IMG/VR virus record: IMGVR_UViG_3300005941_000003 | Location: 62,001-126,000 of that record | Length of the DNA stretch: 64,000 bases | Direction: 5' to 3' (one strand) | Shown here: positions 1-64,000 of the stretch, piece after piece | Numbering within the stretch: the stretch's first letter is position 1 | How the letters are laid out: the number at the start of each line of letters is the position of its first letter | Notes under the pieces: generated by a model | What the model was told of the DNA's origin: nothing | Database searches by the model: none | The model's input: the letters and a program-made list of their open reading frames with translations, nothing else | Position numbers and translations under genes: made by a program

Positions 1-302
1 TGTTCTGTATCCATGTGTTTGCGCATGTATTGAATGAAACGATTTTCGTCATATTGAATGGGTTCATGGCGAGAATCTTGTTCAAGCCAATCTAGATAGT
101 CAAAAAACTTCTCTAAATCTCTTTCTCCCATCTTAATCACCCAAATGTGTTCTGTTTGATATTCTGGAAGTATCTTATCAAATTTAGATGCAGTAGAATA
201 ATCTAGTGGAATTTGACGCATGTGATATTTTCGCTCATGTGTCCGTTCTATCTTTGCGTCAAATCTCTGTCGCAGTCGTTGTTCTTGTCTGTCTTGCATC
301 AT
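1..302 (-). CDS. Hypothetical protein, truncated by the window edge (MMQDRQEQRLRQRFDAK...)
   Basis: Hand-translated open frame from ATG at 302, with a GAGGT RBS and an upstream TTGACT-17-TATAGT promoter; not in the ORF track because it runs off the edge. Confidence 0.65.
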   Translation of the reverse strand, partial: MMQDRQEQRLRQRFDAKIERTHERKYHMRQIPLDYSTASKFDKILPEYQTEHIWVIKMGERDLEKFFDYLDWLEQDSRHEPIQYDENRFIQYMRKHMDTE

Positions 303-356
303 TTACCTCATTTTTATAACTATAACACGTTACAATATAAAAGTCAAGATTCGCCA

Positions 357-386
357 ATAAAAAAGGCCTGCGAACAGACCTTTTTG
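357..386. terminator. Intrinsic terminator after the methyltransferase (possibly bidirectional)
   Basis: aaaaggcctg-cgaa-cagacctttt hairpin with A and T tracts on both sides. Confidence 0.65.
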
Positions 387-406
387 TTTTATTATTGTGT
401 TTTGAA

Positions 407-1039
407 TTATTCTTCTTCGTCTTCTAATTCTGGAAGTTTAACATTCAATCGTTTTGCAACGATAAAGAAGTTATGTTTTTCACTAATATCACCCGAACTT
501 AGTTCAAAATCAGACTGTTGTAGAATTTCGAAACCCGCACGTTGCAAAAATGTTCTGTAATTCTGCGCACCTAGTGTCGTATACACTGCATGATCACCAG
601 GTTCTGGAACTTCAATATATGCAAGTCCATTTAGACGCATAATTCTGTTCATTTCTAGAATAGTCAAGAAAGGAAATGGAGAGTATTGTAGAAACTGTCT
701 AGCCCAAACCACGTTGAAGTAACCACTCATAATACCATTATTAGTGAAGTCCATAAGTGTTACATTAAGTTCTTTCAACTTGCATGTGGTGTGGTCCTCG
801 CGATGCAAAGTAATACCTTGAACATGCTCAAACCCCAATTCCTTGAATTTTTCTAAAGCATAACCACTGCCGCAACCAAGATCGATAACATTTACTTTAG
901 GTTTATCCTCTTCGGTTACCGCCGCGGCAAAATTCGGTAGATATACATCAATGACCTTTCGGTCTACAGGAGTCTCTGGTTGATATGAAATTTCATTTGT
1001 CATTGCAGAATGAAATCGTCTAAGAATGTTATCTGTCAT
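407..1039 (-). CDS. Class I SAM-dependent methyltransferase
   Basis: VIDLGCGSG SAM-binding motif; 'LEMNRIMRLNGLAYIEVP' is typical of Methyltransf_11-type proteins. Confidence 0.85.
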   Translation of the reverse strand: MTDNILRRFHSAMTNEISYQPETPVDRKVIDVYLPNFAAAVTEEDKPKVNVIDLGCGSGYALEKFKELGFEHVQGITLHREDHTTCKLKELNVTLMDFTNNGIMSGYFNVVWARQFLQYSPFPFLTILEMNRIMRLNGLAYIEVPEPGDHAVYTTLGAQNYRTFLQRAGFEILQQSDFELSSGDISEKHNFFIVAKRLNVKLPELEDEEE

Positions 1040-1051
1040 TGTTATCCTTGA

Positions 1052-1684
1052 TTATTTAATATAAGATACTGAAATTGGCTCTTTAACTCGTCTAGTTACT
1101 TTTACACCTAGAGTATGGTGTTCGCGTCTTTCTCTGTTCGGATCTTTGTATCCAACACCCATTAATAGAATTGGTGCATTTTTTAAGCCCAATACCTCTT
1201 GTATTTTGTCAAATTGACCACATGCACAGCATCCAGTTTGATATCCTAACATAGAAGCAATTACGTTAACATAACCAGCTGCTATACCAACTGCCATGTC
1301 TTTATCTTTATTGTATGTAAACTCTGAATCTGAATCCCTAGATTTTAGTTTATACTTATAAGCCTCTGATACGTCTGCTTCTTCAAACACAATTAGCAGA
1401 TTTGCTAATGTTTGAGAATTAGTAATGTCAGTACGAACGCCTGTTTTTGGATCAGTCACGCCCAAACCAGTAGTAAGTTCGTGCACCTGTTCAATAGTTT
1501 CTCTATTTGTGATTACGTGTACGTTGTAAAATGCAAAGTTTTGTTTACTAGGACATGTAGTTACGGCATGCACCAACATATCAATGTCATCCTGTGGCAT
1601 TTCTTTTGATAGGTCCCAGTTTCTCTGAGTGTGTTGGCTTCTAACTACCGCTTTTTTCATTTCTTCGTGTAAGTTCGGGATCAT
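1052..1684 (-). CDS. Nitroreductase-family FMN-binding protein
   Basis: RSQHTQRNW FMN-binding N-terminus; TCPSKQN (cf. APSxxN); 'AVGIAAGYVNVIASMLGYQTG' helix; ILLMGVGY. Confidence 0.75.
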   Translation of the reverse strand: MIPNLHEEMKKAVVRSQHTQRNWDLSKEMPQDDIDMLVHAVTTCPSKQNFAFYNVHVITNRETIEQVHELTTGLGVTDPKTGVRTDITNSQTLANLLIVFEEADVSEAYKYKLKSRDSDSEFTYNKDKDMAVGIAAGYVNVIASMLGYQTGCCACGQFDKIQEVLGLKNAPILLMGVGYKDPNRERREHHTLGVKVTRRVKEPISVSYIK

Positions 1685-1729
1685 TGTGTATCTCCTTAAT
1701 ACTATATACTTATATTGTATTTATGCTAT

Positions 1730-2860
1730 TTACAATGATAGCCCGCCAAACGTATCCTTACTTACGTCTTGTTTCACACCACCGATTACATATGAAGAAA
1801 TCTCGGTTTCCTGCGGAGCGACTTGTACTTCTGCACCTGCAATCCACTTTTGAGTCCAAGGAAGTGGGTTTGCCTGTGGAACTTTGTAGGGGCATGGTAG
1901 ATTTACAGCTTGCATACGCTTACAGCAAATCCATTCGATGTATTGACGTAGTAGTTCTGCGTTTAGACCAATCATAGAACCATCTTTGAATAGGAATTCA
2001 GCCCATTTCTTCTCTTGTTCCACTGCATCAACAAACATCTTGATACATTCTTCTTCCGTCTCTTGTGCAATCTTGATGTAATCAGGATCATCCTTAGGAA
2101 GTAGCTTTAGTAACGTTTGTGTCGATGCAAGATGGAGATTTTCGTCACGTGCAATCAATTTGATAATCTTTGCGTTGCCCTCCATCTTCTTTAGTTCTGC
2201 AAAAGCCCATGAACATGCAAAAGAAACATAGAAACGTACACCTTCAAGGATGTTTACGCTCATTAGCGTCTTATAAAGTGACTTTTTGATTTCATATGGG
2301 TCTACAACAACCTCCTTACCATTAATTGTGTGCTTGCCCGCACCAAGAAGGTTGAAATATGCTGCTTGTTCAATCAATTCATCGTAGTTACGTGAAATAT
2401 CGTCCGCACAATCCATAATTTCGTCAATGTCCATCATTTCATCGAATAATTTTGACGGATCCGCGTAAACGTTGCGAATAATGTGCGTATAGGAGCGAGA
2501 ATGGATAGTTTCAGAGAAGGTCCAAGTCTGAATCCACGCTTCTAGTTCAGGAATAGACACTAGAGGTGCAAAAGCCTCAGTTGGTGCGCGTCCCTGAACA
2601 GAATCAAGAAGAATTTGACGCTTTAGGTTAGATGTAAAGATGTGACGTTCATGGTCTGTTAGATTTTTGAAGTCGTTTGCATCTTTTGTAACGTCAACTT
2701 CTTCTGGGCGCCAGAAGAAGCCAAGTTGTTTATCTGTTAGCTTGTCAAACTGTTTGTATTTTAGCATATCATAACGTTGGATGGTAACTCCACCGTTAGG
2801 ATCTAGAAATGCTAGTGCTTTAGTATGATCGGACTTGTTCTCTGCGTTAAAAACTGACAT
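1730..2860 (-). CDS. nrdB: Ribonucleotide reductase class Ia beta subunit
   Basis: FFWRPEEVD, DSVQGR, ETIHSRSY, EGVRFYVSF and RDENLH diiron/tyrosyl-radical motifs. Confidence 0.97.
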   Translation of the reverse strand: MSVFNAENKSDHTKALAFLDPNGGVTIQRYDMLKYKQFDKLTDKQLGFFWRPEEVDVTKDANDFKNLTDHERHIFTSNLKRQILLDSVQGRAPTEAFAPLVSIPELEAWIQTWTFSETIHSRSYTHIIRNVYADPSKLFDEMMDIDEIMDCADDISRNYDELIEQAAYFNLLGAGKHTINGKEVVVDPYEIKKSLYKTLMSVNILEGVRFYVSFACSWAFAELKKMEGNAKIIKLIARDENLHLASTQTLLKLLPKDDPDYIKIAQETEEECIKMFVDAVEQEKKWAEFLFKDGSMIGLNAELLRQYIEWICCKRMQAVNLPCPYKVPQANPLPWTQKWIAGAEVQVAPQETEISSYVIGGVKQDVSKDTFGGLSL

Positions 2861-2875
2861 ATTATACGTTCTTTC

Positions 2876-5173
2876 TTAAATTACACAGCTATCACATGCT
2901 GCATCATCATCTAGGTCTGATAGTGGGAGTTCTTCTGTAACCATTTTACTTACATCTAGTTCGCCTTGACCATCAAACGTGTTAAAATAGTAAAGTTGCT
3001 TGCCGCCATATTTGTAGAACATGATCAAGTGTTGCAACATCACTGACATTGGAATCTTTTCGTCTTCAAAGAAGATTGGATTGTAACTAGTGTTTACAGA
3101 AATACCTTGGTCAATGTACTTTTGTAGAACTGCGACAATCTTTAGATAGCCTTCTGGTGATTTCTGATCCCATAGTAATTCATATTTGTTCTTTAGCTTG
3201 TGGATTCCAGGAACAACTTGCTTTAGAACGCCATGCTTTGACTGTTTTACTGAAACATAGCTACGTGGCGGTTCAATACCGTTGGTTGAGTTTGAAATCT
3301 GCGCACTTGTCTCTGCTGGCATCAGGGCCATTAGTGTGGAATTTCGAATACCATATGTTTTTAGATCCTCACGTAGCCCAGCCCAATCTTGACGCTCTTT
3401 ATACTCTACTAATTCATCAATGTCAAGTTTTCTTGTATCGATTGGTACAATACCCTGACCATATTTGGTTTCGTTTGAACCAGAACATGCTCCGATTTCT
3501 TTTGCAAGTTCAACTGATGCTTTGATTAGATAGAAACTCCATGCTTCTGCCCATTCATCAATTAGATCAAGATTTGGATTAGTGTAAGTCATATCATTCT
3601 TTGCCATCCAATATGCAAAGTTGATGATTCCAACACCAATAGGTCTGCGCTTCATTGTTGACAACTCCGCTGCAAGAACTGGATAACGTTGATAATCAAG
3701 TAACGCATCAATACCACGAACTGCGAGGCGTGCCGCACGTTCAAAGTCGGATACTGTTTTCATATTACCCCAGTTGATAGCAGCAAGTGTACATAGAGAA
3801 ATCTCGCCCTCTGGATCATTAAAGTCATTGAGTGGTTTTGTTGGTAGATTGATTTCTTGACATAGATTCGACTGGCGAATTGGTGCAACTTCTGGCAAGA
3901 ACGAACCATGTGTGTTCGCATGGTCAACGTTTTGCAAATAGATACGACCAGTATTCTTGCGTTCATTCATGAATGCTGAGAAAAGATCAATCGCATGAAC
4001 AGACTTCTTACGAATTTTAGTGTTGCGCTCTGCTTTTTCATACAATTCTCTAAATTTATCCTGATCAGCAAAGAATGCATCATACAACCCAGGTACATCG
4101 TTAGGTGAGAACAGTGTAATGTCACCACTGGTCATTAGGCGCTCGTACATTAACTTGTTAAACTGCACACTGTAGTCTAGGTGGCGAACACGGTTGTCTT
4201 CTGTGCCTTTGTTGTTCTTTAGAACAAGTAGGTCTTCTACTTCTAAGTGCCAAATTGGATAGTGCAATGTCGCTGCGCCGCCACGTACACCACCCTGTGA
4301 ACATGACTTAACCGCTGACTGGAAATGCTTATAGAATGGAATAACACCAGTGTGTGATGCATCACCATTGCGAATTGGAGAGTTGATTGCACGAATGCTA
4401 CCAGCACCAATACCAATACCAGCCTTCTGTGACACGTATTTTACAATTGCACTCGCAGTTGCATTAATAGAATCGAGAGAATCCGCTGTTTCAATAACAA
4501 CACACGAACTGAACTGACGTTGCGGTGTACGAACACCAGCCATTACAGGTGTTGGTAGGGAAATATCAAAGTTACTTGCTGCATCGTAGTAATCTTTGAC
4601 CCACTTCATACGTTCATCGCGAGGATACTGACTGAATAGTGTCGCTGCGATAAGAACATATGCCACCTGAGGTGTTTCGTACAACTGCTTCGTCACGCGG
4701 TTTTGAACCAGATACTTACCGCGGAATTGTTCCATACCCACATATGAAATATGGAAATCACGTTCATGTTTGATGAACCCATTAATTTTTTCCCATTCTT
4801 CTTCTGAATATGAATTAATAAGTTCGGGATCATAAAATCCCTGTTCAGTATTCTTCTTGACGATATCTAGGATATGCCAAGGTTCAAACTGACCATATAC
4901 TTCTTTGCGTATATGATAATTGATTAGGTTACCAGCAGCCCACTGATAGTTAGGAGTGTCCTCGCTAATTAGATCAGCCGATGCTTTGATAAGTGTTTCT
5001 TGAATTTCTGTGGTAGTAATACCATTAAAGAATTGAATTGATGATTTTATCTCCACTTCGCTTGGAGAAACGCCATTTACGCCATCACACGCAAAGAACA
5101 CGACCTTGTGCATTTTTTCAAGATCAAGTGGTTCTTTTGTACCGTCTCTTTTAGTTACTTGAATTTGATTCAT
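2876..5173 (-). CDS. nrdA: Ribonucleotide reductase class Ia alpha subunit with N-terminal ATP cone
   Basis: VTKRDG ATP cone, SSCV, GGVRGGA, QSNLCQEI, RNSTLMALMPAETS, C-terminal CDSC. Confidence 0.97.
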   Translation of the reverse strand: MNQIQVTKRDGTKEPLDLEKMHKVVFFACDGVNGVSPSEVEIKSSIQFFNGITTTEIQETLIKASADLISEDTPNYQWAAGNLINYHIRKEVYGQFEPWHILDIVKKNTEQGFYDPELINSYSEEEWEKINGFIKHERDFHISYVGMEQFRGKYLVQNRVTKQLYETPQVAYVLIAATLFSQYPRDERMKWVKDYYDAASNFDISLPTPVMAGVRTPQRQFSSCVVIETADSLDSINATASAIVKYVSQKAGIGIGAGSIRAINSPIRNGDASHTGVIPFYKHFQSAVKSCSQGGVRGGAATLHYPIWHLEVEDLLVLKNNKGTEDNRVRHLDYSVQFNKLMYERLMTSGDITLFSPNDVPGLYDAFFADQDKFRELYEKAERNTKIRKKSVHAIDLFSAFMNERKNTGRIYLQNVDHANTHGSFLPEVAPIRQSNLCQEINLPTKPLNDFNDPEGEISLCTLAAINWGNMKTVSDFERAARLAVRGIDALLDYQRYPVLAAELSTMKRRPIGVGIINFAYWMAKNDMTYTNPNLDLIDEWAEAWSFYLIKASVELAKEIGACSGSNETKYGQGIVPIDTRKLDIDELVEYKERQDWAGLREDLKTYGIRNSTLMALMPAETSAQISNSTNGIEPPRSYVSVKQSKHGVLKQVVPGIHKLKNKYELLWDQKSPEGYLKIVAVLQKYIDQGISVNTSYNPIFFEDEKIPMSVMLQHLIMFYKYGGKQLYYFNTFDGQGELDVSKMVTEELPLSDLDDDAACDSCVI

Positions 5174-5220
5174 TATTATTGCTCCGAAAACGCATTGTAT
5201 TTACACAAGTGAGCGTCTAA

Positions 5221-5697
5221 TTAATATCTGTTGTTTATTTCAGCATCTTCCATGCCCGCAACTCTCAACTTAATTATGTTTGAAAGTTGGAAGTGTTTTA
5301 TTTCAAACCCTTTGGTGATGCCGAGGAATTGGTTTCTAACATAAGCAACTTGATTGATTAGTTCACTTATTGCTACTACCTCTGCTTCGCCGTCAGAATA
5401 CTTTTCAGCATCACGGCTGCTTAATGCTTTATTGTAATTTTCTAGGTACTTACGAAAATACTCACTGCGCTTCTTACGCAGTTGAATGTTAAGATGTTCT
5501 AGTATAGCTTCAATCTCCTGCAATTGTGCAAACCGAAGTTCTACATATGCAGGAAGATTTGTTGCACTCTTTTCGACATTACCTTGTATCTTTACTTCTG
5601 TTCTCGCCTCTGCAAGTTCTTTTTCGAAGTGTTCGACACAATCTGGGATTTTGCTCCAATCTTTGACGATTGCACTATACCAATTCATTAATCCCAA
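5221..5697 (-). CDS. uvsY: UvsY-like recombination mediator
   Basis: 'YLENYNKALSSRDAEKYSDGE' and C-terminal 'IIKLRVAG' are UvsY family hallmarks; lies downstream of uvsX. Confidence 0.85.
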   Translation of the reverse strand: MGLMNWYSAIVKDWSKIPDCVEHFEKELAEARTEVKIQGNVEKSATNLPAYVELRFAQLQEIEAILEHLNIQLRKKRSEYFRKYLENYNKALSSRDAEKYSDGEAEVVAISELINQVAYVRNQFLGITKGFEIKHFQLSNIIKLRVAGMEDAEINNRY

Positions 5698-5918
5698 TCA
5701 TCCTCGTCTTCTTCGTCTTCGTCGTCAAAGTAACGATCATATGCAGTTTGCATGATCTTATCACCGTCACAAAGTTCTTCATAATCTTCTTTAGAAAAAC
5801 CATATTCATCGAAAATTTTAATGAACGCTTCCGCTGCGCCCAAACGTTCTTTTGCTGGAATAACAGATTTTGCAGTTTCCCACATTTCAACAACTAGATC
5901 CAAACTAAACGATGCCAT
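5688..5918 (-). CDS. Small acidic hypothetical protein
   Basis: 76-aa ORF coupled to uvsY, with an acidic tail DDEDEEDEDDWD. Confidence 0.7.
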   Translation of the reverse strand: MASFSLDLVVEMWETAKSVIPAKERLGAAEAFIKIFDEYGFSKEDYEELCDGDKIMQTAYDRYFDDEDEEDEDDWD

Positions 5919-5928
5919 TTATATTTCC

Positions 5929-6405
5929 TTATATTTCAAATTCGCCGTCTTCCCGATGCCCTTGTCGGTATGCCATGTTTGAATCTGTTTCACGAACTTC
6001 AACCCGGCTACACCAAACTCGTTCACCTTCACCATAACTCGGTAAGAAGATCGTATTTATGTATTCATAAAGAAAATCTGCAATACCTTCGCATCCTGTT
6101 TTTTCTACCTCAGTAATCTTCGCAAGACCAAGATCACCTAGACGCTTGATTTCATCATACTGTGGATCATCTTGGGCAAGAAGCAACGTATGATCAAACC
6201 ATTCCTCAAGTTTGTCCTTTAGTGGACGTAAACCGCCATAGTCCATAACCCAATTACGTGCATCTAGATCATCAGTTTCGAATTCAAAACCAAAACTAAA
6301 TGCATATCCATGAATTAAATTACAATGCGAATTCGCGCGCCATTGACGATATGCACATGGTGCTATCTGTCTATATGATTTTGTTGATACGTACTTCTTG
6401 CCCAT
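5929..6405 (-). CDS. queD: 6-carboxy-tetrahydropterin synthase (QueD/PTPS family)
   Basis: CAYRQWRA..HC..IHGY zinc-binding motif; MDYGGL; FDHTLL; VEVRETDSN. Confidence 0.88.
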   Translation of the reverse strand: MGKKYVSTKSYRQIAPCAYRQWRANSHCNLIHGYAFSFGFEFETDDLDARNWVMDYGGLRPLKDKLEEWFDHTLLLAQDDPQYDEIKRLGDLGLAKITEVEKTGCEGIADFLYEYINTIFLPSYGEGERVWCSRVEVRETDSNMAYRQGHREDGEFEI

Positions 6406-6408
6406 ATA

Positions 6409-7521
6409 TTATTCCTCCGTTTGTTCAATGTCAGCTTCGATGATGTCTCCATTAACATCAACTTCAAGTGCAGTCAACCCATGCTTTTCGCTATCTAGGT
6501 CTTCATTGTTCCATTCTTGCATGACGATATCTAGCTTTTCATCAGTCCAGTTTTTGCGAAACTCTAGCATTTCTTCTCCGGACTTAGTAACATATTTTAA
6601 ACGATTTCCTGATTTTGTCAAGAGTCCTTTTGCTTCAAAGAATTCAATCAAACCAGAATACGGCGACATACCAGTTTCATAAGGAATTTCAACTTGTACG
6701 CTTTCGAATGGCTTCGCGTAACGTGTCTTCATAATCTTACATGCTGCACGAATACCGTGTACTTGTGAAGTTTTATTTCCGTCTGCGTCAACTTTTAGTT
6801 TTAGTTTACGCATTGCTACAACGATTGATGATGCATAAATGAAGCCTTGACCACCTGAGATTTTATCATCTGGATCAAACATGTCCTGTGACGCATATGT
6901 GTGGTTAGTTGCAACCAGACCAACGTTAAAGTCACCGAACATATTAACACAGTTACGTACCAATGCAGCTAGTGCTTTTGGCTTACGACCCATGTCGCCT
7001 TTCATGTCACCGCGGTTGAACTGATCCACGTCAGTGGGAGTCAGCATCATACCGAGTGAATCCAGAACGAAAAGTACTTTCGGGCGTTGATCTTCATCCA
7101 TATCACCGTATTCTTTGCGGTAATCTGTCATGAATTCGGAAATAATCTTAGCTACTTCATCAATCATTGCTACGTTAAGTTTGAGAAGTTTATCGTCGTC
7201 TGTGCTTACACCTAACGCATGTAGCCACGCTTCATCTAGTGCGTTCTCTGAGTCAATAAGAACAACGAAAATACCTTGCTCTTGTGCGTTGCGCACAACA
7301 TTGCCCGATGCAATATACGACTTACCCGCGCCGGATTCACCTGCGAAAACTGTAACCTTACCAAGAGGAATACCCTTTTTGAAGTCACCTGAAATTAACT
7401 TGTTTAGACAGTAGTTACCTGTTGAAATCCAAGTATTTGGGTCGCGAAAACCAACACTCATACCTGGAACAGATTTTGTAATACTTTTGCGAAATTTACT
7501 CGCATCAAATGCTCTTGCCAT
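6409..7521 (-). CDS. uvsX: UvsX/RecA-like recombinase
   Basis: Walker A GESGAGKS, VLIDSENALD, VLDSLG, ISGGQGFIYASS. Confidence 0.95.
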   Translation of the reverse strand: MARAFDASKFRKSITKSVPGMSVGFRDPNTWISTGNYCLNKLISGDFKKGIPLGKVTVFAGESGAGKSYIASGNVVRNAQEQGIFVVLIDSENALDEAWLHALGVSTDDDKLLKLNVAMIDEVAKIISEFMTDYRKEYGDMDEDQRPKVLFVLDSLGMMLTPTDVDQFNRGDMKGDMGRKPKALAALVRNCVNMFGDFNVGLVATNHTYASQDMFDPDDKISGGQGFIYASSIVVAMRKLKLKVDADGNKTSQVHGIRAACKIMKTRYAKPFESVQVEIPYETGMSPYSGLIEFFEAKGLLTKSGNRLKYVTKSGEEMLEFRKNWTDEKLDIVMQEWNNEDLDSEKHGLTALEVDVNGDIIEADIEQTEE

Positions 7522-7539
7522 ATTCTACTCCAAATGTTG

Positions 7540-7573
7540 AAAAAAGGAGGGCGCAGGCATGCGCCCCCCCCTT
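7540..7573 (-). terminator. Intrinsic terminator after gp32
   Basis: GC-rich stem ggagggcgca/tgcgcccccc with a T tract on the minus strand. Confidence 0.7.
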
Positions 7574-7586
7574 GTCGTCGTTCTAA

Positions 7587-8621
7587 TTAGCTATCAGTTT
7601 TACGATTACGGATCATCGCAAGAATGTCGGACGCATCCTGAGCAGGTTTTGCTGGTGCCGAAACTGACTCTTTTACTTGCTCACGTGCAACTTCCTCATT
7701 TGACTTGAATGGGATTTCATCGTCATATTTGTCTTCGTCTTCGTCACGTGGTGCAGGTTTTACCGAAACTTTTGGTGCTGCTGGCTTTGGAGCAGGTGCT
7801 GCACCAGTAGTGTTGTTATATTGTTCGCCGAGGTCTACACCATATGGACGATAGAATTGCGCCCAACGTGCGGGATCATAAAGTTCACCATCAACCGATG
7901 CTTCGAACATTTCAACAATAGCTTGAAGTTCGTCTGTGCTTGGGCGCTTTGGCATAAAATCATTAAGATCAAATAGACCAAATTGTTCAATCGCATCACG
8001 TTCTGCTTGATCAAGTGAACGCTCTTTGCGCGCCCAGTTTGATGTAGCGTAATCTGCATATTGTCCTTTTTGTGTTTTTACAAGACGGAAATCAGTACCA
8101 GCATCATAATCAGTTGGTAGATTTTCCATATCAGGATCCATCAATGCTGCTTTTAGTAGCTTGAAGATTTGTGGACCAATCACGAAACGACGGATTGGGT
8201 TTTCAATTGGTTCCTCTGACATTGGGTTCTGTACTACAAAACCTTGGAATAGATAAGAACGCTTCTTCCAGTATGTGCTTGCAAGTTTCTCCATCGATGG
8301 GTCTTTGTACCATGGACGAATTTCTGCGTGAACTGGGCAAGGGTCGCCCCACATTTCAACGCAAGGAACTTGAAGTGTCACCGGCTTGTTCTCTGCAATG
8401 CCTTTTACACCTGAAAATGGGATTTTGATGATTTGACGCTCACGCCAGAAGAATGTATTCGATGGGTCTGCGTCCGGTAGAAAGCGAATGACTGAGGTTG
8501 AGTCGTTTTCCATATTCCAGAATGGATAAATTGCGCTTGTGCTACGAGTTGAATTGGAATTGTCTGCTGCTTTGTTTTCTTGTGCCAGTAGCTTTGCACG
8601 GATTTCTGCTAGTGTTGCCAT
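7587..8621 (-). CDS. gp32: T4 gp32-like single-stranded DNA-binding protein
   Basis: MATLAEIRAKL N-terminus, IRFLPD, 'CVEMWGDPCPV' zinc motif, YWKKRSY, acidic C-terminal region. Confidence 0.93.
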   Translation of the reverse strand: MATLAEIRAKLLAQENKAADNSNSTRSTSAIYPFWNMENDSTSVIRFLPDADPSNTFFWRERQIIKIPFSGVKGIAENKPVTLQVPCVEMWGDPCPVHAEIRPWYKDPSMEKLASTYWKKRSYLFQGFVVQNPMSEEPIENPIRRFVIGPQIFKLLKAALMDPDMENLPTDYDAGTDFRLVKTQKGQYADYATSNWARKERSLDQAERDAIEQFGLFDLNDFMPKRPSTDELQAIVEMFEASVDGELYDPARWAQFYRPYGVDLGEQYNNTTGAAPAPKPAAPKVSVKPAPRDEDEDKYDDEIPFKSNEEVAREQVKESVSAPAKPAQDASDILAMIRNRKTDS

Positions 8622-8717
8622 AATGTTTTTCCTTTATTAGCCTATGTTAGATAGATATTAGCCTAGTTGTTTGTGCCTGAATGAATATCAACATCACCCT
8701 CTCTAGAGCATGTATTG

Positions 8718-8746
8718 ATATTACATGTTTTATTTAGCAAAGTCAA
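8718..8746 (-). promoter_or_regulatory. Sigma70-like promoter of gp32, with an embedded late-type CTAAATA
   Basis: TTGACT-17 nt-TAATAT on the minus strand. Confidence 0.65.
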
Positions 8747-8769
8747 GCGAAAAGTTGGGTTTATGCATC

Positions 8770-8798
8770 AAAAAAGGGACTACTGAATGTAGCCCCTT
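8770..8798 (-). terminator. Intrinsic terminator after the 480-aa ORF
   Basis: aagggactac/gtagcccctt stem with a T run on the minus strand. Confidence 0.65.
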
Positions 8799-8823
8799 AA
8801 TTGCTATAATGTCAAGATATAGT

Positions 8824-10266
8824 TTAGTCGAACTTGTTAAATGTTGAGAATGCTTCTGAAATCATCATGTCAATTCGTTTTTCTGCTGAAACTCGTTCCG
8901 CAACATCTTCTTGTACTGGTTTCTTTGCAATCTGTACTAGATACGCAACAATCTGTGTATCTTCTTTTGCAACCGCTTTTGGATTTGTGCGAATCTTTTC
9001 AGCAACATCACCTAGGAACATTGCGATTTCCGCTGCGCGATCATGGCCTTTGTTCTTACGCTTTTTGTCATCAGATGAATCAACGATAACACGATCTGAA
9101 AGGTCTGCAATTTCTGCTGCAAACTTATCAAACTTTTGCTGTCGTGCTTCTGCATCATTCTTTGGATCACGATATTGGTTTTTAATCTTATCCATGTCAA
9201 ATGCTGTTGCAGTTTTTGGGAATGTGATTGTGTTTACTAGATTACCATCTTTGTCTTTCATTGTGATAATTTTCTTAACACGATCTGCAAGACCTGCGCG
9301 GCGATTTTCGTATTCTTCTTCGTTCACACGATGTACTAGTGGAAGAATGTCTTTTAGAGTTTCTTCGAATGTTGTCTTTGTGAATTTTGACACATAATCG
9401 TTTACTGTTTCTTCTGAAATTTCAACTTCTTCTGTATTTTCATTTAGAGCCATTGATTCAACGAACGCAGCATAACCTTTGTTTCCTTGAATACGTTTAA
9501 TTGACTCTTTGATTGATTCCATCTTTAGCTTTACGTTTGAAACGATTGCGCGATTACTTTCGTTAACAAGATTTTGCTTGTTAACGATGTTCATAAACTC
9601 TTTTAGCTTTGATAGATTTGATGATAATTCTACGATTGCTTCGCCAACCATGTCACTTGGGACACCACCATGCGCAACGTGTCTCGCCATAGCTCTTGCA
9701 CCATTCAAATGAACGAATGGATACTTGAAACGTTCACCTTCTGCATTTTCAATAAAGATTGCAGAAATGTTACGTGAACGTGCGCCACGCTGTTCTTCGT
9801 TTACAGGCTTGCGGTGCTTGACGATTAGTCTTGCGTTTTCTAGTGTTTGGCGACTTGTGCGTGATGATCCTTCTAGTGAAGATAGTCCCTCTGACATAAT
9901 ATCACTCATAGTCTGCTCCTTGTTTTGTTCTACTTTGTATGCATAATTTTTTGGTTCGATATGCTTACCGAATGTTCTGATATCGAAATCAATCATGTTT
10001 TCTTTTGACATTTGACGTAGGCTCTTGATCATTTTTTCAATCATTGGACGATCAATGTCTACATCCTCACCAACATGGAATTTCAATTCGTTTGTATCAT
10101 CATTTAAGAATACCATAAGATTTGGTTCTTCCACGTAGAAGTAACGTGCTTTGTACGGATCCGCAACACTTTTACCATTTTCGTTATCAAACATTGTTAA
10201 CTTCAAACCATTACCTTGAATGAAGCGCATAATCTTTTCTGCTAGGGTGTCAAAATTTACTGCCAT
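8824..10266 (-). CDS. Hypothetical late protein, probably head-associated
   Basis: 480-aa ORF preceded by the late promoter TGATAAATAC (10286-10295); located in the head/packaging cluster. Confidence 0.7.
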   Translation of the reverse strand: MAVNFDTLAEKIMRFIQGNGLKLTMFDNENGKSVADPYKARYFYVEEPNLMVFLNDDTNELKFHVGEDVDIDRPMIEKMIKSLRQMSKENMIDFDIRTFGKHIEPKNYAYKVEQNKEQTMSDIMSEGLSSLEGSSRTSRQTLENARLIVKHRKPVNEEQRGARSRNISAIFIENAEGERFKYPFVHLNGARAMARHVAHGGVPSDMVGEAIVELSSNLSKLKEFMNIVNKQNLVNESNRAIVSNVKLKMESIKESIKRIQGNKGYAAFVESMALNENTEEVEISEETVNDYVSKFTKTTFEETLKDILPLVHRVNEEEYENRRAGLADRVKKIITMKDKDGNLVNTITFPKTATAFDMDKIKNQYRDPKNDAEARQQKFDKFAAEIADLSDRVIVDSSDDKKRKNKGHDRAAEIAMFLGDVAEKIRTNPKAVAKEDTQIVAYLVQIAKKPVQEDVAERVSAEKRIDMMISEAFSTFNKFD

Positions 10267-10292
10267 GATTTAGATTTCCTTTTTAGTATTTA

Positions 10293-11920
<1,628 letters not shown>

Positions 11921-11940
11921 AAATTAAAAATTTCAATATA

Positions 11941-12900
11941 TTATGTCAATGGATATATGCGAAGTGCGTAGTCGTATCCTGTAGGAGAACCTGCATATGA
12001 GTATTTTGCAACAAGATAATTATCATTCATAATAATATACACAGTGCCAATAGTATTCATATCAGACACATCAATTGTATATTTAACTTCCGATGTTGCT
12101 TTATCTGTGATAGTTACTGTCTGACCATCTGACACCGCAGTATAACTTGTGGACTCAGCAGTCAATGTTTGTGTACCATTAGGGAATGGAGGAGTTGATG
12201 AAATATTCGCCTGATATGCAGTAGTACCTTCTGCACTTAGTGAATACTGCACTCGTTCTGAGTTTAGTTGCCATACATACAGTGTAGAACCAGAAACCTC
12301 AACGTTTTGACCAATTAATTGGCTTAGAGAAGAACCTTTACGAACTTCCGTATTCATACCATCTGATAGTTGGTAAATTGCTACCGCACCAGAGTTACGT
12401 GTTGCATATGCTTCGGCCGCGCCGTATGCACCAACTGCTAAGTGTGTATCGTTCATACTGATTGAAAAGCCGTGATATGAAAAACTATCATATGCGCCTA
12501 GTGATGGTCTGACGATAGGTGTATATGATGTAACTGCGATAGGCCAAGCAGGTGCAGATGGAGTTGAGGTGGATGAACCAAGTGCATCTGCTTCTCCATA
12601 GTATGGACCAGCTACATCTGCGTATGCAAAGTCATGAGTAATTGTACCGTTGCCTTCTGTTACCAATCCCATATCCTGCGTATCAACTACAACGCGGTCT
12701 GTGATTGTACTTAAATCTGTACGTGTTCTAGTGGCTGATGTTGCACCCAGAGACCCTCGGTGCGCCGCACCAGAAGTTGGTAGGTCACCAGAATCGTCTG
12801 TGATTAAACCCAGATCGCCAAGTTCTCTCAAATCAATAGAACGGCGAAGAATTACCTTTTTCATTGCCGTACCGATATTTTTTAAACCTCTGTATTTCAT
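11941..12900 (-). CDS. Hypothetical virion protein with an FG-GAP-like blade
   Basis: DLGLIT/DLSTIT/DMGLVT N-terminal repeats; 'GFSISMNDTHLAVGAYG...GAVAIY' FG-GAP-like motif; own late promoter at 12929-12938. Confidence 0.6.
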   Translation of the reverse strand: MKYRGLKNIGTAMKKVILRRSIDLRELGDLGLITDDSGDLPTSGAAHRGSLGATSATRTRTDLSTITDRVVVDTQDMGLVTEGNGTITHDFAYADVAGPYYGEADALGSSTSTPSAPAWPIAVTSYTPIVRPSLGAYDSFSYHGFSISMNDTHLAVGAYGAAEAYATRNSGAVAIYQLSDGMNTEVRKGSSLSQLIGQNVEVSGSTLYVWQLNSERVQYSLSAEGTTAYQANISSTPPFPNGTQTLTAESTSYTAVSDGQTVTITDKATSEVKYTIDVSDMNTIGTVYIIMNDNYLVAKYSYAGSPTGYDYALRIYPLT

Positions 12901-13014
12901 ATAGGTCTCCTAAACTATTTCTATAACAGTATTTATCATGATTATAGCATAAAGAAAAAGCAGTCTTTAAAGACTGCTTTCCTTGGCCAATCGTCTATAC
13001 GCTAGGACGTATTT

Positions 13015-13386
13015 TTATTCGTTATCCCAATCACGCATAAGTGCTTCGTAAATTTCATCTTCGTTTACTGAATATTCTAGCGGATTATCCCCTGCACTTG
13101 GTTGAATTTTTTTCTTCTGGCGTGAAATCGAATCTGCTGTCTTTTTTGAGAAATCATCAAGATCAAGTTTGTCATTTGCCGGTGTGGGAACATATTCTGC
13201 ATCTTCTTCTACTCCACCGCAACCACATTCTGGTTCTACGATTTCAACAGGAGCATCTTCTGGTGCTGCCATACCTGCAAGAGCAAGAAGTCTTACAATT
13301 TCTTCTGGGTATTCTGTGCTTACGTTTGTAGTTGTAAGAGATTTACCATTATCTTCTGTAGTTGTTAGGTTGAAATGTTTCTTCAT
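13015..13386 (-). CDS. Hypothetical protein (head cluster)
   Basis: 123-aa ORF; overlaps the stop of the upstream gene by 4 nt; followed by a hairpin at 12955-12981. Confidence 0.7.
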   Translation of the reverse strand: MKKHFNLTTTEDNGKSLTTTNVSTEYPEEIVRLLALAGMAAPEDAPVEIVEPECGCGGVEEDAEYVPTPANDKLDLDDFSKKTADSISRQKKKIQPSAGDNPLEYSVNEDEIYEALMRDWDNE

Positions 13387-13955
13387 TCTTCGTCTCCTGA
13401 AATGACAGAATCGCTTGAACCTTCTTCAATAGACATTTGTTCACCCGATGCATCCCGCTTTGGCTTCACACTTAGTTCGTTTTCAACGGTAACTTCATCG
13501 CGTTTTGACAATGACTTTAAGAAGTTGTCTACAAATGTACGACCATAATGCTTGCCGTTATCTGCTTCATCTTCATAATCCGAGTCAAGTAGTGCTTTCT
13601 TTTCACCAGCTTCATCTGGCTCATCTAGTGGCTCCCAACCTTCTGGATGAACTGCAATAAACTTAATGTTCATTTCTAGAAGATCCGATAGTTGTTGACG
13701 CAGAATGTCCGCTGACATTGGATATCCAGTCACGATGTCAATTTTTGAAACGCGAGTGTTTGTTACATCCTCTGCAAAGAAAATTGAATTCTTTGTAATA
13801 GGTGTAGTAGACACGCGTGAAATCGTTCTTAGGTCATACTTACCCAAGAAACGCTCAATACGATCAACTGTTCCCTCGTCCAAGTCCGATGCAAAACGGA
13901 TAGTTACTTTGTGTTCTTTTGTTGATTCTGATAGATACTGTTTAAAATTCTTCAT
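13383..13955 (-). CDS. Hypothetical protein (head cluster)
   Basis: GGAG RBS before MKNFKQYLSE; late-type TGATAAATAA at 13976-13985. Confidence 0.7.
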   Translation of the reverse strand: MKNFKQYLSESTKEHKVTIRFASDLDEGTVDRIERFLGKYDLRTISRVSTTPITKNSIFFAEDVTNTRVSKIDIVTGYPMSADILRQQLSDLLEMNIKFIAVHPEGWEPLDEPDEAGEKKALLDSDYEDEADNGKHYGRTFVDNFLKSLSKRDEVTVENELSVKPKRDASGEQMSIEEGSSDSVISGDEE

Positions 13956-13975
13956 TGGTTTCTCCAATACTATTC

Positions 13976-14503
13976 TTATTTATCAGAATCGCTAATTTTT
14001 CTTGCTTCTGCGATTCTCTTTAGAAGTTCATTTCTATCAAGTATAAGGGCACCTTCAGTTTCAATATCAGCATCTTTACCGTTTTTAGATTCTTTTTCTG
14101 TTGCTAAATCGAGTTTTGCCTTTTGCAACTGTAGAGTAATCATCTTTAGTTTACGATCAACTTTACTATCTTTTGCTTCCATCGCGGTCTTTAACATCTG
14201 AGTTGCGCCTTCAAAGAACTTAGAACCCGCATGTGCTTCTACATTCATACCAATGTCAACAAGTTTCTCAAATGTTTCCATTGCATGTTTGTGAATTTCA
14301 TCCATATCAGTGTCATGTTCATTTAGATCACCAACCATAGGAAGTGCGGCATCAATCTTTTCAGTTGTTGCTAGTTCACTGTTTATCAAATGTATAAGTT
14401 CTTTGGATTGTTCGATTGATTGTGCTTCTTCTTCCACAATGTCTTCTTCCGTTTCAGGTTCAGACGGTGACATTCCGAAAACTTCTTCTAATCTTTTTGT
14501 CAT
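13976..14503 (-). CDS. gp16: Terminase small subunit-like protein
   Basis: Helical 175-aa protein with 'DRNELLKRI' C-terminus, next to the head-completion gene and near terL. Confidence 0.55.
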   Translation of the reverse strand: MTKRLEEVFGMSPSEPETEEDIVEEEAQSIEQSKELIHLINSELATTEKIDAALPMVGDLNEHDTDMDEIHKHAMETFEKLVDIGMNVEAHAGSKFFEGATQMLKTAMEAKDSKVDRKLKMITLQLQKAKLDLATEKESKNGKDADIETEGALILDRNELLKRIAEARKISDSDK

Positions 14504-14955
14504 TTTTTAACTCTTTTTGGTTTTGGCTTCTTGGTGTTACTGTATATATCACCTTCGTTAATTACACGAAACGCCATACCTCTCTTTTTCGCCCATGCAC
14601 TCGCTGCTTCCCATTTTGCATAGTTAACTGCTACTTGTGCTTGATCATTTCGCTTTCTAGCGAATTCTGGCTTACTCTGTGATGTGGGTTTTATTTCTAT
14701 CAATTCTGCACGTTTTTGACCTTTTGCATCCATATAGACAATGATAAAATCAGGGACATAACTTGACATTTTGCCAGTTAATGGATGTTGATAAGGTATA
14801 CGTACAGGTTCACTTGCCCATGCCACTATATTACTATTTGTATCACAAAATTGCATAAATGTCAACTCCCAACTACTCCTGAAGGTTGGAGTACCCGAAC
14901 CTGAGTATTTGGATTCATTTATGATTTGATATTTGCCTTGGTGAAATTTACTCAT
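14500..14955 (-). CDS. gp4: Head completion nuclease (gp4-like, TnsA-type PD-(D/E)xK fold)
   Basis: FRSSWELTFMQFCD, WASEP, YVPDF, IEIKP, NYAKWEAA. Confidence 0.88.
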   Translation of the reverse strand: MSKFHQGKYQIINESKYSGSGTPTFRSSWELTFMQFCDTNSNIVAWASEPVRIPYQHPLTGKMSSYVPDFIIVYMDAKGQKRAELIEIKPTSQSKPEFARKRNDQAQVAVNYAKWEAASAWAKKRGMAFRVINEGDIYSNTKKPKPKRVKK

Positions 14956-15215
14956 TCAATGATTGACCTTGCGACATATTTGTTCGGGGTTCTTCCCGAA
15001 ATTCTACCTGTTTGATAGCCCTGTCGCACTGTATTATTCATTATGAATTCACCCAAATCATTCAATTTAAAGTCGGGCGAAATTTGATCTATCATAGAAA
15101 ATATTTCTATACCATAGATTTTTGAATATTTTAATAATTCATTGGCATAAGATTTTGCTCTACTTTCAGTAAAGCCTTTTCTTACTAATTTTGCAACTAC
15201 GATATCTATATTCAT
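14952..15215 (-). CDS. Hypothetical protein
   Basis: 87-aa ORF with 4-nt overlaps at both ends (translational coupling). Confidence 0.7.
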   Translation of the reverse strand: MNIDIVVAKLVRKGFTESRAKSYANELLKYSKIYGIEIFSMIDQISPDFKLNDLGEFIMNNTVRQGYQTGRISGRTPNKYVARSIIE

Positions 15216-16699
15216 CTTAATTTATTCCTAGTCGCATTTCTAATAGTACCAATCTGACCTTGTGTTGTATCTTTTGCAGATGCAGATATTGTTGTAGGAC
15301 GCGATGATGGCTGTTGTGTAGGTGCAATATACTGAGAAATTGAATCTTTAAGCATGTCACCTGCAACACCAAATCTACTTTGTGCAGTAGAATTTAGAGT
15401 ACCGACACGACCAATGCCCGTGTTTCCGATCAACTGTTGCGCGACACGATCACCAACATTATTAAAACTAAACTTAGTGCCATTGAAAAATGAATTTAAC
15501 AATTCACTTGTAAGAATGTTACCCAAGTCTACATTACTAAATCCGCCGCCACCGTTGATTGCTTGTGTTCTGGTGTCAGCAAAATATGGAATGTCATTTG
15601 GTACTTTTGTAGATGATTGAATGTTTTTCACATCTCTGCTGGTGCTTGTACCAGTAATACCATTGCTACCCGTATTAAAATCCCAATAATTTATTGCTGA
15701 CGCTGGGATTGGTTGCGCATTGTTACGTGCTTCTAAAAATGCAGCCTGCGCTTGAACACGTTCTTCTGTCGTAGAGGATGCGCCTATAGCATTGTATAAT
15801 CTAGTCAAGTTGTGAACTTGCTGTAGATTTTGAACCCACTGACCGTCTTCACCTAACATATAACCGATTGATCTAGTATCTAGGTTAAGATTGTCAGAAG
15901 CGGTTGAGATTTCAGTACCAGTAATACCCTGTGATTTTACAAAACCAGCAGCTTCTAACTGAGAAATTTGATCATTGAATGCAGAACGAACTACACTACT
16001 TTCCGATAACAACGCCTCTGCCATACCTTCTGCGCCTTGCTGCATCCAATATGGGACATTAACATCCGAAACTGTATCTCGTATGATTATGTTTTCTGGC
16101 AATAGAGTTAATGTAATCGTTCTTGGTGCCGCATCTGAATAATCGCTCTGACTAAATGTCATATTAGTTACCAGTGGATTAACAAGATCAATCTTTTGAA
16201 TCTTCGCAGAACTGGAATTGTTTCCGCCTGCAAAAACATGATAAATTGTAAAACGTTTAAAGAAATGATTAAACTGTTGCGCGCCTGAGTTTTTATTGAA
16301 CTTTAATCCAGAATTATTGTCTGCAATCGTACCGTTCAATGCACCTTCGTCTGTAGGCAATGAATTGTTTTTGAAGTATGTTTCATAAATTTGTTTCACA
16401 AGAGTGAACGTACTACCATCCACAATATCATATAAATCTATCTGTACTTCGGGAAAGTTTACACGCGTTGGTACGTGTATACGCTTACCATACTGATCAA
16501 CTGACTGATACTCTGTGTTTATTGATATTGGTGATACAGACTTAACGTGGTGAGAATATTCCACCCGTCCGTTAGTCCCCATCATTTCAACAAACCACAT
16601 ATCAGATAATTTTGGCGCAGAGGTAATGGGAGAACCATGTTCCCCCATAAAACCAAATCGCGATCTAGCTCCAAAATTATCTGCTAGTATTCGTGCCAT
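15212..16699 (-). CDS. Tail-tube-fold baseplate/tube-cap protein with a long C-terminal extension
   Basis: N-terminal half resembles gp19 (VDQYGKRIHVPTRVNFPEVQIDLYD; FSQSDYSDAAPRTITLTL); immediately downstream of the tube gene. Confidence 0.6.
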   Translation of the reverse strand: MARILADNFGARSRFGFMGEHGSPITSAPKLSDMWFVEMMGTNGRVEYSHHVKSVSPISINTEYQSVDQYGKRIHVPTRVNFPEVQIDLYDIVDGSTFTLVKQIYETYFKNNSLPTDEGALNGTIADNNSGLKFNKNSGAQQFNHFFKRFTIYHVFAGGNNSSSAKIQKIDLVNPLVTNMTFSQSDYSDAAPRTITLTLLPENIIIRDTVSDVNVPYWMQQGAEGMAEALLSESSVVRSAFNDQISQLEAAGFVKSQGITGTEISTASDNLNLDTRSIGYMLGEDGQWVQNLQQVHNLTRLYNAIGASSTTEERVQAQAAFLEARNNAQPIPASAINYWDFNTGSNGITGTSTSRDVKNIQSSTKVPNDIPYFADTRTQAINGGGGFSNVDLGNILTSELLNSFFNGTKFSFNNVGDRVAQQLIGNTGIGRVGTLNSTAQSRFGVAGDMLKDSISQYIAPTQQPSSRPTTISASAKDTTQGQIGTIRNATRNKLR

Positions 16700-16711
16700 T
16701 GCGAACGCCTA

Positions 16712-17308
16712 TTAACCTAGAATACTTGAGTTATTTGAGAATAGGTTGTCACCTGGCATAATTTCGTTATCAGTAAAGATTGCGTTATCATACTGTAGTG
16801 TTAGAATGATTTGTACTGGATCTGATACTGAATAATCTGACTGTGAGTAGTCAACGTTCTGTAGGAAGCAACCCTCAAGTTGAATTTGTTCGATTGGTGT
16901 ACCATCGTTACCGTTTAGGATTTCAACTAGTGTTGTAAACTTGTAGTTTGTACCAGCAGCTGGACCATTTTGATTTCTGTGGTTTAACTGTGTTTGTAGC
17001 TGGCGACCTACTAGCTTTGTTAGGTTGTTTGCAATGTCGTCACGTAGTGTAATTGTGATTGGTTCCCATGTGTGTTTACCCATCATGTACATACGTGAGT
17101 TGTATGAATCTACTGGGATTGACTCGTGAGAAACTTTTGGACGTGTAACATTCATTACTTGGCGTGTAAATTCTTTACCTGTTGCGTCACCGCCGAAGCC
17201 AGCAACCTGCACTCTAAATCTATAGTTTAGTTTTGGCTGTAGGATACCGATTGCTTCGCCGCCTGCGCCTTCTGTAGGTACGCCGAAATTGTTTAGTGTT
17301 CTTGCCAT
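16712..17308 (-). CDS. gp19: Tail tube protein (gp19-like)
   Basis: QPKLNYRFRV, GKHTWEPITITLRDD, QSDYSVSDPVQIILTLQYDNA; follows the sheath gene; AGGAG RBS before MARTL. Confidence 0.88.
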   Translation of the reverse strand: MARTLNNFGVPTEGAGGEAIGILQPKLNYRFRVQVAGFGGDATGKEFTRQVMNVTRPKVSHESIPVDSYNSRMYMMGKHTWEPITITLRDDIANNLTKLVGRQLQTQLNHRNQNGPAAGTNYKFTTLVEILNGNDGTPIEQIQLEGCFLQNVDYSQSDYSVSDPVQIILTLQYDNAIFTDNEIMPGDNLFSNNSSILG

Positions 17309-17401
17309 AATTATGTCTCCTGTTATAGTTTGCAAACTATGTTATTATACAAGTATTTATCATTTAACGACATAATTAAATCTGCATTTATTTTTGGCAA
17401 T

Positions 17402-17426
17402 AAAAAACCCCGCCGAAGCGGGGTTT
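17402..17426 (-). terminator. Intrinsic terminator after the sheath gene
   Basis: aaaccccgc-ttcg-gcggggttttt on the minus strand. Confidence 0.85.
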
Positions 17427-17445
17427 CTTGTGTTATTCTAGAATA

Positions 17446-20139
17446 TTATGCTAGAGATTCACCTGTGTTGCGAATACGTAGTGGGATGTAGATGAATTCA
17501 ACAGACTTAACTGGCTGAATTGCAACATCTACCCATAGTTCATTACGATCAATACGCGCCGGTGTGTTGTTTGATTCATCACAAACAACTAGGAAGTCGT
17601 ATAGACCACGTTCTGTAACTAGGTTACCACAGAAACGTTCTACTGCATCACGGATGTTGTCACGTGTGATCTTATCGTTCTGTTCGAACAAGAAGCCGCG
17701 CGAAACTTGATCTAGGTTGTGACGCATATAGTTTACTAGACGCACAACGTTAATGCGATCTAGTGCAGATGCATAACCCTGTAGTGTCTTTTGACCATAA
17801 ACTACTAGACCTGTGCCCGGTAGATCAGCGATTGGGTTCATACGTGCTGTATACATTACGTCACGCTGACCTTCACTTAGACGAACACGAACAAACTCGT
17901 TTTCTGCATTTACATAACCAACAGCACTTGCGTTTGAAACAACACCACGTGTTAGACCTGCTGGAGCAAACCATGGGAATGACACTTGATCTGAGAATGC
18001 GATTGTACGTAGCGCGATTGCTGACGCTGGCATCACAACATCATTACCTGATAGGTCTGTTGATAGACCGTGTGGATAGTAAACACCTGCATATGCATCT
18101 GCTGGTAGATTGTTGTCTGCCCAGTTTTTGATTGATGTAGTGTCTGATTTTAGTGTTAGTGGAGCATCACCTACTACGAATGCGATTTCTTTTTTGTCTT
18201 TGTTTAGAGAAATCATTTCATCCATTAGTTCAGGATAACCAGGTGCTGCAATTAGATTGAAGTATGTAGCTTCTGCGCGAATACCATCATTACTTGCAAC
18301 TGCTGCTTGCATTGATTCAACCACCATATTGCGAACTGCTTCTGAACCAAACTTACCTGAACCATCTGCATTAACACCTGATACCCACTCCCAAACGCCG
18401 TTTGTGTAACGCTTTACGTTTAGAGTTGTGTAATCCATGTTAATCATTAGGATGTTTTCTGGTAGAAGTTCTGGGTTTGCAGTGTTTTCGTGTGCAACAC
18501 GGTTAATAACAAAACCGTCTTCATCCCATGGCGCATCCGCTGCATAGTTTGAGAAAATCAGACCGTTTGTTGAAGATTGATCAGCGCCATCTAGTTGTAC
18601 CCACTGTGAGCCATTCCAGATTTTAACATTCGGGAATGTAGCAGCATTGCCGCTCACCCAAAGGTCACCAACTTGTAAAGGTGACACACCATCTTTGCGT
18701 GTTGTAGGAGTCGCAGTACGTAGTTGTAGGTCTGCTTGACCTAGACCATATACATCTTCTGACCATGCGTACTTTGTCCATTCCATTTCCACACCATTGA
18801 ACTCATTGCGCATGATTTCAATTCGTAGATCAGCATTGTACCATAGTGTACCTTCCGCGATGTCACCAGTAGGTGCAGTAGTTGAAGCAACATATTCAAG
18901 ATCGTTCCAAACTGATGCCCAATATTCTGACTGTGAAAAACCTAAGTCTGTGTAACCTGATGTGAACGCGATAATCAGAAGCAGTCCGTCTGTTTTTGTA
19001 AAGCGTATTTTTGATGTCCCAACTTTTTCAACACGAACATTTGCTGCATTTAGGGATGCATCTGCTTGCATTGTACTTACTACTGTATCTAATGTAGCAC
19101 CTGAGAATGTGAAGTCAACACCTGCAACTGTTACAACTGAATTGATATTGTTAACGTCTGGAACATTAGCCGATGTTGTAACTGCCGCTTGCGCTGCACT
19201 TCTTACACGGAAGCGAAGGTATCCAACGTAATTGTTATCACCATCTGTCGCAAGATATACATCGCCAGCATCGATAAGGTCTGCACTTGCAACGTCATCG
19301 TCTGCATATACTGGGGCTTGAACCGATGTCCATAGATCAGTACCTGAGTTGTATTTTGCTAGAGCATAATCTAGGCCACCGCCCTGTACTGTTGTTCGGA
19401 TATAAAAGTCACCAACTTGATTTGGATCAATTGAATCACGACGAGTTGTTGGTGCGAATTTTGAAAATTGGAAGTCGTGGGCCATCGCAGGGTCGCCCAT
19501 GATAACCCAACTTGTGCCCATCTTATGCCAATATGAAATTTTTGTAGTTGATGCTACTACCGCAACATCGCCTGATGTACCGAATGTATTAACTGGAGCA
19601 GCAAAACCGTCAACACTCTCTGATTCAACGTTACCTGTGCCCGGTGCGTCTGTTAGAACATGTGGTGTAACTGCATTCCATACAGTGCCATCCCATTCAA
19701 AAATACCATATGATGATGCATCTACATCAAACCAATAAGTACCATCTGCGATTGCGCCAGCTGGTTCAACTGTAGTTGCTTCTAGCTGTGCTAGGTCGAT
19801 GTCTGCACGAATTACATATGCGTTGTTTGAAACGCCAAGATATTGATATGCTGCTAGTAGGCCGTATTCGCTTGTTTCTGCACCCTGTACCACAGAACCA
19901 CCAACTTCATAGAAATATGGCTGACCAAAAGTTTCTACTAGTTCTCTCTGTGATGAAACAAGGTATGCAACACCAGCGTTAGCTGGGATTGTACCAGAAG
20001 CAATACTTGACCCAGAAGCGTCTGTTTTGTTGCTGCGTGTCGCAACAACCAATAGTGGAAGTGTACCGTTTGTAGCTGCAACGTATTGTGACTCGTCTAC
20101 AACTTGAACTGATACACCTGGGGATACTAATGTCGCCAT
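17446..20139 (-). CDS. gp18: Contractile tail sheath protein (gp18-like)
   Basis: MATLVSPGVSVQVVDES, WFAPAGLTRG, YGQKTL, DRINVVRL, VCDESNNTPARIDRNEL, PVKSVEFIYIP. Confidence 0.96.
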   Translation of the reverse strand: MATLVSPGVSVQVVDESQYVAATNGTLPLLVVATRSNKTDASGSSIASGTIPANAGVAYLVSSQRELVETFGQPYFYEVGGSVVQGAETSEYGLLAAYQYLGVSNNAYVIRADIDLAQLEATTVEPAGAIADGTYWFDVDASSYGIFEWDGTVWNAVTPHVLTDAPGTGNVESESVDGFAAPVNTFGTSGDVAVVASTTKISYWHKMGTSWVIMGDPAMAHDFQFSKFAPTTRRDSIDPNQVGDFYIRTTVQGGGLDYALAKYNSGTDLWTSVQAPVYADDDVASADLIDAGDVYLATDGDNNYVGYLRFRVRSAAQAAVTTSANVPDVNNINSVVTVAGVDFTFSGATLDTVVSTMQADASLNAANVRVEKVGTSKIRFTKTDGLLLIIAFTSGYTDLGFSQSEYWASVWNDLEYVASTTAPTGDIAEGTLWYNADLRIEIMRNEFNGVEMEWTKYAWSEDVYGLGQADLQLRTATPTTRKDGVSPLQVGDLWVSGNAATFPNVKIWNGSQWVQLDGADQSSTNGLIFSNYAADAPWDEDGFVINRVAHENTANPELLPENILMINMDYTTLNVKRYTNGVWEWVSGVNADGSGKFGSEAVRNMVVESMQAAVASNDGIRAEATYFNLIAAPGYPELMDEMISLNKDKKEIAFVVGDAPLTLKSDTTSIKNWADNNLPADAYAGVYYPHGLSTDLSGNDVVMPASAIALRTIAFSDQVSFPWFAPAGLTRGVVSNASAVGYVNAENEFVRVRLSEGQRDVMYTARMNPIADLPGTGLVVYGQKTLQGYASALDRINVVRLVNYMRHNLDQVSRGFLFEQNDKITRDNIRDAVERFCGNLVTERGLYDFLVVCDESNNTPARIDRNELWVDVAIQPVKSVEFIYIPLRIRNTGESLA

Positions 20140-20255
20140 TCTGTTTCTCCTTATGAATTATTGAATTGCTATTAGTATTTATGAAAAAATTGATATTTTT
20201 AACACTTTTTGAATTAAGTACGTAGACAATTCAGGAGAAACTTGACTATAGGAAT

Positions 20256-20753
20256 TTAGCTAATGTACCCCATCAATGCATCGATGTTGAATTGCAAATC
20301 TTCAAGAGTTCCGTTGTTATCGATTGCGAAATCTGCCATCCATTGTTCTAGACTCATACTGTCTTTTGACTCTGGTGGTAAGAAGTCACTGCGATCAACC
20401 CAAATAGCATAGTCGAACACGCCAGTATTTTTCATTGCATGAAATTCTTTTTTGTTTCTCAGACCACAATAAATGTCATGTGCTTGAAAAATCTCTCTGC
20501 CTAGTCGTGCAGGATCAGGAACGTTATAATCGCAAATTGCGTTATACCACTCTGCGCGGTGGTTGTGTCGATCCTCATAACATTCTTCTTCGTTAGAGTA
20601 TCCGTATTTGTCTTTTAGATCATTAAAGATGAAAAGTTTGGAACAAAAACGAGAACTACTTTCAAAACTGTAATCGTATCTATCTCTTAGAATTTCACAA
20701 ACAGTGTCTTTGCCATGTCTACCATGGCCGATTACAAGTAGTTTCTTTTTCAT
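20256..20753 (-). CDS. Deoxynucleoside monophosphate kinase-like P-loop protein
   Basis: GHGRHGKDT P-loop; 'IDNNGTLEDL' C-terminus; upstream TTGACA-17-TATGTT. Confidence 0.7.
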   Translation of the reverse strand: MKKKLLVIGHGRHGKDTVCEILRDRYDYSFESSSRFCSKLFIFNDLKDKYGYSNEEECYEDRHNHRAEWYNAICDYNVPDPARLGREIFQAHDIYCGLRNKKEFHAMKNTGVFDYAIWVDRSDFLPPESKDSMSLEQWMADFAIDNNGTLEDLQFNIDALMGYIS

Positions 20754-20820
20754 ATGGTGTTCCTCTGCGTTTTTATTATTAGATAACATAACACAGAGGA
20801 ACTAGTTTGTCAAGAAGTTT

Positions 20821-21573
20821 TTATCCGATAGTAAATCCTAGTGGCGCTGAACCATCTAGGTAGTTAGTTAGATCAAGTTCTAACTTTTCGATTTCTAATG
20901 CTGCTTCGTTTTTCAACTCGACACCATTCAGTGTAACACCACCCTGTGCGCCGGGAAGTGTTGAGAATTTTGATCTTGCTTCGCCAAGCATTTTTTTACA
21001 GTATGCATATGCATAATCGCGCACCCATGACTTTGTATATGGATCCATCAATAGTTGATCGTCTGGGCGTTCCAAGAATACATGTAGAAGAACAATCTGA
21101 TCGCCACGCATTCTACGCATAAGTTTTAATTTTTTTGTAACAGGATTCCAAAGAAAGCCAATTTCTGTCGCAGCAACACGATTTAAACTTTCGCGATATT
21201 GTGAGAAGAAATCATATGTTGCGATGCCACCAATGTTGTTATTCATGAAGAAATAAGAGTTTGCATACGCAAGTTCAAATGGATCCATGTCGATACCAGA
21301 AGTGATACCGTTACCAAATGACCTATTCCAAATTTGACGCACTTCAATTATTTCTTGTGGCAGACTGTATTCATCTACATCTTCTTTAAGTTCAATTGCA
21401 TAGAAATCTTCTTCTACTGAATTCTCCGAGCGTTGACGAATTTTACCAAGCGCAATATCAAGAGCCAGATCATAATGTTCTGGATCAAGTTCAATATCAA
21501 TCATACCATCGCCAAGCAACAGTCTGATTTGTTTGATTACGTCATTCTTAATTTTATTACGATTTTGTGGCAT
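20821..21573 (-). CDS. gp13: Neck protein (gp13-like)
   Basis: 'WVRDYAYAYCKKMLGEARSKF..LPGAQGGVTLNG' motif; late promoter at 21593-21602. Confidence 0.88.
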   Translation of the reverse strand: MPQNRNKIKNDVIKQIRLLLGDGMIDIELDPEHYDLALDIALGKIRQRSENSVEEDFYAIELKEDVDEYSLPQEIIEVRQIWNRSFGNGITSGIDMDPFELAYANSYFFMNNNIGGIATYDFFSQYRESLNRVAATEIGFLWNPVTKKLKLMRRMRGDQIVLLHVFLERPDDQLLMDPYTKSWVRDYAYAYCKKMLGEARSKFSTLPGAQGGVTLNGVELKNEAALEIEKLELDLTNYLDGSAPLGFTIG

Positions 21574-21630
21574 TGTTTATCTCCGTTATACGGTATTTAT
21601 CAGTATTTCCAGATATGGTTCCAGATATGG

Positions 21631-21655
21631 AAAACCCACGCTTCGGCGTGGGTTC
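21631..21655 (-). terminator. Intrinsic terminator closing the two-gene cassette at 21664-22690
   Basis: aacccacgc/gcgtgggtt 9-bp stem with a T tract on the minus strand. Confidence 0.75.
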
Positions 21656-21663
21656 AATATGAC

Positions 21664-22224
21664 TTATTGTGCAGGATTATCTTCTGGTATTTTAACGAAA
21701 GAATCCAAATAACCGATTTCAAACTCTTCGGTAATAATTCCGCGCTCAACTAAATTGCCGTGAATCGGAATATCCATTTCTTCTGGCGCCGTATTTAACA
21801 TAAGAGCCGAAATACCTTTTGACTGCGCTGCGTATGCAAGAGTACCTTCAAGTAAAATTTCATCATTGTATGAATGGCTGCCTGTAGCAGTTTCAACTAG
21901 GAATGAATTTTCTGAAAGATATGATACGACCGGCTCGTATGCATTTACGAATGAATCGCGAGATTCTGCGTCATTGAATTCTACATACACCGCCCATAGG
22001 CCTGGTGAAAGGAACTGTAACTGATCTTCTGGTAAATCAGCAGAAGGTTGTTCCGCATGTTTGAACGCTTCTACTAAACCGTTAATTCCTGCAATTTCTG
22101 AAAAGTTAGGAACTGTTGCCCCGCTCATTTTTTCAATATGATTTGTTGTCGCATCTCCTATTTTCGGACAGGTTTCCTCTGATCCAAAACTAAGTGTTAA
22201 CGAGTAATAATACATTGTATTCAT
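21664..22224 (-). CDS. Hypothetical protein
   Basis: 186-aa ORF with GGAG RBS. Confidence 0.7.
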   Translation of the reverse strand: MNTMYYYSLTLSFGSEETCPKIGDATTNHIEKMSGATVPNFSEIAGINGLVEAFKHAEQPSADLPEDQLQFLSPGLWAVYVEFNDAESRDSFVNAYEPVVSYLSENSFLVETATGSHSYNDEILLEGTLAYAAQSKGISALMLNTAPEEMDIPIHGNLVERGIITEEFEIGYLDSFVKIPEDNPAQ

Positions 22225-22261
22225 TATTTTTCTCCAATATGTTTTTGATTAACAGCCTCAG

Positions 22262-22690
22262 TTAAGATACTCGCTGCATACCATTAATTTCTTTGTTGAT
22301 GTAAAATGTTTTCAAATCTTCCAAGTAATCTAAACCAAACTTAAAAAACACATCAAAGCTGACGACAGTAGAAAAAACAGGCTCAAACGATACAATATGT
22401 CCATTTTCTACAGCCCATGCAACAAATTTCTGTATTGCACCTTCAAAATTATTGATATCTCTTGTATTGTTATAATCAATAAAGATACCATATTCAGCAG
22501 TATCTCGGTTAATAAATGTCCTTACTTCGTTGAACACATAACCCTTTGCCACTTTTGTACCAATGTCGTTAGTTTCTGCAATATGCTCATCCATCCATTC
22601 TAGTAATTGAACGTGTGCATTTTCATTATAATTTGCAAATTTATCCGCATCGCATACAATGCGGTAAATACCATATGATTTGTTAAACAT
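22262..22690 (-). CDS. Hypothetical protein, possible distant paralog of 21664-22224
   Basis: 142-aa ORF with AGGAG RBS and late motif TGATAAATAG at 22735-22744. Confidence 0.7.
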   Translation of the reverse strand: MFNKSYGIYRIVCDADKFANYNENAHVQLLEWMDEHIAETNDIGTKVAKGYVFNEVRTFINRDTAEYGIFIDYNNTRDINNFEGAIQKFVAWAVENGHIVSFEPVFSTVVSFDVFFKFGLDYLEDLKTFYINKEINGMQRVS

Positions 22691-22741
22691 ATTTATCTCC
22701 TTTTGTACACGATTTTATGTACATTGTTCTCTATCTATTTA

Positions 22742-23992
22742 TCAGAAAACTTTGAGGATAAGTGTTTGATCATTGAACCGCCCGTTCATTTTTGTTTCAA
22801 CCGACTTAATAGCATCGAACTCTTTTTGCAAAGATTTACGTGCAATTCGCTTGAAGGCAGTTAACTGTTCTGCTGGTTTGCGAAGTGTTTTCTGTACACT
22901 CTTATGTTCGTCAAATCCGGTAAGCGATGTCCCTTTGATATTGAAGCCAGATTCATCAATTGCGACATACACGCCGAGTTTACGTGTTTTTGTGTTATAT
23001 ACAATTGCTGCTACTGCACCCAAAAGATCAATTGGCTTTACACTGACCGATTTAGTATCGTCGTGGCTCTCGCAATATTTAAACTTTGCTACTAGCTTTT
23101 CTTTGCTTACTGGTTTCTTTTTACGTGGCGCACGTGCTACTTTACTTTCTTGTGCAATCATGTCACATGCATCAATAATGCTACGATACATTTCTAGAAG
23201 TGCTTGTACTTCTGGCTTTTTAAAATGGCGATAACCTTCTTTCAGTTGTTCATAATCTTCTTTCTTTGCATCGTTCATACGCTTGGGAGGATTAAGAAGT
23301 TCGTTGATTTCTTCATATTCACGAATGTAGAACCCTTTAATTTTGTTGGCGTGCATTCCTTTTGCTTCTACTTTGCGAAGCATTGTAACTGGATCGAACG
23401 ATTTAAGTGCTGCTTTCGAATAATCGAATTGATTAATGAAATCTTCGATTTCTTCCGTCATTTCTACAGCCTTTTCAAGTAGAAGTTCTTGAATAGAAGG
23501 ACTATATACATCCTTCTTGACTTCTTCTACTTCTTTCTTTTCTTTACGAATTACTGAACCTTCTGCGATAAGTTTCGCAACTTGTTCTTTCACAATTTGC
23601 ACTGCATCGCGCACAGAGTTTTCACTGAGACCGGGCTTGGTTGCCAAATATTCTTTTATGCCACTATGATACGCTGGCATTCCTCGAAGTAGTGATTTTG
23701 CAAGTCCCGCGTATGCAATGCCCACAGAACTATCGGGTGCCGCTTTGGCTGCTGCAATTTCTTCTTTCTTGTATTCATTCCGTTTCATCCAATCTAGAAT
23801 CCACGGTTTACCATCTTTATATGTGTAGAAGTAATTGTAGTAGAAGCCAACACGTGAACGTTCACGATAATACTTCTCTGCACTCCATTTTTCTGCATTG
23901 TCCCACTCAGGTTCGGGACCTGTATACTTTTCGTCAACAAACTTGGGTGTACGGACTGCTTTAGATTTTTTAGAACGCTTCGGGATTGCCAT
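22742..23992 (-). CDS. Hypothetical protein of a type seen in T4-like phages
   Basis: C-terminal 'YNTKTRKLGVY...IKGTSLTGFD...QKTLRKP' domain; own TTGACA-17-TATACA promoter. Confidence 0.7.
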   Translation of the reverse strand: MAIPKRSKKSKAVRTPKFVDEKYTGPEPEWDNAEKWSAEKYYRERSRVGFYYNYFYTYKDGKPWILDWMKRNEYKKEEIAAAKAAPDSSVGIAYAGLAKSLLRGMPAYHSGIKEYLATKPGLSENSVRDAVQIVKEQVAKLIAEGSVIRKEKKEVEEVKKDVYSPSIQELLLEKAVEMTEEIEDFINQFDYSKAALKSFDPVTMLRKVEAKGMHANKIKGFYIREYEEINELLNPPKRMNDAKKEDYEQLKEGYRHFKKPEVQALLEMYRSIIDACDMIAQESKVARAPRKKKPVSKEKLVAKFKYCESHDDTKSVSVKPIDLLGAVAAIVYNTKTRKLGVYVAIDESGFNIKGTSLTGFDEHKSVQKTLRKPAEQLTAFKRIARKSLQKEFDAIKSVETKMNGRFNDQTLILKVF

Positions 23993-24041
23993 GTGTTTCT
24001 CCTGTGTTACGAATCATGTATAACACTAAACGAGGTGTTTG

Positions 24042-24737
24042 TCAAGTTTTTACGAAGTCTGTATTATTATCTAGTTCTCTAACTCGAGGAATAATGTCCT
24101 TTTCAAGTATGTTTATGAGTAGCGCACTGCGAAATTCGTTGCTGTTGTTTGGCATAGTGCTATGTAATGTACGACTATCGTACATCAAAACATCTCCGGG
24201 CTTGGATAGAAATTGCGTACCAGAATCTACAAGCATGTCGTTGTATACGTCTCTAAATTCTTCTAAATCGCGATAATCAATTTTCATGTTACACGATCCG
24301 GGGAGATATGCAGTTGCACCATTTTCTAGAGTAAATTCGTCTAGAGGAATGATGATCTGTACTCCCAACGTTCTATCCACTTTTGAAAATTCTTCAAAGC
24401 GATATGGTGTATCAATATGTGCATAAATTTTTTGAGAGTGAGGTCTTGTTGTAATACAGTCAACTACATGAATATCCCACTCAACACCATCAAAAAACAT
24501 GTTGATAGGTTGTTCTAGACTCCAAACAATTGGCATCCACATTTCTTTTGGAGGCTGTGTTGTCCACCAAACGTTGTATGCACGTTTTCCATCATGAGTA
24601 GCATAATAAGTTCCGTCAACAGCATTTCCACGATGTGCATTCGTATTATCCATCGCCCAAAGTTTGAATTGTTGCAGAAGTTGCGGGGAAAGTACATCAC
24701 GTAGTACAAGATACCCATCAGTCTTTACTGAAACCAT
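24042..24737 (-). CDS. Phytanoyl-CoA dioxygenase (PhyH)-like Fe(II)/2-oxoglutarate oxygenase
   Basis: HxD (AHID), 'PLDEFTLENGATAYLPGS', 'KPGDVLMYDSRTLHSTMPN...RSAL'. Confidence 0.85.
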   Translation of the reverse strand: MVSVKTDGYLVLRDVLSPQLLQQFKLWAMDNTNAHRGNAVDGTYYATHDGKRAYNVWWTTQPPKEMWMPIVWSLEQPINMFFDGVEWDIHVVDCITTRPHSQKIYAHIDTPYRFEEFSKVDRTLGVQIIIPLDEFTLENGATAYLPGSCNMKIDYRDLEEFRDVYNDMLVDSGTQFLSKPGDVLMYDSRTLHSTMPNNSNEFRSALLINILEKDIIPRVRELDNNTDFVKT

Positions 24738-24806
24738 ACGTATGGTCCTCCTTATCATTATACATCTATAATATGATAAATACAGTAATAAGTCAAGGAA
24801 AAATCA

Positions 24807-25802
24807 ATGCCACGTTTAAGTTTATGGAATCCAAGAAAAGGTAACGACTATAAGTTTGTAGACAAGACAGTAAAAGCACACTATGATCATGGTGGCACTT
24901 CACTTCTTGTACACAAATATATTGGTTCAGTTGATGAAAATGATCCAAACTATGATCCTGCAAACCCACCAATTCAAGATTTACTTTTCATGGAAAATCG
25001 TGATCGTAAGTATGACACCGTTGTGTATGATCTACGCGGTGTCTATCAAGTAACGGATCAAGATTTTGAACTTTCACAATTTGGATTTTTCTTAGGTACA
25101 GATCAACAAATTTTCACAGTACACATCAATGATATGGTCGAAAAGATGGGACGTAAACTAATGACAGGTGATGTCATTGAACTTCCACATATGCGCGATG
25201 ATCTTTTACTTGACGAAGATGCACCTGCTGTAAATCAGTATTGGGTTGTACAAGAAGGAACTAAAGGAGCAGAAGGGTTTGATGCAGGATGGTGGCCTCA
25301 TATTTGGCGTGTGCGCTGTAAGCAGCTACAAGACACACAGGAATATGCAGATATTTTTGGCACTGGCGAAGAAGCAGATGATCTTAAAAATCTTCTATCA
25401 TCATATAACAAAGAATTACAAGTAACAGATTCAATAGTCGAAGAAGCAAGACAAAACGTTCCAGGTCGCTACTACGATTACAGAACAAACAATTTGCTAT
25501 ATCTTCCAGATGGTGAGCATCCAGACGATATCGACTACGCAACTGTAGATAGTGGCACTGGTTTCCCTGATGCACCTGCTGAAAATTCATACTTCTTACG
25601 AGTAGATTACACTCCTGCAAGACTATTCCAATACAGAGACAATAAGTGGCTTAAAGTAGAGGACAGTGATGGTGGTTGGGAAGTTGGACACAGACTACAT
25701 CATCAATTCATTAACAACAATGGTACAAGTATTCTTGACGATGGTTCAACAATTGATACTAAAGTTAACTTGTCAAAAGCAGTGAGACCAAAGGTAGACT
25801 AA
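24807..25802 (+). CDS. gp14: Neck/head-closure protein (gp14-like)
   Basis: 'DLLFMENRDRKYD', 'LSQFGFFL', 'GRKLMTGDVIELPH'; late promoter TGATAAATAC at 24774-24783. Confidence 0.8.
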   Translation: MPRLSLWNPRKGNDYKFVDKTVKAHYDHGGTSLLVHKYIGSVDENDPNYDPANPPIQDLLFMENRDRKYDTVVYDLRGVYQVTDQDFELSQFGFFLGTDQQIFTVHINDMVEKMGRKLMTGDVIELPHMRDDLLLDEDAPAVNQYWVVQEGTKGAEGFDAGWWPHIWRVRCKQLQDTQEYADIFGTGEEADDLKNLLSSYNKELQVTDSIVEEARQNVPGRYYDYRTNNLLYLPDGEHPDDIDYATVDSGTGFPDAPAENSYFLRVDYTPARLFQYRDNKWLKVEDSDGGWEVGHRLHHQFINNNGTSILDDGSTIDTKVNLSKAVRPKVD

Positions 25803-25803
25803 T

Positions 25804-27204
25804 ATGCAAACACATTTTTATGACGAACAAATTAGACGCTACATTCTACAATTCATTAGAATGTTCTCGGGTTTCAGTGTGAAGACTGGAAAGAAAATGA
25901 ATGACGGCAGTGACTACTACATTCGCGTCCCTGCAAGATACGGTGACGTATCACGTATGGCTTCAACGATTATGAAGAACAATAGTGAAAACATCGTCAA
26001 TTCTGCACCATTCATTGCATGTTATATTCAAAGTGTACAACCAGATAGACAACGTGTACAAGAACCGTTCTTTACTGATAGCGTGTCAGTAAATGAGCGT
26101 AAATTTGATTCAGTGTCTGGTACATATACAAATGATCAAGGTAATAAATTTAGTGTCGGTAGACTTATGCCAGTTCCATATCTACTAAACATGCAAGTTG
26201 ATATTTGGACATCAAACACCGATCAAAAACTACAATTGATGGAACAGATTCTAGTTCTATTCAATCCGGCATTAGAAATACAACACAACGACAACCCAAT
26301 TGACTGGACTACAATAACAACTGTAGAACTAACTGATATGCAATGGACAAGTCGAGGTATTCCAGCTGGCATCGAAGATCAAATTGACATTGCCACTCTA
26401 TACTTCCAAATTCCGATCTGGATCAACCCACCCGCACGTGTAACAAGACAGAATGTAATTAGAAATATCATTCACAACATCTATACATATACAGATTTAG
26501 ATTCACTAGATTATGACCCAGACGCATTTGAATTCTTCAGCGATCTACAACGAGAAACAAGCGTAGTTGTTACTCCGGGAAATTATGCACTAGATGTGTT
26601 TGAAACTGATGAAGGTGTGTTCTGTAAAATTCTTGAAAATGGTAATTGGGACAATGCAACAACATGGGATACAGTACTTTCAAATTATGGAACACTCCAT
26701 GATGGTATTTCTCGGTTAAGACTAAAATATCACGGAGAATTGGAAGACTTGAACGCAGATGTTATAGGTACGCTAACTGAAACAGACGACCCTACTATAC
26801 TTCAATTTGAAATCGACCGAGATACCTTACCTACGAACACAATCGCATCAGTAGACAGAATTATAGACCCATCAGTTTCGAGGCCTGGGTTCAATGGTAT
26901 TCCACAACCTTCATTGGGACAACGTTATCTATGTTTAGGAGACGCAGATTCTTCTAGCGTTTGGGGAATAGATATTGCAATTAATGATATTATCGAATAT
27001 AATGGTAGTGCGTGGGTTGTTTCGTTTGATGCAAGCGAATTTGAATTACGCGCATATGTAACAAATACATATACCCTACAACAATTCAAATTTGAAAACG
27101 GCGAGTGGAGCGACACCTATCAAGGTATTTACGAAGGTGGTTATTGGAGACTAGAATTACTAGGAACCTTACCAGACGCAGAAATACCATCACCTAATAA
27201 CTAA
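25804..27204 (+). CDS. gp15: Tail terminator/sheath stabiliser (gp15-like) with a C-terminal extension
   Basis: HFYDEQIRRYILQF, PVPYLLNMQVDIWT, EQILVLFNP. Confidence 0.88.
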   Translation: MQTHFYDEQIRRYILQFIRMFSGFSVKTGKKMNDGSDYYIRVPARYGDVSRMASTIMKNNSENIVNSAPFIACYIQSVQPDRQRVQEPFFTDSVSVNERKFDSVSGTYTNDQGNKFSVGRLMPVPYLLNMQVDIWTSNTDQKLQLMEQILVLFNPALEIQHNDNPIDWTTITTVELTDMQWTSRGIPAGIEDQIDIATLYFQIPIWINPPARVTRQNVIRNIIHNIYTYTDLDSLDYDPDAFEFFSDLQRETSVVVTPGNYALDVFETDEGVFCKILENGNWDNATTWDTVLSNYGTLHDGISRLRLKYHGELEDLNADVIGTLTETDDPTILQFEIDRDTLPTNTIASVDRIIDPSVSRPGFNGIPQPSLGQRYLCLGDADSSSVWGIDIAINDIIEYNGSAWVVSFDASEFELRAYVTNTYTLQQFKFENGEWSDTYQGIYEGGYWRLELLGTLPDAEIPSPNN

Positions 27205-27215
27205 AAGAAGAATAA

Positions 27216-27638
27216 ATGATCAAAGCATCCGGTGCATGTATTATAGCAAAAGATACAAAAAGAATATTATTACAACAACGTTCAGATGCAGGATCATATC
27301 CTAGAAACTGGGGATTCTGGGGTGGAAAAGTCGAACCTAAAGAAAATGTATCACAAGCAATGCTACGAGAATTGTCCGAAGAAGTTGGTGATATAGGAGA
27401 CCACATCTTAAAAGTATACCCACTTGATCAGTATCATTCAAGAGACGGCGAATTTAGTTATTACACGTTTGTTGTTGTAGTCGATATAGAATTTATACCA
27501 ATAACAAACTCCGAAACAGGTGGATACGCGTGGTTAGACCGCCAATATTTACCAAAACCATTACATCCGGGCGCAAGACGAACACTTTTCAAAAAAGATA
27601 AAATAAAAATTGTAAAAAACATTATATCTAAACTATAG
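27216..27638 (+). CDS. Nudix hydrolase
   Basis: Nudix box GGKVEPKENVSQAMLRELSEEVG. Confidence 0.9.
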   Translation: MIKASGACIIAKDTKRILLQQRSDAGSYPRNWGFWGGKVEPKENVSQAMLRELSEEVGDIGDHILKVYPLDQYHSRDGEFSYYTFVVVVDIEFIPITNSETGGYAWLDRQYLPKPLHPGARRTLFKKDKIKIVKNIISKL

Positions 27639-27679
27639 TATCACAGTGAAATGTGTAAATACTATAGAGGAGCAACGTA

Positions 27680-28375
27680 ATGGTTAAAGGAATTGTTGAT
27701 CTTAAAAAACAACGATTTATTAGAGACTGTAAAGATTTTCTTAAAACAGGAAATATTACAGACGAATTACGTGCGGCTGTTAACAATTCGTCACCCGGAC
27801 ATATAGATTTTATAAAAAAAGAGTTGGACGCAGAAAGCAAAAAACTTATTGATATTGTAGTAGATAAAGTACGAGAAAAATCAAGAAAAGATTCTACAAA
27901 CCATAGACAAAAAATAAATCTATTATGCCAAAGTGTACTTGATAATCTAGAAACAGAAAGTGATAGATTTAGAATTGATGAAGTTATTCTACGATATCGC
28001 CAAAGTATAAATCCAGTGAAAGCAATTTATTACGATCTGCAAGAAATTATGTTTTTGTATGATGGTAAACCTAAAAACAAACACCATAAGTTTCTAATTG
28101 AAAAATTCTCTAAAGCAGAAGATTTTGGAGAAATGATATTTGCAATTGAGCGTGATTTAGAAGATTTAAAAGAATGTAAAATTCGCATTAAAAAAATTAA
28201 AGACTTGTATAAAATGGCTGGCAACAGTGAATATAGTAAACGAGTATTAGATTTACATAATGAAATGCTACAATGGAAGAAATTGTTTCTTGCATTTCCA
28301 GATTGGGTATCAGAGAACAAGAATGATGATCCGGGTGGTGGATTAGTCGATACTCTACGAAAGTTTTTCACATAA
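27680..28375 (+). CDS. Hypothetical helical protein
   Basis: 231-aa ORF with GAGGAG RBS. Confidence 0.7.
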   Translation: MVKGIVDLKKQRFIRDCKDFLKTGNITDELRAAVNNSSPGHIDFIKKELDAESKKLIDIVVDKVREKSRKDSTNHRQKINLLCQSVLDNLETESDRFRIDEVILRYRQSINPVKAIYYDLQEIMFLYDGKPKNKHHKFLIEKFSKAEDFGEMIFAIERDLEDLKECKIRIKKIKDLYKMAGNSEYSKRVLDLHNEMLQWKKLFLAFPDWVSENKNDDPGGGLVDTLRKFFT

Positions 28376-28407
28376 AAAAGGGAGCGTTTCCGCTCCCTTC
28401 TCTTTTT
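28374..28407. terminator. Bidirectional terminator between convergent operons
   Basis: aaaaaagggagcg-tttc-cgctcccttctcttttt. Confidence 0.75.
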
Positions 28408-28421
28408 GTATTTCAATAAGA

Positions 28422-30698
28422 TCACTTACCTACTTTTACTTCAACAAAGCCAACGCCGCCTTCGATTTTGTTTTCGATTGCGATGCCAACATATGCTGTC
28501 ATGCGTGGATCTGTATCTTCTGACTTCCATACTGTTGCAACACCTGAAATGTCTGATGCAACTAGAATGTCACCTTTACGAACTGTACCAACAACTTTCA
28601 CTGGAACACGACCTTGTAGTGCTACGAATGGGTGTGTCTGTGAGTTACCTGCTTCTGCGTTCATCGCAACCGCTGGTTTTACTGAAACAACGCCTGCGAT
28701 CTTTGTTGACGCATAACCTTGTGCTGCTGTTACTTCCGCTTCACCACCAAACGCTAGAAGTGTACCTTCTTCGTATGGTGCATCCGCTGCATAACGTTCT
28801 GCAAGGTCAGCATACTTTGCGTATGTTGCTGTACCGTTGAAGTTTGTTGCTGTAACTGCTGCAAATGTTGGTGAATCAGTTGTACGAACATGCTGGTTCA
28901 TTGTATCCGCAAATGCGTTGTCTGTATAACGACCATCTAGGTCAACTGTCACTGTACCTGAACCTGTTGTTGCTGTTAGAACACCATTTGCTGTGCTAAA
29001 TGCCAGACCTGTTAGGTATGTGTTTGTATTAGCATCACTTGTTGTAACTGCGATTGTTGTACCGTTATCGCGTGTGAATGTTAGTGTATCGTTTGATACT
29101 GTAACGCCCACAAATGCTGTATCTGGTGCCGCATCTGTAATACCATAACCTGCTAGTGTTGTTGGCTTACCTGTGATATCAGCGAATGCGTGATTATGTG
29201 TTGCGGACGCATATGAACCAGCTGCCTGAATACCTGCTTCTGCTAGAGTATTGTTTACCCATGCAGTGCCGTTCCACTTTAGGATCTCACCTGCTGTGTT
29301 ACTTGTGATAGTTGTGTTGCTTAGTGAGTCTAGTGTGTGGTTGTGAGTTGTATCTGATTTTCCATCTAGTGCTGCCTGTAGACCATCAACATTACCGATG
29401 ATGTGATTGTGTGAATCGTCTGCAACTGCAACTGTTAGAGTTACGTTTGCTGAACCATCGATTGACACTGAACCAGTTGCGTCACCTGCTAGTGAGATAG
29501 TACGTGCTGCTGTCCATTTGTTTGCGTTTGCAACAGTTGTAATTGCTGCGATTGCTGCACTTAGTTCTGCGTCTGTTGCCATTGCGTTTTGGATTTCAGC
29601 TAGTGTATCGTATGCTGCACTTGCACCATTCACTAGGGTTGAAATTGCAGTCGAGATTGCACTGTCAACTTGTGAAGTTGTGTAAAGTGAATCAGTAATA
29701 CCATAACCTGCTAATGTTGTTGGCTTACCTGTGATATTCGCGAATGCATGTGTATGCGAGTCATTCGCAACTACAACTGTGATTGCTGCGTTTGCCGAAC
29801 CGTCAAATGACACTGAACCACTTGCATCACCTGTTAGAGAGATAGTACGTGCTGTTGCAAGTTTACTTGCTGTTGCTGCGTTACCGGTTGATGATACTGC
29901 ATCTGTGATACCATAACCTGCTAGTGTTGTTGGTACACCAGTTAGGTTTCCGAATGCGTGTGTGTGCGAGTCATTCGCGACGGTTGCAGTTAGAGTCACG
30001 TTTGCTGAACCATCGATACTTACTGAACCTGAAAGATCACCGCCTAGTGTAATATTACGTGCTGTTGCCCATTTTGGCGCTGATGCAACTGAGAAGTCCA
30101 ATGTATTTGTTATTGCATCGTGCGTAACTGCAATACCAGATTCTGTATTACCAGAAATCATTTCAGCAACAGTATTTTTGATTTCAGCTTTTGCATTCGT
30201 ACCAAATGTAATACCATTGTTCAGATATAAGTGACCATATACCTTGATTTTGTCATATGAAGAGTTACCTAGGTTAACGTCTTTTGTGAAGAATGTATCT
30301 TCTGTGATGTAGTTACCCCAATCACGATCATCTTCTGCATCAAGAGAAGACGTATCGATTACGTTACCGTCAACTGTTGCAATACGGTTTGCAATAATTG
30401 AAATGTTGCGCTCTAGATCAGCGATACGGCGAAGGCTTGACTTTGATGATGAGAACACAATATCGTCTGCTGAAACGTCAGTCGTTTCATTCAGAATAGG
30501 TTCCATTTCACCTTTTTTGTTAATTTTGAACTTATAGTTCTTATAATCATCGTCTGCTGCTGTTGGTAGTATTACCGCTAGATCGTTCCACTTACCATCT
30601 TTTGTTACTAGTGATGCAACTGCGTTTTTTTTCTCTATCCAAAGGTCTTTAAGAGACTTTTCAACACCACCAATTTTAAATTTACGTGAGTCTGACAT
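28422..30698 (-). CDS. Tail fibre/whisker protein with HxH repeats and a C-terminal chaperone-like domain
   Basis: 3x ARxIxLxGDxSGSVSxDGSAN, 3x (HTH/HNH)AFxxxTGxPTTLAGYGITD, C-terminal YADLAERY...GRVPVKV. Confidence 0.8.
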   Translation of the reverse strand: MSDSRKFKIGGVEKSLKDLWIEKKNAVASLVTKDGKWNDLAVILPTAADDDYKNYKFKINKKGEMEPILNETTDVSADDIVFSSSKSSLRRIADLERNISIIANRIATVDGNVIDTSSLDAEDDRDWGNYITEDTFFTKDVNLGNSSYDKIKVYGHLYLNNGITFGTNAKAEIKNTVAEMISGNTESGIAVTHDAITNTLDFSVASAPKWATARNITLGGDLSGSVSIDGSANVTLTATVANDSHTHAFGNLTGVPTTLAGYGITDAVSSTGNAATASKLATARTISLTGDASGSVSFDGSANAAITVVVANDSHTHAFANITGKPTTLAGYGITDSLYTTSQVDSAISTAISTLVNGASAAYDTLAEIQNAMATDAELSAAIAAITTVANANKWTAARTISLAGDATGSVSIDGSANVTLTVAVADDSHNHIIGNVDGLQAALDGKSDTTHNHTLDSLSNTTITSNTAGEILKWNGTAWVNNTLAEAGIQAAGSYASATHNHAFADITGKPTTLAGYGITDAAPDTAFVGVTVSNDTLTFTRDNGTTIAVTTSDANTNTYLTGLAFSTANGVLTATTGSGTVTVDLDGRYTDNAFADTMNQHVRTTDSPTFAAVTATNFNGTATYAKYADLAERYAADAPYEEGTLLAFGGEAEVTAAQGYASTKIAGVVSVKPAVAMNAEAGNSQTHPFVALQGRVPVKVVGTVRKGDILVASDISGVATVWKSEDTDPRMTAYVGIAIENKIEGGVGFVEVKVGK

Positions 30699-30810
30699 TT
30701 TTTTCTCCTTATATAAAAGTTTTTCTTAATGCGAGGGTATACTTTGTATCCCATGTTCAGTGTGAACACCTAGGAGGATGTCTAACCCCCTAGGTTTTGA
30801 TTAAGAAATA

Positions 30811-33800
30811 TTAGCCAAGCATTACTGCTTCGATTTCGTCGTCTTCTGATAGAATGAACTGATCGAATGTAATACCAGTTGATGATACTAAATATTCAGT
30901 TGGACGAAGTAGTAGACGGTTTAGATAAACTGAATACATATCTTTGTCTGACAAGTTGAAACCTAGTGTAGCCCATGAGAATTCTGGGTTAGCACCTGAG
31001 TTTGCTGTTGCCGCAGCCGTTGAAACTGTATACACTGATGAGTGTGTCATTGAGATAGCATCTTTAACCGCTGTGTTGAAGTCAGAGACTTGTGACGCAA
31101 CGATTGAGATTGCAGTTTGACCTGCTGCTGTTAGCTGACCACGTGTGTTAACAGTAAATGATGATACTGAATCCGCTGCACCGTATGAGCCGGCTGTTAC
31201 CGCTGTATCTGCGATGCCAACGTTGTCTGCTACAATACTTAGACCGCGATCAACATTAACTGCTAGTGTAACATCACCTGTTACGCCACCACCAGATAGA
31301 CCATTACCCGCTGTAACTGATGAAATATCACCCGCATCGTTTGTGAATGAAATTACGCCAGTTGTTTCGTTGTATGAAAGGTCACCTGATACTGAGATTG
31401 CCGCTCTTGCACGTGCATCTGTGAAGTATACATTTGTTGAACCTTCTGTAACGTCATCGGTTGTACCTGTTAGTTCTGATAGCTGATCCTTGCCTGCAAC
31501 CGCTGCTGAAATTGCGTTGTCAACTTCTGTCATAGTATAAGCATTAGTGATGCCATAACCTGCAACAGTTGTCGGTTTTTCAGTTAGTGAATTGAATGAC
31601 ATATCCTGTGTGAATGAGAATTCACCAGTTGTTGCATTGTATGAAATGTCACCACCTGCTGCTAGAAGTCCGCGAATTTCTGAGTCAGTACGTTCTGTGT
31701 ATGAGAACACACCAGTTGATTCATTATATGATAGTGAACCACCTGCTACCACCGCGCCACGCGCACGTGCAGTTGTAAAGTATAGGTTTGTACCTTCTAC
31801 TAGATCATCAGTGTCGTGGTTTGAAATGTCTGATACTTGACCAGTTACATTACCAACAAACGCACCAGATGTGTGTACGTCTAACGCGCCAAATGTCCAA
31901 CGATCATTTGCTTCGTCCCATACGAACTGTACATTAGTTTCCGAACCGCGATGAATTTCAAAACCTGCACTCTGCGTTGGTACGCCGATTGCATTTGAAT
32001 TTAGCAGAATGATGTTGTCTGCTAGTTCAATTGTTTCTGTATTGATCGTTGTAACTGTACCAGATACAGTAAGGTCACCAGTTAGTACTAGATCGTTAAA
32101 TTGAACGTTACTTGTAGTACTTAGTGTTGATGATAGGTTTGCGATTGCACTTGTGATTGCTGTTTCACGACCATCAGTGTATGCATTTGCTGATGTGATT
32201 GCATCTGCTTCCGCTGTATCTGCATATGATTGCAGTGATGTAGTTGCTGTCGCAATAGCTGATGAGATATCGCCTGCAACCGCTGACTGCGCTCTTGCAT
32301 TTGTGAAGTATAGATTTGTTGTACCTTCTGAAAGGTCATCTGAGTCCACCGCTGCAAGATTTGTAGCAAAGTTTGCGTCACCACGTGCTGATGTCCAGTA
32401 TAGGTTTGTTGTACCTTCACTTAGATCATCTGTTGTTGATGAAGCAAGGCCTTGTGTAGAAATAACACCGGTTGTTGCATTGTATGAAAGATCGCCTGAT
32501 ACCGAGATTGCCGCTCTTGCACGTGCATCTGTGAAGTAAAGATTTGACGAACCTTCAGTAATTTCGTCTGTGTTATCCTTACCTGCAACTGCTGTAGCAA
32601 TTGCACTTGTATATGCAGTTGTGATAGCTGTTTCACGGTCATCTGTGTATGCCTTTGCATCAACTAGTGCTGCATTTGCTTTTGAAGTTGCATCTGTACT
32701 TGCCGTTGAGATTGCACTTGTTACCGCATTCGCACGTGCTGTTGCTTCTGTTGCAACAATACCATCTGCATATGCGTTTGCTGCTGTTTCTACCGCGTCT
32801 GCTTTTGAAGTTGCATCCAGTGCTGCCGCTGCAATAGCTTCTGTCTTAGCTGTATTAGCTTTTGAAGTTGCATCTGCCGCTGCTGTTGAAATTGCACTTG
32901 TAACTGCCTGTGAACGTGCTGTTGTTTCTGCTGAAACAATACCATCTGCATATGCCTTTGCATCTGCTTCCGCTTGGTCTGCGTATGCATCTGATGCTGT
33001 TTTTGAAGTAGCAATTGCACTTGTGTATGCAGTTGTGATAGCTGTTTCACGACCATCTGTGTATGTTTTCGCACTTGCAATCGCATCAAGCTCTGCTTGG
33101 TCAGCATATGCTTGTAGTGATGTTTCAAGTGTTGAACGTGCAGATGTTGCATCTGACGCAAGTGTTGTGATTGCACTATTCAAGTTACCATCTGCACTTT
33201 GGAATGCTGCAACGATTTCTGTTAGTGAATCTAATGCTGCGGCATCTGTGTTTGAGATTACATTTGCCACACTTGTTTGAAGTGTTGCAATATCATCTTC
33301 GGTTGCTGTAACACGAACATCTAGTGCTGCATCCGCATCCGCACGTGCTGTTGCTTCCGTTGCAACGATACCATCTGCATATGTCTTTGCATCTGCTTCC
33401 GCTGCATCCGCATATGCATCTGATGCTGCTTTTGAAGTAGCAATTGAACCTGTGTATGCAGTTGTGATAGCTGTTTCACGGCCATCTGTGTACGCTTTTG
33501 CATCAACTAGTGCTGCGTCTGCTTTTGAAGTTGCATCTGCCGCTGCTGTTGAAATTGCATCTGCTTCCGCTTGATCAGCATATGACTGTAGTGATGTAGT
33601 TGCTGCTGAAACTGCTGATGTGATGTTACCTGAAACTGCCGCTTGCGCTCTCGCAGTTGTGAAGTATAGGTTGGTTGAACCTTCACCTAGGTTGTCAGTT
33701 GACTTGTTACCGAAATCTGTGTCAAAGTTTGATGATTTATATGTTGTAACTGATAGTACGCCTGTACCATTGTTATATGATAGATCACCACTTACTGAGA

Positions 33801-35355
33801 TTAGACCACGTACTTCTGCGTCTGTACGTTCTGTAAATGATAGAACACCAGTTGTTGCGTTGTAACCTAGATCACCCGATACTGAGATTGCCGCTCTTGC
33901 ACGTACATCTGTGAAGTATAGGTTTGAACCTTCTGCTAGATCACTTGTATCTGATGATGCCAGACCTTGTGTAGAAATAACACCAGTAGCTGCGTCATAT
34001 GATAGATCACCTGATACTGAGATTGCATTTCTTGCTCTTGCATTTGTGAAGTATAGGTTTGTTGAACCTTCTGCAACGTCATCTGTTGAACCTGATAGTT
34101 CTGATAGCTGATCTTTACCTGCAACTGCTGAATCTACATATGACTGTGTAGCATATGAGTTTGCTGTTAGATATGATGCAACACGTGCATTTGTGAAGTA
34201 AAGGTTTGTTGAACCTTCACCTAGACCATCTGTTGTTGATGCTGCAAGATTTGTAGCAAAGTTTGCGTCACCACGTGCTGATGTCCAGTAAAGATTTGTA
34301 CCTTCTGCTAGATCACCTGTGTCTGCCGCTGCAATGTTTGTAGCAAAGTTTGCGTCACCACGTGCTGATGTCCAGTAAAGATTTGTACCTTCTGCTAGAT
34401 CACCTGTTGATGTTGGCATTGCATAGTAGTTTGAGCCGTTGTTTGTAAACTGCCACTGATTTAGAGTTTCGTTCCAACGAACCTGAACTGCAACATCATC
34501 ACCACGTAGTACACGAATACCAGCATTTTCTGATGGTGTACCTGATGTGAAATCTGAGTTAAGGTCAATAATGTTGTCCGCAACTGACAGTGTTTGTGTG
34601 TTTATTGTTGTTGTAGTACCGTTGATTGTTAGGTTGCCACCGATAGTAACATTTGATGAGAATGTACCAGTTGTACCTGAAATTGCACGTGTTCCGCCAG
34701 TGATTTCTGAAACGATTTGTGCATCAACGTATGACTTGTTTGCAGCATCACCTGATGAAACTGGTGTAGCAACTTGCTTAATTAGTGAGCCGTTCATATC
34801 GATGTGATCACCGATCTGAATATCACCTGAAATTGAATTTAGTGAACCTTGAATTTGAATACCGTTTGAGCCTACTAGTTGTAGAGCACCTGTACCTAAT
34901 GTTTCAACTTTAATGTTCTGGTTTGTATCCGCTGACATGCGAATTGTACCCGCAGAGTCTTCAAGAACTTTTGAACCGTTAATGTAAAGTGAGCCAGGAC
35001 CGATATATGCATCGCGCCACATCATTGTTGGTGAACCCAAGTCATAAGTGATGTTCGCTGATGGAATAATGTGACCTGTCATTCCTAGGTCACCGATAAT
35101 TGTCACGTCACCATTAAATGATGATGTTGAGTTAACTGATAGTGTACCACCAATAGCAACGTTTGAAGTAAACGTACCTGAAGATGCTGACGAAGCTGCA
35201 CCTTCACGTGCTAGAGGGAAACCACCAACTGTACTACCATCGTGTACGACAAGCGTTTTCTTGTCTGTATCAACTGTAACTTCGCCCATAAGGCCTGTGA
35301 ACGAGTTGTGTTGTGTTGTTGTACCACGACGGAACTGAATTGCATATGCTGCCAT
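30811..35355 (-). CDS. Long fibre protein (1514 aa): Mtd-like N-terminus, 11 TDDLxEGxxNLY repeats, coiled-coil middle
   Basis: IQFRRGTTTQH...GEVTVDTDKKTLVVHDG N-terminus; repeats counted from the translation. Confidence 0.8.
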   Translation of the reverse strand: MAAYAIQFRRGTTTQHNSFTGLMGEVTVDTDKKTLVVHDGSTVGGFPLAREGAASSASSGTFTSNVAIGGTLSVNSTSSFNGDVTIIGDLGMTGHIIPSANITYDLGSPTMMWRDAYIGPGSLYINGSKVLEDSAGTIRMSADTNQNIKVETLGTGALQLVGSNGIQIQGSLNSISGDIQIGDHIDMNGSLIKQVATPVSSGDAANKSYVDAQIVSEITGGTRAISGTTGTFSSNVTIGGNLTINGTTTTINTQTLSVADNIIDLNSDFTSGTPSENAGIRVLRGDDVAVQVRWNETLNQWQFTNNGSNYYAMPTSTGDLAEGTNLYWTSARGDANFATNIAAADTGDLAEGTNLYWTSARGDANFATNLAASTTDGLGEGSTNLYFTNARVASYLTANSYATQSYVDSAVAGKDQLSELSGSTDDVAEGSTNLYFTNARARNAISVSGDLSYDAATGVISTQGLASSDTSDLAEGSNLYFTDVRARAAISVSGDLGYNATTGVLSFTERTDAEVRGLISVSGDLSYNNGTGVLSVTTYKSSNFDTDFGNKSTDNLGEGSTNLYFTTARAQAAVSGNITSAVSAATTSLQSYADQAEADAISTAAADATSKADAALVDAKAYTDGRETAITTAYTGSIATSKAASDAYADAAEADAKTYADGIVATEATARADADAALDVRVTATEDDIATLQTSVANVISNTDAAALDSLTEIVAAFQSADGNLNSAITTLASDATSARSTLETSLQAYADQAELDAIASAKTYTDGRETAITTAYTSAIATSKTASDAYADQAEADAKAYADGIVSAETTARSQAVTSAISTAAADATSKANTAKTEAIAAAALDATSKADAVETAANAYADGIVATEATARANAVTSAISTASTDATSKANAALVDAKAYTDDRETAITTAYTSAIATAVAGKDNTDEITEGSSNLYFTDARARAAISVSGDLSYNATTGVISTQGLASSTTDDLSEGTTNLYWTSARGDANFATNLAAVDSDDLSEGTTNLYFTNARAQSAVAGDISSAIATATTSLQSYADTAEADAITSANAYTDGRETAITSAIANLSSTLSTTSNVQFNDLVLTGDLTVSGTVTTINTETIELADNIILLNSNAIGVPTQSAGFEIHRGSETNVQFVWDEANDRWTFGALDVHTSGAFVGNVTGQVSDISNHDTDDLVEGTNLYFTTARARGAVVAGGSLSYNESTGVFSYTERTDSEIRGLLAAGGDISYNATTGEFSFTQDMSFNSLTEKPTTVAGYGITNAYTMTEVDNAISAAVAGKDQLSELTGTTDDVTEGSTNVYFTDARARAAISVSGDLSYNETTGVISFTNDAGDISSVTAGNGLSGGGVTGDVTLAVNVDRGLSIVADNVGIADTAVTAGSYGAADSVSSFTVNTRGQLTAAGQTAISIVASQVSDFNTAVKDAISMTHSSVYTVSTAAATANSGANPEFSWATLGFNLSDKDMYSVYLNRLLLRPTEYLVSSTGITFDQFILSEDDEIEAVMLG

Positions 35356-35466
35356 ATTTTTCTCCCGTGTAAATGTTTTAAAATCGATTTTAATAGAGGC
35401 GCAGAATCAGGGAACGCTGTGCCTCTATTGTATTTATCGACTATTACATCAAGAGTTATATAACTA

Positions 35467-38400
35467 TTAAATTATGACAACTTCGATTATCTTCATACCA
35501 TCTGTTAAATCTTCTGTGATTGACTTTGCGAATACTGATCTTCCCATATCTATTTTTCCTACAGATTTAGCGTAACCGGCAACCGTTGAAGTTACTAGTA
35601 AGTCGCCTTTGCGCACAGGTCCTACTACTTTACATGGAACTCTACCACGAAGTGCAACATATGGGTGTGTTTGCGAATTACCAGCTTGTGAGTTTAGTTT
35701 TAAAGCAGGATTTGTCGAAATTACACCCGCAACTGCTACATCTAAATCAGTTGTCGTAGTTGTGATTTCTGCTTCCCCACCGAACACCACTACCGTACCC
35801 GGTTCATATGGTGCATCACTTGCATATCTTTCTGCAAGGTCGGCATATGTTGCTTCTACGGTATGACCATAAATTGTTGCAAATTGATTTGTAGCTGACC
35901 CGATACTATACGTATTATCTGAAACGGGGACAATATCAGTGTTAACGTCTGCTAATATAACTTGCGTACTATTCCATAACATGTTATTATTAACATCAGC
36001 ACTTAATGCATTATCACCAATATTTACAGTTGTTGTTGATAACCATAGCTCATTCCAACGATTTGTGCTTGAACCCAAGTTATATGTAACGTTTGCACTT
36101 GGGATGATATTACCTGTCATCGTCAAGTTGCCAACCATAGTGTCATCTGTGTCACTACGCAAGAATTGAGTACTATCTATTCCGTCCAGTAATTCTGCAT
36201 TTGTGGCAGTAGTAATAGTACCACCAGAAATTTGATAACCAACATGACGAACTAATGCAGTATGTCCCGCAGGTAACGAGGTAGTAAAATACAATGTTGT
36301 ACCGCTGACGGTATAATCATCTGTTGGAAGTTGTGTAACACCGTCAATGGTAACAATAATCGCAGCCGAACTTCCGGGAGCCGAACTTAACGTATATTGT
36401 GATGCACCAGTACCGACAATTTTATCAAATGTAACTGTTGGAACATTTGTCAAATTGTTGAAGTGTACTGCACCAGTACCATCACCTGATAATTCCGTTC
36501 TAAGAACATCAACTCGCGCATCCGCTCTAGTATCAGTGTAATAAAGATTTGTGGTCCCTTCACTTAGATTATCTGTTGTGTTATTTGATAGATCATCTTC
36601 TATACCATCGATAGTTAATGTACCGTTAACATCGTCATATGTTACAGTAATTGCAGTGCCGCCTTGTATTAGTGCTGCAACTCTATCATCCACACGTTCA
36701 TCCGTATAATAAAGATTTGTTGTGCCTTCGTTTAAATCATCTGTTGTGTTATTTGATAGATCATCTTCGATTCCATCAATTGTAATAGTATTAGCAACAT
36801 CATCATATGTGATTGTTATATTAGATCCGGCAACAAGCGCACTCGCCACTGCATCTTGCGCTCTTTCGTCAGTGAAATAAAGATTTGTCGTGCCTTCATT
36901 TACACCATCTGTGTCACCAGTGAACACCCCCGCTGTTCCTAGTTCTACATAGAATGATCCATCATTTGTGAATTCCCATTTGTCTGATGTTTCATTCCAT
37001 CTAATATCTACTTTAGGAGAACTGCCTCGATTTATTTCAAAGCCGGCATTTTCTGTAGGAGCAGTTAATGCATCCAGATCACTGTTTAGCGTAATAATGT
37101 TATCCGCTAACAGAATTTCTTGCGTATTGACCGTAGTAGTTGTACCAGATACCGTAAGATCACCTTGAATAGTTACGCTACCATTCGCCTGAATATCATG
37201 GAATGTTACATTTTCAGTTGTTGATACATCCTGACCGATAGAAATGACACCTGAAACTTGATCATATATCACACCAGTTCCACCAGAAATACTCGCTCTA
37301 ACTTGTGTTAACGTTGGTCCGGACACTGTTACCACACCAGTGACATTATCGTAAGAAACTACACCATACGGTGAAGTATCTACCACCGATATTGAGGCTC
37401 TTGCTCTCGCATCGGTATAATAGAGATTAGTACCTTCTGTTAGATCACTTGTAGTTGATAACGCTAAGTTTGTTGCAAAATTTGCATCACCGCGGGCTGA
37501 TGTCCAATATAGGTTTGTTGTGCCTTCGTTTAAATCATCTGTTGTATTATTTGATAGATCATCTTCGATTCCATCAATTGTAATAGTATTAGCAACATCA
37601 TCATATGTGATTGTTATATTTGAGCCGCCTACTAGTGCAGAAGCAACTGCATCTTGCGCTCTTTCGTCAGTGAAATAAAGGTTAGTTGTACCTTCTACTA
37701 GATCATCCGTAGTATTACCAGTCAGACCGTTCGCTGCAATTGTAAGTGTATTAAAAGTGTCATCATACACCAATGATATATTTGTACCAGCAACCAATAG
37801 GGATGCAACTCTGTCATCAACCCTTTCATTTGTAAAGTATAGGTTTGTTGTACCTTCGCTTAAATCATCTGTTGTATTATTTGATAGATCGATACCACCA
37901 GTTGCTGAGACAGAAATTGTAATAGTATTGGCAACATCGTCATATACGATTGATGTGTTTGTTCCTGCAACAAGCGCACTTGCAACTGCATCCTGCGCTC
38001 TTTCATCTGTAAAGTATAAATTGGACCCTTCTGCTAAATCTGTAGTTGAGTAATTTGTAAGGACACTCGTTAGGTTTGCACCATCACCTGTGAAATATGT
38101 CGCGTCAACATATCCAGCTGCCGTTACATTGTCAACAGCAACAGAAGCAAAATTAAAGGATGCATCTCCGACATTTATACTTTGGCCTGGTTCTGGGGTG
38201 TAACCATCGAAGAACTTAAATACGCCATCGGTTGCATCACGGAAAACACCAGTATGAGCATATGTACCATCATTATAGTTACCAACCCAACCCAAATCTG
38301 GATTTGTCACAGTAGATCCGACGTTTAGATAAATCATATTATCTTCAATTGCAAGTTCCGTAGCATTAATAGTTGTAGTGGTACCATCTACTGTTAGGTT

Positions 38401-39057
38401 TCCACTTATAACAACGTTACCAGTTGCAGTGATATCATTAAATGTGGGATTTGCAGTTGTTGCCACTGACTGTGCAATTGATATCTGACCGTTAGAAATT
38501 GAAACGCCAGTTCCCGCACTAAAATGCGCTCTAACTTCTGTAGCAGACGGTCCTGTATAGTTTATCGCGCCCGTAGCAGAGTTATAAACCAGAGAACCGT
38601 CACCACCTAGATCATTCACACTAATAGAACTTCTTGCTCTTGCTTGTGTGAAATATAAGTTTAAACCCTCAGTTAAATCATTTGTCGTCTTTGTCGCTAA
38701 TGCACTATCAAATCTCGCAGTGGTATAATATAAATTTGTACCTTCGGGTATGTTCGTTGTTGTTAGTGACACAGCACCAGTCTGACTGTTAACACTAGTT
38801 ACCGCACCGGATGCATTGAAACTTAGAGAGTTTGCAACATCATCGTATGTGATAGTAATGTTTGTATGTGTGCCTGCTGCAATTAAATCTGCAACAATGT
38901 CTTCGACTTCCTCTGTTACCATTCTGTCTACAAATACTAGATTGTTACTTCCATCAATCGACAGAACTTGGCCAGCGTATCCAGGGACAACATTTAACTT
39001 ATAAACGTCAACTGCGTTATCATCGATAACAAAATTTGTAATTCTAGTTGTAGCCAC
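35467..39057 (-). CDS. Long fibre protein (1196 aa): 10 NLY repeats and a C-terminal chaperone-like domain
   Basis: Repeat content; C-terminal ATYADLAERY...GRVPCKV. Confidence 0.8.
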   Translation of the reverse strand: MATTRITNFVIDDNAVDVYKLNVVPGYAGQVLSIDGSNNLVFVDRMVTEEVEDIVADLIAAGTHTNITITYDDVANSLSFNASGAVTSVNSQTGAVSLTTTNIPEGTNLYYTTARFDSALATKTTNDLTEGLNLYFTQARARSSISVNDLGGDGSLVYNSATGAINYTGPSATEVRAHFSAGTGVSISNGQISIAQSVATTANPTFNDITATGNVVISGNLTVDGTTTTINATELAIEDNMIYLNVGSTVTNPDLGWVGNYNDGTYAHTGVFRDATDGVFKFFDGYTPEPGQSINVGDASFNFASVAVDNVTAAGYVDATYFTGDGANLTSVLTNYSTTDLAEGSNLYFTDERAQDAVASALVAGTNTSIVYDDVANTITISVSATGGIDLSNNTTDDLSEGTTNLYFTNERVDDRVASLLVAGTNISLVYDDTFNTLTIAANGLTGNTTDDLVEGTTNLYFTDERAQDAVASALVGGSNITITYDDVANTITIDGIEDDLSNNTTDDLNEGTTNLYWTSARGDANFATNLALSTTSDLTEGTNLYYTDARARASISVVDTSPYGVVSYDNVTGVVTVSGPTLTQVRASISGGTGVIYDQVSGVISIGQDVSTTENVTFHDIQANGSVTIQGDLTVSGTTTTVNTQEILLADNIITLNSDLDALTAPTENAGFEINRGSSPKVDIRWNETSDKWEFTNDGSFYVELGTAGVFTGDTDGVNEGTTNLYFTDERAQDAVASALVAGSNITITYDDVANTITIDGIEDDLSNNTTDDLNEGTTNLYYTDERVDDRVAALIQGGTAITVTYDDVNGTLTIDGIEDDLSNNTTDNLSEGTTNLYYTDTRADARVDVLRTELSGDGTGAVHFNNLTNVPTVTFDKIVGTGASQYTLSSAPGSSAAIIVTIDGVTQLPTDDYTVSGTTLYFTTSLPAGHTALVRHVGYQISGGTITTATNAELLDGIDSTQFLRSDTDDTMVGNLTMTGNIIPSANVTYNLGSSTNRWNELWLSTTTVNIGDNALSADVNNNMLWNSTQVILADVNTDIVPVSDNTYSIGSATNQFATIYGHTVEATYADLAERYASDAPYEPGTVVVFGGEAEITTTTTDLDVAVAGVISTNPALKLNSQAGNSQTHPYVALRGRVPCKVVGPVRKGDLLVTSTVAGYAKSVGKIDMGRSVFAKSITEDLTDGMKIIEVVII

Positions 39058-39069
39058 TTTAGTCCCCTA

Positions 39070-42000
39070 TTATAATTTCAATACACATTCAACAAGTTTC
39101 TCTGCTGAATCGTTATTTGTTTCCAATGCGATTCCCACAAGTTGAGCACCATTAAATTCTACACTTGCACAACCATTGTAGTGTGCATAAACTGCTTCGC
39201 CTTTTCGAACCTGTCCTACAACTCTAACTGGAACTCGTCCTTTTAGAGCTATTGCTTGTCCATCTATTGTTTCGTTCATCAAGAATGCAGGTTTTTCCGA
39301 GATTACGCCAACTGGTATACTGGCTGTCCCACACTTTGTTATTTCGTATGCTTCATCATATGCAACCTGCATAACCGTACCAACTGGGTGATCGTATTCT
39401 ACTGTATATTTTTCCGCAAGGTCGGCATAACGTGCCTGAGTAGTAGTTGCTGTTATCAAGTTTGCACTAAAATTGCCACTTGCATCTCTGAATACTATTG
39501 TGCTAGGAGTATTTACAGATGTCGCGTTAGATGTCACCGTAAACGTTGTACCTTCACCCGCCGTTCCGGTTAGACCCAGACCGTTACCCGATACTGCTAC
39601 CGCGCCTGCATAGTTACCAGTAGTATCTGTTCCAAGTGCAACACTGTTTGCTGCAATAGTTGTAGCTATACTAATATTACCAGAACCATCTACTCCTGTT
39701 ACGGAACCAGTAACATCACCGGTTAAAGATAATGTCCTACTCGTTGCCCATGTTGTTGCAGTAGTAGCGTTACCGCTCAATGCTGCGGTTATTATGCCTG
39801 CTGAAAAATTACCACTTGCGTCTCGTAATACAATTCTATTTGCAGTATTAGATGATGTTGAACCATGTACAGACGTTGCAGTTTCATGGACATATGCCCA
39901 ATTAGATGATATAGATGTTGTCGTAGCGCCTGAAACCGAAGTATCATGAATTGGTCTCCACGTATCAGTATCAGTGGACGAGAATGTTATTGTTTTTGTA
40001 CCACTGTCAAATGCAACTGTAGTCGCGCCTGTACCTGCAAACCTAACTTGATTAGTTGCGTTAACTGCAAACTGTTGTGTGCCAGCAGAGTTCGCAACTC
40101 TCCAATCAGTAGTATCAGTGTAGGTTGAGTTAACTGTAATGGTGTTATCGGTAGCAGAATAACCAAGTGACACGTTAGTTCCTGCAACAAATGAAACTCT
40201 CTCGTTTGAAGAAATTTGCCCTCTATCTGTTCCAGCAACAGACAAGTTCCAACCACCATAATTATCATATGCGTGTGTATGACTAATAGGTGCATATCTT
40301 GCATCTGATTCTGTCTCTGTGAAATATCTACCATCGTGGGTATGACTATCGTTTGCTACTGTTGCAGCAATGTTGATTGTTCCATTGCCTAGATTTGTCA
40401 GAGTCGCATTGCCTGAACCAGAAACATCGCCACTTAGGTTTACAGTTACGATTGGGTCTGGCACATTCTGCAAATAAGACCAATCTACTGTACCTTCAAA
40501 TGACGCTGCTTGAACTATACCCAATGAGAAAGAAGCGTCACCGGTGTTAATATCTCCTTGAACCTCAGGATCGTACTCATCAAAGAATTTCCACTTCTCA
40601 TCTGTTACATCAAAGAATAAACCATTGTGCGTATACCCGACACCGCTTGTTCCAGTGTTTCTGTTGCCGGCAAATCCAACGTCAACGTTTACAGGTGCTG
40701 CCGTGCCACTCCATGTGTCATTCACCGCATGTCCGGTTGTTGCGTTGAATTCTATGTAAATATTGTCCGATAGTAATTGCTGTGCACCAGTTATCGCAAC
40801 ACCAGTTGCCTCTGTTGTTGAAAAATTGTCTAAACTCCACTCAAACGTGTCTGGTGTACCAGTTGAATCAATTCTTACGTAGAATGTTTTAGTTGTAAGA
40901 CCGTTGTAGTGTCCCACCAAAATAGCATCGTCTAAACCTGTACCAGTGTATATCGTGTTGGTATCACCTATAGTATCACCACTATTAAGATACATAAAGT
41001 TGTTTGAAATTTTAAGATTGTTAACTGATGAAATATTTTGTGATCCAAGAACTGTAAAATCACCACCGATAGTCAAGTTACCGTCAACTCGTGCATTTCC
41101 AGAGGTTCTTATTTCTTCGAATGAGTGTTGTTGTGTCGATACGTAGATAGAACCATCAGTTGCATCACTAACAACACAAATGCCAATTTCATGTGGGAAG
41201 TTTGGATATGTTGCGGCTGTAAGTTGTAATACACCATCAGATGGCCCTACGTGTACGTATCCGCCCGTAATAAGATTACTAGTGTTTAATCCGCGAACTA
41301 CACCTTTTGTTGTGACATAACCATAAGTACCTGCTTCAATATCGTGTGTCGCCAAACCTACTGCATTGTAGGTGTTAACAGAGTTGGCATTCGCAAGTGC
41401 AATTGTAGGCCAGCCGCTATTAGTACCAGAAATATAAACTGGCTTACCATTTCCAATAGTAGATGCAGTACCATTATATACACGTATCCATTGTTCTTGA
41501 CCGATCTGTAACGTAATGTCTGGTTCTTGGTTATATACTGCAAGAGTTTTGTTCACATTGTCGTAAAACAGCGTACCCTCTGCAAATGTAGGAGAACCTG
41601 TTGTAACATCAAAATGAATATGATCCAAACTTTCTACACTATTTGCAGTTATAGCATCGAATGTTACGTTTGCAGTTGTAGCAACATTCTGACCTATTGA
41701 AATTTCACCAGTTGTGTTATTATATGTTACTCCAGTCCCACCAGATAACGCGGCTCTTGCTCTAGTGTCTGTGTAATATAGGTTAGAACCTTCTGCTAAA
41801 TCTGTGGTTGTATTATTTGATAAATTGTCTTCAATGCCGTCAATTGTCAGCGTACCAGCAACATCATCATATGTTAATGTAATTGCTGTACCTGCTACCA
41901 AGAGGTTCGAAACTCTATCATCGACTCTTTCGTCTGTATAGTACAGATTGGTCGAACCTTCAGTCAAATCGTCTGTTGTATTACCTGTTAAACCATTTGC

Positions 42001-42699
42001 ACTTACAGTAAGTGTGCCCAATCCATCATCATATGTAATGTCAATATTTGTACCTGCAACAAGTAATGCTGCAACCCTGTCATCGACCCTCTCATCTGTA
42101 AAATATAGATTTGTCGATCCTTCTGGTAAGTCATCAGTGTTTGTGCCTATAAAATATCCAACAGTTGAATGATTTCCCCAACCGTAAGCTGTGTTCCAAT
42201 TTGAAATGTCAGTTGTCGCGATTGATTTTACATGCGCAGGGACAGTTGGGTCTGTTTCTGTCGTCAAATATCCAGCATCGTTTGCAAAAACAGATATATT
42301 GCTACCAGATACAACATAGTTTGAATCATTTACAAAAACGCTTACATTTGCACCAGAAGATACATATGCGACATCGTTATTGAATATTGATACGTTTGAA
42401 CCTGTTACTACATAACCGGGATTATTCGTAAACAGTGATAAATCGTCGCCTACAGAAACATATTGAGAGTCATTCGTGAAATACGACACATTTGTAGGTT
42501 CATTGTATGACAGATTTATTGTTCCTCCCTGCCCTAATACTATTGTGCCACCGCCCGACAAGTCTCCAGTAGTAGTTACAACAATTTGTTTATTACCTTC
42601 GACTACCAGACCTGCTGTTGGTCCAAATACATCTGAATTCAGATGATTATAATGAACCTCTGCATTTCCTAGAACTAATCCGCTTACTTTTGTTACCAT
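39070..42699 (-). CDS. Long fibre protein (1209 aa)
   Basis: 3 NLY repeats, HTHDGRY motif, C-terminal ARYADLAEKY...GRVPVRV. Confidence 0.8.
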   Translation of the reverse strand: MVTKVSGLVLGNAEVHYNHLNSDVFGPTAGLVVEGNKQIVVTTTGDLSGGGTIVLGQGGTINLSYNEPTNVSYFTNDSQYVSVGDDLSLFTNNPGYVVTGSNVSIFNNDVAYVSSGANVSVFVNDSNYVVSGSNISVFANDAGYLTTETDPTVPAHVKSIATTDISNWNTAYGWGNHSTVGYFIGTNTDDLPEGSTNLYFTDERVDDRVAALLVAGTNIDITYDDGLGTLTVSANGLTGNTTDDLTEGSTNLYYTDERVDDRVSNLLVAGTAITLTYDDVAGTLTIDGIEDNLSNNTTTDLAEGSNLYYTDTRARAALSGGTGVTYNNTTGEISIGQNVATTANVTFDAITANSVESLDHIHFDVTTGSPTFAEGTLFYDNVNKTLAVYNQEPDITLQIGQEQWIRVYNGTASTIGNGKPVYISGTNSGWPTIALANANSVNTYNAVGLATHDIEAGTYGYVTTKGVVRGLNTSNLITGGYVHVGPSDGVLQLTAATYPNFPHEIGICVVSDATDGSIYVSTQQHSFEEIRTSGNARVDGNLTIGGDFTVLGSQNISSVNNLKISNNFMYLNSGDTIGDTNTIYTGTGLDDAILVGHYNGLTTKTFYVRIDSTGTPDTFEWSLDNFSTTEATGVAITGAQQLLSDNIYIEFNATTGHAVNDTWSGTAAPVNVDVGFAGNRNTGTSGVGYTHNGLFFDVTDEKWKFFDEYDPEVQGDINTGDASFSLGIVQAASFEGTVDWSYLQNVPDPIVTVNLSGDVSGSGNATLTNLGNGTINIAATVANDSHTHDGRYFTETESDARYAPISHTHAYDNYGGWNLSVAGTDRGQISSNERVSFVAGTNVSLGYSATDNTITVNSTYTDTTDWRVANSAGTQQFAVNATNQVRFAGTGATTVAFDSGTKTITFSSTDTDTWRPIHDTSVSGATTTSISSNWAYVHETATSVHGSTSSNTANRIVLRDASGNFSAGIITAALSGNATTATTWATSRTLSLTGDVTGSVTGVDGSGNISIATTIAANSVALGTDTTGNYAGAVAVSGNGLGLTGTAGEGTTFTVTSNATSVNTPSTIVFRDASGNFSANLITATTTQARYADLAEKYTVEYDHPVGTVMQVAYDEAYEITKCGTASIPVGVISEKPAFLMNETIDGQAIALKGRVPVRVVGQVRKGEAVYAHYNGCASVEFNGAQLVGIALETNNDSAEKLVECVLKL

Positions 42700-42700
42700 A

Positions 42701-43930
42701 TTACATCATACTCACAAATACTTCCACGATGCCAGGTGCTACTCCCGACTTATCTTCAATTGCTTTACCGATTACTGTACCGACTAGTATTTCGCTGTCT
42801 AGTGCTGCTTTAGCGTGGCCTGGTACATTTGATGTAACCAAAAGATCACCCTTTTTAACAACACCTACTACTTTACAAGGCACTCTACCTTTTAGTGCAA
42901 TTGCTGGATGTGTTTGCGAATTCCCCGCCTTTGAATTCATTAAATATGCAGGTTCTGTTGATATAACGCCTGCTACCGCACGATCTGCGATTTTTGTTGT
43001 TGTAGTTACTTCTGCTTCACCACCAAATACTAACACTGTGCCCGGTTCGTATGGTGCATCGGCTGAATATCGTTCTGCCAAGTCAGCGTATGTAGCTTCG
43101 ACTGTGTGCCCGTAAATTACATTCCATTGTTCTGTTGGCGTTCCCAAATCATATGTCGCATCAACGCTTGGGTTAATGCTACCTGATACTGTATTTGTAG
43201 CATCGTTAACCATATGATTTGTAGGAGTATTTGTAAAGTTATTATAATCTAGATAATATGCACCGTGTTGGGCGTCTAGTGTGTCTGCATCAGTGATAGA
43301 TGTTGATGTAGTCAACGATGCCAACTTATGTACAGTCATAACCGAGTTTAGCGGCAATGGCGATGCAAGTGTCAGCGTGTTACCCGATATTGTGTATGCT
43401 GTCGTCGGCGTCTGTGCAGCGCCATCAATGTGTGCAATAACGTGCCAATCTTGTGTCACAGTATATGGTAGAATGTAAACTGAATTTGAACCTGTACCAG
43501 TAAATGAATTGTATTCTAAAGAATTTATCTTTTGTGCAGTATCAATAACAATCTCATCACCGACAACCGTAATTGTAATGTCGTTGTTTGAACCTTGAAC
43601 AAATGATCTGAACTTATCCTGATCTGGGTCACTATTATCTAGTACAAAAGCACCCGTACCAATGTTTATTGCGTCTGATTTTACATTAAATTCAGTCCAA
43701 TCTAAGTTAGTAAGTCCGGCACCTAGCTGATAAACAGTTTGATCACTCTGTTGATAAACCAACATACCATGTGTACGTCTTGGCGCTGGTATATTATCTC
43801 GTTCCGTCTGATCTGCTACTTCTCTGTAGCCACCTTTAGCGTAGATACTAGCATGTGTTGGATACACATCATCTGTATCTGTCGGTGCGATCATACCTGT
43901 TAAGTTAACTGCTCCCGTAATCTGTGTCAT
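42701..43930 (-). CDS. Fibre-associated structural protein (409 aa)
   Basis: C-terminal ATYADLAERY domain shared with three neighbours. Confidence 0.75.
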   Translation of the reverse strand: MTQITGAVNLTGMIAPTDTDDVYPTHASIYAKGGYREVADQTERDNIPAPRRTHGMLVYQQSDQTVYQLGAGLTNLDWTEFNVKSDAINIGTGAFVLDNSDPDQDKFRSFVQGSNNDITITVVGDEIVIDTAQKINSLEYNSFTGTGSNSVYILPYTVTQDWHVIAHIDGAAQTPTTAYTISGNTLTLASPLPLNSVMTVHKLASLTTSTSITDADTLDAQHGAYYLDYNNFTNTPTNHMVNDATNTVSGSINPSVDATYDLGTPTEQWNVIYGHTVEATYADLAERYSADAPYEPGTVLVFGGEAEVTTTTKIADRAVAGVISTEPAYLMNSKAGNSQTHPAIALKGRVPCKVVGVVKKGDLLVTSNVPGHAKAALDSEILVGTVIGKAIEDKSGVAPGIVEVFVSMM

Positions 43931-43931
43931 G

Positions 43932-45188
43932 TTAGCTTACTCCAATCGTGATTGCGCCTACAATCGTATATGTTGTTCTATGTACGTAATAATCTGTTGT
44001 AGCACCGTATGCATTTGTAAGCGACAATGTGTATGCAGGTTCCATTGCCACACCAAATCCAGTTGCTTGATCTATAAATGATGTCTTCAAACCAAATGAT
44101 GTAGGATACGCCATCCATTTATAATCGCCGCCAGCAAATGTTTTATTTCCTGTGAAATTACTACTCAGCGTTGTATTTAATAGAGATTCTACACCCGCTT
44201 CATTTAGCACTGCATCTGGACTTGTACCATAGAATGTACGCCATCTCCAACTTACAGTAAAGTTTCTTGTAAATGTTGCAGTCTGTGTATCAGTAGCAGA
44301 AATTTGCCACGTGTTGTTTGTTGCACTTGTTTTAACAACTTCGGCAGCAAGTGTTAAAAGTTCTGTGCCATCGTTAGTTAGACTTGAACCAAGTGTAATA
44401 CTGTTTGTAATATCTTCGATAACAATACTATCTGCTACAATATTGGAACTGTTACTTGTACTCCAAGTAAATGTATATGTACCTGCAGGAATACTTTCTC
44501 CTACTTCTAGTGTAGTAGGTTGTCCGCTTATTGAAAATGCAGTAAATGTAGGATCTTGATACGGATAAAGAAGACCAGTGAACATATCTTGTAACGAAAC
44601 TGTATCGAATGTTGTACCGGCATCGTAACCACCAACCGCAACTGGCATTGGGGTTGCATTAGTATATGTTTGTACCGGGTGTGAATTATCTACATAATCT
44701 TTTGTGACGTATTCATTTGCTGTTAGATAGTCACCAACACGCGTGTCCGTATAATAAAGATTTACTACACCCTCTGCTAGGTCATCGGTTGTGTAGTTTA
44801 AAAGTATGTCAGTAAGATTTGAACCGTCACCGGATAACGAAGCCGCAGTAATCGAACCCGATGTGAATACATCTTTGTCCTCGAAACTCCATCTATCCGC
44901 AGTTTCGTCCCATGTCAACAATACGTTAGGATCATCACCTCTGTTTATTTCAATACCAACATCATCTGTAGCGGGTCCGGTATGATCACCATTCAATAAA
45001 ATGTAGCTATCCGAAAAGGTAACTGTTTCCGCATTTGCTGTTGTCGTAGTTCCCTGAACTGTAAGATTACCTTTGATTATAAGCGTACCATTTCTTGATT
45101 CAATAACAGCATCATTTGCGCCATTATCGAAAAGAACTTTTTCGCCTCTCAGAAATAATCTATCACCGAATTTAATTTGTTCTGCCAT
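43932..45188 (-). CDS. Structural protein (418 aa), fibre cluster
   Basis: Shares the GNLTV.GTTTT..DSYILLN...GIEINRG module and one NLY repeat with the fibres; late motif at 45217-45226. Confidence 0.7.
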   Translation of the reverse strand: MAEQIKFGDRLFLRGEKVLFDNGANDAVIESRNGTLIIKGNLTVQGTTTTANAETVTFSDSYILLNGDHTGPATDDVGIEINRGDDPNVLLTWDETADRWSFEDKDVFTSGSITAASLSGDGSNLTDILLNYTTDDLAEGVVNLYYTDTRVGDYLTANEYVTKDYVDNSHPVQTYTNATPMPVAVGGYDAGTTFDTVSLQDMFTGLLYPYQDPTFTAFSISGQPTTLEVGESIPAGTYTFTWSTSNSSNIVADSIVIEDITNSITLGSSLTNDGTELLTLAAEVVKTSATNNTWQISATDTQTATFTRNFTVSWRWRTFYGTSPDAVLNEAGVESLLNTTLSSNFTGNKTFAGGDYKWMAYPTSFGLKTSFIDQATGFGVAMEPAYTLSLTNAYGATTDYYVHRTTYTIVGAITIGVS

Positions 45189-45245
45189 GTTTTCTTCCTA
45201 GAAAAATATACTAAGTCTATTTATCTGATTAAGACAGAACATAAT

Positions 45246-45275
45246 AAAAAACCCGGAAGTTTCCTCCCGGGTTTC
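45246..45275 (-). terminator. Intrinsic terminator after the major capsid gene
   Basis: aaacccgg/ccgggttt stem with a T tract on the minus strand. Confidence 0.75.
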
Positions 45276-45296
45276 TTAATTTAATTTTCGTAACTA

Positions 45297-46454
45297 TTAT
45301 ACGAATGCTAGGTTTGAAACTGCGATCTTTGATACGTAGTCTGCTGCGTTACCTAGTGATGATGCTGTGTTTGTTAGCTCAACGTAACCGTAGCGTGTCA
45401 TGAATGATACTACTGGTTCGAATGTTGCTGGGTCAACTACAACGCCTGATGACATTAGCGGTACGTATGGGCAGTAGAATGCTGCTGCGTCGATTTCGCC
45501 TTGACCTTTGTAACCTAGTAGAACTGGTGCTGTGTCATTTGCGTATGTGTTTACATAAACGCGCATTGTACCGTTTAGAGTACCAACGAACTTTGTGTTT
45601 GTTGGTGCTTCAAATGTACCTTCTGTTGTACGTGCGAAAGCTGATGTTGTTGCTGACTGTAGCACTGTTAGTGCTGCTGGTGAAACAACTGCCCAGTTTG
45701 CTGCGCCACGGCGTGTACGCTGTGCAACTAGGTTTGCTTGCTGGTTGATTAGTGTTGCTAGAACAGCGTGACGGTCGCCAACGAATGTTGGTGTACCTGT
45801 GAATGTGCCGTTCATGTCGAATGCTGCACCCTGAGTTGCTAGGTTTTCTAGTGAACCTAGGATCTCTTGGTCGATTTCTGCTGTGATTTCCATAGCAAGT
45901 GCTGCCATGATTTCTGCTTCGATATCTAGACCGTGCATTGCGTTAGCATCTTGTGCTGCTTCGAATGTCCAACGTGCTGATAGCTTACGTGTTTTTGCTT
46001 CAACAGTTTGCTTTAGAACTTGGATTGACATACGGTTACCCGCCGCGCCTTCTAGTGCTGCTGTTGATAGAGGTGCAGTTGTGCCGTTACCTGAGTATGA
46101 CTTTGCAATATCAAATGGTGATAGTGCTTCTGAACCTGCTGTTGTTGCGCCTGCGTTGTCTGCATAACGAACACGTAGTGTGTGGATCTGACCAACTGGG
46201 CCAGTCATTGGCTGAACGCCGATGATTTCGTTTGCAATAACTGTTGGCATAACGCGACGGATTACTGGAAGAATAACTTTGTTTAGTGTTGCAATGTTAC
46301 CTGCCTGTGTTCCACCCGCTGTTGCGTTTTCGTTTAGTGCTTTCTTTGTGTTTTCTAGAACTGATGACATAACATCACGCTTTGTGCCTGCTAGACCTTC
46401 TAGTAGTGCCGCACGTGTGTTTTCCCAGTTGTTGCCTTCAAAAAGATTTTCCAT
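45297..46454 (-). CDS. gp23: Major capsid protein (gp23-like)
   Basis: IRRVMPTVIANEIIGVQPMTGPVGQI, AKTRKLSARWT, AAFYCPYVPL, MTRYG. Confidence 0.97.
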   Translation of the reverse strand: MENLFEGNNWENTRAALLEGLAGTKRDVMSSVLENTKKALNENATAGGTQAGNIATLNKVILPVIRRVMPTVIANEIIGVQPMTGPVGQIHTLRVRYADNAGATTAGSEALSPFDIAKSYSGNGTTAPLSTAALEGAAGNRMSIQVLKQTVEAKTRKLSARWTFEAAQDANAMHGLDIEAEIMAALAMEITAEIDQEILGSLENLATQGAAFDMNGTFTGTPTFVGDRHAVLATLINQQANLVAQRTRRGAANWAVVSPAALTVLQSATTSAFARTTEGTFEAPTNTKFVGTLNGTMRVYVNTYANDTAPVLLGYKGQGEIDAAAFYCPYVPLMSSGVVVDPATFEPVVSFMTRYGYVELTNTASSLGNAADYVSKIAVSNLAFV

Positions 46455-46479
46455 CTTTTAACTCCTGTATCTGGTTAAA

Positions 46480-47592
46480 TTACTTCAAGCCTGCTAACTT
46501 CTTTAGCTGGATGATATCGGCATCGCCATCTGATGATTTTACTTCGGTTGTCGCAGCGCGATCACCAGTATGTTCAGTCACTTTGCCTTCTGTTAGGGTT
46601 TGTTTTGTTTCAGTTTTTGCTGAAACTGTTTCATTAAGAACTGCTGGTAGATATTTCTTAAAAGCAGTTTTTAAGTTCTCTGTTTTTACTGATTCAAGAA
46701 GATCAGTCATTACAGAACGCTTGTCTTTTGCAAGTGGTGCTAGTAGACTTTCTAGAACTGCTTTGCGGTTCATGCGGTCTTCCATTACACGTGCTTTACG
46801 CTTTGCGTCTGTGATAGCTGCGTCTTTTTCAGCGATCATTGATTCTAGCTCTACAACTTTTTGAGCAGATTCGTCTAGCTTTTTGTTCATCTTTGCAACT
46901 TCTGTGCCTTCGTTTAGCTGTGAAGCCATGAATTCACCTGCAAATGCTTCGAACAACTTACGACCAAATTCATTTTCTTTAGCCGCGTGAATGTCCTCTT
47001 TTAGCATTTTGATTTCTGAACGTAGAGCATTTGAGATTGTTGTCTCAACTAGCTCTGCTGAACGCTTGACAAAAGATTCTTTTGTTTTATTAAGAAGTGT
47101 CTTGCCTTCTGCTACTAGGCGTACTTTAGTTTCTACTAGTTCTGCCTTATCTTTGTGGAACTCTGCTAGTTCACGTGAAAGTTGTTTTACAACGAACTGC
47201 TTAGTTGTTTCTAAGTTTTCGTTCATCTTTGCACGATCTACACGTAGTTCTTTAACTTCTGTTGCAAGCTGAGAAGTAATGAATGATTCGAGGATTTTTG
47301 CGTGTTCTGAAATTGCTTTCTTGTACGCAACACGTTCTGCGATTAGAGCCTCGCGGTCTGTCTTGAACTCTTCCATTTCAGCACGGATTGTTTCGTTTAG
47401 CATGTTATCCATAGCTTCAACAATCACTGATTTGTCGTGTTCAAACTTCTGTGCGAACTCCTCACGCAACTCGGCTGTAATCTCCTCTCTTGCTTCGTTT
47501 AGTTTTGCTTCCATAGCCTCTTTGATAGCCGCACCAGCTTCTTCGCTTAGTGCGCCCGACTCTAGAAGATTAGCAAGGATTTCATTTGCCAT
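46480..47592 (-). CDS. gp22: Prohead core/scaffold protein (gp22-like)
   Basis: Coiled-coil Glu/Lys-rich protein between the protease and MCP genes. Confidence 0.8.
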   Translation of the reverse strand: MANEILANLLESGALSEEAGAAIKEAMEAKLNEAREEITAELREEFAQKFEHDKSVIVEAMDNMLNETIRAEMEEFKTDREALIAERVAYKKAISEHAKILESFITSQLATEVKELRVDRAKMNENLETTKQFVVKQLSRELAEFHKDKAELVETKVRLVAEGKTLLNKTKESFVKRSAELVETTISNALRSEIKMLKEDIHAAKENEFGRKLFEAFAGEFMASQLNEGTEVAKMNKKLDESAQKVVELESMIAEKDAAITDAKRKARVMEDRMNRKAVLESLLAPLAKDKRSVMTDLLESVKTENLKTAFKKYLPAVLNETVSAKTETKQTLTEGKVTEHTGDRAATTEVKSSDGDADIIQLKKLAGLK

Positions 47593-47607
47593 TGTTGCTT
47601 CTCCTGT

Positions 47608-48237
47608 TTACAGTTTAAGTTCACGAATGAACTTCACTATTTGCTCTGACAAGTACTTCTGTGCAGCCTTGTCATGTTTAACATCTTGTGCCAACTGCCA
47701 TGTTTGGTAGCCGCCACGCATGTTCATTAGTCCTTCGTAGATAGCTTTTGGGTACGCATTTGGCGCACTTGGCTGTGCTACGATATCCACTGTGACAATC
47801 TCAAAGTTGTTCACATTACCCTGATTATCAACCTCACCTGAACCACGTGATGAGACACCTAAGGTAGCGCCTGATTCGATTAATGTTCTAATGATGTTGC
47901 CCATTGGTGTAGGAACGATTTTAAGTTTACCAAAGCCGTTAGGACCATCCATCCACATATTTTCAATAATGTGAGACACACGGTCTACGTTGACTGTTAG
48001 TTCTGGTGGGTGGTCACATTCACCAAGAACTGGGAAACCGTCAGCAATTTTCTTCTGTACGCTTTCCACCGCTCTTGTGATTTCTGAAACCGGGTATACT
48101 CGCTGGTTAGCATTCTTAACGCCGCCTTGGACGAAAATGCCTTCCATAAACATACTCTTTTCACCATTCTCACTTTCAACGATACGTGACTTCACATTCG
48201 CTTGATTGTGTGATAATCTTTCAATAAGAACGGTCAT
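47608..48237 (-). CDS. gp21: Prohead protease (gp21-like)
   Basis: NANQRVYP, LGECDHP, GVSSRGSG, VDIVAQPSAPNAYP. Confidence 0.95.
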   Translation of the reverse strand: MTVLIERLSHNQANVKSRIVESENGEKSMFMEGIFVQGGVKNANQRVYPVSEITRAVESVQKKIADGFPVLGECDHPPELTVNVDRVSHIIENMWMDGPNGFGKLKIVPTPMGNIIRTLIESGATLGVSSRGSGEVDNQGNVNNFEIVTVDIVAQPSAPNAYPKAIYEGLMNMRGGYQTWQLAQDVKHDKAAQKYLSEQIVKFIRELKL

Positions 48238-48260
48238 TGGTTTCTCCAAATAAGATTAAA

Positions 48261-49118
48261 TTAGTGTAGTGACTTTGTGTTTACACCATTGTCACCTGGC
48301 TTCGCGTTCTGACCCTTCATTGCTGGTGCTTTTGAATTGCCTGATACGTTCACGTTGCCTGTTGACATTGCTTTAGGTGCTGCGCCTTTGCCGCCTGATG
48401 TGTTACCATCTTTTGTGCGGATTGGTGCTGCGTTTGAGTCATCGCCAGGACGCTTTGGATTTGCGTTTACTGTTGATTTGTTCTGTACGCCGTTGTCACC
48501 TTTTTTTGCTGAAACTTGTGTTACATATTCATCAAGTTTTTCTTCATCATCTGATTCTTCTAGTTCTTCTGAATCGTCTTCTGATTCTTCTAGTTCTAGT
48601 TCAAATGATTCTTCAACTTCGTCTTCATCTGCGTCGAATTCAATTTCTTCACCTTCTTCTTCGTCACCGAAGTCGTGGCCTTCTTCTTCTTCGCCTGCCA
48701 TGATCTTTTCGAATTCTGCTTCTAGATCAGCTAGTGCTGCTTCTAGGTCATCAACGCGTGTTTCAACGTCGCCTTCTGCTTCGTCGTCGCCCATTTCTAG
48801 GTCGTCAACTGCTTCTTCGTCGTCCATTTCGTCTTCGTCATAGAATTCTTCATTGTCGATTTCTTCTGAATCTGATTCGATATCTTCGATTGAATCTTCT
48901 GCATCAAATTCATTTGCTTCATCAACGATTTCTTCATCGTCTTCTGACTCGTCTAGATCCTCTAGGTCTTCTTCTACAACTTCATCGCTTTCGTTTAGAA
49001 GTTCTTCGTGGATTTGACGAGCGTTTTCTACGATAAACTCGTGAAGTAGCTCTTCCGCTGCTTCATGCTCCTCGTTGATAAGAAGCTCTAGTACTTGTTC
49101 TAACTTACTTCTTGACAT
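48261..49118 (-). CDS. Acidic prohead core/internal protein
   Basis: MSRSKLEQVLELLINEE start after an AGGAG RBS; very acidic middle region and basic low-complexity tail. Confidence 0.7.
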   Translation of the reverse strand: MSRSKLEQVLELLINEEHEAAEELLHEFIVENARQIHEELLNESDEVVEEDLEDLDESEDDEEIVDEANEFDAEDSIEDIESDSEEIDNEEFYDEDEMDDEEAVDDLEMGDDEAEGDVETRVDDLEAALADLEAEFEKIMAGEEEEGHDFGDEEEGEEIEFDADEDEVEESFELELEESEDDSEELEESDDEEKLDEYVTQVSAKKGDNGVQNKSTVNANPKRPGDDSNAAPIRTKDGNTSGGKGAAPKAMSTGNVNVSGNSKAPAMKGQNAKPGDNGVNTKSLH

Positions 49119-49320
49119 TATAAGTCTCCTTCTTATCATTATGCCACAAAGAGTGTGGCAAAGTTGTAAAAACACTATTGTTTTATTACAATAGTATTTA
49201 CTATCTATATAACTATTTAATATGGAAATACGCAAAAACGGCGGGTTTTTGCGTATAGTTTGGTGTAGAGATATTTAGTAAAGTGCTTTTAAAAGATAAG
49301 ATAGCAGTTTTTGATGTAAA

Positions 49321-49548
49321 TTACATCTCTAATTCGCCACCTGCATCTTCACCACCGGCAGAACCACCATACATTCTTGAAATTTGGTTTGACTTGATAC
49401 CATCTTCATACTTACGATATTCACGAATTTTACGAAGTTTGGATAGGTGTTCAAGTGTTAGACGATGCTTTCTTGTATCGTCTAACTCAATAGAATTGTG
49501 GTTATCTAGTTCTGGAGAATAATTCTCTTTAAGTTCTGTATATCTCAT
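49321..49548 (-). CDS. Small head-cluster protein
   Basis: 75-aa ORF directly after the exact T4 late promoter TATAAATA (49553-49562). Confidence 0.7.
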   Translation of the reverse strand: MRYTELKENYSPELDNHNSIELDDTRKHRLTLEHLSKLRKIREYRKYEDGIKSNQISRMYGGSAGGEDAGGELEM

Positions 49549-49556
49549 GATAGTAT

Positions 49557-51263
49557 TTATACTTCTTCCTCTGGTTCTGCGTTTTCTTCACCAGAAATAA
49601 CCGAACCTTCGTCAGTTGTATCTCCCATATCATCACCGATATCAAAATCTTCTGCGCCACCCATGTCGCCGACTGGAGGGGCAGCGCCCACGCCTTTTAG
49701 ACCGTCTGCTGCACCGGAGAGTGCGTCATCTTCACCGTGTTCTTCGCGCCACATCTTTTCGTTTTCTAGAATTTCATCTTCTGTCATACCTAAGAAACGC
49801 TTCATAGCAAAACGCTTACTGATGTATTCAGCATCCGCAATACTTGTAAATACTTGCATCATCACGCTATCGACTTCTGCTTGGCGGTACTTACCGAAGT
49901 TTTGTGGTTCGTTGAAGCTAATATCAAATAGTGAACTTTCCACTTGAATACCTCGGTGCTTACAGAACATTTTAAATTCACGATCTAGTTCTTCGACCAC
50001 AAGAGATTGGATACGTTCACAAAATTTCACAAAACGAAATTCTTGTATCATCGCAGTACCGACACGCCCGTCACTAAACGCTGCGCCGGGATCACCGTCA
50101 CTTGCACCAAGATAGCTAGGTGGAACACGAAGACCACGAAGTAGTTTGTTGTTGAAGAATCGCAAGTCGTCAATCTGACCTAGATTTTCACCGCCAGGTA
50201 GAGTTTCAACTTTTGAACCACGTCCTTCTGATGTTTGAGCAAAGAAGTAGTCTTCCATAATTGATAGTGGGTTGTATGCACTATCTGTGATGTTTTGACC
50301 ACCACCAGTTTTTGACGGAATACGTCTTTGGTGAATTTCATTCTTAATGCGTTCTAGGTGCGCTCTTGCTTTGTGTGTTGGCATTGAACCAACGTCAATA
50401 TAGAATACTCTGCGTTCCGGCGCACGTTGAACACGATAAATTAGAATTGCGTCTTCTAGTAATTCTTTTTGTTTGTAAACTTTAAACACAGGTTCTAGTA
50501 TACTAGTGCCGAATGGCCAGTAACCGTCTGCACCCTCGTTTAGGGATATATGAACGATATGTGATGCATCAATCGGTGTTGACGTTTGTTCAGTAGTTGC
50601 TCTTGCTCCGCCTGCAACAGTACCCGCATAACCTTGAGTTGTGTTAACATTTATATTAACTGGTCTGCCCATAGCACCCGAACCTGTTTGGGATAACTTG
50701 TTTTGGTCCGCAGTGATATTCATGCTTTCTAAGTTAATATCAATGTCACGAATGTAATACGCTTCTGGCTTTTTACCTTTACCTTCGTTTACAATAATCT
50801 TATCTAGTTTTGCAGGATCTACCCAATACAATTTGTATGTTTCTGGATCACGCACAAAAATCTGATCACCATACTTAATAGTGTTACGGAAAATACGGAA
50901 AATGCGCTTGTGCATTTCATTTAGATTACACCATTGGCGCAATGCATTGCGCAGAACTTCGCTTTCACTTTCGCTTGGGTCTTCGTTATAATCAATCTTG
51001 AATGGAAGTTTTGTTTCATTGTCTGCAATTGTCGAAAATTCAGCAATAACGTCAAGTGCAGCGTTAACTTCACTATCCATATCCATGTTGTCATATTGAC
51101 CGTAACGTTGGGTACGGTTAGGTTGTCCCTGATAAACTTCAGGTAGCCAACTACTATAACGTTTATTCGATGCATCACCTGCACTTGCTGTATTTGATGC
51201 TGGCATCGCTGTTGTATTTCTTGCAATCCCATCATACGTTTTAAAGTATTTTTTCCAACTCAT
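49557..51263 (-). CDS. gp20: Portal protein (gp20-like)
   Basis: EDAILIYRVQRAPERRVFYIDVG, EDYFFAQTSEGRGSKVETLPGGENLG, LRVPPSYL. Confidence 0.96.
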   Translation of the reverse strand: MSWKKYFKTYDGIARNTTAMPASNTASAGDASNKRYSSWLPEVYQGQPNRTQRYGQYDNMDMDSEVNAALDVIAEFSTIADNETKLPFKIDYNEDPSESESEVLRNALRQWCNLNEMHKRIFRIFRNTIKYGDQIFVRDPETYKLYWVDPAKLDKIIVNEGKGKKPEAYYIRDIDINLESMNITADQNKLSQTGSGAMGRPVNINVNTTQGYAGTVAGGARATTEQTSTPIDASHIVHISLNEGADGYWPFGTSILEPVFKVYKQKELLEDAILIYRVQRAPERRVFYIDVGSMPTHKARAHLERIKNEIHQRRIPSKTGGGQNITDSAYNPLSIMEDYFFAQTSEGRGSKVETLPGGENLGQIDDLRFFNNKLLRGLRVPPSYLGASDGDPGAAFSDGRVGTAMIQEFRFVKFCERIQSLVVEELDREFKMFCKHRGIQVESSLFDISFNEPQNFGKYRQAEVDSVMMQVFTSIADAEYISKRFAMKRFLGMTEDEILENEKMWREEHGEDDALSGAADGLKGVGAAPPVGDMGGAEDFDIGDDMGDTTDEGSVISGEENAEPEEEV

Positions 51264-51319
51264 TTATGTTATCCCATTTTTGCTATTATAGCATTATTTT
51301 GTTTATATGTAAAGTGTGT

Positions 51320-59891: not shown

Positions 59892-60488
59892 TTACCTCTC
59901 TCTTGCAAAGTCTCCAAATTGAATTGGATCTAAACTTATTTCATTGATATTAACATAATCAGGCTGGTTAATCAACCATAAAATAATTTCTGCGATGTAT
60001 TCCACATCTATAAGTTTTCTGTCTGGGTGCTTTTTCATAACACTAGATGTTGTCAAACTACCCGGAGAAATTAGCGTTGACTTAATATTAGAGCCACCTT
60101 GTGCGAGATATGTTAAGTCTCTGTTGTATACACTCAGTGCCTTCTTTTCAGTTGGATAACGCCATGTCCTACCTTTAACGCCTGTATCAGCAGTTGATCC
60201 CATGTGTATCAAATGACATTTATGTTTTGCTGCATTTGCTGCATTGTGAATTGTTTCTGCAAGCATAACTTGTTGAAACTTCCACAAGGCGGCATTATTG
60301 ATAAAGACATCAAACTTTTCTTCAACAAACAACTCAGCTAGACGTTTCTGATCTTCGTCACTGTCTAGATTATATCCATTCCCGCGGCTAATAGTGCGAT
60401 AACTAATATCGTCCACAGTATCAAAAAGATTACAAATAGCTTCGCAAAGCCCATAGTTTCTATTCCCTGTAATTAATACTTTTTTCAT
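59892..60488 (-). CDS. Short-chain dehydrogenase/reductase
   Basis: VLITGNRNYGL Rossmann start, FINNA, catalytic YxxxK (YPTEK), SPG. Confidence 0.8.
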   Translation of the reverse strand: MKKVLITGNRNYGLCEAICNLFDTVDDISYRTISRGNGYNLDSDEDQKRLAELFVEEKFDVFINNAALWKFQQVMLAETIHNAANAAKHKCHLIHMGSTADTGVKGRTWRYPTEKKALSVYNRDLTYLAQGGSNIKSTLISPGSLTTSSVMKKHPDRKLIDVEYIAEIILWLINQPDYVNINEISLDPIQFGDFARER

Positions 60489-60494
60489 AGTAAC

Positions 60495-61505
60495 TCACAA
60501 ATTGTTGTATATTTCAATTAGAACATTCTTATTGAATGAACCGTCTAGTGCGCTTAGTTGGGAAACTACAATTTGATCAATAGTTTCGAAATGTATTTCT
60601 GCACCATTATCTTCTGTGTGTTCAGAATTTTTGATAGGTTGTAGAGTCACATCGCGCAAATCGTATGTTGATATAAATGTATCTTTAATAAAGTTTGCTT
60701 CTTCGTAAGAGATATCAATATCAAGTGAAATTCTAGCACTTGTTTTTGGGAGAAGATATTTTGCTGGGTTATCCAGAAGACGCGACAATGTTATTGTCTT
60801 ATACTTAGGAGCATCTGGCCACACAAAAAATTCTGGTTCTTTGTCCCATTCTAGGAACATCCATCCTCGTTCATCATCCCATGCATCTGAAAAGTTGTGC
60901 GGGAATGCATTACCGATATAGATTACATTTCCTTTAACTTGACGTTGGTGAAAGTGTCCAGTGAACACATAGTCTTGGTGTTCGAACATATCAAGTTTAA
61001 GTCCGCCGTGATCTGGCATTTCTACCATTGCATTGAGTTTGAACGTTGGAAGTTCAAAGTGACCAAACATGTATTTTGATTTGATCTTTGGTACTTTCTT
61101 CCATTCATCGCCTACAACCCAACTTACTAAAGCAACATCCCCTTCAACTAATGTGTCTCTGATAAGATACACATTTTCCAGTTCATCGATAAACTCAATT
61201 GAGTTTACTTCTCGGCTTTCACGATAGTATAAATCGTGGTTACCAAGAATGACATAAACTTTTTCAAATGCTTTTGATAGTTTACGTAATCCTTGAATAC
61301 TGTATTTCATAGTTGAAATATTCAAACTAGCACGGTTGTGGTGCCAATCACCACCAAAGATGCAAGTTTCGCATCCTTTCTCTTGTGCTTGTTCAATAAA
61401 CCAGTCAACAAATGCATCACAATCTTCATTGTGTTGTCTTGCATTGTTTCGCATTCCATAATGAATGTCGGTGAAAACTGCCGCTTTCTTAAACAGATTG
61501 GTCAT
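60495..61505 (-). CDS. gp47: Recombination endonuclease nuclease subunit (gp47/SbcD/Mre11-like)
   Basis: FTDIHYG, GDWHH, LGNHD, GHFE, GHFH metallophosphoesterase motifs. Confidence 0.93.
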   Translation of the reverse strand: MTNLFKKAAVFTDIHYGMRNNARQHNEDCDAFVDWFIEQAQEKGCETCIFGGDWHHNRASLNISTMKYSIQGLRKLSKAFEKVYVILGNHDLYYRESREVNSIEFIDELENVYLIRDTLVEGDVALVSWVVGDEWKKVPKIKSKYMFGHFELPTFKLNAMVEMPDHGGLKLDMFEHQDYVFTGHFHQRQVKGNVIYIGNAFPHNFSDAWDDERGWMFLEWDKEPEFFVWPDAPKYKTITLSRLLDNPAKYLLPKTSARISLDIDISYEEANFIKDTFISTYDLRDVTLQPIKNSEHTEDNGAEIHFETIDQIVVSQLSALDGSFNKNVLIEIYNNL

Positions 61506-62367
61506 TGTCTGCGTAAATCTCTTTTATTGTTTCAGTTGGAATTGCATCGTCGGTAATCTTAGTATTTTTAACTTTATCCCAACGTTCTTTAGATTTCATT
61601 TCGTTTTCGAGTTGGCGAGTCCAACTTGGTGCTTGTCCTGCTTGTTCAAGTAAGTCGTCACGAAGTCCTTGATTTTTCTTTTCTAAGTTCAATACTCTTG
61701 TAAACGAGTTGTTAACAACTGCGGTAAAATACGCAAACGGGTTATCACTTTTATCTTCGTTAAACTGTAATCCAACTTGCGCCAATTGTAGCAGTGATTG
61801 TCCTCGCATTTCGTCAATATATGTGTAACCACGCCAATTTGAGCGTTGTGAATAACGTTCTACTAGCTTGATATACATGTTTGCCAATGTAGCGGTGATC
61901 TTGCCACTTGTCAAGTCGAATTCTTTATTTTTGTTATAGTGTGATATTCCAACACACTTCACTTGACCGTTTTCAACGATGTAATGTTGAAATGGAGGGA
62001 AGTTTAGTTTAACTTTATGATCTGCAACTGACTTTGGATTTGCTTTTCTACCTGGTTCATCTGGTATATGCTCATAAGTCATTACACGAAATACAAGTTC
62101 ATTTTCTTCAAATGAATCCGGATCTACCGCAAAATCTGCTTGTTTCTTTTTCTTATCTGTGTTTTCATCCCATGCTTCTTTTTGAAGTCGGGTTGCTCTA
62201 TTTTTTCTTGCTTCTTCAATTGATGGTATAATGTCATCAACTGAATGTAGAATTATGTCATGTTGTGAGTGCAAGGTGCGATCTTCAAACCAAGAGAAAT
62301 TTGATTTGGATGTGTGTATTTGCTTCAACATGTCTTTGTTGTTCAAATAATTTTGTCCACGGGCCAT
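61489..62367 (-). CDS. gp55: Late-transcription sigma factor (gp55-like)
   Basis: YLNNKDML, NWRGYTYIDEM, FNEDKSDNPFAYFT. Confidence 0.92.
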   Translation of the reverse strand: MARGQNYLNNKDMLKQIHTSKSNFSWFEDRTLHSQHDIILHSVDDIIPSIEEARKNRATRLQKEAWDENTDKKKKQADFAVDPDSFEENELVFRVMTYEHIPDEPGRKANPKSVADHKVKLNFPPFQHYIVENGQVKCVGISHYNKNKEFDLTSGKITATLANMYIKLVERYSQRSNWRGYTYIDEMRGQSLLQLAQVGLQFNEDKSDNPFAYFTAVVNNSFTRVLNLEKKNQGLRDDLLEQAGQAPSWTRQLENEMKSKERWDKVKNTKITDDAIPTETIKEIYADNDQSV

Positions 62368-62396
62368 AATATGGTTCTCCTAAATATATTACTTTC

Positions 62397-62425
62397 ATTA
62401 TACTTCCTCTAAACTTACATGTCAA
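62397..62425 (-). promoter_or_regulatory. Perfect sigma70 consensus promoter for the gp55-gp47-SDR-gp46 operon
   Basis: TTGACA-17-TATAAT on the minus strand. Confidence 0.8.
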
Positions 62426-62489
62426 CTGTTACTTTAACTTCGAACATTATAGCATGATAAATACATCAATAAGATGTAGGAGATTGTCC

Positions 62490-63056
62490 ATGAACCCATA
62501 TAAGGACACAGAACAAAACGTATACATTACAGACCCTAGCGGAAGACTTTCCGGTGGTGGATTAAACGTGTTTTTCTTTCCGTTCACACCTAACATATCT
62601 GTAATGAATACTGCAAACTATACTGCATACGAACTAACACATGCTAACTTCCAACAGCGAGTTTTTGACAGTGGTGCAAATGCTGAGATTAGTGTTACCG
62701 CACCAATGATTGTAAGAAATGAAGAAGAAGCAATGTCAGTTATGCAAGGTAGTAACTTCTTTAGAGCAGCAATGAAAATGGGTTTTGGAGAAAGTGATCC
62801 ACAAGCAGGTCTCCCACCGCCAATTTTACGTTTTTATGCATACGGCATTTATACAAATGTTCCAGTGGTCGTAACTAACTTTACATGGAACTTCGACAAT
62901 GATGTTGACTACGTTGAGTCTGGTTCAATACGAATACCGAAAGTAAGTACGTTTGTTCTTGGATTGGCGACAACATACGGTCCCAAGAATGTAAGACAAA
63001 ACTTTTCAATAGAAGCATACGCAAATGGAAGATTGAAGGGAAGAGGTTATGTATAA
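62490..63056 (+). CDS. Baseplate/tail-tube initiator-like protein
   Basis: FPFTPNI, GLPPPILRFYAYG..NVPVVVTNFTW..DNDVDY; late promoter at 62455-62464. Confidence 0.65.
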   Translation: MNPYKDTEQNVYITDPSGRLSGGGLNVFFFPFTPNISVMNTANYTAYELTHANFQQRVFDSGANAEISVTAPMIVRNEEEAMSVMQGSNFFRAAMKMGFGESDPQAGLPPPILRFYAYGIYTNVPVVVTNFTWNFDNDVDYVESGSIRIPKVSTFVLGLATTYGPKNVRQNFSIEAYANGRLKGRGYV

Positions 63057-63339
63057 AAGTAGTTCTCCTTGGTCACAGACCCCAATCCTTAAAAACAAAA
63101 TTCTGGATATACAAACAAAAAGATATATTCATAAAGATGATCTTGACGAAGAATACACTATACCTGCAAAGTATGAATATCGTCCTGATCTTCTGAGTTA
63201 TGAAAAATATGGAACAGCAAAATGGTGGTGGATTTTTGCTTTACGCAATCCAAACGAAATTATTGATCCTATTAACGATTTTGTTGCAGGTACTGTAATA
63301 CGCATACCATCAAAAAAGAATATAGATGAGATGAAATAA
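63049..63339 (+). CDS. gp53: Baseplate wedge protein (gp53-like, LysM-type)
   Basis: YRPDLLSYEKYG..WWWIFALRN..IIDP..GTVIRIP. Confidence 0.82.
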   Translation: MYKSSSPWSQTPILKNKILDIQTKRYIHKDDLDEEYTIPAKYEYRPDLLSYEKYGTAKWWWIFALRNPNEIIDPINDFVAGTVIRIPSKKNIDEMK

Positions 63340-63341
63340 AC

Positions 63342-64000
63342 ATGACAGTTCGTAACGTTAGAAACAATAACCCAGGTAACATTAGACTTAGTAGTACTGA
63401 GTGGGTTGGCGCAGTGCCGGGTAGCGACAGTTCATTCGTGACATTCGCGACACCGGAAGCAGGCGTTCGTGCGATGACCAAGAACCTTTACTCATATCAA
63501 AGTCGATATGGATTGGGTACTGTCAATGAAATGATATCTCGTTGGGCGCCACCCAATGAAAACAACACAACCGCATACGTAAACAGAGTTGCTGCGTCCA
63601 TGGGCGTTGATCCAAACCAAACTATCAATTTAAGAGATAACCCACAGTTAACAGAGCGTATGGTTTCTGTAATGATACGAGAAGAAGGCGGCGCGGAAGC
63701 AGCGAACTATTTTAGTCCTCATATTGCTCAAGGTGTTGTTGATGCAAACAGTTCAACAGTAACATATCCAACATCCACATCACCCGCACAAGTAGATCCT
63801 GCGGTGGCTGGTACTGAAGGATCAACAGGTGCGAGAAACTACAATTCTGCCGCAGACATAACTGCAATTGCTAGACCAGAAGATTTAGCCTCACTAGAAA
63901 GTTCTGTTTCGTGGTTACCGAACGCACTAGATGATTATGAAAATTATACTTACAATTTAGAATTGTTTTTAGTTGATCAACGTTCGGCAGCAGATTTCCT
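63342..64000 (+). CDS. Baseplate hub-type protein with an N-terminal RNNNPGN lysozyme-like domain (truncated)
   Basis: Hand translation MTVRNVRNNNPGNIR...FATPEAGVRAM...ISRWAPPNENNTTAY, then PNALDDYENYTYNLELF; runs off the window. Confidence 0.7.
   Translation, partial: MTVRNVRNNNPGNIRLSSTEWVGAVPGSDSSFVTFATPEAGVRAMTKNLYSYQSRYGLGTVNEMISRWAPPNENNTTAYVNRVAASMGVDPNQTINLRDNPQLTERMVSVMIREEGGAEAANYFSPHIAQGVVDANSSTVTYPTSTSPAQVDPAVAGTEGSTGARNYNSAADITAIARPEDLASLESSVSWLPNALDDYENYTYNLELFLVDQRSAADF

Follow-up and report, generated by a model that had tools for sequence, protein, structure and literature searches.

A tandem CUAAUA repeat in two transcripts of an uncultured marine jumbo phage, the gp32 mRNA and an abundant structured RNA, suggests control by a common factor

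Why should the leader of a single-strand-DNA-binding protein gene share a motif with a site 46 kb away in the same phage genome? We asked this question for a window of 64,000 nucleotides, bases 62001-126000 of the 245,963-bp IMG/VR viral contig IMGVR_UViG_3300005941_000003 (38.7% G+C), to which all coordinates below refer unless stated otherwise. The contig comes from marine metagenomes and is about 67% complete by the CheckV estimate reported with the record, while a 342-kb contig of the same phage exists in IMG/VR. The phage is a jumbo myovirus distantly related to PA5oct, Atu_ph07 and the Rak2/CBB group. A first-pass annotation of the sequence alone had proposed that the leader of gp32 (SSB) carries a gp32 autoregulatory operator, or the site of another phage protein, and that the same protein binds the 55-kb locus.

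Tandem hexamers at two loci of the genome

We first checked the sequences themselves. The minus-strand leader and the plus strand at 55095-55130 read exactly as the first-pass annotation gave them, and CTAGGCTAATAT is at 55012-55023, which confirms the observation. The shared 14-mer, GGCTAATATCTATC, lies at 8650-8663 (-) and 55108-55121 (+) and has only these two copies in the window and in the whole genome. However, an exact 14-mer is not significant on its own, as the window holds 138 repeat diagonals of 14 nt or more, and the best local alignment of the leader elsewhere in the genome scores 39 at the 55-kb site against 36 at an unrelated coding site. The repeat statistics of the window are dominated by a dense set of long direct repeats (14-115 nt, many in multiples of 3) at about 29000-45000, within coding sequence, presumably of repeat-domain structural or fibre proteins. 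Pairwise similarity of the 14-mer with its flanks was marginal and we dropped it in favor of a cluster statistic.

What is beyond chance is the clustering of the hexamer CTAA[TC]A. Clusters of three or more units on one strand occur exactly twice in the genome, at 8661-8635 (-) and 55017-55115 (+), whereas shuffled genomes give a mean of 0.26 clusters. Pairs of units 9-12 nt apart are also confined to these two loci, against 1.27 expected. We then asked whether this pattern recurs in relatives. The same two loci, and only those, carry arrays in a 100%-complete relative (G001, 342,607 bp, with terminal repeats), and the same holds in a 92%-complete copy of the same phage; triple-unit arrays stood at exactly two places in G001, in the 342-kb copy of this phage and in a 187-kb fragment, while a reversed control pattern gave 0 hits. 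Rarity in the genome and conservation in relatives, 2 of the points on which the proposal could have failed, therefore came out in its favor. These results, together with conservation across lineages whose proteins have diverged to 50%-72% identity, make a chance match or a relic of tandem duplication very unlikely, even though the 14-mer alone is within chance expectation and simple 11-nt tandem repeats can arise by slippage, as one relative of the 55-kb locus illustrates.

The leader of the gp32 gene

The gene at 7587-8621 (-) encodes a gp32-type single-strand DNA-binding protein of 344 aa. It matches PHROG 1192 (SSB) with an E value of 8e-68 and Pfam gp32 at 25.7 bits, just under the cut-off of that family, and is 50% identical to annotated SSBs of PA5oct-like phages. 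A RecA/UvsX-like gene lies downstream at 6409-7521, and the gene is preceded by a virion protein gene, with a terminase gene further upstream. A promoter scan revealed a sigma70-type promoter at 8718-8746 (-), composed of TTGACT, 17 nt and TAATAT, with a predicted transcription start near 8711, and an upstream terminator hairpin at 8798-8774.

Downstream of this promoter, a 5' folded element occupies 8662-8712 (-). It is a hairpin (ACAU.../...AUGU) whose loop, GCUCUAGAGAGG, can pair with the CUAGGC that abuts the first repeat unit. The array follows at 8635-8661 (-), with units at 8661-8656, 8650-8645 and 8640-8635, and a degenerate unit, AGGCACAAA, lies upstream of it at 8678-8670. The last unit abuts the Shine-Dalgarno AAGGA at 8634-8630, and the AUG is at 8621-8619.

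To see whether this arrangement is conserved, we recovered 80 IMG/VR loci encoding gp32 relatives of 66%-72% identity, plus copies of the same phage. Results showed that the roughly 30 distinct upstream regions share one layout: TTGAC(A/T), 17 nt and TAnnAT, then a transcript that starts near a conserved cAUG, a hairpin whose loop reads G(C/U)U(C/U)URAGAG, 3-5 CUAAUA or CUAACA units 9-12 nt apart, the last of them 0-4 nt from a GGAG or AAGGA Shine-Dalgarno, and AUG. Three CTAAYA units are invariant columns in an alignment of 14 diverse leaders. The cAUG lies within a few nucleotides of the predicted transcription start (8700-8712 (-) in this phage, where it reads AUG CUC UAG), and some relatives have longer upstream ORFs; this could be a leaderless mini-ORF or just a preferred start context. 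Folds of 14 relatives and a helix search in 29 leaders showed that the hairpin stem differs in sequence between lineages while pairing is kept. The loop can pair over 5-7 bp with the CUAGGC, CUCAGGC or CUUAGGC next to the first unit, and as the two helices are nested in some lineages and crossing with zero-length linkers in others, a pseudoknot is possible but not proven. Thermodynamic folding does not predict the gp32 array of this phage to be especially unpaired (0.44).

The T4 gene 32 leader, read from its GenBank record, shows an analogous arrangement, in which a folded region is followed by UUAAA/UAAA (UAAAU-like) repeats that run into AAGGA and then AUG. Both parts are reported as essential for autogenous repression by gp32 (PMC535899). 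We also looked at other gp32 leaders. In Agrobacterium phage Atu_ph07 (NC_042013.1, 76722-76747), a cultured and thus experimentally practical phage, 3-4 tandem CACAATT units stand just before the Shine-Dalgarno and occur nowhere else in the 490-kb genome, which ties such arrays to gp32 genes rather than to one motif. Rak2-like phages have weaker ACAAAGAA(G/A)CAAA repeats, while PA5oct, Phosso and SCTP-2 show weak or no tandem units in their gp32 leaders.

The 55-kb locus, a structured RNA with a candidate small ORF

We next asked what the 55-kb site is. The array at 55017-55115 (+) begins at the stop codon of the upstream ORF and has six CTAATAT units, starting at 55017, 55028, 55040, 55064, 55076 and 55110, with degenerate AGGCACA units at 55083 and 55095. 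It leads into 55127-55672 (+), which has no long ORF and lies upstream of a PDDEXK/RusA-like nuclease gene at 55700-56239. A sigma70-type promoter at 54852-54881 (+), composed of TTGACA, 18 nt and TAAAAT with an extended TG (11 of 12 consensus positions), lies inside the 3' end of the upstream ORF and is the likely start of the transcript in this phage; it is conserved in the lineages of G001 and of a divergent relative, G005. Many other relatives instead have a strong promoter, TTGACA, 17 nt and TAGTAT, in the intergenic space, only about 10 nt before the first unit.

Arrays of 3-7 units stand at the same position in about 30 distinct relatives, with spacings of 9-12 nt or roughly 2, 3 or 4 times 11 nt, the larger gaps looking like degenerated units. 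They are conserved even where the neighboring baseplate-hub protein is only 50% identical, and in relatives whose hub protein is 50%-53% identical, the non-coding stretch is better conserved than the protein. The end of the hub gene (53925-54797) may itself carry a -1 programmed frameshift (54770-55015 (+)), as the heptamer A_AAT_TTT is conserved in those relatives, the -1 frame stays open to TAG 55013-55015 and is conserved as a peptide (FFLGWL...WYMRGG...), and in G001 and a further genome, G002, the homology search also flagged a stop inside the match.

Pattern scans retrieved about 45 distinct homologues of the non-coding stretch. RNAalifold on 15 diverse members predicted 90 pairs, 32 of them with compensatory double changes. 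For the 160-nt core, 97.3% of cells are paired and 13 pairs have double changes, against 22%-44% paired and at most 2 such pairs in slid controls. In this phage, helix P1 is formed by 55130-55133/55234-55237 and P2 by 55141-55146/55151-55156, a GAAA hairpin lies at 55389-55398, a loop-strand pseudoknot pairs GUUGG 55384-55388 with CCAAC 55424-55428, and a GCAA hairpin at 55501-55528 and the terminal hairpin at 55659-55672 follow. Across the family the pseudoknot pairs GUUGR with YCAAC, and its variable base pair switches between G-C and A-U in several sublineages. Many G-U pairs, together with the orientation of the promoter and the terminal hairpin, fix the RNA on the plus strand. A sigma70-like promoter match at 55574-55602 (+) lies inside the A/U-rich variable region, and the G001 group has a near-consensus TTGACA...TATAAT at the same place; therefore, the conserved ~75-nt 3' domain and the PDDEXK gene may also be transcribed separately. 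The core segment GCUCUAAAACAGAGGCGAUG (55453-55475) resembles the loop of the gp32-leader hairpin, GCUCUAGAGAGGGUGAUG (8690-8708 (-)), but the resemblance was not seen in the relatives we looked at and is probably coincidental.

The RNA matched no Rfam family. Rfam 15 models gave no hit at gathering thresholds on the window, no relevant hit at E up to 5 on 54700-55900 and none at E up to 1 on five relatives, and a tRNA and tmRNA scan found none. Megablast of both loci and sensitive blastn of the RNA found no match in 50,697 GenBank phages, and a strict core pattern gave 0 hits in 185,579 GTDB species genomes. A covariance model of the core recovered G001 and G005 strongly but found nothing significant in PA5oct, Atu_ph07 or CBB, and local alignment near their hub genes was also negative. 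Literature searches returned the T4 and RB69 operator papers but nothing on this RNA or motif. The RNA was thus found only in this clade of uncultured marine jumbo phages.

We also tested for expression by aligning Logan contigs of four metatranscriptomes with the locus at 80% identity or more. Relatives of the RNA reached word depths of about 500-1500 across roughly 55074-55680 in two marine runs, 25-70 times deeper than the flanking genes, which sit at 0-24. One contig at depth 739 runs from the core to the terminal hairpin, and contigs extend 5' into CTAATA units. Relatives of the gp32 mRNA reached about 1000-4000 in the same runs, against 0-30 for the upstream gene, and one contig end reads into a leader array. 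These values are assembler word depths of unstranded contigs, summed over relatives, and not stoichiometry; moreover, repeats break assemblies, so that the 5' ends are not defined.

The 5' end of the RNA also holds a candidate 19-codon micro-ORF at 55106-55165 (+), which opens at ATG 55106, reads MANIYPYIVESLIGLPIRD and ends at TGA 55163-55165. An ATG-started ORF of 15 or more codons exists in this frame in 26 of 30 distinct relatives, 20 of which have exactly 19 codons, whereas the other frames give 0 of 30 and 3 of 30. The first six codons vary freely while the ATG keeps its distance from the stop, and in two relatives (L128 and L148) two indels sum to three nucleotides and keep the frame. 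Coding remains unproven, because the C-terminal two thirds is also under RNA-structure constraint and 3-4 relatives lack the ATG. In the relatives inspected, the last CUAAUA unit lies either immediately before or immediately after the AUG and therefore overlaps the initiation region. As the ORF covers P1 and P2, translation and folding of the 5' domain should exclude each other and the transcript may be dual-function.

The interpretation given in the first-pass annotation was therefore supported in part. The motif does lie in the leader of a genuine gp32-type gene, is conserved, is confined to two loci and is laid out like the T4 operator, and a common trans-acting factor is a reasonable inference. 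On the contrary, the functional unit is the hexamer CUAAUA in tandem repeats of about 11 nt and not the 14-mer with its flanks, AGGCACAAA looks like a lineage-specific degenerate unit, the ACATAG noted at the 55-kb site is the start of the first helix of the structured RNA, and that locus is not an anonymous site but the 5' tail of a large, abundant, conserved structured RNA of ~560-650 nt.

A putative shared operator and its possible reader

The analysis itself establishes the arrays, their restriction to two loci, their conservation and position at translation start sites, the RNA structure and the abundance of both RNAs, whereas that a protein binds the arrays, that this protein is gp32, and everything that would follow from binding are inferences from sequence. 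We favor, with a probability of roughly 0.45, the reading that the tandem units form a single-stranded RNA operator for one trans-acting protein, most likely gp32. In the gp32 mRNA, cooperative occupancy of the array would cover the ribosome-binding site and repress translation once free gp32 exceeds the available ssDNA, which is the logic of the T4 operator. In the structured RNA, occupancy would block translation of the small ORF and let the RNA fold, or make the abundant RNA a competitor that buffers the free pool of the binder, or both. In support of gp32 are the layout, the presence of other tandem units in gp32 leaders of unrelated lineages, the existence of only two targets, and the absence of a RegA homologue (PF01818) in the three genomes searched, G001 among them, the last two arguing against a global repressor.

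The extended unit is lineage-specific but shared between the two loci of one genome, GGCTAATATCTATC here, CTAATATCTAACTAA in G005 and AAAACTAATACA in G001, with longest common substrings of 14, 15 and 12, each the maximum of its row in an all-against-all comparison. With only three independent genomes, this is a hint of concerted evolution and not proof; five further contigs examined for both loci had no gp32. G005 and another divergent member of the RNA family (L150) depart from the common form, the former with a different 5' domain and only two CUAAUA units, the latter with no CTAATA units but CUAAAA-like words, on a contig that lacks gp32.

Other features fit gp32 less well. SSBs are not normally sequence-specific, yet the hexamer is strictly conserved with variable flanks and spacing, the ~11-nt period does not match the roughly 7-nt site size of T4 gp32, the array of the RNA locus has no 5' nucleation hairpin like that of the gp32 leader, and the large conserved core is unnecessary for a simple decoy. 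Nor is the gp32 array of this phage predicted to be especially unpaired, and other cultured relatives (PA5oct, Phosso, SCTP-2) show weak or no tandem units in their gp32 leaders. Strict conservation of the hexamer fits a sequence-specific binder better than plain cooperative coating, and together with the period and the co-variation of the extended unit it would suit a dedicated sequence-specific RNA-binding protein, an unrecognized phage protein or a host factor, co-regulating gp32 translation and the RNA. We consider this second reading unlikely although not remote, as no candidate gene travels with either locus (the downstream PDDEXK gene is absent in G005), only two targets exist, and tandem arrays with other units in unrelated gp32 leaders point to the gp32 product as the common denominator.

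It is less likely still that the arrays work without a dedicated repressor, as A/U-rich, G-poor translational enhancers or ribosome standby sites (through S1 binding or weak pairing to rRNA), or as 5' stabilizers responsible for the very high abundance of both RNAs. Both arrays do lie just 5' of start sites, both RNAs are extremely abundant relative to their neighbors, and array regions of the structured RNA are predicted to be less paired than its core (0.52-0.68 against 0.37-0.41). However, enhancers and stabilizers usually need composition and not an invariant hexamer, no other highly expressed gene in 246-342 kb uses the motif, and complementarity to 16S rRNA, the host being unidentified, is suggested to be at most 5 bp.

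We also considered whether the repeats could be double-stranded DNA iterons, for a replication origin (with an R-loop or primer RNA from the adjacent promoter) or for a DNA-binding transcription factor. The period of about 11 bp and its multiples is close to a helical repeat, a promoter lies just upstream, and the 55-kb locus belongs to a small block of plus-strand genes that starts at about 53.9 kb next to minus-strand genes. The cumulative GC-skew minimum of the contig (genome 120-125 kb, window about 58000-63000) lies a few kb downstream of the locus but not at it, and probably reflects the switch in gene orientation. This reading is very unlikely, considering that the units are always on the transcribed strand, downstream of the promoter and next to start codons, that spacing varies between 9 and 12 nt, that the arrays are present in abundant transcripts, and that a second set of iterons inside the gp32 leader has no obvious rationale. 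Antisense pairing between a transcript of the 55-kb locus and the gp32 leader is excluded, because both transcripts carry the motif in the same sense.

A further possibility, unlikely on present evidence but of high interest if true, is that the ~600-nt RNA is a new class of phage riboregulator coupled to the SSB pool. Free gp32 would bind the CUAAUA tail and switch the transcript between a translated micro-ORF mRNA with P1 and P2 unfolded and a folded RNA with an activity of its own, while the abundant RNA would in turn titrate gp32 away from its operator, linking replication status (ssDNA load) to an RNA-based switch.

gp32 autoregulation is a textbook case that has been studied almost only in T-even phages. 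The arrays described here would be a second, independent version of the operator, from a large clade of uncultured marine jumbo phages, whose different and sharply defined unit makes the old question of how a non-specific SSB picks its own mRNA accessible to clean unit mutants. The same array on a second transcript gives a possible first case of a phage RNA wired into the SSB feedback loop, and the RNA adds a large structured family of about 45 distinct members, none of them in Rfam or in cultured phages. The second copy of the array and the RNA itself appear to be undescribed.

Among known systems, the large structured phage or bacterial RNAs of unknown function (GOLLD, ROOL, HEARO, OLE) resemble this RNA in size, in many covarying helices, GNRA hairpins and a pseudoknot, in being phage-borne and in high abundance in environmental samples, but the RNA described here has a repeat-array 5' tail and a candidate micro-ORF, and matches no Rfam 15 model. 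In the T4 RegA regulon, a phage factor occludes the ribosome-binding sites of early mRNAs, as is proposed here, but it has many targets with single sites, against two targets with tandem arrays here. Protein-titrating RNAs such as CsrB/CsrC and RsmY/RsmZ carry many copies of the motif (GGA) that the regulator also reads in mRNA leaders, and here too an abundant transcript carries 3-7 copies of exactly the motif found next to the Shine-Dalgarno of a putative target mRNA; however, the units lie in a single-stranded 5' tail and not in hairpin loops, and a sponge needs neither the large tertiary-type core with its pseudoknot nor a small ORF.

The closest system is the T4 gene 32 autogenous operator, with its 5' pseudoknot that nucleates binding, UUAAA/UAAA repeats and ribosome-binding site. 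An operator of this type has a stretch of about 40 nt or more of weakly structured RNA with several short repeated A/U-rich elements that includes the ribosome-binding site, and the leaders of this family fit that description, although the predicted unpairedness is unremarkable in this phage. In both cases the array sits in the leader of the SSB gene, a folded 5' element is followed by short, A/U-rich, G-poor tandem units that run into an AAGGA-type Shine-Dalgarno, and the gene has its own promoter and a very abundant mRNA. The unit is CUAAUA at about 11 nt spacing here and UAAAU-like at about 5 nt in T4, the pseudoknot and the binding of gp32 remain putative in this family, and the array has a second copy on another transcript, which is not known for T4. 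As there is neither sequence nor Rfam similarity, the gp32 leader of this clade is an analogue, or a very diverged relative, of the T-even operator rather than a member by sequence.
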